Below, piece after piece: positions 1 to 64,000 of a stretch of 64,000 nucleotides of DNA. Both the position numbers and the translations under genes were made by a program. The notes under the pieces are model-generated. The model made no database searches. It worked only from the letters and a program-made list of their open reading frames with translations, and was not told where the DNA came from. Numbering within the stretch: position 1 is the first letter of the stretch; each line of letters opens with the position of its first letter. Source of the stretch: Spironucleus salmonicida (Eukaryota); contig NC_090599.1 in NCBI RefSeq assembly GCF_000497125.1, positions 248,001 through 312,000 on the forward strand. Direction: 5' to 3'.

Positions 1-571
1 AAAAATAGTCAAGTTAAGTTTAATTAAATTTTTTAAGTTCACACTAATAATCTTCTGGTTTAATATCAGTTAATTGTTCGCACATAACTTCTCTTCTAAT
101 CCAACCTGCTTGACCTTACATAAAATCTGCATGAGGTGCATCTAATCTAGACCAAGCTAAGTGAAGTGATGAGGATTTTCCTAACTATGAGATTTTGGAT
201 TCATGAGGAAATTAAGACTTTCTGTATAAATTATCAAATCTTTGAATATGAATTTAGCTAAAATTGTATCTGGCTGCTGAAGCTGGGATCAATAGTACTT
301 ATTCACAGCGCAGATCACCCTCAATATTAGGAAATTATATCTCAGAATCCACTTTAAATTTCCTATGCCTTGCTAGTGCTGCAGATCTTAACTTAAATCC
401 TACTTCAGGTGCTTTGATTCTATTTTTCAATAAACTGGTACCACCAGCCAAGTCTGCAAGTTTAAGTAATACATAAAGATCTGATTCTGGTGTTAATTAA
501 GCCACAATGTTTTCTGCATTTGGTACATTTAGTTATTTTAACGCTTTAAGAAATATTTTCTCTGGGTTCAT
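1..571 (-). CDS. Hypothetical protein, 3'-truncated by the window edge
   Basis: ATG at 571 (MNPEKIFLKALKQLNVPNAE...). The frame stays open with TAR=Gln to position 1 with no in-frame TGA. No family recognised. Confidence 0.75.
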
Positions 572-879
572 TCGGCGAAAAGATCAAAATTTGCATTAAA
601 TTGATTTCTTATATAATAAATATATACTCGTTTGAAAATATAAACTTTTAACATTATTTATATCATATTCATACACATCAAAAATAGAAGAAATGCAAAC
701 ATTATCAAAAAATAGTCGGGTATAACTATTTATAATATTATAAACCAAAAAACTATCACGAAAATAATAAACTAATATATCAGTTTTACACAAATCCACA
801 ATATTTTGTGTGCTTTTTAACAACAAATATATTATAAATAAAAATTTACCTCGTATTAAAACTATCATAAGAATATCAG

Positions 880-1380
880 TCAAATAGAGAATCCTTCTTT
901 TATCTAAAAATTCCACTTTTTAAACCATCCTCCATATGCCATCTCCTCAACAAGAAATTCAAAGTTTATATTTTAAATATCAAGCCGCATATTATCGATT
1001 GTATATAAAGGATATTTTGTTTTCATGAACCTATCTATAGTCTTTCCATATTTATCTTTACTTAACACTACTTGATCCCATACAACTTATTTCTACTATC
1101 CATTAATTTTATCATCCCATATTGCTATCACTGCAATGTAAAATTATTTTGTAGTAAACTAAACCATATTATTGATATCATATTTTAAATTAAACATCAA
1201 ATAAGAACTTTACTAGTTATTTTATACTTTATGCCCATATAATGAACAATTACTTATTTACAATATCTGAGGCTCCTTAGTAGTTATTCTAGATAAATAC
1301 TGAATGAATATCATTGACATCATGAGTGTAAACATTTAAAATGTTAAAATTCTATATAACCTTTGCCCAGCCGTAAACAT
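880..1380 (-). CDS. SPC3: Signal peptidase complex subunit SPC22/23 (166 aa)
   Basis: MFTAGQRLYRILTF followed by a TM segment, then NLKYDINNMVQFTTKQFYIAVIA...KQVVWDQVV...MKTKYPL, matching the SPC3/SPCS3 pattern (LFNWNxKQ.F...NQVVLWDKIV...MKTKY). Confidence 0.8.
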
Positions 1381-1498
1381 TATTTTATATAATATTCTTA
1401 TTATTTTACTATAATAATATTAATTTATAACTAATTCCATATCTTTTTCTATAAATATTATATAATATTACATCGAAATCATTTCCGCTCTTAAAACC

Positions 1499-2224
1499 AT
1501 GAAATAGGATAAACTCTCTTTATCATCGAACACAACTATTTCAGATCAGCTACAGACTGATTCATTCAAGGAGTTTACTAAAGTTTCTTCAATAACAGCA
1601 AACTACCCTCATTATAATCTCTGCGTTATTTTAAATAAAATCTGTTTCGACTTAGCCTCTCAAACTACCAAATCGACTCCAAAAACTCCAGCCAAACATA
1701 TTTTAACGACTACACCTGCTACAGCGAAAAGGGAGGTATAATAAACCCTTCCTGAAATGGATCTTCCGAAATCATTTGAAACTGATGCTAACACAGACCT
1801 TCAAAATGGTGCTAAACATCAAAATAAATCATTTTCAAATGATATTTTTTCAGATTTCAGTTATTTGACACCATCTACATCAAATTTTAAATAGATTGTT
1901 ATCTCTACCCCTTAAATAGAGAAAGCGCGCGAGATTTGTGCATATTTAAGCTCAATAAAAAGGGCATAAATACATAGCAAAAGCTAATTATTGAAGATTT
2001 TAGATAGCTTGCGAATTGTAAGCGATTTTATTGGAATTAAAGGTGGAAATTCAGTAGTCGAGTTAATTTAATAAGTCACGTTTTATTTTGAGGCAATTTT
2101 AGGTTGCAAAGTTGAATTTTAAGCGTAGGTTGATGTTTAGTAACTGTATGTTGCATGTTGCGATTATGTGAGTTTAGGGAAAGTAGCTGTACATTATTGG
2201 CATAGTAGGTAAATATGCGAATGA
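1499..2224 (+). CDS. Hypothetical protein (241 aa)
   Basis: ATG-TGA ORF under TAR=Gln, preceded by an AT-rich TATTATATAA element. S/T/P-rich middle region. Confidence 0.7.
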
Positions 2225-2522
2225 ATGAGTGGGGTTAAATTTTGTGAACATAATTAGAAATTGAAGTTTTTGTTATCTACCTTAACACACTATCTATTGA
2301 TCATCTTGCATGAGCCGACTATTGTTTATTTTTCTTTATATATCAAGAAATATTGCGCCTATTCATCTTTAAATTTTATTTATTGCGGGTGAAATTACCT
2401 AGCTAATAAAATGGGAAATTGAAAAATCCTAAATATATCTTATAATTACATAATAACATAATTACCATACTACTTTTATAAGTATTATATATTAATTACA
2501 TTTATAATATTATAACTTTTTA

Positions 2523-4619
2523 ATGTAACTTGCTCCCCAATTCATAGTTTTGTCAAAGCATAGACCTAAAACTGATAATGAAAATATTATTTTCTTTAAT
2601 ACAAATAGTAAAAACTAAGATTTATTCGAATTTCTTCAGTCTTCGCTTACGAATGCGAATACAGTATCTTTTTAATCTGCAAACCCACAAATTTCAACTC
2701 AGCTGTATCTTGAGTTTTCAGAATTTCTTATAAACCACAACATTGCACTATAGCCAAATGTCTCAATTTACGAACTTGAAAACGAAACTGCTATTGACTT
2801 GCTCGGAGACGAGGAGAACTTCGAATCCGACTATCAAGATCCCCATTACCGTACGGTAAGGCTCTCGTCCAAGCGTGACACCAAGCTTCTGTTCAAGCTC
2901 GTAAGGTTACTTTCGTAAAATTTTCAAGACAACCAGATAGCCAAAATCACATCAGATTCGTTTTGTCGCGTGCTTCTCGTCGATGACGGGCTCTGCAAAA
3001 GCTATCAAATTATCGCAGGGCCTATATAAGATGTATTTGGGGATGCCAGTACGCGCTTCAAGTAGTTCGCCTCTCCGCTTCTCCGCGTTTGTACCAACAT
3101 TGTCGTTTTCGTCGAAGACGACCTACATGAGCTAGAAAGGCTCTTACAAAAACTGGGAAGCTTCAGGTTCAAGTCCAGAGAGCTCTCGCTGCACTTATCA
3201 CCGTAGGAGATCATTCTGACGCCTCTGGACACAGTTTTGGGCGAGTTCGAGGAGCTCATTTCCAGTGAAAACGGATCGATCAGCTCTCCCGCAAAGCTGA
3301 AATACTCGCACCATTTCAAGTCGCCGCAGAGTGCGCGGTCGCAGCAAATGTCACCAAATCCGTCAAATTCCACCACGCAGCTAACCGAATCCCTGCACTC
3401 CGATACTGGGCTTATCCCACAGCAAGTGCATCCGTCCTCACCAAATCAAACTGACCTCCCTGAGGTCATAATAGAGAACTTTGCGTACAATTCTCCGCCA
3501 AAGAGCGTACAGTGCTAGGAATTTAGCGTCAACGATATTCAAAATTGCGAGAGCCTGTCCAACTCTGCACTACAGTACGTTAATTTTCAAGAACCGATTA
3601 CGATGTACGATGAATTTCAGAAGCAGTAAGTGCTAGAGAGCGCGGAAAAACTAAAGCAGCTCCCTATTCAGTAGTCTAAATAGCTAAGCGAGGCCTAGGT
3701 GTAGTACAATTAAAGCTTGAAAAAGCTGTAAGAGGCTGAGCGAGTTAGGGTAGATTTGGAATCGAAGCTGCGGCATGTGGAGGCGTCAGCTAGCGAGTAT
3801 TTGCTTAAAATCGAGCTTTAAAAGATAAACAGTAAAATGCGTTCTAGGAGAATCGAAATTCTTCAAAATGGAAAAACAGAAGACATTGATGAGTTACTTA
3901 GCAAAGAAGAAAATGTATTAGTTAGTATGGAGGATTAATACGTAGAAAGTATATTTAATACATATAGTGCACTTAAATAACATGTCGATACTGCAAATGC
4001 TGGGAAAAGTTTCTCTCAAATTTCGGCTTTAATGAAAGACTGTAGATACGCAGTAGAGAAACGGGTTAATCATGAGAAGTAAGTATTCGAATCCTAGAGA
4101 AAAGAACGTCAGTTCGTGATTTAGTAGTATTTGGTAGATTTACAGTAGAAACATATTAAAAATGAATTAGGATCATTGGATAAGTTGCAGTAAGAATAAG
4201 CTGGTCTTTAAAAATAGTTAGATGATTTATAATAGTTAGATAAGCAAGTATCTCTTAAGCTTCGCCAAGAAAGCTTAAGAGTTTAGAACAAGTAAAAAAT
4301 TATGGCAGAGCTTGATATGAGTATTGTGCAGTCTCAGTAGCTGAAAATGATGCTGGGAAGAGATGGCCTTAATTAGGAGCACTAAGATCAGCGGATGTTG
4401 GAGGGTGCGAAAAGGACTTTAATTTCTCTTAATAATAATGCACAGTGTCAATTATTAACCCCTGATGAAGCAAGATTGAGGTCTGATTTAGAAAAAATAG
4501 TTGAGACAGCAGCCATTGATAAAATAAACTATCAGGATGCGTTTTAACTGTTACAGAAAAATACAACATAGCTTGAAGTAGCATTAGAATAAAAGCTACT
4601 AAAAATGCTGCAACAGTGA
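2523..4619 (+). CDS. Degenerate kinesin-motor-like N-terminus plus long coiled coil (698 aa)
   Basis: NQDLFEFLQSSLTNANTVSF, VSIYELENETAIDLL and RVLLVD occur in kinesin order, but there is no GxxGSGKT, SSRSH or DLAGSE. The C-terminal half is E/Q/K/L heptad-rich. Includes ORF-track fragment 3237..3518. Stop context CAGTGA. Confidence 0.65.
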
Positions 4620-4629
4620 AAAATATTTA

Positions 4630-5094
4630 TCATATCTGGGCGAAAACCCACCGTAACGATTAAAGAAGTTAATGAAGATCTTTGTATTCTGATGTATTGA
4701 GATGATCTGTAACTTTGATATCACCAACTGTTTTCATCACTTCTTTGATTTACGACCTCATTTGTATTAACTAATATTGATTTTTCATTTTTTCCTAATG
4801 TATTTATAACTATTTGGAATTAGCATTTGGAATAAATGGTTTATGTTCCGGTTTCATACCTATGCTATATTTTACTGGGTTTGATAAAATAGTTAACAGA
4901 TTACCATCAAAATGTATTTATCTTGCCTTTGTCATCTTGTAAAATTTATTCTTAATAGCATTAACTTCCATATGTGGAAGATACTTACACTAAATGAATT
5001 GCCAATTGGTTTTCACTTCTTAAACAGCGGTGAGAAGGGCGTGAACTTCTTGGTCTGTCCATATATGATAGTTAGAATTAAGCTTTGCCTACAT
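4630..5094 (-). CDS. Myb/SANT-like DNA-binding protein (154 aa)
   Basis: YHIWTDQEVHALLTAVQEVKTNWQFIQCKYLPHMEVNAIKNKFY is a single Myb repeat (WT.EE..L...V.....NW..I...LP......IKN+F). Confidence 0.85.
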
Positions 5095-5924
5095 GTTCTT
5101 TTTGGAAAGGAAAATCTGCGAATCTAGAAATTTCTATTTTATATTGTATTATATTTATAACTAAAAATATCAGTTTGTCTATAAATACAAAAGAGATTAT
5201 AATACATTATATAAGATTTTTACGTTTAGAAACTCTACTTCCTATTAAAATTAGGTATAGAAATAGACAATATTACTAAATGAAAATATAAATTTTTAAA
5301 TTTATTTTTAAGTATATATTATTTAACTATATAATACATTTAAATGTAAAATTAATTGTAGATTTAAAAATTTTAAAAGTAGAGTTAATAAAATTATGAA
5401 CTGATAAAATATATAATCTACTTTATATTATATCAAAATTACCATACGAATGCAATTATGTAGATAGAATTACAGTAAATAAATAAAATACAATAAAATA
5501 GATAATGATAATATAATTTTTACTATCCCAAACTTGGTATTTATAAAAAAATACGGAACTGTATGCTAATAAGATGTTATCATTCTTATATTGTGACCAA
5601 AAATTTATACTATGATTAAATGAATAATATTTATTTAATGCAAATAATATTATTCATGTTCAAGTTATTTAAATAAGAGATATTTCAGATAATATTTATC
5701 AGCATTTAAATTTCAAATATTCCTAAATAATTTATAACATATTGTGACTATGTTTAATGAACTAGGTATTAAATAAACTTCATATCGCATAATATATATC
5801 ATGAAATTTAAATTACCTGTTTTTAAAATATTTTCCTCTATCTAACGAATTAAATTAAAATACAGTATAATTAGGAACAATATATGTCATATAATATTAT
5901 AACTTATATTTTTAACTAAGAAAA

Positions 5925-7523
5925 ATGGATGAAGATTTTCCTGTGTTTGTCGATATCATTGACTAGGTTTAATTTTAATTCAAAGTCTATCGACATCTAA
6001 AACATGAATAAATACTTTACAAGGCAAAATATCATGCAATTAATCATTTTCACTCTCTCAACCTTCAAAATATAAAATTTCAATCATATGAGATGTATCA
6101 AAACTGTATTAAGATTACAGGAATACCAAAGTAATTATATATCTAGCATATGTAAGCTATTGATTATCCTCCGTTTTTTGATGATAATCTAAAAGATATA
6201 TATGCAAGGCCATACTTACCGGATCCTGATGATTTAACTTTATTTTAAGGGGATTTCTAGATTATCCTATCTCAAATTAACACACTTATTTTACATGTTA
6301 TTAATCCATATTCTGCAAGAATAATTAAACCTGCATTTCTTCTCTATTTTCCAAAATGGCTCAGTCCAACAAAGTTATTAGAGAAAGTTATATCAATTTT
6401 TAATATTCCTTCTCCTGTTAAATAACCTACCGATGATCCAAATTATTTAGAATCCTACGAATTGACTATTTAAATTCCAGTTCAAATGTCTATACTTACA
6501 TTTTTATAAACTTGGCTGACTTTTTATTTTGATGATTTTACATAAGAACTTGTAGATATTATTATTAACTTTTTAAATACTCTAAAATGTGAGTTTTTAG
6601 TTGAGATTACTCGATAAGTATACTAAGCGATAATTTAATAGTAAAGTCATCGATATGAAATTGCTGAGTTTAGTTTTAAAATTACTGACAATAAACCTTT
6701 TAGAATTGTTCCAGGGGCAAATAGTCTTTATCTTGGTGGTGATGCAGCCCCAAAGCTACTTCATACTTAAAATGTTTAGTTTAAATATAAAAATCACTTT
6801 AGATTCAACCTTCCATTTTTTTCTAAGCTAAATGATACTAAAAATAATTAAAAGCTTTAAGAATAGTCCCCAATATGTTTAGCTACTCATTTTTTCCTGT
6901 TCTTATATGAGACCTATGCTAATATTCACCCACGTGATTTTATTGATAATTCTCCAATTCTTCTACTTCATATCAAGCGTTTCAACGTGATTTCTGCCTT
7001 CGTTAGCTAACTTTTGATCGCATCTGATAACTTTACCTTTTTGGTTGAAAAGTTTATAAAAACATCTGAAATTCTTTTAGGTTTTAACGGTTTTGAGCCA
7101 GCAATTGCTATTTTGACAGCAATTTTGAATACTCCAGTCAGTAGAATTATAGGTGATTAGCCATATGTCACTGGGCTCTTAACATAATTCGGAATTGATC
7201 AAAACTGGCGAGGTTATAGATAGAAAATTTAAGAGATCAGTTCCGTATAAACATGTCTACCACTTCTTTCGATAGCAAGAAAAGATGCATTCATCAGCGA
7301 GGAAAGTGGGGATAGAATGGAAAAAGGACGTTGCAACATAGGGCTTGCGGTAAATATTTTTAATGCTATACACCGTTATATACGATTTTAATATCAGAAG
7401 ATTTAAGTTAACTAATTTTAGGAGTTTAGTAGTGTGTAATATATCGAACTGATTTAATATGAACTGATTAGTGATGATGATCTATGGGAATTAAGCTATC
7501 AAGCTTTGCCAAGAGGTGGCTGA
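5925..7523 (+). CDS. RasGEF (REM + CDC25-homology) domain protein (532 aa)
   Basis: REM-like AFLLYFPKWLSPTKLLEKV...VQMSILTFLQTWLTFYFDDF. CDC25-like IKRFNVISAFVSQLL...KFIKTSEILLGFNGFEPAIAILTAILNTPVSRI...NWRGYRQ...TCLPLL. Confidence 0.8.
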
Positions 7524-7565
7524 ATATGTGATTATATTTATATTATAATAAAGTAACAGCTAAAA

Positions 7566-9059
7566 ATGATAATTTAGTAAAATGGTAAATAAAAAATTAT
7601 TTTAAAATAAAGTAAGTAAAATAACACGTAGAATATATTCAGTTCAAATTATTTTAATCCAGAAAAGCTATTTGAATATGCAGACAGTCCTAAAATCCTA
7701 CCAGTGTAATTGAATATGACTTATTCTAAATTGATAGCTAGTGTAGCTTTGCTAAAGAAATTCAACATTAGATACAGTATATTTCCTCTTAAAATAATAT
7801 TGTAAAACTATAGAGGAGATACGTTGAAGGTTTTTGAAAATTTATAGTCACTTTACTTAATCAATTGTTATATTTCAAATGTTATATTTTCATCAAACCC
7901 TTTAACGTTTTCAGCATTTGGATGTACAATTAGTAATTTATCTCACTTTCCTACATACGAATTTCATTTGCATGAAACATTATTTTTGTAAACACTTAAT
8001 CTTCCTTAGACATTAACCGGACTATCATTAGTAGATGTTAGCTTAAAGAACAATCATATCATCGATTTAAATTAATATTAAAGAATCACTAACCTGAGCT
8101 TAAAATAAAACACTAAACTTTAATATTCTGCTGCTAGTATTATTCATGATTTAGTAAATTTAAAATTAGAAAATTTTAGTAATTAAATATTTAATCCTAT
8201 TTAATTTTATAATATTCAAACATTGATATTGATAAACTGTGAACTAGATATAGAATTAATGCTTTCTTATGGGGTAAATAAAATTTAACATTTAGAATTA
8301 AATAAATATAATTTTAAATAAATTGACCTAAAACTATTTAAAAATTTAAAGTAACTTAAATTAGACTTTGTAGAAACTCTTATCACTTACAAGAATGTAA
8401 GATTCCTAGATTTATAATTTTAAGATATTAATTTAATTCTTCCATTTCATATTCATTATTTTATAGGTAATTCATCCAAAAATATAACAGTTCACAATTA
8501 GCTTAGGACAATTTAACTCAGAAATTGTGAACTTCATGTAGCATAGTTTCAAGACTATAAGTATCTAGTTGAACTAGACATTTCATGTAATTATTAAATC
8601 ACGTCTGTCGAACTACCTTAATAGATAAAGATATTATATATTAAAGAGTGTAATCTTCTGTAGTTAAACTTAGAACATCTATAAATGGATATTTTGGATA
8701 TTTCTTCTAACTCTAATCTATATTAAGTGTAACTGCCAAAAATTTTAAGAGTCCTTTATGCTAATCAATTTTCTGGAGAGTATTTAAATTTAATGTAAGC
8801 TAAAGGGATGTAATATCTTTTTGTTAATAAATCTAATATAAAATATATTTTCTACGATTAATTTTTGTATTTAAGCTTTGAATAATGCTTACATCTGAAA
8901 TTTATATAAATTAAAAACAATACTGAATATATGATACAAAATAGTATAAATCCTTCACCCAATCTTAAAAAATTAACTTTAGAGTAAAAATATATTTAAA
9001 GCTTAGAAAGGAAAATAAAGATAATTGAGACATAATTGCATAAAATTATACTATAATGA
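7566..9059 (+). CDS. Leucine-rich repeat protein (497 aa)
   Basis: Repeated LxxLxLxxN/C units (LQSLYLINC, LVELDISCN, IKILYIKEC, MDILDISSN). No in-frame TGA. Confidence 0.75.
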
Positions 9060-9082
9060 ATATATAGTTATTATATCGAAAA

Positions 9083-10648
9083 ATGATATAAATTTTATCA
9101 GAATAAACTATCAATAAATTAGCAGCAGGAGAAATTATTCATTCTCCGTCTTAATCGATAAAGGAATTATTTGAAAATAGTATAGATGCAGGTGCCACTG
9201 AAATTACTATTAGACTTACTAATAATTGTATATTTTTATAAAATAATAACTCATCTATTCAAAAGGATGATCACAAACTCCTATGCTAAAGATTTTGTAC
9301 ATCAAAAATTAGAGACTTTTAAGACTTAAGCAATCATTAAGAGTTTGGTTTTCGAGGAGAAGCATTGGCAGCAATGAGTTATGTGTCATTGGTCACATGT
9401 ATATCTGGAGGATACTTCTCATAACATAAAGATGGGTCTATGATTAAATTTTAGGATCATCCAACCGATGTTTAAGTAACATCCTTCAAAATAGAGTTTA
9501 ACGAATTAGAAATAGATAATGATGCTCTAAAAACTATTGAAATTTTAGCTATGATAAATTTTTAAGTTAATACATATATCAGTTTCCTTAATATTAATAT
9601 GAAAATAGGCACTTATACCAATATTCAGGAATCTATTGATAATTATCTTTAAAATTAGACTAAAACTATATAAGTATCTGGCATAAATATAGATGGATAA
9701 ATTTTTTTTACTTAATCAAATAAGTAAGGAGTGCTTGTAATTAACAATAGAATTATTTATACCAAGAGATTGCTTAACCTAACGCAGAAACTTATTCAGA
9801 GAGCTTCTAAAAGTACAATGAAAGTTACAGTAGTTTTTATAGTGAATATCCCTAATCATTTAATTGATTTTAACTGTCATCCTTAAAAGTCAAATGTTCT
9901 TATAATGAACCAATTAGATGTAGAAATATGTATTGAAAATAGTATTGAAAGATTTATTTTAAATTAGACTAAGGTATAATAGAAGATAATGATTAAATAA
10001 CCTAGATCTGATTTATAGTTATCACCAGTTCTAAAACTAAGGTAATTAGACTAAAAGTAACAAATAAATACGCAAATAAAACTTTCAATTAAAGTTAAAA
10101 AGGACTATCGTTAAAATTTAAGTTTTAACATCAAATAGATCAAATTCTAACTAATTCCAAATATTAATATCATAGGAGGTTATGAAAATTAATGGAGTTA
10201 ATTTATTATTATACAGAAAAATTTAAAACTATACTAAATAGATTTTTCTTGTATATGGAGTTATCTTAATAACTTGATGTTTACATTTTAAAATAATGGA
10301 ATGGCGGTAATTAATCCGTTCATCAATATTCATTAAGAGGTTAATTCCCCAGAATTGGGGGTAAGCCAAGGAATTATTATTAATCCACTTTGTTTATTGC
10401 CAGGAGATTGTTTCTCAGATATTTATGAATAAAGAAAGTAAGATCTTGTTCCTAATATTACTTTATTAAAATAATAAATACATAATAAAAATTTATAAGG
10501 ATATTATGCGTTGTTTGCTAAAAAATTATTTAATGTTATTAAGGATGATCGAGATTTATTATTTGATATTATTCGTGAATCAGATATTAGCATAATGACT
10601 GAAATTGGCGATTAATATAATATTTTAAAATTTTTCAATCGGTTGTGA
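9083..10648 (+). CDS. MLH1: DNA mismatch repair protein MLH1 (MutL family), divergent (521 aa)
   Basis: [49 protein letters not shown] and IDFNCHPQK. The C-terminus ILKFFNRL aligns to MLH1 LYKVFERC. Confidence 0.9.
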
Positions 10649-10696
10649 TTAATTATATTATTATATCATAAATTTATATATAATATTTATTTTAGA

Positions 10697-11092
10697 ATGA
10701 TCTAGTCGGCGTTATCTAACGGTTCTTTGCTAGACTTTTCTAAATCCTCTTACTAGAAGCAACCAATAAAATATTCATAAGTTGCGATATTGTAATAAAA
10801 CTATAATAATAATATAGAATATTTTTTTAACAAAGGTATCTGTGAATAAAAAATAAAATTATTTACTATACAATTACATAAAAGTAAATCTGTTTCCAAA
10901 CTCTACTTTAATGTTCTTTCTGTTGATAATATAGTTTAGCTTCGGCTAGCTTTAGATTTTTTTAAGTACATGACCAACAGTAAATATAATAATGAGCTAG
11001 AAAACTATTGTTAATATAAAAATTGCTCATTAGAATATGATGATTTTAGATAAATATTTAAATACATAGGGCTAATGAGATGGTTTCAGTGA
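10697..11092 (+). CDS. Hypothetical protein (131 aa)
   Basis: ATG after an AT-rich promoter-like tract; stop in CAGTGA context. Confidence 0.6.
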
Positions 11093-11161
11093 AAATTTTA
11101 CTTATTGTTAATATTATATTATTTTCAAATAATATATTTATTATTTTTCATCACCTCTAAA

Positions 11162-11974
11162 ATGCTCCTAGCCAAACATTTCGGAATAAACAAATCTAAG
11201 AAAGAAACACATATTGTCGGTGAAACATTTGCTGCACCAAAAATACACCCTTCGGTATTCTTTAAGACGTTATCAACTGCTACAGCATTAACAGAATCAG
11301 CACCGAAAAAATGGAATAATCAAAAAGGTACAACAACTCTCGCTTTCTCTTTTTAAGGCGGTATTATTATTTCTGTTGACTCTCGTTCTACAATGGGTCC
11401 TTATATTTCTTCAGGTAACGTACACAAGGTTATTCCTATTACATAGCACTTATTAGGTACCATGGCTGGTGGAGCAGCTGACTGTTAGTTCTGGTTATCC
11501 GATTTAGGAAAACGTGTTGCTATGCACGAATTAGAAACTGGTGATAGACTAGGTGCAACATCTGCCTCAAAATTATTTGCAGATACCATTCATTAATATG
11601 CAGGTTATGACTTATCTATAGGTTCAATGATAGCTGGATTTGATGCAGATGGTACACCTAAACTATGGTATTGCGATAATGATGGTGATAGATTGGAAGG
11701 ATATTTATTCTCCGTAGGATCTGGTTCTATGTTTGCTTATTCAATTTTAGAAAATGGTTGGAAATGGGATCTTACTGACTAAGAAGCTATTGATTTAGGT
11801 ATTAAAGCTGTCATGCATGCAGTTCATAGAGATGCTATGTCAGGTGGAATGCAAGCAGTATTCCTAGTTAAGGAAAATGGATGGGAATTGGTTAAGAAAT
11901 AGGATAATTATATTAGCATGCAAAAAGATGGATTTTTGGGAAATCTTAAAGATCTTCCTAGATCTGTTGTCTGA
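11162..11974 (+). CDS. PSMB5: 20S proteasome beta5 subunit (270 aa, with propeptide)
   Basis: KG|TTTLAF, VDSRSTMG, LLGTMAGGAADCQFW (Q encoded by TAG), FSVGSGS and HRDAMSGG. Confidence 0.97.
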
Positions 11975-11984
11975 CATACCACAA

Positions 11985-13586
11985 TCACTCATTTCGCTTA
12001 ATTTTTATTTCATTTATTTCATATCTTTGTAGAAACGCTTGTAATTCCATCTATTACTCAAATGTGAAATATCCAGCTATATTTATTTAGTATTCTGACA
12101 AAATCTTTTAATCAGGCTCAGTTATCTATTTTTATGGATTCTATGAAATAAATTTCTTTAGTTGCTATTAAAATTAATCATTATAACTAGATGACGACGA
12201 GGTTGAAGGTTCAGATAACGAAGATTCAAAAATTTCTGGCTGAGCCTGCTTCTAAACTTCTTTTATAGGCTACTTTTTAGTTGTTTTCCCTTCCATTTTC
12301 CCTGGTAGTTCTTAAATGACTTTAGGTATTTTAAGAGGGATGGACTATGTAATTTCAACTTTATTTGTTCTAAATTCGGATTTCTTATTGCCAGATACTT
12401 CAAATAAAACATTATCCTTAAAATTAAATATAATTTACTGTGATTATCGCAGTGGATTAGATTTAGAATGAATTACATCAATTTATCTGCTCTGAAGTTA
12501 AATCGAAATGGATAATAGTATATCTAAACACTTATTTGGAATTTTCTTAAATTTGTTATTTCTAATATATATTATATGTCCTAAATCAACAAGCTCTGAA
12601 TATGTCTCCATAATTAGGGTTATCAAATCAGTGGATTATGTACGAAATTCTATTTTATACTCATTTGGTATGAAATATAATGAAACAAGTAGGGAAATCG
12701 CTTGAATTCGAAGTTAGCTCTGTGATTCTAACGAAAACAAAATAATTTGCTCTTTGCTTGGAAAACAAAGATTTATTTACACCTAATTTCCATTAAAAAC
12801 TTGTAAATAGACGACTATATCATGTGTATCGCCTTCCTATATGTACTTTGGTCTGAAAGCTTTTAAAATATTCTCATTTTATGCCTAGAGCTTTTTAACG
12901 AAATCAATTGCATACACTTTTTCGGTCACTAAAATCTATTCCAAAAAAGGTAATTTGAACTCTTGAATTCGCGAAATGTTAATAATATCAACATCTGCAA
13001 TTGATTGGCTCTGAACTATTGGCGTGGCCGGTCGGACCCCAATCGGCCTGTACACCCCCTGTTCTTATCCAGACCAAAAATCACAATACTCCCCCAGTAA
13101 GCATATCCTTCCCAACACCGGATGGTTGTCCAATAACTAGAATTTGATTTGTTTTCCGCTAAGTTAAGTGATAAGCTGCGCTGCAATATCACTAAAAAGT
13201 GAATTTTAGCACCTGCTAATTGAAATCGTCAAGTTGTTAATTATTCTTATTATCAGAGCTTACTCAGTTTCGAATACAATATTATTTTGGAAAAGCCTCA
13301 CGATGATCAAAATAGCTATCAGATGAGCACGAATCGGAGTCGTTTGATTTATCTAGATCCGGTACTCTTCTCGGTTAAAAAATAGCGATATATTTTTACC
13401 ATGTGTCTGGATAATCTGCACCATCGTTGCTTTGCTAGTTGGCGGCAGCAGGCTAAGTTACTCGATCATCATGTTGCTGGAGTAGAAATCATGTTCAAAC
13501 TACGACCGGCTAATTATGTTGATCGACTGGTTCCCGAGACCCGGTAAGGACTAAATGATTGAAATGAGGGGTTTTGTGTAGGTCAT
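11985..13586 (-). CDS. Hypothetical protein (533 aa)
   Basis: Long ATG-TGA ORF (MTYTKPLISIIQSLPGL...KRNE*) with stop in GAGTGA context. No family recognised. Confidence 0.75.
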
Positions 13587-13767
13587 TATGGAAGGAAAAT
13601 TGTTTTTATAGTAAATAATATAATAATTATGATATATTTTATTTTAAAAATAAGATTAAAATTATTAAGCAAAAGACACTATTAATTAACATAAAAGTTG
13701 TTACTACATGAAATTTTGGTGTATTTAATGTATGTATAATCTTAAATTTTCAAAATACAACTGATAA

Positions 13768-14271
13768 TCACTCCAAAACTATTTTGGGATATGTTTTCCA
13801 CTACTATGGTCCGGCCTTTACATATTAAGTGAACACCTAATTTGTTGTCATATATCTGTCCTAGTCACGTTTATATGGCACAGTAGCCTAATTACTTTTG
13901 CAATTTTTTCTACCACCATTGTCAAACGCCTGTATCATCTATGGTTTAGAGTCGTCTATTGCAAATCCTGTTCTCGTGAATCTATTAAATTCTGCGCCAG
14001 AAAGTTGTTACAATTAGTCATTTTTTACTCTAAAAGTACCAGCTTCACGTGTATGGGCGAACTTACCAGCAGTGCGGAAAGGCTTTCCATTGTGAAATTC
14101 GTTATATGTGGACATAGTGTTTAAGTTTATATGCGATGTTGCCCAATATTACCTTTCTGGCAAGAAAGCACGATTTTCTGGTGTTTCTTCCGTAGTATAT
14201 ACTTTGCCATTGTTTAAGGAAAATCCAGATTGCACTGGATGCCTTAGATCGAATGAGTTGATTCCGTGCAT
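13768..14271 (-). CDS. Hypothetical protein (167 aa), possibly an axonemal microtubule-inner-protein type
   Basis: Clean ORF with GAGTGA stop. Short motifs MSTYNEFH and YMTTNQVF weakly resemble SAXO/Mn-type T-Y-x3-F motifs. Confidence 0.65.
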
Positions 14272-14528
14272 TTTCTAGATACGGGAATTAAAGGATTGCG
14301 CGGAATGTATAAATTTATATTATTATATATAATTAAATATAATATTTACATGCTGTCTACGATATAAATTAGATCGCGACATATTTAAATAGGGAAATAT
14401 TGATGTATAGAAAAAAAGAAAAATAATTAATATAAATAAATTTAATTAGTGCAAAAACACACATTAAGTATAACTTGGTCTTATAGCAAGGAAATAAAAA
14501 TGGTTGATAAGTAAATAATATAAATTTA

Positions 14529-15314
14529 TCACTTCCTTGTAGCATTATTTCTAAGTAAAAATTCTCCAACTATATCCTCAACTTTGCTCTTTTATATTCT
14601 TTATTTCCGTTCTTATGGCGCTCCCTAAATATTCCATCTCGATTAATATGCTAAATAATTATTTACAGGATCTGATTTTCGTTTTTATTTTTCTTTCATT
14701 GTTGACTTATTTGTAGGCATAAATTTACTTATTGTGGCAGAACTAGAAGGTTTTTAAAATGTGTCATATTAACTTGAAATTTAAGATTGATTAGGAAGCA
14801 TATTATCATAATTTTGATTTTGTTTCTTTTTATCCATAAAGCAGTAATAGTCCGTTAAAGCATCGTCTTAATAGTCTTCCCCTTCTGAATGAAAGTTAGA
14901 TACCTAATCAATATTAGACTAGTTCTTTTATTCAATAGGTTTCAATAATTATTATTTATTATTTTACGGTGATTCGATAAAATCTTTTAAAAGATCTTCC
15001 ATTTGACATTGGATAGTTGGCTTTTAACCTTAGTTCTATTTGAGTTTTTCATGATTCTCATTTGTATATAGATTTAAAATTAGCTATTATTGTGCAGTGT
15101 TCTCTTATCTTTTTTACTCTAAAAATTCAATAGAAGTAACTGCTGAAGCTGGCCTATTTGAATACTATTACTAACCAGTAGGGGCAGCTGGAGGTAAACC
15201 GCTAATTTCCGTAAGAGACTATTAATTTACATATCTTTTTATTTATTCGTATTCTTATGGAGTCACATTAGTCAGGCCCAATGCTTAAATTTAAGCCTAA
15301 ATTTCTGCATCCAT
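14529..15314 (-). CDS. Low-complexity protein with a HYLS1-like C-terminal motif (261 aa)
   Basis: C-terminal KRKSDPVNNYLAYQSRWNIQGAPQE resembles the HYLS1 box (K.DPV..Y..Y...W.....PGE). Stop context AAGTGA. Confidence 0.55.
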
Positions 15315-15884
15315 TTTTTAAAATTTACTAATAGTATATAATATACCTTTATAATATTAATTTATTCCATTTCTATATTTAATCCTCTAACGCGGTTGCA
15401 CTATGTTACCTAATTTACCTTGGAAAGTTGAGTTATAATTCTCTAAAAATTAAAATTTCAACTAGCGTAACGAGGTGTCTTCAAATTTATATTTTAAAAT
15501 AATTTTTACTGTTGTTATTTGGATGTTAAAAATATTAAGTGGCCAAATAGTTATATAAGTAACTATTAACTATATCTTTTTCACCTGTAACTAGTATAAG
15601 CATCAAAAAATTTATTAGCAGATTATCACCTAGCTCTTTTCTGTCAGATATTTATCTGTAGAATCCTGATTCGCTGGGAGAAATAATAATTAATATTTAA
15701 AGATGTAACAATTCATAACGAGTATGATTCTATATTTGAAAAATTCACGCATTAATATTTTAATTTTGTCGTTCTCTGAATTATCTAACGGAATTATAAT
15801 TAATTATTTATAATATAACATATAATACAGAGTCTTGCAATATATACTATTATATAATTTAAATTCTTATTCTAATTTTTTAAA

Positions 15885-17486
15885 ATGTCAAAATTTTTCA
15901 ATCTAAATGATGTTAATAATATGAATAATATTGTTTATGACGATGATGCACTATCAGCTTTTGCTCCAAAATTTAAATAAGATGATGATTCATTAGCTCT
16001 AGATTCAACCCCACCTCGCGAAATTAAAAAGAAAAAAATAAGATAACCATCTAAATAGGTACACGATGGCCCTGTTGTTGAAGTGTAATTGCCAGCTAAA
16101 AAAATTGTTAAAAAGAAGAAAGTAAAAAAATAAGAAATAGATTCATCACCCCCACAACCACCTCCAGTTTAATCTGTAACGATAAAGAAAGTCTTGAAAA
16201 AGAAGAAAAAACCAGTTCTCGCAATTAAACCACCACCAATGTAGAAAAGGGAATCAACACCAGCTCCAGGTAGACGATCTGCAACCCCTAATTAAATTGA
16301 TGTAGATCTCAGTGTAATTGAAGAAAAAGTACCAATAGAAGCTCGTGGTCGAAGTCCAAGTGTTTTTTAGGATCCTAGGAATAATTATTAGGAGTAGTTA
16401 GAAAAACTTAAAATGGAACTTATGATAGCATAAAAAGAAAAAGAGTTAGACACTATTAGACAATAAGAAACCTAATAGAACTTATAAGCTGAACTAGAAC
16501 GGTAAAAGCTTTTAACAATGTATTAAAACTAATAAAATAGCCTAAAATCTAGCTAACCTTAAGTCATCTTACCAACACCTAAATTAGAGCATAATATACC
16601 TTTGTTGCAGCAGTAAGATTTAGAAATTTAAAATCTGAAAGCTTAGATTTTAACAATATAAAATCCAGATTATATTTAGAATATTATTAAGTAAGAACTT
16701 AATAGATAATAATAACAAAAGATGTCATTTTTGTAAACTGACACAACATATTGCTAAGCAGATTTAGATTTAAAACCAGCTAAACCTTCAGACTTATCTA
16801 TTTTTGACTAAAACTCACTGATGGCATAATAATAAGCATACAATATGATTCAAAAACGACCTAAATAATAATAATAATAATAATCAAAAGATCCATCTCC
16901 AAAAGCACAAAGAGTAGACATATCTATCGGTCCATCAATATATAGACCATCGTCTAAAGAACTAGAGAATTAATCTAAAATGCGCGATTTAGAGTATGAA
17001 ATATTATAACTCAAAAAAGATTAACAATAAATTCAGCAAAAACCATAAGATATAATATCAATTGTTTAGGCATTAAAACCTACTTAAGAACCATCTAAAC
17101 TTAAAACGGAGCTTTCAGCTTATATGTAAGAAATAAAAAATTTAAACGAGTAATAATTCATGTATCAAAAATAAATTTAAAATGAGCTTAGAACAAGTCA
17201 AATATCATAAGAAAATCAAGCACGCTTAGATAAAGAAAAATTAGATATAGAAAATTAAAAACTGTAATTATAAAGGCAATAATACGAATTTTAGCTAAAA
17301 TAATAAGAAATATTATAAAGTTAATCATTTTAATAAACCCAGAACATGTATAATTAATAAGCACAAAATTTTAGATAGAATGGATATAATTAGTTGATTT
17401 CTACTTTTGCTCATAGCGTAAATGGACCAAAACGACCTAGTCTTGGAGAGTCAATGCGATTTCTTATGGCGGATTTGTTGAAATGA
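15885..17486 (+). CDS. K/P-rich and Q-rich coiled-coil hypothetical protein (533 aa)
   Basis: No in-frame TGA. Contains KKKK clusters, PPP runs and TAA-encoded poly-Gln tracts. Confidence 0.8.
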
Positions 17487-17535
17487 AATTATATTAAATA
17501 TATTATTATAATATGTACATATTGAAATTTTAAAA

Positions 17536-18210
17536 ATGTCACATACACTTGATGAAGTATAATCTATTATAAATAAAACCATGTTACTATCATCCTAATA
17601 TGAGATCAAGGATATAGAAATGATTGATTCTGGATGTAAAATATTTTAGGATAGACTCTCAGATACTAGAGCCATATTCAATTTACCATAATCAAATAAT
17701 ATTAAAAGAGCTGCTGCACTTAAAGATCTTTCGATTTAAGTTAGAATGCTATGTATGAATCTTAATAATATTAAGGGGTCGGGTGAACTAAACTGTAAAA
17801 TTATTATGAAATAGTTAAATAAATATGAAGAAATTCTTAGTAATCTTTCTGGTGAACTATTAAAATCGGAAATATAAGAGAAAAATAGATAAGAATTAGC
17901 AAAAATATATTATGATGTACCTGCGACTCCAATTTTTAATATTTAAAAAGTAGATAAAGATGTCCAAATAGAAGATTAAACTGAGAATATAATTAAAGAA
18001 TTAGCAGATTAGAGAAAAGAATATTAATAAATTATTAATGCGTTTAAGTAGTCATCAGATGAGGATTAAAAGTTGATCGATGAATTAGTAGATGAAAATC
18101 AAAAATTTAAAGCATCTATTGATAAGTTAAACAAAGATAATTCAGAGTTAAAAAGTTAAGTAGAAGAAGCTGAAGAAGCTTTAGCAGAGATTCTTTCGAT
18201 GAAAAAGTGA
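17536..18210 (+). CDS. Coiled-coil hypothetical protein (224 aa)
   Basis: ATG-TGA ORF with a heptad-rich C-terminus and AAGTGA stop. Confidence 0.8.
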
Positions 18211-18526
18211 ACTAGCTTTTAAAATTATAATTTAGGTTCTAGTTTACTATTAAAAATCTATGATAACAGAAATAACATGTTAATACTCTTAAGACATTCT
18301 CATTTTAAAAATTTCTGTTAATTTAACTTATACCTAATTATAATAACGTACTTTTAATATCTAAGATCTCAAACATTATAAAAACTATTAATAACAGTAA
18401 AATATATTTAAATTACATTTTTATATCAAGGTGCATACAATTTTTTAAAAAAATCAATAATACTACGTTATATTTTATCCAATAAAATTTCAATAAATCC
18501 AAACAAACGCATACAGAATTCAATTT

Positions 18527-18931
18527 TCACTCACAAAATTTACTTGGTGGTCTCTTTAAAACTTACATTGACTTTGACCGTCTATCCTCGTTAAACCTAT
18601 CAGATGAATATAATCTCTAAGTTTTAACTGGTGATCGCAATTACCTAAATGGAATTGAAATATCAATAAAATCTGGGCTTTGGCTTCTAATTGTTATCTT
18701 TGAATGATTTTCAAAGAATATTTATTAATATCGTTTTGATGGCATAGGTAGTTTTCCATACTAACCTGGGCCTGGTGTCGCAAACTAATACTACTTTCTA
18801 AACCTATCCGATGGTGATAGAAGCCCTCCTGATTTAATAGTTACATGCTCATTTGATAAGTAAAATGGCACTTATGTAGTTGGCGGTAGTTGATAAGGAA
18901 TTCTTTATCCTTTAGGTAAAAACGGATTCAT
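18527..18931 (-). CDS. SHIPPO/ODF3-type PGPGxY motif protein (134 aa)
   Basis: SDRFRKQYQFATPGPGQYGKLP is a typical RF...TPGPGxY unit. GAGTGA stop. Confidence 0.65.
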
Positions 18932-19725
18932 TTTTTCGTTATTGCTTATATTCGCAATTATATTATTATTTACTTATTTCAAACAAGATTTTTATTTTTA
19001 AATAATCTACATAAGTAAGATAGAAACAGAATATAATATCCTATAATATGTAAATATAAATATTGTGAAAAAATATTTATATTAAAATATAGATTAAGTA
19101 TTAATTTATTTAGTCTTCTTTATCTGAAAACAATTTAGAGTACCTAGATTTTTATTAATCTTCGTATATAATAAATTATAGCTATGTCACTTCTAGCATA
19201 TTTAAATTGTTAACCATTGTACTCATAATTATTTTTCTTTATTAATAAAGATATTTATATTCAGATTTTTTTAATATTACTGTTTTATCCATTAGTATTT
19301 TATGGTATAGTATTAAAGGTTATAATTGTACATATTGCTAAGCTGATGATAATATGTATTTATAAATATTATAAAAATATACAATAAATTGATTTTAAAT
19401 ATATAATTCTATCTAATATCTTTCCAGTAAATCTGAATTATATTATATAAATAATATGTCACTATAGTCTAGTATATTTGATTATATATTATGCATATAC
19501 TCACATTTTCTACTTTGTGTTGCCAAACGTGATATTGATTTATAAATAGTCAAGAAAATAACAAAATTAAGCATAAAATTTTACTATCTTTTACATACAT
19601 AGTATATTATTGAAAGTATAATAATTACGTAAAAACCATAAGCTTAATCATAATTAAATTTTGAAAACTATTATATATAAATATATATATTATTATATAA
19701 AATTAATTTTACCACTTCATAATAG

Positions 19726-20268
19726 ATGGAGTAAGAACTTAAAATTACATTATTTTCATCTGAAGATCTTGTTATCTTTATCTCAAGCTTTAAAAATAGT
19801 GTATCAAATATATATTCTTAAGAAAATAGGTATTTTACGTCTCCTTACTTAACTGAGAATAAAATCGCATTTCGTGTTAGATAATAAGATAGTGAATTTA
19901 TTTTAACAGAAAAATCCTAGCTTAAGTAAAGTGAAGGATATTTCTAGTGTAATGAAACAAATACACCATTGGATATAACTTCATTTAAAGAATTTACTGA
20001 ATATCCTGATAAATTTACCAATTATAAGGAGCTAACACTTTAAGCTATTATTAAAACTATTCGTACAGTTATAAAGCATGATGAATTTCATTTTGAATGT
20101 GATTCTACAAGGACAGAATATCCATATAAACATGATATATTCGAAATTGAATGTGAGACATAAAATCCAGATTTAGCACGTACTATTATATATAAAGCTT
20201 TAAACGAAAAGAATTTGAAGTATTAAATTAGCAAGAAAACTAAGCTAGGTATTGCATTAAGTGAATGA
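19726..20268 (+). CDS. CYTH / triphosphate tunnel metalloenzyme family protein (180 aa)
   Basis: N-terminal ExExK (MEQELK), QENRYF, AFRVR, ILTEK, KTIR, CD, FEIECET and C-terminal KTK. Confidence 0.88.
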
Positions 20269-20281
20269 TATTTTTCTACAC

Positions 20282-20749
20282 TCATTTTTATTTCATAATA
20301 TTCTTATATTTTTTAATTTATATCTGCGGTAGACTCGTCAAATTACTCCATCGCTGTGACTCCACATAATCTTTACTTATCATATATAAATTAGTTCTAT
20401 CCTGTTGTTTATATAATTTTTCCTATTGCTCAATTTTTTTAGAAAATATAGATTTTTCTTTAAACTTTTTATCTTTGATTTCATGATCAGGAAACATCTC
20501 TTAAATCTAGGATGTAATTCTTCTCTGCCTTTTAACAGTTGGTACTTATAAAACAGACTTAGAACCTTTATGTACTTAAACCAAGTCTTTAATATTAATA
20601 TTTGCTCTCATTTTTTTCATGCTAACAGTAGTTTAATCTTAAGTTAAAACTTGCTCCTAATTTTAGAATTTAATATCTAATTAATAGTTGAGATACTGTT
20701 TATGATCTATTATTGAATCAAAGATTGGCTAATCACTCTCAATTCTCAT
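20282..20749 (-). CDS. Hypothetical basic protein (155 aa)
   Basis: ATG-TGA ORF (MRIESDQPIFDS...). Start is uncertain. Confidence 0.55.
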
Positions 20750-21698
20750 TTATTGCAGAGTCAATTAAACTATAATACATATTTATTATCATATATTTTT
20801 TATAAACTGAGATGGTTTCCATAAAATGATACTAAATAATAATTAGTCATATTTAGTACAATCCATAGTAGATTAAAAGAATAGAAAATTTGTCAAACTA
20901 CATTATACTTATTTAGATAAAGCAACCATATTCTTTAAAAATTTCATACTGCTTATTTAAATATTAAGATAAATTTTTAATTAACTTTTAAGATAGATAT
21001 ATTTATTAATTCTTTAACACTTAATTTGTTTAAAAATTTATATAAACTAACAATTTTTAGGTGCTATCGGTGTAAAAAAATTATTAAGTTAAAGCTTATT
21101 ATAAGAATATAATTTTAATTATAATTAATATAAACTAAAATTTGATATTTCATATATTATTTTAAAGGTTTGCTATTTTAGTATCAATTATTTTTAGTAA
21201 TCTTATTTATAGCAAGAATTAGTATAATATTAATTTAAAATAATAGAGGATATACTCAAGTTAATATGTATTCAATAATTATCTATACAAGATAAGCAGG
21301 TTAATTATAAATACATAAGTATTATAAATTTATTTGCAACATTAATAAATTATAATTTATTTTGTTAACTTAAACAAATAATAAAAACTATTAAACAATA
21401 TGACAGATTTTTGAAGATTATTAATTACAGAATAGGCTATCTGAATATCGAGAACTTAAAATATATAATTTTAAAAATTTACTTTTAAATAAATATTCAC
21501 ATGAATATTTTGTTCATATTCAAACTAAATATAATTAGAACAATTCGAAGCTAAAACATTGATACCACTAATTCGTATAGTCTGTCTACTTAATTTATAA
21601 AATTTAAGCATTTTTTGAATGAAGTATTTAAAAAACAATATTAGATCAATTCATAACACTAATACCAATAAGTTTTAATATTAATAGTATTACAATAA

Positions 21699-21748
21699 TA
21701 AGTCACCGTTAAAAATCACGAATACCTTATTTTTTTAATGGTGACTTA
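21699..21748. repeat. Inverted repeat / hairpin in an AT-rich spacer (17-bp stem, 16-nt loop)
   Basis: TAAGTCACCGTTAAAAA (21699-21715) pairs with TTTTTAATGGTGACTTA (21732-21748). The only mismatch is a G-U wobble on the + strand, and imperfect pairing extends outward. Confidence 0.75.
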
Positions 21749-22017
21749 CTAATATTGTGTTATACTTACTATAACATAATTAAATTAAAAAATTATACAA
21801 AATTCTCTGTTTAATTTAAATAATCAAAACTCTCAGTTCAAAATTACACTAATTTAAATAAGAAAAATCATTAAAAACAATTACTTAATAAAATAAAAAA
21901 TTACGATAAATAATCTCTGTTCAACTTTTCAAATTTGTATAATGTATAAATTTAAAACGTTCCACTATATTAATTACTATACAAGTTATTCATTATATCA
22001 CTTCATTTATTTTAGTT

Positions 22018-23148
22018 TCATTGCTGATCCAACCCATTCTGCTTTTCAAACTAAGCTATCATTTTGCTGGTCTCATTCGAAACAACCTACTTTCCACCTA
22101 CCCTGCTATTTTCCTCATTGAAACTAGGGTCTTCTAAGTCATTGAAACTATTTTCTTCGACATCGTTCTCTTCTACGTCGGAATCTTCAACCTGCAGCCC
22201 ACCCTTCATGAGCATGCTTTCAGGTGCAAAAAGCACTATTTTCTTCTTTTTCTACCTAGTAGCTGCTTCTGGTGCCTAAATCACGTCCAAAACCTTATCT
22301 TAGTCTGTGATTTCAGCGAATTTATGCGAAGTGAGCATCTAACGAATCGACTGCGTAGGAATATAGTTCTACATTGTCGTAGTCTATGTTTTTGGACTAC
22401 TAAGTGGGTTGGGTGTGTAAATACTCCTGCTAAGCGTACTGTTATTACTATAAATATCTTCAGAAATAGTATGAAATTTTTGGGATAAATATGTCTTGCC
22501 GAAATGGTCCATACGCTCTTATTCTGCTAGCTATTTCAGTTCATGAGGACTCAAACGCCCTAGCTTTGCGTTTACCAAAAACTCCTAAAAAAGTGCGTTT
22601 TCAGCAATGTCCTTAACTTGCGGATTTTTGTACTTTTTAATCTTTTATGACGAATTTGCGTCCTCAACGTACTGGCCAGCAATTTCCTTAAAGTGGTCCA
22701 GAACGTCTTTCGCGGTTCGCTTTGCGACCGGCTTTTTAGCAGAAAATTGCGGAATCACGAATTTGGAAGTGGCTGGATTTTCGGTCATCGCAATTGCAGA
22801 TTCGATGTCTCTAACACCCATTTTGCATTTACAGTGACGGACTTCTTGCACGCTGCAACCGCTCCCATGTATTTGAAACTCTGATGCGCGCACAGCCCGG
22901 CGAATCGTCAAGTCTGTTATTTTTTGGGGCATTGAATCAACGTTTTCTAGCTGTGTCCTGGTGAGCATTTGACCGCATTTTCGTTGCAGGTCGATTCGAC
23001 GTTATGATTATTTTTTCTATGACTAGATAATCGACTCTCGAAAGTTATCTTGTTTGGTATATTTCTTATCTAGTGCATTTAAAGTCTGTAGAGACTCATC
23101 TAGAAGGTGATTGTAAGCACGATCTATCTAGGACGTTTTCGAGGACAT
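22018..23148 (-). CDS. Hypothetical protein with acidic C-terminus (376 aa)
   Basis: Contains ORF-track fragment 22645..22968 in frame. No in-frame TGA from ATG 23148. Confidence 0.8.
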
Positions 23149-23355
23149 TTGTTGCGGAAAAGAAAAACTATTATATGTTATATAATAGTGATATAATGGA
23201 GTACAAAAATAGGATTTCGAAAATGTGGTTGTGAGTTCGTTTAATAGAGTTTGTAGGTTAAAAATATAATTTGAAATTGTGTATCTGATGAAATAGTAAT
23301 ATCATAGTTTATATTATTTTAGTGCACTTTGTATGTGATTTAGTTCTAGATTCCC

Positions 23356-23679
23356 TCACTTCACTTTAAATCTGATCCAGTTATCTATTTCGTGCTTATC
23401 TTTAACCCCAGTAAACATATCGGTAGCTTCTCCATCCTTATAAAGTTTAATAGTTGGGTATCCTTTGATTCTTTCTTCTTAGCACACGTCTCTGGCATAA
23501 ACACAGTCGACCTCTAAAAATTTCACTTTGGGATGGATAAGGGTATTCCAGATTGGTTTGAAGTCTTAATAATTAACACACCATTCTGCATAAAATAAGA
23601 CAACTATTTGAGTTTCTTAATCTTATATAGTATCATAAAAATTTTTGGTTGCATCTATTTATGCGAATATGAGAAGCAT
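23356..23679 (-). CDS. Single-domain PDI/thioredoxin-like protein with atypical CxxY site (107 aa)
   Basis: VVLFYAEWCVNYQDFKPIW...FLEVDC...CQEERIKGYPTIKLYKDG. Short hydrophobic N-terminus MLLIFA. Confidence 0.9.
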
Positions 23680-23929
23680 TTTAGTTATTAATCAATATTA
23701 TAATATATATAATAATATATAATAAGGCAACTTATAAACTTAATCCGGCTCACTAGAATATAAGCTCTAAGTTATCTTAGACATTATTAAGAGTATCTAT
23801 TATTTTATCATGATTTTTTACCAATTCATAAATTTAATATTTTAGTTACTTTTCCGCGTCCATTAATCTTAAACTATTAAATATTCTATACTATATATAT
23901 ATAACTCTTGAGAATACATTCTTAAACTA

Positions 23930-24364
23930 ATGTTCAAAAAAATTGAAGAACAATTTATTAATTTGGGGATTACCAACCACAACTTCATAATCTTATAAAC
24001 ACAATAGGATCTTAATTTTTTAAATAACGATTAATTCTAGGATGAGTACATTAGTATTATTACTTTGATGTTAGAATAAGTTCATATTTCATTGAATAAA
24101 CAAAGCTGTTACTTATATAGACCATAAGAGGATTATCATATCACGAATTCATTGTTCCATTCTTATTTATTAAGTATAGACTCAGATAATTGGATAACAA
24201 GTGAAAATATGTTTAAGATGATAAATGACTCTAGAATAAAAAGAAGCGATGAACATGCTATTATTTTATATACCAATGAAATAAGATGTCAGGATCAATT
24301 ATTTACCACTTATAATAAAGATAACAACACTATCACAATTGTTATAATTGAACTTAATGATTGA
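23930..24364 (+). CDS. Hypothetical protein (144 aa)
   Basis: Extends ORF-track fragment 24152..24364 upstream to ATG 23930. Confidence 0.65.
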
Positions 24365-24483
24365 GATTATTATACTATATTATACATTATTTACATTTAT
24401 CGGTTTTGATTGTATAATAATATATATACCTTTCATAAAATGGTTGAATTTAGTTATTAAATAATTAAATATAATATTTTTGT

Positions 24484-26181
24484 ATGGAAAATCCGCCATA
24501 TTTTTCCCATTCCAATTTACAAATGTACAACAGTGGATATGCACCAAGAACTCCAGTTTAGAACCTGGAAATGCGTTAGGATGTACTAGATCATGAATCA
24601 TTAAAGCTAATAGAAGAGTAGAAAATGAAAATTTCAACAATCTAATCTTAACTCTAGAAAACAACTGTTGATGCTGATCGTAATATTATGCAGCTAGAGC
24701 TTCAGTTGTAACAATCATAGAAGAAAGCTGATGTTTTAGAGCAACAAATGTAGTAATCTATGCGCTAGAACACCCAATCCTCTCAGCAAGTAGCACAATG
24801 CTACGACTAAATCAGAAAGCTCTAATCAGATTCTTCTGTTTCCCAAGCTAACAACTAAAAGTTCTAGATGGAGCTTTAGTCCAAAAACGAGCAAATTCAA
24901 GCCTATGTTACATAGCTTCAATAGAAAAATGAGCTTGTTTCACGTATTTCTGCTGAGTCCTCATAGCGTTATGAGTAGCTCCAAAGAATCTAAATGGACC
25001 ATGGCAAACAATAAGAACAAATCAAGATGCTCCAACAGTAAAACGGTTTTTTGTCTGACCAGCTTAATAAGCTTAATACAGAAGTAAAATAAAGAGAATC
25101 ACAGCAGATCCAGATGTCATAACAACTTTAAAACACATCTACAGAGTCCTAATCACTCCAAAATCAGCTTCGTATGAAAAATGATCAACTTGATACAACT
25201 TATAAGCAAGTTTAAGCATTGTAATAAGAAGTGGAAAAGCGTAATCAAGCATTAGCATAAACTCAAATTGAAGTAGCCAAATCGCAGTAAAATTCGGGTC
25301 AGCTGGCTGCTGAATCGGGTGCTAAAAATGAACAGATCAAACAGCTGTAAAATTCGATCGCCTACAAATAGCAGGAAATCGACCAGAAGCAACAATAGCT
25401 GGACGCAGTTTATGAGCAATTAGCGCGTAAGAATGCAGAATTGCAGTAGAAAAACGACGTTTTGAGCAAGAGCACATACGACGCACAACAGTAGTCGGAG
25501 CTTGCCAGAAGCCTCAAGGCTGAATTGGAACAAAAATAGCAACTAATTGCATAGACGAATTCCAGAGCCAACCAACTCGCCCAACAGTCGGTTCAGTTGT
25601 AAAACGAGCTCTAACTGAAAGCTTCTCAGGTCTAGTAGACCGCCTAAGAGAGTTAGTCGCTCAAAAATCAAGTTTAAGTCATGAATTCGCAGATTCAAGA
25701 TTATTCGACTTAGTTAACTTAGACAAAATAATAATAGTATTAGGTTTATAGCAATTTAAGTCAGGTATAGTAGGAGCTTGAACGTGAAAAGCAGGAGAGA
25801 TTGGTTAAAGCTAGCTAAAGAGTTGCATTTTTGGAGCAGAAAGTGGTTTAGGAAGATGTGTTGGCGGATACTGTTGAACAGTTATCCAGGTCCACAAATG
25901 GGCTGTCTCAGTCAATTAATAAGAGTGGATTTAGTGGCTAGGCTAGTGGATACAATGGTGCAGGTTCAGGTTATAATGCTACTGGCTCTGGATATAATGG
26001 TGCAGGTTCTGCCTATAACCCAGGATCAGGATATAATGCTGGCGGATCTGGTTACAATGCTACTGCTTCAGGATATAATGCTAACTAAAACCCAATGAGG
26101 GTTAGCAGAAACACGGCAAATATGAGCAAGAACGAAATCAAGGATATGATTAAGACAATAGATTAGAGTCTTGTTTTGTGA
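24484..26181 (+). CDS. Long Q-rich coiled-coil protein with an SGYN-repeat tail (565 aa)
   Basis: About 450 aa of continuous heptads, followed by seven S[GA]YNxx(G) repeats. Confidence 0.85.
25945..26085 (+). repeat. Coding tandem repeat, 7 copies of about 21 nt (SGYNGAG-like)
   Basis: SGYNGAG SGYNATG SGYNGAG SAYNPG SGYNAGG SGYNATA SGYNAN, with synonymous divergence between copies. Confidence 0.85.
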
Positions 26182-26577
26182 GAAGTGAGCTTGTATTTTG
26201 TTTGAAAAATATTTAATCCTGGATTAACAATTATTTCTTTGATTTTTAAATTTTTCTAACCTATTTATAACTACTTTCATGAAAAACTTATAATTAATAT
26301 TTTTGAATAATATGGTAGCTTATAAGAATCTTTATTACTATTACTATCATAATAGGACTTATGAAATAACAAAAGTTACAGTAATATTTTAGGAACTCGC
26401 GCTTTAAAATATAGCAAATTAATTATTAGTAGCTATATATAATGTAACATTTGTTTTTATATTAATTTTCTTACTTGCATTGGTCTGCTCTTTGTTTATT
26501 CTTAGTATTTTAAATTTAAATTTTTTATTTTATTTATATTATATTATATTATAAAAATAAGTTAACTAAAATATATT

Positions 26578-26922
26578 ATGAACATTGGAAGTATGTTTAA
26601 TAGCTTTTCTTAAAACGGACAAATTACTGTACAAAATATATAATTGGCACTTAATTTGTTAAACTTATAAATTTCAAGTTAAGAACTACCATAAAATCCT
26701 ATTTCGTATGGGTAATTTACGGATTTAATAAAAAAGCTTAAACCATAAGAAAATTCACAACTAGCCAACGATATTTTTAAGATTCTACACATAGATGGCA
26801 CTATTAAAAAAGATAGATTGCATGAATTCATATCCAAGAATTATAAAACAGATCCAACTATAATTTTAGCGGATTTTAAAGAAATTATTACTTAAGAGGA
26901 GTTTGTTAAGTTCTTCTAGTGA
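26578..26922 (+). CDS. Degenerate calmodulin-like EF-hand protein (114 aa)
   Basis: FNSFSQNGQITVQNIQLAL, ISYGQF, IFKILHIDGTIKKDRL and ITQEEFVKFF suggest four shortened EF-hand-like helix pairs. Confidence 0.65.
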
Positions 26923-26956
26923 TTAAGATAAAATTTAATTAGTAAAAATATCTCAT

Positions 26957-28225
26957 TCACTTATACAAAGCCCTGATAACATCCATATTCTTTACAATTG
27001 TCTTGTTCGTACCATTATAAAATGCCACTCTGCTTTCAATCATTTCTTTCATGGCTAGACCATATTTATTATCTCTAGTTTCAGAATATAAATCTATTCT
27101 ACAAGCTCTAGCAAGAGCACATGCAAGTGTTCTAGCTACTCTACCCTTACTTCTGAAATTTTTCACAGCTACAACTGGCCCCGCATTGAAAATAAGACCA
27201 TATTTAGGAGTTTTATTACTTCTTTTCTTTAATGCTCTAAATAAAGCTTTTTCTGCTCCAAATAACTAAATTGTAGACGCTGGAGATTTGGCTAAATTTT
27301 TCAAACTTCCGGCCTTAGCGATAATCCTAGCTGTTTAAATAGTTCCAAGAATTTCTTGAGAGTTTGGTGCTATCTGACTTAATTTTTCCGCCAAATATTT
27401 AGTAATTTAAAGTTTTTCAGATATTTATTTTAATGCACATTTACATAGCATTTATGATTACATAAGTTCTGGCTCTGAAAAATCACATCCTGTAGAAGTC
27501 TAAGCCGCTGTGAAGGCTATTTTAAGAAGTTTTTCATCAATAACGTCAATTAAATTTTCTTCAGAAACCTTTTTACAGTTTTATTCAAATTATTCAAATG
27601 TTATAGTTTTGTCCAATATAGATTTCCTAATCTATATTGCCTCAACTAAAACTACATACTATTCATTGGAAGTGCATAGTTTACGAAGTTCTGGAAAATG
27701 GAGCCCAAAGCACTCAGAAAGCCTCATGACATACTTATTAGCAGATACAACAATTTATTCAAAACAACCAATTGCTTGAACTATTTGTTAGTCATCTCTA
27801 TTAGAATCATACATGCACACGGCACGGGAGAATGCATGTGAAAGGGCACGTTAGGCTTAAAATTCACGTGCGGGATCAGTTGAAGTTAATTACGAGAAGA
27901 ATTAAGAGATAGTATGGTGGACACCAGTATCCACTGTAGTCTAATATTGTGTTAAAAGACCTGCAAGCTGTCTATCAAAAACGATTAGTGATGATTTTTC
28001 AGGTACTGCTTGCGATAGAAGCGTATGAAGTTATTTTGGAATCTTGTTTTCAGCCATTTCAACCATAAAGGCACAGGCTTCATCTGTTGATGCAAAATTA
28101 TATGTCTTAACGATCTTTGCAGAACGAGTAGCAGCAGGATAATCTTAAGCATTTGAAAGATCAGCAGGTGACTTACACTAGAAAAGATAGATCCCTGTAG
28201 CAGACTCATAGACTATGAATGTCAT
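26957..28225 (-). CDS. NOP56: Box C/D snoRNP protein Nop56 (422 aa)
   Basis: [50 protein letters not shown] and KGRVAR. The C-terminal ESRVAFY...KNMDV is Nop56-like rather than Nop58-like. Confidence 0.88.
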
Positions 28226-28635
28226 TTGAGAAGTGGTTAATGGAGTGGAATAATAGTATATATTAAATATATTATTATCATAATTTAGAAATTAATTAAT
28301 GCAATGGAAATTTGGGTGGTGTTTAAAAAGATAATACAGTTAATATAAGATTTGTACATGTTCATATAACACTAGTATACAAGGATATTTATCTATATAT
28401 CGTTATAAATTAAGAAAATAAATAATCGTCAAACGCTATATAATAAAAATAATACTTAGAGAACGTCATATATTGGCTTGAAGACATAAGGTCCATCTTG
28501 CATTAATTCATAGCCGAGTCATCCGGGGCAAGAAATATAATTAATCATTGAATAGTGGAGTGAAAACTAAAGTTGATTATTAAATACGATTCTAGTTATT
28601 ATATACAATTACTTAAATAATAAAGTTTAGCAATT

Positions 28636-28935
28636 ATGGATTTCACTGCAGCTGAATAACGTTTAAAACCTTGGTTGGAAACAAAAAAATATGCTTGCAA
28701 TATTGTAATGTAATATGAAAATGACAATTGTCCAGCTTTTAGGGTAGTTTTCTTTAAGCAGAAAAATGAAAAACCAATTGATACTGTTATTACTTTTGAT
28801 TTCATCATCAAAGAGGATATATTATTCAGAACTGAGAATAATACTTACTGCAACAATGTTAATGATTTTGAAAATATTGAATTTGTTATTGATAGAGAAT
28901 ATTAATAGAAATTAAGATATAAACCAGTGATATGA
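28636..28935 (+). CDS. Small protein (99 aa), possibly AKAP14/AKAP28-domain-like
   Basis: Clean ORF. The pattern W......Y....FRVVF....KPI...FDF.I.....F..E is weakly like AKAP28; family call is tentative. Confidence 0.6.
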
Positions 28936-29335
28936 TTGTTTTAATATTTAGATAAACATCAATGAATTTATTAGTAATAAATATTATAATAACAAGAGAT
29001 ATCTAAGAGCTTATATTAGTAGTTGAATCAATAAGTATTTAACTATTTTTTTTAATTAAGTAAATATCTTACAAAACTATACTATATATTTACCAGACAT
29101 TCATTATTTTAATGACCATTTGTAGATAATTTTTCAGTAGTTTAACTCATTTATGATTGTAAGATCAAATTAAATTTACTTAAACATTCACGTTGTGTTT
29201 CACCAACATTATTGGATAAAATAGTATACTACTAAATATAAATAATATAGTATATCTTTTAAATAACTATAAATAAATAGATGATAAATTATATTGTCTT
29301 TGATACATAATTATCATAAAAGTAAATTGAAGCTG

Positions 29336-31117
29336 TCATTTCAATACACTATCTCTCTTAAACATACTACCAAGACCATTTCTATTAACTGTGCTTCTTC
29401 TACCCAGAGTAGATTTTCTAGCTTGATTGGCATTACTAGAGCTCATTTCTATGTTAACAACATCATTTTAATTACCAAAAATATCATCATCCCAACCTAA
29501 ACCACCAGCTAAAGGTGGTGGAATAGCTCCTAAAAATTCGCTTTGAGAATCTCGTATCCCGGGCTATACTGAAATTTACATATTAAGTGATTATGGCTGT
29601 TCTTGCTTATCATTAAGCCAACGCTTACGTTTAACATTCCCTGATGAGTTTTCATAATCAACAGTAAATTCAGCATGAGAAGGCCGATAAGACGCTTCAT
29701 CATCTTATGTTTACCTATGGAATTCCTATTATAAATATGTACTTGTACGGTTAAAAACGGAACCTTTACCATATAAATATTCGTGCTTCATTCCACTAAG
29801 AGATGGCATTACTGATTGATTCTAAAGGAACTCTCTATAAATTTATAGATAACATATAAATTAGTCTAACCTTTACATAATTCTTAAGTATCTTCTAAAC
29901 CTTAAATGCTTTTCTGGCCCCAAACAGTCTTATATTTCCCCTTGCATTCTACATTATTAGCTAACAAAGTATTTATAATTCATAGGAATGATGTCTTACC
30001 TAATTGATTTTTCTTCGTATAAGAATCCTTGGTCATCTCTAATACTTTCCTTTGTACTCATAAATTTAATAAGTCCACGACTTTTGCATACAGATCTAGG
30101 TCTAATAACAGATTTAGCTATTTCTGTTTGGACAATATAATCTCTCAAATCCATTAATATTCTTGTATGGAAACTTCTTAATTGAATTAAGGGTGGAAAC
30201 ATCGAATTTTGTTCAAAAACGATGTGATTTAAAACATTGTCCATGGAATATCTTAAGCTTTAGTCAATTTCTAACATACCATTAAGTAAATCGGTAATTA
30301 ATGGCCCAAAATTAGCATTAAGTTTGAGAGTAGTTTTACCATGTCTTTAAATCTCTCCTGGACAATAATCTCTTGTAAGAACTAAATATAAGATACAACC
30401 TAAACTATAAACATCAAATTTTTCTGCAATAACACAATCTGTAGCAAAAATGGGAGCAAATTTTGGTGTTTTCATGAATACAACTGTTGTCGGAACCTAT
30501 TCAGATATTAAAGGATCAATAATATTAATATGTTAGGAATCACAAACTTAGGCTGCTCCAAAATCAATAAGACATACTTCACCTGTTCTTGAAAGTAGAA
30601 TATTATCTGGTTTTAAATCAAAATGGAATATGCACTATTCATGAATATTTACAACGGCTTCACATATATTCCTAAATACTCTTAATATAACATTGGGTCG
30701 CTGTTGTTTTAAAAATGTAAAACAATCGCTTCCTTCGAAATATGAGGTCACTAAAAATATTCTATCTTTTTAAAGAATATCAGCATATTCTTTGGCAAAT
30801 TTTTCGGTAAGCCTTGAAGTATCTATAGTATCAGGGGTAATAACTTCTTTAAGAAAAACAATATTTGGTGTGCCGTTGATTTCCTTATGTATGTCTATTC
30901 TTTTTTAACATTAAATATCATTCTTCATTGAAAGAATGGCATACTATTAAGGTTCCATAGAATGAACGTCAGTAGCCATGAATACAGAAGCTTCAGCACC
31001 AGATTGTAAATATCTATCCAATCTATATTAGTTAAGATATGCTTTTTCTTTAACAGTTTCGAAGTTGGCTGTATTGGTGAAGACTATTGCACAAGAGTTA
31101 TCTTCCTCTTCACTCAT
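29336..31117 (-). CDS. Ser/Thr protein kinase-like, probable pseudokinase (593 aa)
   Basis: HFDLKPDNILL, LIDFG and DVYSLGCILY are present. The beta3 VAIK lysine is replaced (YAILSM), the Gly loop reads QSGAEASV, and APE reads API. Confidence 0.88.
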
Positions 31118-31312
31118 GATTTTAAAGTGGTGGTTTTATACCTTACTATTTATTTTATATAATAATAAATCATATTTTACTAACCTGGTCTCAAATATAT
31201 TTTTATACATGATCCATATAATAGGTTAACTATTGCAAAATAGTTATATATTTTATGTTGTAATAATTATATCTAATTATATTATATTAGTACTCTTTAT
31301 GTAAAATTTAAA

Positions 31313-34000
31313 ATGCATAATACAATAGATTTCGCAAAGGATATCTACCTTTGCATTTGTAAAGATAATAATGAGACACCACTTAAAGAACATGCAGAGC
31401 AATTATTTACTATACTTAAAAATTAGCCAGATATGTAATTTACATTACGGTCTTAAAGGCTTGGTGTTTAGGCTGCTACTTAAATATAAAAGAGACTTAA
31501 TTAATAATCCATGCTTAAAATTGATTTATTTGATAACCATATTTCTAGTACAGGCTTGTCAGCTTTACTAAGACTAAATTTCCGGAAAATAAATTTAGGT
31601 TGCAACAATCTCTCAAGCGAGGCATCTACAATTATTGCATAATATTTCAGCTAAGATAATGAATTAGAAGCTTTAGAACTTGGAATTCCATCTGGATTCT
31701 AATTTTCAAAATATAAAGATTCTCATAGTCCTAGATCATTATAGTATAACTAAATTGGTTCCCAAGTGTTATTTTAATCCCTACATAATAATCTTTCACT
31801 AAAATATCTAGGTCTTTCATATAATAATTTGGTAGATTTTGCACCTTAGATATCATTGTTATTAACGAGGAACTCAATTATATAAGCTATTGACCTAAGT
31901 TATTGCAGTTTATAAGATAGAGGAGTTTCAGTTATTTTGCGTGGATTATTACAAAATTATTCATTATAATATTTAAATTTATCAGGAAATAATTTTACTA
32001 TGTTATCCACATCAATACTAAGTTAAATTTTATAGAATAAAACTAATTTATCTTATTTAAATCTAAATAATAATGCCATTGGCAGTGAAGGTGCTAAATA
32101 ATTAGCGTTTGGAATTTCAATAAACAAGAGTTTGCGAATTCTTGAGATTGAAAACTGCGCCTTGGGGGATGAAGGCGCCATAATGATTAGTTAAGTTATG
32201 ACTTAATAAGTAGATATGGGAGAATTTGAGGCAGGAGAAAACACTTAAAGATTTTTTGATTAATTATGCAAAATTTATAACGAAATATCACCAGCAAATG
32301 GTGACTTTGGGAAAAGAATTACTGTAAAATCAGCAAGTGGATGTATAATTAAAAGTGTACAGTTAAACAAGAGAGTCACTCCAAATATTGGTGTAAGAAG
32401 CCATAGAAGGAATTTTAGAATTCAAGACCTGGATGTTGATTAACTTAACTTTGAAAGAGAATTACACGAGTCATAAGCTTTGGAACAATCATAATTACAA
32501 CAGTAATAATTATTAGACTAATATTACTTACCTCCTAAAGCATAGTCATAGAGAAGAGCATTTAGAAGATCTAATAAAACGGATAAATCTGATGCTAAAT
32601 TAGATCTACCAGATGACTTAAACCCTATTGGTTCTGTTTTATAGGCTGATGATATTTCATTTACGGATTAGTCGGATGTAGAAAATTCAACTACATAATA
32701 AACAACGTATAATTATGGAGGTATTTATGCTAATGAAGCCTGCGATTCAAAAATTGCAATTTTCAATATTAATTTTTCAAATAATGCATTATCTGAAAAA
32801 TCGATATTTCATATTAACAAAATGTTAATGTCTGATTTTTCTAGAATTCGCAAAATCGATTTATCTGGAAACAAATTAAGTGTTTGTTCATGTAAACTTT
32901 TGTCTGAAGCGTTTATTTAGTAAGATATAAATTTTTAGAATACAGATTTCTTCATTTTTAATAAAAATTTCATTACAATTTAGAATGAAAATATAACACA
33001 CCTTAAACTAAATAATTGTTATATTTCCGACTTAGGATTCCTATATTTATCGATTAGTTTCGCTAGAATGGTTAATTTAATTGCTGTGGAATTATAAAAC
33101 AATTTTGTGTCAAAGGAAGGATAAAAAGGTATTGATATACTTGTTAACCATGAATCTTTAATGTCATTTAATGTTAAAGGAAATCAGATTAGTTATTCTT
33201 CCTATGCAAAGCTATAAAAGTAGATGAAAAATAACAAGGACAAAATATCACTTAATGGACCAAAAGTATTAGAATAAAGACTAGAATTACTTAAGTAGGA
33301 TTCTATTAGACTTCCAAATGCACGAGAAGAATTAGATTTTTTGAAAAACTCAATTAATTTAGTATAAGCATATGTATAATAAATAACAACACAGAATGAA
33401 GATCTATAGGATTTATTTAATAGATAGTTGACTAGTTAATAATAACGCTGTGATGTTATTTTATAAGATTCTAATAAAGTATAAGGTTAAATTGAATAGA
33501 TGGGATAAAATGGAATTAAATTAGAACATTAAATTGAAGTTTAAAAAGAGTCAATCACGACTCAACTTAATTAGGTTTCATTAGAGCTAGCTTAATAAGA
33601 ACAGCAAAAAATCGAGTTTGATATTATTTTAAAGAATAATTAGACAAATCTTATTCTTTAAAAAGAAGATATATAGAAACAAATTGATAGCGAGGAACAA
33701 GAAATATAGTTAATGATTACAAAAGATTAGAAAGGTAAAGAACTTATAGAATAAATTTTGTCGAACGAAAAATTTAAAACTTTGGGAGCCAGGGCAATGT
33801 AATCTACAAGTGCTGGAAAGCTATCCCTTATTGGTGATTACGAACCATTATTGACTGTGCTTAGGCGAACAGAGTTATATCTAGCAAATAAACCAATACC
33901 TTAACCAAAAGGATATGATTTTAATATGATTTGTCTTACGAGACTTAAAAAAAGTAAAAAGGGAAAAAGTAAAAAGGGAAAGAAAATAGTGAAAAAATGA
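31313..34000 (+). CDS. RNI-like leucine-rich repeat protein with C-terminal coiled coil (895 aa)
   Basis: IDLFDNHISSTG, LNLNNNAIGSEGAK, LEIENCALGDEGA and IDLSGNKL. Checked for in-frame TGA throughout. Confidence 0.88.
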
Positions 34001-34003
34001 AAC

Positions 34004-34876
34004 TCATTCTTATTCAACGTGTGTACTAAAATTATCACTTACAGTATATTCGCTCATATAAATTGCACTACCTTTCCTACTATGTGAAACTAATTTTTTT
34101 ATATGATTAAAATCATCTTTTGTCAAAATTTCACATTTATCTGCTACAAAATCAAGCCCTGATGCATTTACTCTAGTTAACTTTTACGTAAGAAAGTGTT
34201 ATGCATCTAGTGTCATTTTTTCAACTAAATTATATACTTCGGAATCTGGATGAATATAATCTAAGGCCATCATTTGATCAGAATCCTAATATAATATCAT
34301 TTCATGTACGTGTTTCTCGAATAAATCAATCTGTGACTTTTCCAATAACTTTTATAAAACATCCTTTCTACCTGTTTTTGCAGCTAAAATAGCTGCATTA
34401 GAATCGCTTCTGACGTTTCCTAAAATTTCTGAATCTATATATGCATCTGATGTAAGAATTTTCAAGTCATCTCCTAGGTTATATGCAAAATTATAAATTC
34501 GACTTTCTGTCGGAAATTATCCCAAAAGAAGACCTATAAGGCCTTTCATGGTGCAGTACTAGATTATTTACTTTGTTACTTTTTTTGAACCACAAACTGA
34601 TGAAAAAAGTATTGCGTGACTACCAACTGGGAAAGTAAATGATTTTTCTGGTAAGTTAGTAACATTTATAGTTATTTCTTTTGATGAAGGTATATAAATT
34701 TCAGATTCTAGCAAAAATTCTGCGGATTCATAAGAATTATTAATGCAACAATAAAGTAGTGCTGTCAGACCTTCTTCGGATATAGTCGATACATATCTAC
34801 TCAATTATTTTTTAATAATCAGAAATTTGTCCCTTTTAGCTGAATCGAACCATCGCTTTTATTTTAACCTTTTCAT
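34004..34876 (-). CDS. Ankyrin-repeat protein of the diplomonad Protein 21.1 type (290 aa)
   Basis: WFDSAKRD...EGLTALLYCCINNSYESAEFLLESE. Includes ORF-track fragment 34568..34804. Confidence 0.8.
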
Positions 34877-35005
34877 TTAGTTAAAATAATATAGATTAAA
34901 TTTATATAATATAATATATTAACATTTAATTAATAGTTCACTGTCATTAATGAGCGTATACTTTTTGTTTCTAAATAATATATACTTTCGATATCAATCC
35001 TATTC

Positions 35006-36472
35006 TCACTAAAATCTACATTATGATTACTACAAACTAGCCAAAACATACACAGTAGACTATGAGTTAACCGATTATCCTTAAATACTGATTCCTGTAA
35101 ATGTACTTGCTATAATATTAATGCTTTATTCTACTATGTAATTTTAATTCGCGGAATTACCAAAACTAGTTGCAAATAGGCTTGTATCGACATTTAATTC
35201 ACCCGAAATGAGTACCCTCTATGCCGTCAAACTAGTTGTTGTTAAATCACCTGTCGTTGTTACATTACCAATTAAGCATTACTAATTGGCGGTGATTGAA
35301 GTACTAGAAAGTAACTTTTTAATATTTAAACTTTATGCTTTAAACGCACCGTTTACTGTCATTTATTGGGCTTTTATTTCTAATTGCTAAGTAGATCGAA
35401 TTTCCCCATTTGTCAAACTCAAAACTGCATTATTTACTCCTTGTTAAATAATTCTAGGTAGTATACAAACAGTATTATCAATGCGCCCTGTATTCCCAAT
35501 TGTAACTGCAATACTATTAAAACTTTAACACGTTAAATTATTAATAATTGATGCACCTGTTACAGTTAAAATATCGGTTTTTAATTCGTTTAAAGTGAGT
35601 TTATTTATTGTCAAACCTGAGAAAACAGATGAATTTACAGTAGCAGTCCCTGCAATTTCTACTGCTGCAACGTTGGTATTATTCAGTAAATCCAGAGATT
35701 ATGCCATTTAAACTGTAGAAAAGACTAGTTGAGTAAAATTAATGTTCAATGGTGAATTTGCAGATATTTCAGAAGGGAATCGAATATCGCTCCCAGTTAA
35801 AGCATTCATAACAGAATTAGTGATAGTAAGACCTGAAATAAAAGTATTTCCAGTGTTTGTATATGTTTATGTAACTTTAGTCTGCTATACTGCGGTGAGC
35901 TAAGTCGAAACCAGTGAATTTGAAGTGAAAGATTAAAACTACCCTGAACTTATGGTTGTCTATTGAGAATTTAAATTATTAACTATAGATGATTATGTAA
36001 ATGTGGCTGATGCAGAAGCAGCTTATTGAGAAATTGTTTTGGATGTTTTCAGGTTGCTAGATGTAAGTTAAGGGATAATACCTTGCTAGTTAAAGACTTC
36101 AAATGTGGTAGTTTATGAGACAATTGTTGATTAGGTAGATATATTTTAAATATTTAAAACATCTGCTGTAGCTGTTGTATAAGTAAATTTGTTTATAATT
36201 GGTGGAGTTGGAAGAATAGCATTTGTTGAGTTTAGAAGTTCACCACTTCCTATATTCGCTTAAAGTGATGATCCTGTAAGGCCTTATGGTGCTCTTAATT
36301 TTAAAGATGGGGCAAAATTAGCTTCGAAACCATTTTTAACAATAAGATTATTAAAAATTACTGTTTCCGCCATTAACCTAGAGTAAATAATAAAAGTCCA
36401 TGTTAATGATATAATTAATCCTAGGCCTAGTGATACTAGTAAACCAGTAAGAATTTTTTATTATTTATCCAT
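35006..36472 (-). CDS. Type II membrane-anchored, T/S/N-rich beta-repeat (fibre-like) protein A (488 aa)
   Basis: N-terminal TM ILTGLLVSLGLGLIISLTWTFIIY, then about 455 aa of alternating hydrophobic/small-polar residues with many NxS/T sequons. Paralogous to 36648..38117. Confidence 0.85.
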
Positions 36473-36647
36473 TTGTACGAAAAATTTGACTGAATTATCT
36501 TATTATATATTTATTATTAAATATCTAAAAATAAGTTAAATAATTTTCAGTATTTTTAATTTACCTGACTAATTGACCCTTTAAAATTTTAGAATAAATA
36601 AAGTAGTATATATATGTTATATTTTATAAACTTCAACTTTTCCAAAA
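36473..36647. promoter_or_regulatory. Putative 175-bp bidirectional promoter between the fibre-like paralogues
   Basis: Divergent ATGs at 36472 and 36648, with AT-rich TATTATATA-like tracts near each start as seen upstream of most genes in the window. Confidence 0.55.
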
Positions 36648-38117
36648 ATGCTAGATCGTTCAATCATTATCGCAATAATCATATTGATCTCTTTCATATT
36701 ATCAATCGTTATTATGATATGGACTATAATATTATATAATACACTAACTGCGTCAACAGTAGTATTTAATAATCTTATCATAAAAAATTAACTTACTTCT
36801 AATTTTTAGCCAACTACACTACTTCGTGCTGTATCTGGAAATTCACTTTTTGCTCAAATAGCACATGGTGAAAGATTGTAAACGTCTAATCCTTCTTTTG
36901 GTAATTTACCTACTGTAAAAAAATTTAGTTATACTACTGCAACAGCACCTAATTTAAATATCAATAAACTCTCAGTGAACAATACTATTGTTTAGATATA
37001 AACACAGATAGCATAATTTGTTTAATAGGGGACAATTCCCAGTCTAACGTGTAATAGTTTAACTATTAAAAATGGATAGGCTGGTGTTTTAACTACACAA
37101 CGATTCGCGAGTACTAATGCATTAGTCGGAGATCTTACAGGCGGTTAATTAATTTCTGGAAAATCTGTTATAGGTGAGCTTATTTCTACTGTTAGTACAG
37201 CAAATTCAGGAACAAATACCTAACTAACTTCTGTATAGGGGATTTATTCGCATAATGGTAATATACTAAGTATTGGTGGACTTAGAGTATAAAATTCACA
37301 GTTAACTTTTAATTCTGGTAGTACGTTCACTGCTCCTAGTTAATTCACTTCAACTAATAATTTAAATGTTAATTTTACTAGTATGACTATAGTTGGTCCT
37401 AATAGAATTAACATAAACACAAATTTAATTCTTTTAAATAATACATAAAACGTAGACTTAACAGTAGCAGGAGAAGGTATAGTAGATATGGGATAAATTT
37501 AGGGAATGACAATAAGTGCATTAGTAGTAAACACGTTAACATGTGATAGTTTAACGGTTAATGTTAATAGTAATATTTAAAATATGACGACAACTGCATC
37601 TTTTTCTACTGTCAGTTACACTAATGGATAAACTATAATAGATACTATAAAATTTTAAACTTAAAGGTTAAATTTAAAAGATGGAACTGGGAATACAGTT
37701 TTAACCTCTAACAGTATTGTATCTGCATAAGGTTTCACAATAAGGTCTAGTTTAAATTTAAATATTGCTGGAAATATGGTATGCTAAGCCGTTTCTTATT
37801 CAAACCTAATTTTCTCTACAAGTATTAATGTCGCAGGCGATGCATAGTTTACATAAAGTAATGGAAATTTTATTATATCTTAAACGTTAAATTCATTAAC
37901 ATCACAAATAACTGATACACTAAATATTGCAGGAACTTTGACAGTCGACAGAGTATTATAACCAGGCGGATAACCACTTATTTCCCCTTAAAATATAATT
38001 GTTTCAGGAACTCCGATACAGGGTGCTGGAATGACAGTTGGTAACGTATTCTCTGATACAATCCTCTTTTCAAAAGCAAATCTAAATAACAATTTGTGCA
38101 GAAATACCATGCAGTGA
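36648..38117 (+). CDS. Type II membrane-anchored, T/S/N-rich beta-repeat (fibre-like) protein B (489 aa)
   Basis: TM IIIAIIILISFILSIVIMIWTIILY. Colinear with protein A (TVVFNNLIIKN vs TVIFNNLIVKN; KFSYTTATA vs KFTYTTATA; QQGTIP vs QQGIIP). Confidence 0.85.
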
Positions 38118-38506
38118 GTTTAATTTGCACTAAACTATGTTGAATATTATTTTATGGATTTTAGTCGTAAGTATTTTTAGAGTAAAATAGGTAAATTTAA
38201 AGAGTTTATCTACTTTTAAAACCGATTTATTAACCTCAATTTTCTACTTTAAATTTTATTTTATAAAGAATAAAATTAATTTGATTAAACATAACAATAG
38301 AAAATAGAAGCTGAGTAATATTAAGAATATATATCATGGTTCAGCGCTATAAATTTATCTATAAACATACCTTGGTGATTATTAACAATATTTATTAAGT
38401 ATCAAAATATTTATCATGCTCTTGTATAATTTAGTTCTTTGTATAGAAATGAGGCACGTATAATATAGATATAATAATATATAAAAGGATTTTTGATATT
38501 ATAAAA

Positions 38507-38845
38507 ATGTCCTTAGAAGAAAATATTTTGAAACTTGAATTTTAAACAACTCTAATATCTTCACTCCAAACTTAAAAAATAGAACTTATTAAAAGTTTCT
38601 TGCCATTAATCGACGCATGCAAATCAAATAAATCTCTCTATGAACTTGCTAATAATACCCTAATATCATTGAATGTTCAAACACCATAGATACATTTTTT
38701 TGATCCTAAAGTTCATTTTATTAGCTCAGTTAAAAATATATAGAAAAAGGAAGAGGGAGAAATACTAAAAGTTATTAAAAATGGTTATTATTTAGGAGAC
38801 GATATAATACGCTACGCATAAGTGATAGTAAATTAAAAAGAGTGA
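38507..38845 (+). CDS. MGE1: GrpE/Mge1 nucleotide exchange factor, shortened (112 aa)
   Basis: LIKSFLPLIDA, FDPKVH and GEILKVIKNGYYLGDDIIRYAQVIV match the GrpE signature (LLPVxD...FDPxxH...V.QxGY.L..R.LRPA.V.V). Confidence 0.88.
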
Positions 38846-38849
38846 TGAA

Positions 38850-41800
38850 TCACTATTTGACAATAAACTGAACTGTATCTTCCTCAATTACACAGTTAAT
38901 GATAAGTTTCTTCGAGAATAGGTTTTTACTAAGACTACCTGATTATCTATACTTAAAATATCCAAAATAATCATCGTTTTTCTATATATCTAAACTCCTG
39001 AGTCTAAATTAATGTATAGAATTTGATGGATGATTTGAAAATGTTATACAAAATTTACCGTCAGCTTCTGTTGTAGAAACAAACACAAAATTTTCTGATG
39101 GAATGAATCGCTTTTTAATGATTATAGATGAAAACAACGCATTTCCCTACTCAGGTATTATCGGAATAATCAATAAATCTGGTATTCCTGCACGAATAAA
39201 AATAAGTTTATCAGAATTTAATGAAATAGCAAAGATAAATTTATCTTTGATCTCAAACGATCTAATTAAATCAAAATTAGAATTATCATTAACTATAATT
39301 GAAGATTTTTGATAATCCATGTAGTCAAAAATACTAATTTGCCCAATTATAGAAGAAAAGTAAATCATTGAATGATTTTATAGATTAATTGATTATATTT
39401 TATCGCAAACACGAGAAACTACTGACACTATTTTTAATAAATCATGAACAAGCTGTTTTGACCCTTTTGTTTAAATATATGTTTAAAAGATTTATTTTGA
39501 AATAGGCAGTGTTTATTCTAAGATTATGCTACCAAATTGCTGCAATACACCAGGATAATTAAATTTAAGAAAAATAAAATATTTGTGAATGGAGTCAAAG
39601 CAACCAGAATTTTAATTTTTATTAATTAAATCGATAAAAACATTTATAAAACATTCTCTCCTAGTTTTTAAGAAAAATTATGTAACTTATTCATACGTAT
39701 ATGTTCTAAGATTTTCGTTTTCAAAATATGTGGAAAACTTAATTAAAGACTATATTATTTATATTATGTATTCAGAATCATCTATACTACCTGCATTGTT
39801 TAGAATTTCTTGACAATTTTCAAAACCAAATATGCTAGTTAAAAAGAAAAGATTATAAGATAAACTATGTAATAATAACCCTAAAGGTAAGAAATGACCT
39901 GTTGGTACGTTTGGTACATTCATAGCCTCATTATATTATTCAAATCTCATTATAATTTACTTAATTACTAATTTAAGACTATTTATTGCCTTTTGGGAAT
40001 CTCTAGATAATTCTTTTGACCCTCTGCCAGCCAAACTCACACTCTATCTTAAACTTGTTACACCTTCTAGCTCATCATAATTAGCTCCAATAAGTATAGA
40101 GCAAACCGGTTATGCTAAAGATTCTAAAATTACAATATATACTGGTATTTCATTTAATCTCTTTGCTTATACTTTTAGTATTAAATCTTATGTTTCTAAA
40201 ACTACATGTGAAATATATGAATCCAGAATTGAATGTTATATATACCAATCCGAAGCAATTTATTAATATAATCTAAGTATTGCAAAACAAGAATACTTAA
40301 TATGAATAGCAGATTCTAACATATAGTCATAAATATTATATAGAGATAAAAAATTATTGTTAGATTAAAAATACGCTTTAAATGCATCTTCTAAAATTTT
40401 AAATGATTCATCATTTATTTAATATTATGATGTCTAAAATTCATGCAAGAATGAAAATATAGTAAATATAGAGATAAATGATATTGTGAATAGATAATTC
40501 TCTTTTGATGAATAACATGGCTAATCAATAGAAAATGATATTAAAAACTATTCAAAGTCAAAATCTAATGATGTATTAAATGTTTAGTTAATTAATGTCA
40601 TGAAATTAGTAATCTCAGGAATATTTTACATATTTTAAGTAATATAAGTTATAACAGGCAAAATTCTTATACAAAATTATTGAATCATAAACTAGGCTTT
40701 TATATCGATTCTAAGATCAATTTTATCACAAAATATACTTTATAATTAGTATGAAAATATTTATGAATTTTCGTATCTAGAAAAATGAATAGTACGGAAC
40801 AATGAATGATCTAATAGTTATATTGTATCATATTATAAAAACTTAGATCTTAAATCCCAAAAATCTGGAAGGTCAATCTTTTTATTTAAAACTGGTTTAT
40901 ATTCTAGCTATGAAAGTTGGATTACTGATACTGAACTAGTTTATTATTCAGTTGTTGATTTAGTAGACGCCACTAAGCTTGTTTATGATGGTTCATAATT
41001 GGAAACAGACGCTCGTATATGAGTTTAAGGTTCGACATTGAATGTTTTGTTACATTCATCCATATATTATTCTAATCTCGCCAACATTTTCTTTAATTTT
41101 AATTAAAAAATATTTTTATGCTATACATAATACTCCTATGCATTTCCTTTACGACTTGTTACTTGTTGACTTTTTCTTTAAATATCGATAAGGGATAATG
41201 GGTCCTAATTTTCATATTAAATAAATACTTATTAAGCATTATATAAATAGCATTACTATTCGATATCCTTATTTAACGGATAATCAATAGTAAAAGAGCT
41301 TGTTTATGCGTAAATCATTAGCATCTCTGTGAATTATTAAAAAATAAACTGACTAGGCTCCAAAACTTCTAAATACCCTTATTACTATGACTCTAGATAT
41401 ACAATACTACCATTTTTATTTTAATCCAGTGCGTAAATCATATCATCTTATGGTAAAACTAAACAAAATTCAAATTATGATATAGGATTAATACATTAAA
41501 GTATATCTTTTGTTAAATTTTAAATATAGATAGTATTATAGTCAGTAATAACAGTACAATAAACAGACTTCTATTAGAAAACTACGACAGAACGTGGCTT
41601 ACCAAAAACGTAAAAATTAAAGATAAGTTCAATTTACGATATTTCATTATATATTTTATATATACTAATTATGCTTTCATCATCGTTATTAGAATATGTT
41701 GAAAATGCTAAATAGATACAATCAACAGATGATGATAAACACAAATTCTCAATCGGCTAAGTTGTAATCTTAAGCGATTTAAATTTTGCAATATTCAAAA

Positions 41801-42746
41801 TTTCTAGCTGCGATTCTTTAAAATTATATATTATAATAAGAGGTGTCATAGAAAATAGGTTAAGTGATGTATAGTGCATAGTTTTAATATGGGATAGTAT
41901 GATTCTATCTGCATATTTTTCATCTCCGCCAGATGAATAATCAATATTGGGTGTAAATTTAAGATTATCTAAATCTAAATATATTAAATCCTGTGAAGAT
42001 AACATTAACTATTTATTATTTTATTAAATAGATTCTAAACTTAATTTCAGATCATAAATATAACATGATTTATCTGACAAAAATAAATTAAACTTATTAT
42101 CTAAAAATTAAACACTAACTATTTTATACTTAGAAATTTCAATCTTATTTTCAAGTTATAACTAAAAATCGTATTATTCAATCATATTCTACCGGAAGAA
42201 ATATAACTTTTGCTGAAGACAAAAGAAATCTATAATATCTTCATTGAAAATAAGTTCTTTACTTAAAACAAATTACTAAAATTAAATAACATAGAATTAT
42301 TATTTGTTTATTAACATTCCAACAAATTCTTCATTTAGTTTAAAATATTATGAGGTAATTATATCATTTTTTGCTTGTATTTATAAAATCTCGCCAAAAA
42401 TATCAATAAAAACTATTTAATTTACCTTTGAAGCAATAAGTTGAGAATCATTTACCTAAAATACATTTATATACTAATCAAAGTTGATAAAATTAACATT
42501 CTTTTTTGTGAAATTATATACAAAAATTCCAGAATAGGTTTAAATAAAGATGTTTTATGTCTCATAAGGTGGTAATATAATTTTGGTACTAGAGTTAATT
42601 CTGATTTGGTCATAAAATTGATTTTATTTCGTAATATAAAGATGAGTGTCATAAATATATACAATATAATCTTATGTAGGGATAACATTAACTAAATTCT
42701 TTTGATACATCATGGAGTGAATTTAATGAACAGTTATATCTACCAT
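38850..42746 (-). CDS. Large protein with N- and C-terminal beta-propeller-like regions and a helical middle (1298 aa); WDR7/WDR72-like architecture is tentative
   Basis: A single frame joins ORF-track fragments 41757..42005 and 39147..39368. Short beta-strand periodicity at both ends (e.g. GQISIFD). Stop context TAGTGA. Confidence 0.7.
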
Positions 42747-42806
42747 TTTGATTAATGGAGTGGTTTATAATATATTTATTTATCATAATAAAAAGTTAAT
42801 TTTTTA
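42747..42806. promoter_or_regulatory. 60-bp divergent promoter region shared by the propeller gene and the dynein-like gene
   Basis: Divergent ATGs at 42746 and 42807 with an AT-rich core TTTATAATATATTTATT. Confidence 0.5.
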
Positions 42807-45800
42807 ATGAGCAGAAGACAACTAGTTATTACAAACTAAGTGGGTAACGCTTTAATAGCATTACTTAGCTAAGAAATATTATATGAAAATACTGAAAATG
42901 CATAGTTAATTGAAGTATTTCTTTCAACTCCCAGAATAAAGTTTCTTTACTTTGCTTTACCAGGATTTTTCACTTTACAATATCAAAGTAATGGATCAGT
43001 AGCTATAAAACCACAAGTAGATTTATACTAAACTAAGCTTCCTTTAGAATCTATATCATTTTTACTTATTAACAGTTAATTAAAAAATATGATTTTATAA
43101 AACTATTTTTAATTTAATTCGTTTTAGAAGGATGCATTCTTACCATTAAATAAAGCATTTGGGACATATTTTAGAAATGAAAACACTTAGCTTCCTTAAC
43201 TTACAGAAAATTAGTTGGCTTAAATATAAAAAACTGATTGCTAACCAGCCCACTTTGTATTTTTAGAAGAACTTCTTTATATATAAATTCAGGCTATGAG
43301 ATAGGTTATAAATTTTGGATTATAATAAAATTATCAGCCGATTTATTCTTAAATATAAACTGAAGAAGAAATACTAATTAACAATTAGTAGCCATTATCT
43401 CCAGTTGCTGTTCTATTTTATCGATTTTATTAAAACAAAAACTATAGCTATTCTACCATTGGTATGGAAACATTATTATATTTAACCCAATAAAATGGTT
43501 TATTTAGATATTTATAAAATCTAGTTATACATGAAGGTAATCTTCTCAATCTGTAGTCGTTTAATCCATAAATTTTGCAAATTTTAAGGAAAAGAAAGTC
43601 ATTAGCAGTAGGACAATATGATATAGTATCATTTAATGTTAATATAAGGATTAAGTTTATATAAAATTTAATAAAATTATTCAAACCTTCTTATCCACTT
43701 TTATGCAGATTTATTAATATGTCTTTTTCAAGCTTCAAACCAAAATACGAGCCTTTAATTAAAAACAATCAACACTAAAGGAAACTGTCATGGCAAACAG
43801 CTTAAATCCTTTTTGATATTGTTAATAAAATAAGCTAAAATATTAACTTTGATAAATCATTAACTCAATAAGAATTATACGATTAATAAAAAATAATCTC
43901 TTTCATATTACCTGCATTTTATAATGAGATTATATTAGCTACTAAAAATTATATGGAACTTGATAGCTAAGCAATCATAGACCCATAGAACTATACAATC
44001 AGATTGACGATGATTATAGATTTCTATAAAAATATGTACAAACTTACATAGTAAGAGATATTTGAAGGATATTTAAGAAAAGCTGGAAATGTATTATATT
44101 TAATATAGTAATTATATAATTATTAAAATCTTTTACAGGTTATCCAAGATGAATTTTTGCCATTTTCAGTATAACTGAAAGATGATATAGAAAACTCTAT
44201 TCTAGAGTTAAATAGTTTATGTATCAATAAATAAACTACATCATTCCTCACACTAGTTTCTGATAATATTTTACATGTTGTTAAGGAAGGAAAATAAATT
44301 GTATAGTACACACAGGAAGATAACCTATTAGTACCATATACAGATCAGCATATTATCGATGAACATTATCATGTAGCAGCATTATTCCATCTCAAATGTT
44401 AAATCATAACGGAAAAATTATCAGATCTAGAAATAAATATTACCAGTCATTTATTAGATGGATTTTAAACAATTGATTCAATTATTGAATTTTTATAGGT
44501 ATTCATCAAAGTCTCATATTTATTTACAAGTAAACCTGTTATTCTTTAGTTATCAAGAGTTTTTGATAATTACTTAATATTTGTTGTTAAATTTTTTGAT
44601 ACAATACCTACATCCATTAATGAATTAGAATACTAATAAACACAGATATGCAATATTGCAAAGTTTATTAATAAGTTGAGTATTAACTTATTATAATCTA
44701 TGTTATAATTAGAAGAGAATTGTTATTTTATATAAATATCTAAAGATACATAGTTTTAGACATTATTAACATTAGCAAAATTAATTACATAAAGGTTTCA
44801 CGAATATTTATAAGAAGACTTAACATTAACTTCTATAAAGTTGCATTCTATTTGCCCACATCTTAACTGGTTTATTATATAGTTTGAATAGTATTTAAGC
44901 AAGTCAACAGAATTAAAATCAAATTTAATAAGATTAAAAGAAGATTACCTGAAAGAGAAAGCAATTTATTTCTTAGAAAAAATTAATTAATCCGTATTTG
45001 ATGTTATCACCTAGGATTTAATTACGTTTATCGATTTAAATGGATTAATAAATTATCTTATTGAATTAGATAATTTTATTATATATTCTCATTAACAATA
45101 ATAATAAATAGAATTAGAAAGTTACGGAAATTTTGGTCTTTACCCTCCAGTAAACTGTTTTGTGCCTGATATTGCAATATCCCTTAAAACATAAGTTTAA
45201 AAATTTAATATTATTTATAATTATAAGTAGTTAACTTTTATTTATAAATCACGATTGAATTTATAGATTGACAACCTATTTTAAGTTGCTGAATCTAGTA
45301 AATTTTTAACTTGGACAATGAATTTATAACTAAAAGAATTTTCGAACAAAAGTGCTTTTATGCTTAGTAATTCTTTAATGAGCAACTAGTTATTTTTTGA
45401 GGTTATTGGTGAATGCACAGAAATGATAGATCAGTTTTATTTGGAAAATGAGTTTAACTAAAAAGATTTAGAATAATATTTATAATATGATGACGACTTT
45501 TTATAGTTACTTAAAGATACTATCATAGCAAATAAATCCTTTTTAATGTTTCCAGTTGAATCTTTCGATTTGGAATTGTAAAATTATTTTAAAATAGGTT
45601 GTTTTTGTTATGATTAAGGTTTAAAAACTCAACCTCCTAATTTAGAAAAGAAATCAAAAAACTTCAGAAAAGTTTCATCATAATTACAGAATAAAGAAAT
45701 ATTTAGAATTATAGAGCATACTATACTTAAATGTAAAAATTATTTAAATGAACTTATATGCAATATTTAAAATAAAATAATTACTAGTTTATCCGAAATA

Positions 45801-48800
45801 AATTAGGATTTTTATTTTCAAATTGTTCCAGATTTATAAATACTTGTCAATAAAATTAGAGATTTAATATCTTGTGTTTAAATTTTATAACTTGGTATAT
45901 TATTCTTATTTATGTCGGAGAAAACATATCCATTATTTTAAATTGATGCTTTTTATGATGATTCTATTCATTATAGTCCTGATATAATGACTACAACATA
46001 GCTTATTCAATTATTTTCTAACATTATCACAAATTAAGAAATAGACAGTCAATAAAATTTAGTAAATAAAGATGTGTTGCATAAATTAAGTTAATGGCTC
46101 GATATTATTTTAGATCTATAAAATTATGGTTATAATATTGATTTGACAAAATTTAAAGAATAATCTGATATTAATGTATTTAGTTCACCATTTACTCGCA
46201 TATTGTTATGGATTAATTCTATTATGTCTTCTCATTCATATTTAAACACATTTATCAATGAATTATAAAAATAATTTTAAATTACATTGGTGGTGAATTC
46301 TATGGATACTGTCACTAATTTGATAATACCATGCTTATATAATAATTGTAAATATCCTATTTCTTAGATTTAAATCTATTTATTTATTTAAATCGAAAAA
46401 ATATTCTAATAAATATTTGACTAAATATAAACGACAGAATAAAATATCTACATTATTGACGCAAAGATAGTTGAATTAAAAGCTATCAGATATTAAGTAT
46501 AAGATTTATTTTAGATTAAAAGTAAATTATAAAACCTATTGATAGAAGATTATGAAACTATTTAGAATCTTATATAGTTGTATGATGCAATTAAAGATGA
46601 ATCCGTATTGAAATAGTTTTTCTCATAATTTGATGTGTTCTTAGATTATCTCAATAAATTTTAATATTAGGTGAATAACATTCATTTAGGTTTCACAGTT
46701 CTAAATTCTACTAAATTATTATCATACTATTAAAAAATTGTATACGATATTGTACAGGAAGCAATGTCCCCTGTTGTCGCATTTATAGAAAGTGTACTTA
46801 ATGATTCTAGTGCGTAGCTATAAAAATAAATTGTGCAATTAGAACATGTAATAGAAGAATGCACCTAATAAACATCTGTAGATATTTCTAATTATAATAG
46901 GGTAGAAAAACTTATTAGAAGTTCATTTATAATGAAATGTTGTATTTAGACATTTATTCTAATTAATTAAAAATGCTTAGATATGAATATATTTTTAACA
47001 TCAAGCAATGTTTTAATTCATACTAATATAGACTAATTTTAAAGAGAATTACCAGTAATAAAATTTAAAATAGATGATATTAATTAAAGAGTTGATATAT
47101 TAGTTAATAATACACGAATTTAGTTCATTTATCATACTCATGAGTTATTTGGATAAATACTGACAACATAAGATTAGTTTATGGAAAAATTAATATTTAA
47201 TACTTTTAAGGAAGAGAATTTTAAAGATTTTTATATAAGTGATTCAGAAAAAATTATATCAAAAATAAGCTCACTTATTGAAATTGTTGATTAAAAACAG
47301 TTAGAATAGTTTAGAACATCACTACTTCATATTTATGAGTTAAGATATTTATAAGGATAATGCGAATGTTATGATATCCAAACTGAATATTACTCTTTGG
47401 CTAATATAAGTACTTTTGTTACTTAATAGATTAATAAATCGACATTTATTTCATTATAAAAGACAGTACAGTATAAAATATTGTCTTATTAGGAATTAAT
47501 TTTATTAATATAGTTATTTTAAAAATTGATATGTAAAAAAGTAAGTTATTTCTATAAAAGCGTTGATTCTTTTTTATATTCAGCAAGAGAGGCCCATAAT
47601 AAAATTATATATAATATAGAAAATATTGATAATGTTTAGATTAAAAAATAATTATATGAATGTATTAAAGTAATAGATTCGTTATGGTCTAAAATTACTT
47701 TTTTCTTGTCTTATAAACTTTTTTAAAAGCATCATTGGATAAAAGTTCTAATTACTATATAGAATAAAGACTAAAAGTAATATTAAAAAATTTAAAATTG
47801 TATATAAATTTGGTAAATTAATGATGAACCTGAAATTTAGTAATTAATGATAATATAAATAGAGCAAGTTAGTAATATTTCTTAGATTATATAAAATGCA
47901 TTTGAAGAAGATATTTTTAATAAAACTATATCTTAAATTACCATAAACTACAGATAAATCTTGGAAAGTGACAAATAAGTTCTCCTGCAACAAATAATCG
48001 AGCATTTATCACAGTTTAAATAGGAATCCCTAGATATTTCATACATAGACACAATAGGTATTCTTAAAAATTTGTAAGAAGAATTCGTGCAAAAAAGAAT
48101 ATAGTTTCATTTTAATTAGGCTATATCTTTGTATAAGTTACAATAAGTAAATGATCTAAACTTATAATAATTATTAAACTCTCTTTAATACCTTTAAAAA
48201 CTTTGTATTGAACATCCATATATGGATTAATTATCGGAATATAGATAAATTTATTACTAATTTCAATCATATATATTAGTATTTTTCTTATTTGGGTTGC
48301 TAATTTGTAAATCCTTTAATAATTTCTAAATTGTTTCCTTTTTATCACATTCTTCATTATTTGACAATTTGTGTTTAGATATTTCATGTATATACTAGAT
48401 TGGTACATAATAAGATATGAATGAAGTAATAAAAATATTTTCAGGGACAAGCATTACGATATATCAATAAATATTAAAACTATAGTATAGTGAGGAACTT
48501 GTAAATGATAATATTATTGTACTTAATCCAATCTTTAGCTATATCGACGACACATAACCTAATAATTATAATGAAGCATCGTAGAATGTCTTTAAAAATG
48601 ATGAAGAAATATCTGAAATCTCAGCAATATCCTTAAATGAGATCTCATAGGAAGATTTATAGATAAATTAAAATGAATGGGCTAAGAAATATTCTATAAT
48701 AGAGTCGCTCCTCTTAACTGTATAATTATAAGACAATATTCTTTAAAATATTGTTTAATTTATTAAGTGTAATCTCTAGGTTGCAAATAATGTAACAAAC

Positions 48801-51800
48801 AGTGCATATTATTATAGTTTAAATGCTCTTCTAGAAAAGGTCAGACAAATAGAGAGTCTTCATCTTTTGAAATTAATGACAACTAATTCAGACATATTTC
48901 CTATTGTTTAAAAAGATATTTTAGATTTAAATTTTATCAAAGATTTTTGCTAAGTATTTATATCAAATAATCTGAATAAGTCTAAGTATAGTAAAATTTT
49001 AACTATCTTAAGAAAAAAAGCTAATATTAAAAAATATTTTCAAATATAATAAAATGTCGAAAATTAGAACAACAACAGTTTGTTTCTGAATTTTATTTAA
49101 GAAATGTCAATAAATGTGCTATATCCATTTATCGCTTCTACTGTCATATCCTCATATGAAGTAAATACTATTATTGGATTTTAAACAAAAAGTTAGGTAG
49201 ATGAAAACTCACTATCCACACAAACATTCGTACCACTATATAGACCAATTAATACATAAGATATGCCTGAAATACCATGTATTGTGTTTCCATTTTCGAT
49301 TAACCACCCATTCCTACAAATTATTGTCCAACTAATACTACTTATTGAAGAGTCAATCGCCATTTATACCACATAATGTATCAAAAAACTTAGGTTAATG
49401 CTACATATTTCGACACATGGAGATAGTTATTACTCACCAAATTTATAAAACGATTACGAATTCCCACTAGAAATTTTCCAACATTCAGACCAGTATAATT
49501 ATCCCTGTACAATCTACCCTTCAGAAGTAATATAAACTGCCTTTTATATAGTATTGGATTCGAGTATTGTTATTCCACATGAAATTTATATAGAAAAGGA
49601 ATACACTCTGCAGAGTTCTGTATAAATGGGCGTCCTACTAATCTCAAAGCTTGAACTTTTCATTCAGCAAATTTAGGAATTTATTTCAGGATTCCTATCG
49701 GTACAACACAAGAAAAAGAGTTTTGTAATAGCTATGGTTTCAGAATTACCATTCGCTTACGAAAAAGCGAATATTTTATATAATATTGCTAATTAATTTC
49801 TGACAAAGCTAAAAAGTATTTTATAAAATCAGCAGCAGAATTAGCATATCCGGAACATGATTAACTATGATGCCAATAATTACCTATATAAGTAACTAAA
49901 GTAGCCATTTGTAGTCATTCAACATGAAATTTTGTTATCCAACGACGATACTTTTCAGTTTCTAGCTAGCTCGGTACTACTGCAACTTTAGAAAACAGAG
50001 CTAAATCCAGAGTAGCTGATTATTCTTTTGTAAGATGGTTCTATTTCTAGGATATCATATGTATAGTAAGTGTATGCATCAAGGGAGTAATATATGCAGA
50101 CTGATATGTTGCCATTTTTGAGTACGTTTGCTAGTAAAAAGTTGACAGAATCAGCACAGTCGCTTTTAATAGATTTTCAGGTTTTGTAGAAAATTAATTA
50201 TTTAGCATCCAAGCTTTCATTATTATATCAGGTTTAATAGTTCTCACATCTTAGAGAGTATGCTTTATAGATTTATCATCCGAAATTTAAATAATTAGTG
50301 CCAGGAGCTGGTGATCTGTTGTCTATTCGGTAATTTTCATTACCTAAATACGATTTTCTGAACATTAAGTACTTAGATTAAATAAGTTTTCTTATTTTAA
50401 CTTAGCTTAAACCTCAAATTTTTGGAGGTAGGAGTTCTGTTCGATCTAAAACATATACAAATAATTACACATCAACTTTTATATCACAAGCAAGAAACAA
50501 CGTGGTGACAAATGATGTATTTGGATAGCCATAGTGTGAATATATAGTTAATATTTAAAATTCTTCATATAGTATGAGTTATAGTTAAACAGAAGATACA
50601 TAAGATTAAACGCAGAGTGTTAAAACAGTTTAATATAAATTTCATCTAGTTTAAAGAGAATAGGGATGGGATAGATTATAATGTGCTAATAATTACGACG
50701 ATCAATATTCACCTTTTTATGATGAAGTGACTAAAAACATAGAAGACGAGCTAATAAAGGACTCAGTAATAGTAATAGATACCTTATGTGTATTCGTCGT
50801 TTTATCTTCATATTAATATGCCCAGTGCGAAACAGATTTCTATTATGATATCGTTAGCTCTGATTTTTTATAATAATAATGGTGTTAAAGTATAATTAAT
50901 TTTCTATAGGGAAAGTTAAAGTTGGATTAGTAGTTTAGATTTAAAGTACAAGTATAAGAATTAGTCACTCTCTTAAATAAAATTCCGCCACTCCATTTAA
51001 GGATTGGAATTTAAAATTTTTATGAAAGCTTCTTATCAACATCAAACATTACTTTATAACTCTCAAATTATATATCTGAATATTCTATAATCAGATATAA
51101 TATTATAATTAATAACATAAGCAAGTATATTTATTAAATTCTTAACCGTATAGTACTACTTACTGCATAAAGAGTTTAAATACATGTAATAAATTTTAAT
51201 TTTCACTAGTTATAACTTTTGGATGAAATTGCTATTTTATTAAAGTACTGTCTTCAATTATACATAAACGAAGATGTGGAGCTATCTTTCATTAACAATA
51301 TTTAATCTTAAATAGCCAAGGATTCCATGAAATAGTATAATCTTATTGTCTTTAATAATATAAATTAATAACAAATATCTGAATAAGATATTAAGCTCAT
51401 TAAATCTCAATATTAATCTACATAAATGATAATTTTATTAGTAAATTAATCTAAAAGTATACATTATCCTCTTGTTGATTACTAATCAACATTACAGTAA
51501 TTTGGATTAGCTTAATTATTAATGATAAATATTATTATACATTATCAAAAATGGGTTAATATGAAAGATATAATTTAATAGGAGTAAGAATTAGATTATT
51601 TAGATATATTTAGTGAAAAATTCTAAGGAGAAAAATTAGAATTTAAGAAGTAATTAAGTAAAAATCTTCTAATGACTAACTATTTTTACAAATATTAAAA
51701 AATTATTGTAAATAACACTATTATTGATATTTATATTGATGTTTTACTGCAAATAATGGTAATTATATAAGATCAAGCAAAACTAAAATATAATGACATG

Positions 51801-54800
51801 TTAAACCTTTAGCTTAATGTCATGAACAGTATATATTCCTCTTTTGATGCAGTTTTATTTTAATTACATTGTCATCTAAATTTAAAAATTATTCAAGTTC
51901 CACATAGTTTTTGGCTTGGTCTTGTTATATTTTTTTCATACTGGTAATATAAGTAGCTTAAAATCGAAATGCCACAGAAAGCAATAATGTAATCAAGAAA
52001 TAATAGATTTTTGCCGTCTATACTAACATTTAAAACGGTAAGTGAATCACAACAATCAAATTAAGATTTTAATTCTTGGGATATTTTCTTAACATAAACT
52101 GTTGGGTTAAATTTAATGTTTAAGATATAATCAGATCTTTCAATAAACAAGTTTATTCCTCAGTTAGTAATAGAAAATAAGCAAATTCATCATGTATTTG
52201 TCGAGCTAGATTCAGTAGAGTTATTTGATACATATACACACATATCTGATATTATTTCCGTATTATACATGAAAATTGAATAAAAATATTGCACATCAAA
52301 ATAATAAAATACTAAATTTATTAATAAACTATTATCTAACTAAATAATTCATTAACATGGAATAATGAAAGGTGTTGATATTATTATCTTAAAGCTGTTC
52401 ATCTAAAAATATCATTATAATAACTATGTTGAAATGGGGTCTAAGTTTTAATAAAGTATTTTAATCTAGAAAATCACATCAACTTAATATATTGATAATT
52501 ACATATTTAATAACAACTATATTGAATCTTCATACAATCCTTTCAATATGTATCATAAGAATTTAATTTATATAATATAAATTAATGATTAAAACACGGT
52601 AAATTTAATAAATTAAAAGCAGTTAAACAAAAATATTTTTCTCACTCTTGAAGATTCTAATTTGAATTAATTTTTAATACCATTATATTAAAACTAATAA
52701 CCTCTAAACTAAACGCAGATAGTTATGAAAGAAATTGCAAATCACTTTAAATACGAAGAAATTAATTCTATTATCACATACTAGAAGATAAAACTAGATC
52801 AAATATCGAATTATTAAGCTTTATCTACATCATTACCTTAAACATTATGTTTTACATTAAATGTTTTGTTCATTGCATAAAATTATTTTTAATGTTCATT
52901 TAAAAAGTTTTTATTAAAACACTAGTCTTTTTTTAATTAAATATTATAGCATGATTCTGTGAATTAATTATTATAAAAACATTATAGCAATCTTCTTAAT
53001 GATAATCCATAATTTTAATTTATTATTTCTACCTTATTTAATAAATTAGAATTTAGTATTTGCAAGCCAATAGTTCAATATCCAGGTAATAATGGTATTC
53101 CATTTCAAGATGATACCTATTATTAAGATAGTTACTAAATAATTAATGCAGACACTCTTGTTGTTAGTCAGCACAATATTATCAATTTGAATAAATCATT
53201 TCTATCATAATATAATGCAAATACTCTATAACTGTAAAAATTGATATTCTTTTTAGATTTTTATTAGCATTTGTAAGTCTATTAAAATGAAATTTATTTA
53301 CTGGATATAGTTCAAGATGTAACAATAATCACAAATTCTAAGTTTTATGTTTACTAAAACCAAAATTTCTTAGATTTTTATCTAGGTGTTTGTTTAAAAG
53401 TTGTATTACTCAAATAAAGATGCATTATATTAGTTCAAAATTTAGAAATTGAAGGAATATTATAATATTTAACAGAAATACTACAAGATGGTTATTCTAC
53501 TAGTTTGATTACCTAATGTACTGCTGATCAAGAGATTATGTTTTTGTAATAAATTAAAAATCTTAGCAATACATATGATTTATAATTTTTTAGTATTTTA
53601 GATGTTTTGTAATATAAATTTTTTGAAAATAATTCTATATTAGACCTTATTCACATTATAATTGAATCTAATGATTAAAAATCAGATAATATGATAATTG
53701 ATCTCCATTAAGATAAGATAGAAGAATCAATATTTTCAGACCTTTATTTAACTACATAAAGTTAAAAACTTGAAGAAATTCATCATTATCATTAGACAAT
53801 TCTAACACACTTAAGAAATACATTCACGGTAACAGAATAATAATTACTTTATTTTTAAGATATTTAAAACTAAGTCAATTAAAATATAATTGACCATGAA
53901 TAAAGATTTAAGCGTACCTTACCTAGTTATTAAGATTTATAGTCAGTGTAAGATTTTGAGTAATAAAATATAGAGTATAATAACAAAATTGAGTAACACA
54001 ATAAACTTATGGATATACAAGTTAAGATTAATAATGATATAAATTTAGAATTAAAATAAATATAAGATTAGATTTTATTATCTGAACAATATTAGTAAAC
54101 ACTTCGGCATAAATTAAAATAGTATCGACTAAATGTAAGGTAAATTAATCATTATTAATTCCATGTTTATAAAGAAATTAGTTAGATTACAATTTAAGCA
54201 ATTTATTTAGTGATAACTCAAGATAAAAAATTTTCAAATGTGGAGAAGTATATGCGTAGAAAATTTGATAACATTGATAAATTAATTAGAGATATAACTG
54301 ATTCGTCAGTAAATATACCAAAGGATTGCATAACGATTTTGTTGTCACTTATATAAGTTAAAGATTAAATGTTTAATAGTAATTAGGATTTTAATGATTA
54401 AATTGAAAAGCTCATTTTCTAATCATAACTTGATGAATTTTTGTTAAAAATAGTACTGAATTTACTTTTTCTGAGCTAGAAGACCATAGAAATTGAGCAA
54501 AATCAACTACTAATTCCTCCGTTATAGAGTAGAATTAGGCTGAACTAGTTAGGATAATAGAAATTAAATAAAAAATTAGATTAAATTATTAATGAGTAAA
54601 ATAAAATTTAACTGAAAATAGATTTTATTAAAACAAATGCAGAAAATTAGATAACAAAAAATTAATAGTACACTCGAATTTTAGATGAAATGCACAATAT
54701 CAGCAGTTAAGTCAAAGTAATTACACCTAATATATATTATCAGTGTTAAATTGTTAGAAATTTAAATAAAGAACTCGAATTTAATTCTCATTTAGCAGCA

Positions 54801-55859
54801 TTTCTTCTTTACTAACAATAATATTTCTCTTCATAGTAATAAAATTTACTTGAAAAATCATTTGGATAAGATATTAACATACCATAAAAATTTTTGCCTT
54901 ATATTTTACAAAATTATTTTACTAAATAATAACTAATTTCTCTGTATAAAATGTGTAGTAAATATAAGGTTTTAAATAAGAATATAATAATTACTAAAAA
55001 TGATACTTAAATTACATAAGAAAAAATAGTATTTTTAATGTAAAAACACAAAACTGATGCTGCATTTTGTGACCAGCTTTTCAATCTGTTTAATGCATAA
55101 ATAAATTAGTTAGAAGAGTTTTTATTTGAAAATTTGATTAATCTTTTAGATAATGACATTATATTTCTTATTCTGAAACAAGTTTTCTTAAGTAATTCAT
55201 GTATATTATAAACAGATAACAAGCAAATCGCGGAATTAATAGGAAGCTTTATGCAATATAATACAATTATGCCATTTGAATATTATACTAGAATTAACAT
55301 CTGCACAACTTCATAAGACATTCAAAAACTTAATTTTAATAGAGACTACTATCAAAACGATTAAAATTGTGTTATATTGATTTATAATATTGAGTATTCT
55401 GTTGTTAAACCGTTGTTACATTCTAGGCATTATGGAAATATATATAGATTTGACTACAAAACAGGATCAATATAAGACAAAGAGTCTTATATAGAATTTA
55501 GCTCTTAGGTTGATATTAAAATTCTATATGTCTAATAGTAAGATGTTAATGATAAGTTTATTAACACATATGATATTAAAGTAAAAAAATTAAAAAAAGA
55601 TAAGAATGCAGATTATAATTCATACTAAATACACTAATCTAATAGCTAAACCATAAAGAAATATGATGAAACTCTAGATAGTTACGAGTAACTCCAAAAG
55701 TAATAACAACAATTGTTATAATTAATTCATAAATAAAATCAAAACCATAGTAGTATTAATGAAATAAACTAAGGATATTAACTATATAAGGACTCTCTTT
55801 ATGCGACAATAATTAATTTAATTGAATACAAAAAATATATTGTAGGTAATGTTGAATGA
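42807..55859 (+). CDS. Giant degenerate dynein-heavy-chain-like protein (4350 aa)
   Basis: Every TGA across 13,053 bp was checked and none is in frame before 55857. DHC-like segments occur in the expected order: tail, linker end (FQIVSFLSHSSLFDNL ~ FPRFYFLSNDELLEIL), stalk coiled coils flanking an MTBD-sized insert, NSHLAAFLLYQQQYF (~GDxLLxAAFLxYxGxF), and an AAA5-like region. Confidence 0.72.
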
Positions 55860-55904
55860 TTTGTATTTTATTATATATTATCATTTAACTCCCTTTTTAG
55901 GTTT

Positions 55905-56624
55905 ATGAATATTGTCTATGATGTTAAAAATATATAATCCTTTTAATTAAGCAATAAAGAATAGTATATAATAGATCTATTTGAGATATATGTCCCTATA
56001 TGTTATCATGATAATGCTTTTTATATATTTATTTAAGATGATTTATAACAGTATATAGACATCTTTACACCTGCTGTGTTTTGTCCTGAATTATATTAAA
56101 CAGCATTATTAAACTAATTTATTTACTAGTCTAATGTAAGTATTTATAAATAAAAGCTATATTTTAAAGAAAACTCTGTGTTATTTTTAATTAATATCAA
56201 AAATAATGTAAAAGATAATATAAAAATATAAAATAGGAAATTAACTATTAAGCAGTCATAAGTATAGCATGCGAATTTTAATAAGCTTAAACCCAATTAT
56301 GATATAATATCATTAATTAGAAGAGAAAATTATCATAATAAAAAGGATTCGATTTATTTTAATGAATTACACTAACCAGTTTATCCTATTCCATTTTTTA
56401 ACAAAAATATCGCTCTTAAAAGTATAATTGGTTTAAAAAATAACAACAATAAAAAGCAAAAGACAGTAAGTTTTTCATCTAACATATAAGTATTCGGCTA
56501 AGACATTGAGATCCATGTAGGAATCAGAAAAGGAATTCAGATTGATGATTCATAATTTGTAATATCCTAATTTACTAGAGATTACTGTTAAGAAGTATCT
56601 GATCTATTTTTATAAAATATATGA
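55905..56624 (+). CDS. Hypothetical protein (239 aa) with an RVxF-type motif
   Basis: ATG after a short TTATATATTA tract. KQKTVSFSSNIQVF resembles a PP1-docking motif. Confidence 0.6.
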
Positions 56625-56664
56625 ATTTAATCTGAATTAGTAAGTGATATTTTTACCAAATTAC

Positions 56665-58092
56665 TCAAATACCCCCTTCTACCCAATCTAAATAGTCAGG
56701 CTTTTCTGCTGCTGCATACTCTGCGATTAAACTCGTGCAGCTTTCTCTGGAATCCTAAAATTCTTATAGCATTTCTACATCTGACTCCCATAGTTCGCTT
56801 GATCGATAGTTTTACATAAATGGGGCCGTACGGCCTGTTTCTCCAAATTACTTATTAAAATCTTTGCTAATCCTCTAAAATATTTCTCTAACCGAAGTAT
56901 GGTTTGAAATAAGTAACCCTGATACCTTAGATTATTCAGCTATTAAAGGTGATCTTTTAGAAACTGCCAATTGAATATTTGATGGAGCCCAGGGTGAAAA
57001 TCTAACAGATCTACGTTCTTATAATCTAGTGACAGATCTATGTAATTATGTGGAATCTAATTAACCTTATAATAAATTTAATAAAGATATGTAAGTCCCA
57101 TCTCTAGAACAGGAAACAAGTCCATTTCCAGGGTGTAATAATCTCCTCATTACATCTAAAACTGATGTTTTTCTAACTTAATTTTATCCTTAGTACATAT
57201 CTTTGATTGCTTATTAAGCATCATATTCTTATTCCACTGGGTCAGTTGTCATAAGTTGCTAAATAGGAGTGAACGCCGATATTAAATAATGAAGTCTTGG
57301 AGTTGGAACTAAGCAGCCTATTAAAGATAGCATATCATTTACCATGAATCCAGGAAGTCTTAAAGTACTTGTTGATGCAGCCATAACTGTGGAAATAATA
57401 GCATTTGACTATTAATATCCAGATTTTGAATCTGCTGATTAGTGCTTTTCAACAATTCTATCCAATGATGTATTATCAATTGTAAAAACCGCATCTGCAT
57501 TATTTGTCAATCTCTTCATTGTCAACATGGAGTTATAAGGTTAAACTACAACCTCCGAAGTAGTATGATTTGGGAATACGGAAAAAGTTTGCAATAATTT
57601 CTTTGGATAGCGTTCTGATAATTTTTCTAATAAGCAAGATCCCATTCCTGAACCCGAACCTCCAGCAATTGAGTGTGTAAGGTTAAAGCCTGAAAAAGAA
57701 TCAGCCCCCTCAGCTTCTCTATCAATCATGTCTAAAATAATCTCAATGTCAACTTCTGTTTATTTATAGCCAGATGCCCAGATATTACCCGCTCCTGTTT
57801 AGTTCTTAGATATATAAATATTTTCAGGGTTGAACAATGATCTAACAGGTGATTCTTGACGAATGTAACCAATAGCTCTAGGTTCTAAGTCTAATAATAA
57901 TGCTCGAGGAATATAATGGTTATCATCTGCCTAATAAAAGAAAACATCTTTCCTATCATCAAAATTTATTGCTTCAGGAGCCAAAGAACCATTAGCCAAT
58001 ATACCGTGTTCTAGACACAGTCTATGCCAAAATTCTGCCCCAATTTAATTACCACATTAACCACACTGTAATGTTATTATTTCTCTCGGCAT
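56665..58092 (-). CDS. TUBG1: Gamma-tubulin (475 aa)
   Basis: [59 protein letters not shown] and PDYLDW. Confidence 0.98.
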
Positions 58093-58142
58093 ATATGAAA
58101 GGGAAAATTTATTAATAATTATAATATAATAATATATAATAA

Positions 58143-58721
58143 TCAGATACACCAATCTTAATTTAGTGACCACATAAATTCTGGCTCCTCTTTTGTATCT
58201 AATACTTCAAAAGTACAGTGTAATGTGCTAAAATTACCAATATTACTTAAATCTTATAGTTATGGTGGAATAGGAGTACGATAAATTGGGACCTGAGATT
58301 AATTTTTAAAACTAAAAACTTTTTTAAGAGTATTTTTAGCGTTATTGAATGCTATAGTAAATGAATTTCTATGATATTACTTACTTAGTTTTTATTTAAT
58401 AACAAACTGCATTTCTTTAGTAATATCACTACAATCTTTTAACAATTTATAAACTTCTGTCCTAATGATATTCATATCCGATTTTTCAATATTTCCAAAT
58501 AGATGTCTTTAAAAATTATCAAAATACCAACGATATACCTATTATTTTGATAGTCCTGTTTACAAAGCTAATTATTCCCACGGAAACGACTTTCTTTATT
58601 CTTATAAGACATTATCTAATATTGTATGGTCATTAATTAGTTACTATACTGTATATTAGGAATACTTAGACAAAATTTAGGCCATCTGTGGGATAACAAT
58701 TTATGACGACACTTTATGCAT
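58143..58721 (-). CDS. Divergent Myb/homeodomain-like HTH protein of a hexamitid-expanded type (192 aa)
   Basis: FPWEQLALQTGLSK...YRWYFDNFQRHL and YHRNSFTIAFNNAK. Confidence 0.65.
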
Positions 58722-58893
58722 TTTTAAATATACATCTCTTATTATTTTAGTAATAAATACAACATAATATAAAACCTATAATTAAATTCAAAATCATTAT
58801 AGTTAATAGTGCAAATAGGAGAATAATAATAATATTTTTAAATGTAGAATCTTTAAAAACTAAAATGAAATAGAATAAACCATAAAACGAGAG

Positions 58894-60651
58894 TCATTTA
58901 AGCCTTCTTGCAGCTTTACCCATTTTTTGCTAAAGAGCTGCACCAGGTCTGCCATCCGGACCAACACTAGGGGCTACACCAGCGGCATCTAATTTTCTCT
59001 TCATTTCTTTAGTCTTATTTTGTTCTTTCTTGATATTTTAAGTATCGTTAGGCATATTGAATGTCTAGTCCACCAATAAGACAATACAAGCAGCCTCTAC
59101 AGCGGATCTCAAAGCATTCACACGGATATTTGCAGGTTCCCAAATAAATGCTTCCATAGCATCAATTGTTGTATAATCATTTTATATATCAACACCTTAC
59201 CAGCAAATTTCATTGTTTCTAATTCCTTTTGCATGCTTCGAACGAAGTTGATTTAATATATCAGTAGAATCAAACCCTGCATTATCACACAAAGCGCGAG
59301 GAATAACTTCTAAAGCATTAGCAAATGCTTCTATTATAATTTACTCTTTACCTGAAATAGTTTTGCAATGTCTTGATAAATATTAACTTAATTGCATTTC
59401 AATAGAACCTGCACCAGCTATAACAGTAGGTGTTTTAACTGCTCTACGGACAACCATAATAGCATCATGTAAAGATCTTTCAGATTCAGCAATAAATTAT
59501 TCAGCCCCACCTCTAAGGATGATTGTGCATACTTTTAATTCATCAAAACCAGTTATAAAGTTGAAACGTTCAGCACCAATTTACTTTTCTTCAAAAAGCT
59601 TTGCATCACCTAATACATTAGTTTGAATGTCAGATACTGCTGAAATTATATTTGCATTAGTTTATATAGAGATTCTCTTAAGATCAGCATCTGTAACTCT
59701 TCCAGCGCCGAAAATGCCATGATCTGCAAAGAATTATGTTGCCAAATCACCAATTGATTTATTTGAGAATACTACAGTGGCTCCAGCTTCTTTAATCATA
59801 TTAAGTTTGTTATAAATAATAGAATATTCGGCTTCAACAATCTCTTTGAACTTAGAAGGATCATTAAGACGGATTTCAGCGCCTTCTTTTTCAGCAGACC
59901 ACTCTAACTCAAAATTAAGTAATAAAATTTTAGGAGATTCAATGCATTTTTTGTATTATTCATGACCAGCATACGAAAATGTTTTCTTGAAAGCTATACC
60001 ATGTACTAAAAAGGACTCTTGAAGAGCACCACCTAAAACTTATTTAATACCTAAGTTGTGAAGATCCAATTAATCATCATTTCTTTTAAGGGCCAAAACG
60101 GCATCAACACACATTTGAGAAAACTACTCTTTGCACGGAGCAATGAGTTTAGAATTCATAGCCGTACCAGCAAGTTTTTTAAGAGTCTGAGCATATTACT
60201 GATCTTCGAACTTTCTTTCAACCGAACGGATCCTATCAATGCATATAGATAATGCTTTTCTGTAGCAACGAGCAATGATACGTGGATGAACTCCATCTTC
60301 AACTAATTATGAAGAATGTTTTAAGAAGGAACCTGCTAAAACACAAACTGAGGTAGTACCATCACCGATTTCTGAATCTTATGACTTAGAAATATCAACT
60401 AAACAGCGAGCAGCTGGATGAGTGACATCTAAAAGAGATAATATTGTTGCGCCGTCGTTAGATACAGTTGCATTTCCACCTTTAATAAGCATCTTATCCA
60501 TACCTCTTGGTCCAAGAGTGGTTTATAAGATATCAGCGAGTGAAACACAGGCTTTTATATTAGTTAATAACTGTCCTTTACCCTATGAGGTATCTGTACC
60601 CTCTTTGAGAACTACAATTGCAGGTTATAAACCAAATTTTGACTGCTGCAT
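58894..60651 (-). CDS. CCT7: Chaperonin CCT/TRiC subunit eta (585 aa)
   Basis: [44 protein letters not shown] and [14 protein letters not shown]. Confidence 0.97.
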
Positions 60652-60751
60652 TTATAAAATGTTTGGAGTGAAGAGAAAATTTTAACTAAATTAGATCATA
60701 AAATAATATATAATTAATACTTTATTCAAAATCATTTGTAAATAAGTGGGA

Positions 60752-61120
60752 ATGAATCATGAAGCTATTGTTCAAAAGTTGCGGCAGTAATAATAGCATT
60801 CAAAACTAATCGCTCTTTAGAAGTTAGTAAAAATTTATAATCTTAATACCATTTTACCCAACCTCCTTCATTCACTAATGATTGAAGATGTTATTTATCA
60901 TGATAAACATGATTACTTAGCATTGAAGAATGAGATTTTACAATAGAATCTGATTTTTTATTAAGCCTAATTGCCTATTCTTCTAATAAATATTCATGGA
61001 TATCTTTTTACTCTTTCTCTTCTTTAAAAATAATAAATTTGCTTACAATTTTATTAACTTTAACCTTACTAAAGCTAGTAGAGTAAACAATAATCTATTT
61101 GTAATCAAAAATAGCTTTGA
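60752..61120 (+). CDS. Hypothetical protein (122 aa)
   Basis: ATG-TGA ORF divergent from CCT7. Low complexity, so it could be spurious. Confidence 0.4.
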
Positions 61121-61207
61121 TATGTATTTTAGGTGTTTATAGTAACTACCGAAACACCTATTTACTCATTTATGACCAAATACTTTGTGTATTATATAAT
61201 AATTATA

Positions 61208-62059
61208 TCAATCAATCGCAAGATACAGTGGCCCTTATCTCTAAAAGTCCCTAATCGTTTTCTCCAATTGCTCTATCTTATCAGCACAATCCTCCCTAGC
61301 CTTCATTCCGCTCTAAGTATCATTTGTAAATTTGAACGAATGTAAGCGTTTCTGCTCAACGTTCAAAGCCTCCTTCAATTCTGCTAATAATTGAACACGC
61401 TCATCATCACCAACTTCCCTACATCCTCTAGGGATTTTAGACAGTCTAGCCCTTTCTTGTTTTTCCCATTCATCTTAGTCTTTCTTTGACATCTCTTCCA
61501 TTTTTCTCTGCCTCAGATAGTCTGGAATCTGTCCCAACTTCTACTTAGATATCTCCTCTACCTGCTCGGACGGTTTACTAATTTTAGAATTTTCTTTGTT
61601 TTGTTTGATAAAATTCACGTTTTTAGGTTTTGGAGCTTCTGGAATTGGTCCTTTTTTCGTAATAACTTATCTGGCACTAGACTAACGATCACTATTTCCA
61701 CCTTCACTTGAACCACTTGCGTTCTTCACTCTTGGGGCCATGATATTGCTGTGGACCTGGCCTTCATTTTTTCTTAAAAATTAATGCGTCTAATCGGGCT
61801 TGTTTTGGTCCAGAGTTTACTAAATTTTAGGCTAGGCGTTTTCAAACTCTTTAAGTCTAAAAGCTGGCACTGCAGCCTTCTACTCCTACTCTAGCTATTT
61901 TTAGGCGATTTCGTTCTCTTTACACTTAATTTACTGCGCATTTTCCCGCATAAAATTCTTTGGTTCAATACCAGCGCGTTTTTATTTCTCTCTAATCGAG
62001 TCACATGGTGCTATCATGTTACCGATGATTGAGGAAGAGTGATGGTAACGATTTGACAT
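61208..62059 (-). CDS. ENKD1: Enkurin-domain protein, ENKD1-like (283 aa)
   Basis: PKNFMRENAQQI, FRLKEFENAQPK, NFIKQN, LGQIPDYL, IPRGCREVGDDERVQLL and LEKTIRDF...LYL. Confidence 0.85.
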
Positions 62060-62310
62060 TTGTGTATAGGAATTTTATTAACTTATGAATAATTTAGTAT
62101 AATAATTATATTTGTGTGGTCATATTAAAAATATTTATCAATATATTATATATCATATAATATAATATTAATTTAATTTAATTTAATTTATCGTCATTAC
62201 TGTACTCCGATTATAACAAATTAAATACTTTAGAATAAATTATATTAAAAATAGTATGTAATTATTTATTATTATTATACTATTTGTTATATGTACAAAA
62301 TATAACTAAA

Positions 62311-62766
62311 ATGAACTTTTTAGAAACAATCCCAATTACTATTAACACTATTTTAGATGGAATCACTATTGATGAGAATTTATTAGTAGATAAATCTCTT
62401 CTTCCATACGAAATTGTTGATATTATCACAGTTGCATATGATATATCGTAGATCGCATCGCAGCGTCTTTATGAAATAATTATTCCTCAGCTGAACGTTT
62501 AGCCAATAAACCTTAGTCAAATCGTAGATATTAATATTAAAGTATCTTACTAAAATATCATTTTGAATCAAGCTTTGAAATTAAATTTATCATATTTTTG
62601 TCCATATGAGATTGCTGATAACTTGATTACTGATTATTAATTAGGTGGAACTGCATTAGAATACGGAATATGGGCTAAGCTGATAGTTTTCGCATTATTA
62701 AAAGGAATCTATGATGGTAGTGTTGGTGTTACTGGGGAATAAAATGTTGCTATTTTAGAAGAGTGA
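62311..62766 (+). CDS. Minimal SNF5/SMARCB1(INI1)-like protein with two RPT repeats only (151 aa)
   Basis: TIPITINTILDGITIDENL...PYEIVDII aligns with RPT1 (LVPIRLDMEIDGQKLRDAF...PEMFSEIL). IVDINIKVSYQNIILNQAL...PYEIADNLITDYQLGG aligns with RPT2 (RVIIKLNIHVGNISLVDQF...PEKFALKLCSELGLGG). Confidence 0.7.
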
Positions 62767-63678
62767 GTTACTTGCTACTGAATATAAAAATTGTTTTTAT
62801 TTTTTACTAGTTAACCGTTCATTATTAAGATTTTAAATGGTTTTAAGGCATGATTATATTGTATAATAAATTATGAGATGAATTTTTAATAACAAACAGA
62901 AGATAGTATAATACTTATTCACTCATGCTTTGTTTCTCTATAACTTTTTGATCTATACAATACATATTTATTAATCAGCAAATTTTCAAATAATCTTAGA
63001 AGATATACATAAACAATATCTAATCAACTTTCATTTTTATATATACTAACTATATATGTGTCAATTACTATTTACTCCCTTCAGTAATAAAAATTATTTA
63101 TTGTGCATTTTTAAAATTAGCATATTAATTTTTAATTAGTGTGTTTTGCAATAAAAGTATAAGTCATAACATATTAAATTAAGCTATTATATGGTTATTA
63201 TAATTGCAGTCTGTTTAGCTTAATCATATTTATAGGTTCCTTAGATGTTATAATAAAATTGCGTAAATTTTCATTATTAAGTTTCATATTTGACCTATAT
63301 TAAGTAGTAAAAATGCTATACATATATATTATAATTATTAAACGTGTTTATATTTTTATTATCATATTATTTTAAAATATTGATTCGATTTTCAAAATTA
63401 AATAATTTGAAGATTTGAAGATTTTTAATATTAAATATATTTCAAATAATTTTAACTCATAAAATTTTGAAATAGCACCCGTTATTTTAATGTCATGATG
63501 CTTCTTGTTTAAGTTATATTCACATATATATCTACCATGTTAAGTAAACACTACATCCTGATTCAACATTAAAAAAATAATATTAATATCTTTGCGAAAT
63601 TAATTATAAAATAATCGTCTTTGACCTTATTCTATATGAATATTAATACTATTATTATGATCACATTATCATTATATT

Positions 63679-64000
63679 ATGCAGATAACATTACAAATCT
63701 GTTCTCCTGTAAAGTAAATAAGATTTCACTCCCAGACAACACCACATTTTCCACATTAGACAACACCACATACTTTACAAAATTAGCTAGCACATGTACT
63801 ACAAAATATACCTAGTACAGATTTTTTCTAGCATTTTTCACAACAAAATTGCTACCCAGAAACATCAAAATTAGATCGCGCTTAGCCTGTAAAAACATCA
63901 TGAATCTAGAGTTCAAGAGCATCATTCTAAATTACTTAGAAACTACCCTTACAGAGACGCGCTATTTAGTGAGAATCATTTAATTTTGAAGAAAAAATTT
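63679..64000 (+). CDS. Hypothetical protein, 3'-truncated by the window edge
   Basis: ATG 63679 frame (MQITLQICSPVK...) is open to the end of the window, and composition shifts away from the AT-rich spacer. Confidence 0.45.

Follow-up and report, generated by a model that had tools for sequence, protein, structure and literature searches.

Two genes, A and B, are arranged head to head in the window, the 64-kb stretch of Spironucleus salmonicida DNA analysed here, and diverge from a short spacer.

35006..36472, minus strand: gene A (protein P0001), 488 aa and a TGA stop, with 36 glutamine codons written as TAA or TAG
36648..38117, plus strand: gene B (protein P0002, paralogue of A), 489 aa and a TGA stop, with 29 glutamine codons written as TAA or TAG
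36473..36647, no strand: spacer between the two start codons, 175 bp, 16% G+C

Both genes are read as open reading frames with table 6, the Hexamitinae code in which TAA and TAG specify glutamine; with tables 11 and 4 no ORF of at least 100 aa is present between positions 33000 and 40500. A BLASTP alignment of the two products spans 484 columns, of which 33% are identical (E 1e-43), and is colinear from residue 23 up to residue 486 of A and 485 of B, in agreement with the first-pass annotation, which had described divergent, colinear genes of 488 and 489 aa lying 175 bp apart. The peptides that it quoted are found in the translations, except that B has IQGMTIS... where FQGMTIS... had been given. 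It had also taken the matched length to be meaningful, but with 15 indels between the proteins an equal length is reached in 16% of sign assignments (P = 0.16 by chance).

Because stops that are TGA only leave long ORFs in several frames, the frames assigned to A and B required a check of their coding status. The claimed pair of frames scores 200 bits against at most 78 bits for every other pair, each claimed frame contains one TGA, and the identity between the genes at the three codon positions is 0.46/0.55/0.40. The frames are confirmed as true coding sequence and the genes are real. TAA and TAG make up 82% of the glutamine codons of gene A and 81% of those of gene B; this usage, like the GC3 of 0.18–0.20, resembles that of most neighbouring genes, and the codon usage is native to the genome. 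The greedy ORF map of the window is crude, an antisense ORF having been chosen in place of gene B. No third copy was found by tblastn within the 64-kb window. An ankyrin gene (34004–34876) and a 1298-aa ORF (38850–42746) lie on either side of the pair. Four runs of one study, for which the library type is unrecorded, contain contigs that match both gene bodies at full identity and without joints; no contig spans the spacer in these runs and some parts are uncovered, and transcription is neither shown nor refuted by them.

Within the spacer, a TATA-like run can be seen by eye about 30–40 bp upstream of each ATG, with AAAA ahead of the ATG of gene B and CAA ahead of that of gene A. S. salmonicida promoters are described as having this layout (PMC3916229, section 10), with TATA-like runs and A-rich sequence before the ATG, here present on both sides. 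The mean intergenic distance given for the species is 421 bp (PMC3916229), and a divergent spacer of 175 bp is ordinary in this compact genome. The only inverted repeats are short and AT-rich, and no palindromic duplicate of a promoter is present in the spacer. Each gene appears to have a core promoter of its own, no more than about 45 bp from the ATG, and A and B are thus neighbours, with or without co-regulation. A shared promoter, as proposed at first pass, finds no support in this arrangement of a separate TATA-like run before each ATG, nor in a short divergent spacer.

The two proteins have the same plan, in which a tiny N-terminal tail and a hydrophobic stretch are followed by a low-charge body of some 455 residues, rich in T, S, N, Q, I and L.

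36386..36454, minus strand: N-terminal hydrophobic segment of A, residues 7–29 (23 residues), a presumed signal anchor; AlphaFold helix, pLDDT 78–85
36660..36734, plus strand: N-terminal hydrophobic segment of B, residues 5–29 (25 residues), a presumed signal anchor; AlphaFold helix, pLDDT 73–84
36332..36400, minus strand: conserved block of A at the end of the TM helix and juxtamembrane, residues 25–47 (WTxIxY...TVxFNNLIxKN), from the A/B alignment
36720..36788, plus strand: counterpart of this block in B, residues 25–47, from the A/B alignment
35555..35614, minus strand: pentads of A, residues 287–306, four LTxNx-like, from lag analysis and AlphaFold
37506..37565, plus strand: pentads of B, residues 287–306, MTISA LVVNT LTCDS LTVNV, from lag analysis and AlphaFold
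35015..35020, minus strand: Cys485-Arg486 of A, the Cys 4 residues from the C-terminus, from the A/B alignment
38097..38102, plus strand: Cys484-Arg485 of B, the Cys 6 residues from the C-terminus, from the A/B alignment

Residues 7–29 of A and 5–29 of B are the strongest hydrophobic windows of their proteins and the only parts that are confidently modelled. Strongly hydrophobic windows are solely N-terminal in both, starting at residues 5–11, and the C-termini are polar (…QSQCRFQ in A and …NNLCRNTMQ in B). The tiny N-tail and single TM helix noted previously are thus borne out, with one N-terminal hydrophobic stretch in each protein that AlphaFold models as a helix at pLDDT 73–85. The positive charge after the helix is about equal to that of the N-tails (MDKQQK in A, MLDR in B), and by charge the membrane topology of both proteins is ambiguous. 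Just past the hydrophobic stretch both paralogues have an invariant L33-x-A35, and the best-conserved 30-column blocks of the alignment are columns 31–60 and 91–120, with 53% identity each; the segments at residues 25–47 belong to one of these two blocks.

T, S, N and Q together account for 43–44% of both proteins (S+T 24–26%, N+Q 19%), the hydrophobic residues ILVFMWYC for about 31–32% of the ectodomain and proline for 2%. Charged residues number 41 of 488 in A (8.4%) and 33 of 489 in B (6.7%). There are four cysteines in each protein (0.8%), at positions 315, 336, 399 and 485 of A and 135, 299, 379 and 484 of B, with no CXXC or CXC spacing among them; Cys485 of A and Cys484 of B form the sole cysteine position conserved between the paralogues. 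The scarcity of charge and of cysteine had been recognised at first pass, as had the Cys-Arg motif near both C-termini, where A ends in CRFQ and B in CRNTMQ.

The AlphaFold models of the bodies are poor (mean pLDDT 38.5 for A and 39.3 for B), with values of 25–35 across residues 31–280 of both proteins. From about residue 100 to 465 they contain strands only, and the strand-rich body described earlier is all-beta in both models at this pLDDT of 38–39. Positions that are hydrophobic in both proteins shun adjacency (lag 1, z −3.8) and have no helical spacing of 3–4. The conserved hydrophobic positions show a spacing at lag 5 with a z of 3.0, which is reached at some lag in 48 of 500 permutations, and harmonics at 10, 15 and 20 are absent; the only visible 5-residue spacing is at residues 287–306, in the region of highest, still low, model confidence. 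The four LTxNx-like pentads here, together with the lag-5 spacing, resemble the pentapeptide-repeat proteins with their quadrilateral beta-helix (PF00805), but there is no Pfam match at E ≤ 1 and the lag-5 signal is local and fails correction for the number of lags. In the pentapeptide-repeat consensus, moreover, the polar Asn or Asp precedes the central hydrophobic residue, whereas in A and B it follows.

Neither protein has an internal repeat, no off-diagonal self-similarity rising above that of shuffled sequences. The best hydrophobic period has a power of 1.26 in A and 1.82 in B, and the 95th percentile of the maximum among shuffles is 1.86 for A and 1.78 for B; the period of B, at 7.25 residues, is borderline at the 95th percentile and under the 99th (2.13). 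No octa-, hexa- or 15-residue period is present in either protein. The periodic beta-repeat reported at first pass is, therefore, not distinguishable from shuffled sequence by self-similarity or by hydrophobic period.

With the AlphaFold models Foldseek gave no match at E ≤ 0.001 (best E 1.3 and 2.2, TM ≤ 0.25), and the non-significant lists are mostly of beta-helices and LRR solenoids. The Atlas models have a pLDDT of 0.51 for A and 0.44 for B, and nearest to them are TPS/filamentous-haemagglutinin, autotransporter, DUF2807, FapA and bactofilin models, with a TM by query of 0.58–0.76 for A and at most 0.42 for B. Likeness to a right-handed parallel beta-helix in these low-pLDDT models gives a TM by query of 0.73–0.76 for A and 0.35–0.41 for B. 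The top scores of the Atlas feature search, 0.79–0.80, are attained likewise by one third of shuffled proteins. The Atlas and Foldseek neighbour lists are mutually dependent, and the solenoid-like neighbours in them may be a mere reflection of composition.

As judged by sequence searches, no characterised family covers the pair, and in this the first-pass annotation agrees with the outcome across Pfam, NCBIfam, PHROGs, PDB sequences and the protein and DNA searches. Pfam gave no family for A or B at E ≤ 1, and nothing better than E 0.12 was obtained from Pfam, NCBIfam and PHROGs together; in PHROGs, A matched no family and B a single one, at E 0.2. Among PDB sequences the best E for A was 0.22, and a profile of A and B had no match at E ≤ 10. 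No relative was accepted among 1.84 billion protein representatives. Exhaustive HMMER with the A+B profile returned three proteins at E ≤ 0.001, namely A, B and P0003, the last being a bacterial InlB-B-repeat protein (Flg_new_2, E 1e-80) with nine matches on one 53-residue stretch, which was rejected as a repeat artefact. The 458 pattern matches in metagenome contigs gave none that was confirmed, and nor did the 593 in viral contigs when followed by tblastn; viral relatives, which had been suggested as worth seeking, were thus found neither there nor in PHROGs. A word-indexed protein search with A recovered A alone among 8000 scored candidates, and is insensitive for a protein of this composition since B itself was missed. 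A control search with a neighbouring 1298-aa ORF had no match, itself included, and thus gives no information on database coverage. The lack of family matches carries little weight, as the sampled sequences come no closer than 63% identity for gamma-tubulin. About half of S. salmonicida genes are orphans (PMC3916229). The literature on beta-helix, adhesin or solenoid proteins in Spironucleus yielded nothing relevant in the text consulted; the supplementary tables of PMC3916229 and of the expression studies might list the genes.

Cysteine-rich, C-terminally anchored proteins dominate what is known of the diplomonad surface. A and B come from the same group of organisms as these proteins (VSP/HCMP, CRMP-1, CRMP-2 and CRP), which are membrane proteins with large non-cytosolic bodies in often duplicated families (PMC3916229, PMC11437800). 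They have a C-terminal TM helix and a short cytoplasmic tail (PMC3916229, PMC11437800), and the VSP/CRMP type has repeated CXXC or CXC and over 5% cysteine by the methods of PMC3916229, with a higher cut-off in PMC11437800. In contrast to the VSP/HCMP of Giardia and the CRMP-1, CRMP-2 and CRP of Spironucleus, where cysteine exceeds 5–10%, the pair has 0.8%, no CXXC, an N-terminal rather than C-terminal TM helix and two members only, and its separation from the VSP/CRMP type at first pass was correct.

Long, low-charge, Cys-poor, all-beta bodies rich in T, S, N, G, I and V are also a feature of bacterial single-chain beta-solenoid adhesins and exoproteins (TPS/filamentous haemagglutinin, HMW1 and autotransporter passengers such as Hbp). 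The TPS, haemagglutinin and autotransporter solenoids are the nearest shapes to the Atlas model of A and, more weakly, of B, and they top the non-significant Foldseek list of A (2odl, E 1.3). However, the pair has no Pfam match at E ≤ 1 to TPS (PF05860), Fil_haemagg (PF05594) or Autotransporter and lacks the 19–20-residue repeat. The host of A and B is eukaryotic, with TAA and TAG as glutamine codons throughout, and the pair is anchored by an N-terminal TM helix where the bacterial adhesins use an outer-membrane partner or barrel.

The first-pass annotation had described many NxS/T sequons, whereas they number 7 in A and 4 in B, below the expectation from composition of about 11.7–11.8 and 13.1–13.2 respectively. 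The ratios of observed to expected, 0.60 for A and 0.31 for B, are the lowest two among the 17 window proteins examined, although for A taken alone the depletion is weak (P 0.04–0.07). The mirror pattern S/T-x-N is undepleted, at 15 against 12.3 expected in A and 19 against 14.1 in B. Such an asymmetry would be expected if N-glycosylation were selected against in a domain exposed to oligosaccharyltransferase. A structural reason for the depletion is also conceivable, given that B has more N-x-hydrophobic than expected (24 against 18).

The explanation to which we lean, tentatively, is that A and B, inverted duplicates of each other, are signal-anchored, beta-rich, single-pass proteins of the cell surface or the secretory pathway. 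An old head-to-head duplication in a Hexamitinae diplomonad genome would have given rise to the two paralogues. The short N-tail and the hydrophobic helix of 23–25 residues would act as an uncleaved signal anchor and put the all-beta, low-charge, sequon-poor domain of about 455 residues into the ER lumen, from which it would reach the cell surface or the inside of an endomembrane compartment. It is the low charge and the directional sequon depletion that point to a lumenal or outside body. The fold would most likely be an irregular, non-repetitive, beta-rich, solenoid-type rod, and a structural, coat or adhesive role may be favoured over an enzymatic one; we infer topology, fold class and function alike, the last two the more weakly.

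It seems unlikely that the hydrophobic stretch is an atypically long signal peptide that is cleaved, with the mature proteins secreted as wall, matrix or cyst material and possibly cross-linked through the C-terminal Cys. Signal-peptidase cleavage obeys the −3/−1 rule and the invariant L33-x-A35 is compatible with such a site, which could lead to secreted proteins. Non-typical signal peptides, which would fit this reading, are described in diplomonads (PMC11437800). A low-charge, beta-rich body with one conserved Cys would also suit an extracellular structural protein. However, a hydrophobic stretch of 23–25 residues exceeds the core of a typical cleaved signal peptide by far, and its C-terminal half (WTxIxY) is conserved despite the overall identity of 33%, which would be unexpected in a segment that is discarded.

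An in-register trimeric or hetero-oligomeric beta-helix fibre, anchored at its N-terminus and co-expressed from one bidirectional promoter, is improbable. A and B share with phage and viral fibres and trimeric autotransporter adhesins an N-terminal anchor and a beta-rich, low-charge, elongated form, as far as these are predicted for the pair. Trimeric and other obligate oligomeric fibres are often poorly predicted as monomers, with which the pLDDT of 38–39 would be in keeping. The adjacent, colinear genes of almost the same length, the peak of conservation at the TM end and juxtamembrane stretch (53% in columns 31–60 and 91–120) and the single conserved near-C-terminal Cys, a candidate for an inter-chain disulfide, would fit as well. 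Nonetheless, the repeats or periods typical of triple beta-helices or beta-spirals are absent, as are relatives in PHROGs or on viral contigs, the nearest model shapes, weak as they are, are single-chain solenoids, the equal length is within reach of chance and the spacer resembles two back-to-back core promoters of an ordinary kind. The trimeric-fibre analogy drawn at first pass is unsupported because it was based on the periodicity that fails against shuffles. A and B are real, unnamed sister genes, and the formation of a fibre or a joint function is unsupported by the present results.

Very improbable is a body that is mostly an unstructured, low-complexity S/T/N/Q stalk of a mucin-like or prion-like kind. 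The pLDDT of 25–35 over residues 31–280, the S+T and N+Q contents and the lack of a recognisable domain, with tandem and internal repeats absent too, would be consistent with it, but the share of hydrophobic residues in the ectodomain and the low proline are unlike mucin stalks. The end-to-end colinearity of the paralogues with their conserved hydrophobic positions points, instead, to a constrained fold, and codon position 2 is the most conserved, as under purifying selection on the residues.

In a CaaX motif a Cys four from the C-terminus is followed by two mostly aliphatic residues; in A (CRFQ) the position is right and the middle residues are R and F, and in B (CRNTMQ) the Cys is six from the end, so that there is no conserved CaaX box. 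Insertion with the N-terminus outside is possible for a long hydrophobic helix whose N-tail is tiny, and the charge balance over the helix is near neutral, but the reverse topology, with a cytosolic beta-rich body tethered at both ends through lipidation of the C-terminal Cys, is hardly credible given that it is only A that has a CaaX-positioned Cys, with non-aliphatic R and F behind it, that 7–8% charged residues is very low for a cytosolic domain and that a cytosolic location would leave the directional sequon depletion unexplained.

In an extension of the signal-anchored reading that is highly speculative and very unlikely as a whole, the pair would represent an undescribed class of diplomonad surface protein apart from the VSP/CRMP coat, with N-anchored, glycan-avoiding beta-solenoid rods paired or trimerised through the conserved block next to the membrane and an inter-chain disulfide at the C-terminal end to form a hetero-oligomeric spike or adhesin. 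At present this is one orphan pair in a genome where about half of the genes are orphans, and the value lies in tagging a candidate and not in a discovery. If exposed, these Cys-poor, N-anchored, beta-rich proteins would add a second kind of surface protein to this fish parasite, with potential as an adhesin or antigen. Where glycosylation sites are lost directionally, the sequence would give a cheap hint of lumenal or outside exposure, applicable genome-wide for sorting thousands of orphan genes; among the 15 neighbour proteins in the window the observed/expected ratio for N-x-S/T is 0.71–2.10.

Genes A and B, the divergent paralogues under study, are real coding sequences. While the bacterial code (table 11) and table 4 give no open reading frame of at least 100 codons within 33000-40500, both genes emerge on translation with table 6, in which TAA and TAG encode Gln and TGA is the only stop, a code described as common to all known Hexamitinae diplomonads (PMC11437800).

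35006-36472, reverse strand: gene A, 488 residues, 36 in-frame TAA/TAG codons in table 6
36648-38117, forward strand: gene B, 489 residues, 29 in-frame TAA/TAG codons in table 6
34743-35732, forward strand: open reading frame antisense to gene A, 329 codons in table 6
36854-38368, reverse strand: open reading frame antisense to gene B, 504 codons in table 6

The start codons stand back to back with 175 bp between them and the proteins align from one end to the other (484 columns, 33% identical; BLASTP E 1e-43), as expected from the divergent, colinear pair of the first-pass annotation. The peptides quoted there are present, save for one wrong first letter in the second example from B. Because TGA is the only stop and the DNA is 25-30% G+C, long open reading frames occur in several frames. 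When six-frame translations of both gene regions were compared pairwise, the claimed frames scored 200 bits and the next best pair 78. Each claimed frame has a single, terminal TGA, while the others have 3 to 20; the exception is B-1, a frame antisense to gene B that likewise has one. Identity at codon positions 1, 2 and 3 is 0.46, 0.55 and 0.40, a coding pattern that, with the frame-pair scores and TGA counts, establishes both genes. Since T, S, N, I and V have codons that are mostly self-complementary, the antisense translation looks beta-rich too. A greedy map of longest open reading frames preferred the one antisense to gene B; such frames can mislead gene callers where TGA is the only stop. 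Contigs from four runs of one study, for which the library type is not recorded, match both gene bodies perfectly and without joints, which shows that the sequence is reproducible and makes no statement on transcription.

After an N-terminal tail of 4-6 residues each protein has a hydrophobic stretch, at residues 7-29 of A (23 residues) and 5-29 of B (25 residues), which is the top hydrophobic window in each. It is the sole element modelled with confidence, as a helix with pLDDT of 73-85, in agreement with the N-terminal helix originally described. The two best-conserved blocks are each 53% identical: alignment columns 31-60, where the end of the helix runs into TVxFNNLIxKN, and columns 91-120, with KFxYTTATAxxLNI. 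Columns 301-330 follow at 43%. A stretch of 23-25 residues exceeds what is usual in a cleaved leader, and conservation extends over its C-terminal half; we therefore read it as a signal anchor, by which the body would enter the ER lumen and, once transported, come to lie outside the cell or within an endomembrane compartment. The same two features stand against a cleaved leader and a secreted protein, which we consider unlikely.

The remaining residues, around 455, are rich in T, S, N, Q, I and L, with only 41 charged residues in A and 33 in B. N-x-S/T sequons, described at first as many, are in fact scarce: A has 7 where 11.7 are expected from composition and B has 4 where 13.2 are expected. 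None of 2000 shuffles of B was as sequon-poor as the protein; for A the fraction was 0.066. The observed/expected ratios of 0.60 (A) and 0.31 (B) are the two lowest among 17 proteins of the window, the 15 neighbours ranging from 0.71 to 2.10, with some neighbour frames begun at the first ATG and perhaps slightly too long. The mirror motif S/T-x-N shows no depletion (A 15, expected 12.3; B 19, expected 14.1). Selection against sequons was reportedly proposed for other parasites by Bushkin et al. in 2010 (cited in PMC7826898). The very low charge and this directional loss would fit a domain that is exposed to the oligosaccharyltransferase on its way and benefits from staying free of glycans, which might, for example, disturb a tightly packed beta rod. 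Our preferred, still tentative reading, to which we give a little less than an even chance, is of a signal-anchored protein whose sequon-avoiding beta body lies in the lumen or outside the cell; from its architecture alone the role would be structural, coat or adhesive rather than catalytic. The avoidance itself is a neat side observation.

The oligomeric fibre of the first-pass annotation seems less likely again. Its beta-repeats and periodicity were not recovered: the best off-diagonal 20-residue self-matches (A 37, B 33) do not exceed the mean shuffled maxima of 34.6 and 34.2, and the best hydrophobic period in A peaks at 1.26, below the 95th percentile of shuffle maxima (1.86). In B the best peak, 1.82 at 7.25 residues, is a borderline case, close to the 95th percentile (1.78) and short of the 99th (2.13). 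Positions that are hydrophobic in both A and B are adjacent less often than expected (z -3.8) and 5 residues apart more often (z 3.0), but the latter spacing has no harmonics, was reached at some lag in 48 of 500 permutations and is apparent at residues 287-306 only, as four LTxNx-like pentads. The matched length is unremarkable too: indel runs in the alignment number 15, with 16 gap columns in A and 15 in B, and random signs on these give a net difference of at most 1 in 16% of cases. As for a shared promoter, S. salmonicida core elements are reported to lie within ~60 bp of the ATG, with TATA between -60 and -20, a C-rich dip around -10 and A residues right before the ATG (PMC3916229). By eye, a TATA-like run lies 30-40 bp upstream of each ATG, which is directly preceded by AAAA in B and CAA in A, although at 16% G+C such strings come cheaply; inverted repeats in the spacer are short and AT-rich only. 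Short gaps are the rule within the window on a crude map of open reading frames, and the mean intergenic distance is given as 421 bp (PMC3916229). Neither the sequence analyses nor the single-chain models lend support to the fibre, hetero-oligomer and shared-promoter parts, and the pair is not a strong anomaly; it is a reasonable candidate for tagging in a poorly known parasite.

With the two-sequence alignment of A and B as input, AlphaFold2 gave mean pLDDT of 38.5 (A) and 39.3 (B). Past the TM helix the models contain strands only, save a six-residue helix at 482-487 at the C-terminus of B; together with four Cys in each protein this bears out the Cys-poor, beta-rich body proposed earlier. 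The least-bad confidence, ~50-58, falls in the same region of both, at approximately residues 290-380. The suggested Foldseek comparison found no PDB match at E <=0.001 for either model, the best being at E 1.3 (HMW1 secretion domain) and E 2.2, with TM <=0.25. The ESM Atlas models of A and B (pLDDT 0.51 and 0.44) have TPS/filamentous-haemagglutinin, autotransporter, DUF2807, FapA and bactofilin models as neighbours, with TM by query of up to 0.76 for A and <=0.42 for B. All these pointers agree on a putative single-chain beta-solenoid, but they share one source, composition, and count as one weak lead, not a result. An unstructured stalk in place of the strands modelled is improbable. A body that faces the cytosol and has its C-terminus lipidated is more doubtful still. 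The sole conserved Cys, in a Cys-Arg 4 (A) or 6 (B) residues before the C-terminus, is in the CaaX position only in A.

No named family covers the pair, as was proposed, Pfam, NCBIfam and PHROGs giving nothing better than E 0.12, and it does not belong to the VSP/CRMP proteins, the Cys-rich diplomonad membrane proteins with a C-terminal TM. Against PDB sequences A alone gave E 0.22 or worse and a profile built from both paralogues nothing at E <=10. No relative appeared in PHROGs, in DNA-level pattern searches of viral and metagenome contigs, which would catch code-6 genes broken by protein callers, or in an exhaustive HMMER search of 1.84 billion representatives with the profile, which returned A, B and one bacterial protein. 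The latter, an InlB-B-repeat protein, was rejected, since a short stretch present nine times accounts for its score. Three other features put this in context.

38850-42746, reverse strand: open reading frame adjoining gene B, 1298 aa
42642-55859, forward strand: giant open reading frame, 4405 codons uninterrupted in table 6, 400 TAA/TAG Gln codons
56665-58092, reverse strand: gamma-tubulin, at most 63% identical to anything but itself in a 5.8-billion-protein collection

With its gamma-tubulin no closer than this to others, the genome's isolation is evident and the database includes no near relative of the organism. A published count has 4903 of 8067 S. salmonicida genes as hypothetical, only 847 of these resembling anything in another species (PMC3916229), so an orphan pair is the norm of the lineage and no surprise; for A, B and the faster-evolving genes of this genome, the want of a homologue carries little weight. 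The 1298-aa frame matched no Pfam family and no relative, not even itself, in the 5.8-billion-protein search; the database may lack it or annotate it with other limits. The product of the 4405-codon frame, for which Pfam gave no family at E 1e-5, is a giant orphan protein. At its first ATG this frame overlaps with the start of the divergent 1298-aa frame, and the real start may therefore be further downstream.

Around the pair lie ordinary eukaryotic genes, all of them uninterrupted open reading frames in table 6, with products including gamma-tubulin, a CCT subunit, Nop56/58-type, protein kinase, MutL-type, RasGEF, and LRR and ankyrin proteins. G+C in 2-kb bins is ~21-38%, mostly under the S. 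salmonicida average reported as 33.4% (PMC3916229). TAA/TAG make up 82% (A) and 81% (B) of Gln codons and GC3 is 0.20 and 0.18, similar to most neighbours, which argues that the pair is native or long-resident rather than recently imported. Three genes, at 2310-4619 (+), 22018-23148 (-) and 24484-26181 (+), are off this pattern, with GC3 of 0.40-0.43 and TAA/TAG as 50-53% of Gln, compared with 0.18-0.23 and 67-84% in the remaining 12 measured genes; they fall in G+C-richer bins. The gene at 24484-26181 (+) encodes an extremely Gln-rich protein of 565 aa, predicted by eye to form a coiled coil, with a terminal run of GSGYNA-like repeats that gives a sub-threshold match to a Pfam glycine-rich-protein family (E 3.6e-4; 21.6 bits, with the cut-off at 30).

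Follow-up and report, generated by a model that had tools for sequence, protein, structure and literature searches.

A 4,350-residue ciliate-code protein without P-loops and its single known relative: a possible degenerate offshoot of dynein heavy chains

The window analysed here, a 64-kb stretch of DNA, holds a giant reading frame on its forward strand. Under the ciliate code (table 6) this frame stays open from 42441 to 55859, i.e. over 4,472 codons, 401 of which are in-frame TAA or TAG read as glutamine. The coding sequence (42807..55859, + strand) begins at the first ATG, 42807, and specifies 4,350 aa followed by a TGA stop. The original prediction of an uninterrupted 13-kb ORF, invisible in the standard code, is confirmed on both counts: the terminal TGA is the only one of the coding frame, against 55 to 165 TGAs in each of the five alternative frames over this stretch, and table 11 yields no ORF of at least 150 aa between 40000 and 58000. 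Besides, the order GC1>GC2>=GC3 is found in all nine 1.5-kb blocks of the ORF. Because a single frame is free of TGA and the GC periodicity is maintained throughout, this ORF did not arise by chance; it is a genuine, intact nuclear gene and, as was proposed from its intact frame, no pseudogene.

The part of the open frame that precedes the first ATG (42441..42806, +) displays GC1/2/3 values of.21/.18/.24, without the coding pattern, and the divergent neighbour gene has its ATG inside it, at 42746; judging from this composition and this neighbour, the stretch is probably non-coding. The protein itself is rich in Ile, Leu, Gln and Asn and mostly helical, with neither internal repeats nor TM-like segments. 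No tRNA gene was detected within the 64-kb window.

At the 3' end the TGA at 55857-55859 is real, and beyond it the frame continues for a further 255 codons without a stop, the GC pattern by codon position being unchanged. A candidate 54-nt intron (GTAAT...TTTTTAG; 55847..55900, +), recognised from the DNA letters only, overlaps the stop, and its splicing would remove the TGA in frame. The stretch that follows (55901..56624, +), in the same frame, would be either a C-terminal extension of 240 aa or a small gene of its own with ATG 55905 as its start; its GC1/2/3 (.27/.18/.18) matches that of the last 765 nt of the ORF, and its product contains no Pfam family and shows no likeness to dynein or to P0002, the relative described below. 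With this intron the protein may reach about 4,590 aa. The protein had been claimed to stop shortly after AAA5: the stop exists, but the candidate intron could bypass it and no AAA5 is matched. Contigs of three sequencing runs, whose RNA nature is only guessed, agree with the window letter for letter; of its 30 bins they cover 11, 10 and 7. The stretch at about 54308-55839 is covered by contigs of all three runs with no joint in any, expression, strand and ends being not readable from them; 55840-55924, the candidate intron region, is covered by none among the contig pieces listed.

Pattern searches over the 4,350 residues returned no Walker A, either strict (G....GK[ST]) or loose, no GK[ST] of any kind, and no Walker B (hhhhDE). 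By the same criteria the canonical dynein of contig L061, used as control, displays three strict P-loops. With both Walker motifs missing, the protein cannot be a P-loop ATPase, and the attributes expected of a dynein in this respect, Walker A and B in AAA1 plus P-loops in AAA2 to AAA4, are all missing. The absence of any Walker A had been correctly foreseen, and so had the catalytic inertness, at least in the sense of a non-P-loop protein.

All direct comparisons with dyneins were negative. The whole protein matches none of the dynein Pfam families (DHC_N1/N2, AAA_6-9, MT, Dynein_C, lids) at E<=1, and none appears at E<=10 in 19 overlapping 300-aa windows spanning residues 1351-4350; a piece of dynein L061, as a control, gave 4.7e-66 for AAA_9 and 3e-32 for MT. 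The check proposed with the original prediction, the table 6 translation against these profiles, thus revealed no dynein family, and a PDB sequence search with the protein found no match. We then used a profile of eight canonical heavy chains (ORFs of 3,140-4,711 aa, contigs L055 and L061-L067), with shuffles as decoys. Against the whole protein it gave negative scores only; its sliding sub-profiles never ranked first among decoys (best rank 2 of 29), and a colinear chain of their matches was equalled by 19 of 80 decoys. The profiles of the linker, AAA4, CC1+MTBD and AAA5 gave nothing above decoys (for CC1+MTBD, 257 of 400 decoys scored as high), and that of AAA1 no match. Taken alone, the protein reached 1.1 bits with the profile of the junction between the second arm of the stalk and AAA5 (CC2/AAA5), a score attained by 259 of 1000 shuffles, and for the AAA2-lid region its score was attained by 862 of 1000 shuffles.

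The dynein landmarks that had been read by eye along the protein fared accordingly. The string LEELLYIQIQAMRQVI, announced as tail-like helices near 43260, does occur, at nt 43263, but is no more dynein-like than shuffles. HLAAFLLYQQQYF is also present at 54789; its assignment as the post-stalk motif is rejected, since the junction score of its own segment is at shuffle level. The AAA5-like string IITDNKQIAELI is absent, the actual sequence at nt 55203 being ILQTDNKQIAELI, and the supposed linker-like region is not sustained by the linker profile of the eight dyneins.

The protein has nevertheless one relative. A phmmer search with residues 2100-3299 against 1.84 billion representative proteins found a single match, P0002 (E 2.8e-8), a protein of 5,756 aa encoded in the standard code. 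BLASTP aligns the two in colinear segments, with E values of 3.7e-15 (residues 2103-2332), 3.4e-5 (989-1385) and 0.027 (371-403). The best conserved block (49113..49802, +; residues 2103-2332, P0002 2812-3043) shares 25-26% identity and is locally the most GC-rich part of the ORF; the second (45771..46961, +; residues 989-1385, P0002 1439-1891) shares 20% by BLASTP and is colinear with the main one. The main block matches neither PDB nor Pfam nor the dynein linker/AAA1, and the impression gained by eye that it could be the linker/AAA1 junction was rejected by hhalign (49 of 100 shuffles as high). Significant similarity to P0002 is confined to residues 371-2332, the last 750 aa showing no significant likeness. 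Given this significant colinear similarity, the two proteins are, on sequence grounds, homologous over the N-terminal two thirds of the 4,350-aa protein, and they form an unannotated family of which P0002 is the one other member known. We infer that their C-terminal parts would be homologous as well.

Further searches did not enlarge this family. The sequence cluster of P0002 has one member, and residues 2700-3700 of P0002, used as query, found only P0002 itself. A word-seeded search of 5.8e9 proteins gave none at E<=1e-3, either among 2,567 candidates of 2,392-7,613 aa or among 7,999 candidates of 30-2,391 aa. Metagenome contigs provided 595 and 161 pattern matches and no confirmed one, tblastn reading TAA/TAG as stops so that ciliate-code relatives are unconfirmable in this way. 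The conserved block had no match in ten "bacterial" MAGs with eukaryotic dynein contigs, which, these MAGs being incomplete, is not evidence of absence. PDB searches with the P0002-based profile and the block profile retrieved nothing relevant at E<=1 to 10.

The only significant dynein signal of the family comes from P0002. At full length it matches the eight-dynein profile with an E value of 7.4e-4, 0 of 100 decoys scoring as high, and in one place only: residues 5195-5297 (about 85-100 aa) against the stretch where the stalk ends (CC2) and AAA5 begins, in terms of Pfam the final third of the MT (stalk) region. In a targeted test against the junction profile the same segment reached 14.4 bits (E 1.3e-6, 0 of 1000 shuffles as high), and hhalign gave E 9.6e-5; as the segment was picked in knowledge of the match, freedom from bias can be claimed for the full-length figures only. 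The information-rich half of this alignment is a non-coiled motif, the remainder being partly coiled coil. The colinear chain of sub-profile matches of P0002 scored 15.9 against 1.8+-2.4 for decoys, none of 80 being as high, and two weak dynein-like matches, at 1482-1519 and 3798-3828, lie upstream in colinear order. In the other searches P0002 is as silent as its relative: no Pfam family is precomputed for it, the final 1,215 aa match no dynein family at E<=10, the whole has no PDB match at E<=10, and the AAA1 and AAA4 profiles give no signal. By its sequence, P0002 carries a dynein stalk-base signature, and its C-terminus lies 459 aa past this junction.

To what extent this signal can be transferred to the 4,350-aa protein depends on the alignment of both. 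MAFFT places residues 3964-3990 (54696..54776, +) under the stalk-base motif of P0002. Aligned in this way, the protein scores 32.9 with the dynein junction by hhalign, against 26.8+-3.0 for permuted versions (1 of 60 as high); the fit is due to residues 3964-3979, away from HLAAFLLYQQQYF. Residues 3027-3118 (51885..52160, +) are the counterpart of a stretch of P0002 weakly resembling the dynein AAA2-lid/AAA3 motif, and the profile made from this pair scores 23.9 against dynein by hhalign, a value that none of 150 column shuffles attained.

Around the first of these stretches the protein may form a long helical hairpin. Long helices, the candidate first arm, cover residues 3655-3752 (53769..54062, +); a less regular insert of about 160 aa follows (3753-3911; 54063..54539, +), and long helices again, the candidate second arm, cover residues 3912-4001 (54540..54809, +). 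These limits come from the DSSP assignment of a structure model, for the arms together with a crude heptad score, whose maximum over the protein lies at residues 3701-3950. The helices are given low weight because the pLDDT of the model is about 32: AlphaFold2 run on residues 3300-4350 from the single sequence had a mean pLDDT of 31.7, and run on the P0002 block plus the 4,350-aa protein one of 36.3, both unusable. The expected pair of long coiled coils enclosing an insert of MTBD size thus finds an echo in the heptad peak and the modelled helices, but not in the CC1+MTBD profile. The insert resembles its P0002 counterpart weakly, its score being reached by 23 of 500 shuffles. Past the candidate second arm there remain about 350 aa, or about 590 with the possible extension; these are too few residues for the six-AAA+ ring of dyneins with its AAA6 and, usually, its C-terminal domain.

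Compared with the eight canonical heavy chains, the protein is of similar overall size and, like them, would carry, about 350-700 aa before its C-terminus, a long helical hairpin, and P0002 matches their CC2/AAA5 junction. On the other hand canonical dyneins have P-loops and Pfam dynein families, both lacking here; their AAA1-AAA4, linker and tail have no detectable similarity in the protein, and about 1,130 aa follow the hairpin in L061, against about 350. As the one place where the sole relative P0002 resembles the dynein profile is the stalk end, we favour for the family an origin as a dynein offshoot: an extremely degenerate, ATPase-dead descendant of a heavy chain, a reading which for the 4,350-aa protein holds by transitivity via P0002 and to which we give slightly less than an even chance. 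A dynein heavy chain ancestor would have lost every nucleotide-binding motif, and with AAA6 and the C-terminal domain its final 600-700 residues, to end 360-460 aa after the stalk, and would have retained the long helical hairpin near its C-terminus. Its role would be that of a non-catalytic structural or regulatory scaffold rather than a motor, probably on microtubules or the axoneme. Against this reading, no dynein is known that is without AAA6. In its full form, tentatively proposed and somewhat more doubtful than the descent itself, this reading makes of the two proteins an ancient family in two distant eukaryotes (the table 6 host, and the standard-code host of P0002), dynein descendants which lost all four nucleotide sites and the AAA6/C-terminus and were kept under selection at more than 4,000 aa as a non-motor scaffold that no sequence profile recognises.

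The family might instead consist of lineage-restricted giant helical, coiled-coil scaffolds of no dynein ancestry, the size and the pair of coiled coils being coincidental and the P0002 match due to chance or convergence. AT-rich ciliate genomes contain many large orphan ORFs, every direct dynein test on the 4,350-aa protein failed, an AAA module is detectable in neither protein, and the P0002 match is a single stretch, partly coiled coil, with a modest unbiased E value. However this match coincides precisely with the stalk base, in a position close to the C-terminus and preceded by a long helical region, it was equalled by no decoy in three tests, its richest half is not coiled, and the homology of the protein to P0002 is clear; we consider a complete absence of dynein ancestry rather unlikely, albeit a serious rival. 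Even less probable, in our view, is a mosaic in which an unrelated giant N-terminal scaffold, the part common to both proteins, became joined to no more than a stalk module of dynein origin, either in their common ancestor or on the way to P0002; this module the 4,350-aa protein may or may not keep. Such a fusion would account for the similarity between both proteins being significant only in residues 371-2332, for the dynein likeness being significant only in P0002 5195-5297, and for their C-terminal regions being not significantly alike; the weak upstream matches of P0002, the total lengths and hairpin position resembling those of a heavy chain, and the junction pair alignment exceeding nearly all its permutations speak rather for a descent of the whole family, and not of the stalk module alone, which we infer.

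Giardia splits its dynein genes, and an end so close to the candidate second arm could recall one piece of a split gene, as was originally envisaged, or a decaying pseudogene. P0002 also ends about 460 aa after its junction, therefore the short C-terminus is a family trait; furthermore a mere split does not explain why the upstream parts are unrecognisable as dynein, and decay does not agree with 13 kb free of TGA with coding periodicity. We regard this last possibility as very improbable.

Should the dynein descent of the family be correct, it would find its closest parallels among aberrant heavy chains. The tails of 75 orphan dyneins are, except in one diplomonad case, alignable end to end with known classes (Kollmar 2016, PMC5100056); these protist orphans are lineage-restricted and aberrant, as proposed for the 4,350-aa protein, which by contrast aligns to no dynein. 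DNHD1, an "orphan" animal heavy chain placed in DHC class 11 as a sequence-recognised dynein (Kollmar 2016, PMC5100056), has a poorly conserved AAA1 site and is thought non-motile (bioRxiv 10.1101/2025.01.18.633724), which is close to our proposal of a dynein-derived, non-motile chain. Nevertheless its motor domain is complete according to the AlphaFold3 description in that preprint, and it is this description that sets apart the 4,350-aa protein, unrecognisable and without the C-terminal third of the motor. DNAHX of externally fertilising animals, with a decayed AAA1 site, is proposed in the corresponding part of the same preprint to be a non-motile structural or regulatory partner (bioRxiv 10.1101/2025.01.18.633724); the present family would share this fate, but it is far more degenerate and occurs in its table 6 host and one other eukaryote.

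Word searches of the open-access literature did not bring up any ciliate protein described as dynein-like yet free of P-loops and AAA6. The dynein censuses, with their 17 classes and additional orphans, depend on recognisable motor domains, and dynein descendants of this kind would be "dark" members of the superfamily missed by all of them. If the family is not of dynein origin, the gene is an ordinary large, fast-evolving orphan of an AT-rich genome, notable mainly for its one very distant relative. If it is, the non-motile, "dead" type of dynein, so far represented by DNHD1 and DNAHX of animals, would have an earlier origin, a wider distribution and a much greater plasticity than is assumed, and dynein motors would gain a new structural state, that of an AAA+ assembly left open or made of five modules.

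The gene of the giant protein is real and intact. Its frame is open on the plus strand from 42441 to 55859, i.e. over 4,472 codons including 401 TAA/TAG (glutamine in table 6), and its first ATG, at 42807, gives 4,350 aa; under the standard stops no ORF in 40000–58000 reaches 150 aa. The frame contains only its terminal TGA, against 55 to 165 TGAs in the other five over the same 13.4 kb, and GC1>GC2≥GC3 holds in nine of nine 1.5-kb blocks: such an open frame is not a product of chance. This bears out the intact gene claimed by the original prediction. The absence of P-loops is likewise confirmed, as the 4,350 residues contain neither a Walker A, strict or loose, nor GK[ST] nor hhhhDE; the sequence thus excludes a P-loop ATPase. 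Its composition is dominated by Ile (12%), Leu (12%), Gln (11.5%) and Asn (8%), with just 1.4% Gly. Two of the three strings quoted in the prediction are present where it placed them; the third was misquoted.

Word-seeded searches among 5.8e9 proteins returned no relative of the giant protein near the query's length or shorter. An exhaustive phmmer search with residues 2100–3299 against 1.84e9 representatives gave a single protein at E≤1e-3, P0002 (E 2.8e-8): 5,756 aa, encoded on an 82-kb contig, recorded as one standard-code protein, alone in its cluster, ordinary and Leu/Ser/Ala-rich in composition, and with no precomputed Pfam family. BLASTP aligns the two in three colinear blocks, residues 2103–2332 of the giant protein with 2812–3043 of P0002 (E 3.7e-15), 989–1385 with 1439–1891 (E 3.4e-5) and 371–403 with 415–447 (E 0.027). 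These blocks make the two proteins homologous at least over residues 371–2332, the first half of the giant protein; its C-terminal 750 aa show no significant likeness to P0002. The best conserved block of the family matches neither dynein linker/AAA1, nor PDB, nor Pfam. Within the ORF, a GC peak at 48807–50307 (GC1/2/3 of.36/.24/.27 vs about.27/.20/.19 elsewhere) coincides with this block conserved with P0002.

For comparison with dynein, the AAA1 P-loop was back-translated and a prokaryote genome collection scanned, giving 54 loci in MAGs labelled bacterial. The 14 contig regions retrieved yielded eight long single-frame heavy chains (3,140–4,711 aa, pairwise identity 27–31%), from which a profile of 3,857 positions was built; Pfam recognised AAA_8, MT and AAA_9 in the one heavy-chain piece checked.

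The heavy-chain landmarks that had led the giant protein to be read as a dead dynein do not rise above chance against dynein profiles. On the table 6 translation, a check proposed with that reading, Pfam found no dynein family in the whole protein (E≤1) or in 19 overlapping 300-aa windows covering residues 1351–4350 (E≤10), the few weak matches being all to unrelated families, and phmmer against all PDB chains gave nothing relevant. The eight-dynein profile, filters off, scored only negatively; with 38 sliding 200-column sub-profiles and 40 window-shuffled decoys, the giant protein never came first (best rank 2 of 29). Nothing exceeded 400 decoys with the linker, AAA1, AAA4, CC1+MTBD and AAA5 profiles, and the colinear-chain statistic did not stand out from the decoys, 19 of 80 of which scored as high. 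The segment containing the supposed post-stalk motif scored 1.1 bits against the profile of the CC2/AAA5 junction, a value equalled by 259 of 1,000 shuffles. AlphaFold2 gave only models of unusably low confidence, with a mean pLDDT of 31.7 for residues 3300–4350 as a single sequence and of 36.3 for the conserved block with two alignment rows.

P0002 has no dynein family in its last 1,215 aa (Pfam, E≤10) and no PDB match at E≤10. Its sole stretch aligned with dynein, 5195–5297, faces residues 3406–3508 of L061, one of the eight heavy chains, which form the final third of what Pfam delimits as MT (stalk), where CC2 ends and the conserved motif of the stalk base lies. A 121-column junction profile, run on a P0002 segment picked after the match was seen, gave 14.4 bits (E 1.3e-6, none of 1,000 shuffles as high); hhalign gave E 9.6e-5 for the junction, and the colinear chain of non-overlapping sub-profiles reached 15.9, a value that none of 80 decoys (1.8±2.4) attained. 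A second match, weak, post hoc and colinear, joins 3798–3828 to an AAA2-lid/AAA3-region motif (6.2 bits, 1 of 1,000 decoys as high). No match was reported with the AAA1 and AAA4 profiles, and with those of AAA5, linker and CC1+MTBD the signal was marginal at most, since 59, 27 and 13 of 400 decoys, respectively, scored as high.

In a full-length MAFFT alignment, residues 3964–3979 of the giant protein fall under the stalk-base motif of P0002, and hhalign against dynein with the giant-protein row added gives 32.9, vs 26.8±3.0 when its residues are permuted, a single one of 60 permutations scoring as high. Homology at this place is thereby weakly hinted at. The predicted motif at 3995 lies outside that of P0002 in the same alignment and was rejected as a post-stalk motif. 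At the AAA2-lid site none of 150 column shuffles equals the pair profile against dynein; the giant protein by itself scores at chance level, thus the signal stems from P0002.

The dynein idea survives solely through P0002, by way of a stalk-base signature rightly placed there, which the statistics support, and of the homology of the giant protein, whose own landmarks are at chance. Both proteins have a similarly short C-terminus and would have a similar late helical hairpin; P0002 stops 459 aa past the junction, whereas L061, a canonical dynein, continues for about 1,130 aa. That the family is a profoundly degenerate, motor-dead descendant of dynein has, in our estimate, slightly less than an even chance. 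An unrelated orphan scaffold, with which the empty Pfam and PDB searches would agree better than the junction score of P0002, is less likely; a mosaic having only the stalk module in common with dynein, consistent with that junction and less so with the AAA2-lid match, is less likely still. Beside the uninterrupted frame, a split gene or pseudogene is very improbable. The known dead dyneins, DNHD1 and DNAHX (bioRxiv 10.1101/2025.01.18.633724) and the protist "orphan" dyneins (Kollmar 2016, PMC5100056), are described as still recognisable by sequence and keeping a full motor. If dynein descent is true, the family would be a new and far more extreme variant of dead dynein than any of these.

Past the TGA at 55857–55859 the same frame is open for 255 further codons, to 56624, with GC1/2/3 of.27/.18/.18, like the last 765 nt of the ORF (.29/.18/.20) and unlike the upstream leader. 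Splicing of a candidate intron read from the sequence (55847–55900, plus strand, 54 nt, GTAAT...TTTTTAG) would excise the TGA in frame. The 240 aa that this would add belong to no Pfam family and resemble neither P0002 nor dynein; the stretch could equally be an extension of the giant protein or a separate small gene from ATG 55905 (239 aa).

Under the table 6 reading the window is nuclear DNA of ciliate type; Pfam families occur in 8 of 18 other large ORFs, among them protein kinase, LRR protein, RasGEF and MutL-type protein. Just downstream of the giant ORF, a tubulin-family gene (56665–58173), a TCP-1 chaperonin subunit gene (58894–60735) and an enkurin-domain gene follow one another on the minus strand over 56665–62059, each a single uninterrupted table 6 ORF. 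Upstream, a divergent 1,298-aa ORF without Pfam family (38850–42746, minus strand) has its ATG 60 bp from that of the giant ORF, so that a very short promoter region would be common to both. Two ORFs on opposite strands, 35006–36781 (minus) and 36039–38117 (plus), overlap in their upstream parts and give no Pfam family. Both encode similar Thr/Ser/Asn-rich proteins, in each of which a single hydrophobic helix at the N-terminus precedes a motif that is closely alike in the two. They look like a divergent paralogous pair of secreted or surface type.

The dynein AAA1 P-loop on 54 contigs of bacteria-labelled GTDB MAGs, at least eight of which encode near full-length heavy chains in a single frame, shows that species-representative "bacterial" genomes contain eukaryotic contigs, probably of protist origin; many of these MAGs come from rumen, gut and pond samples.
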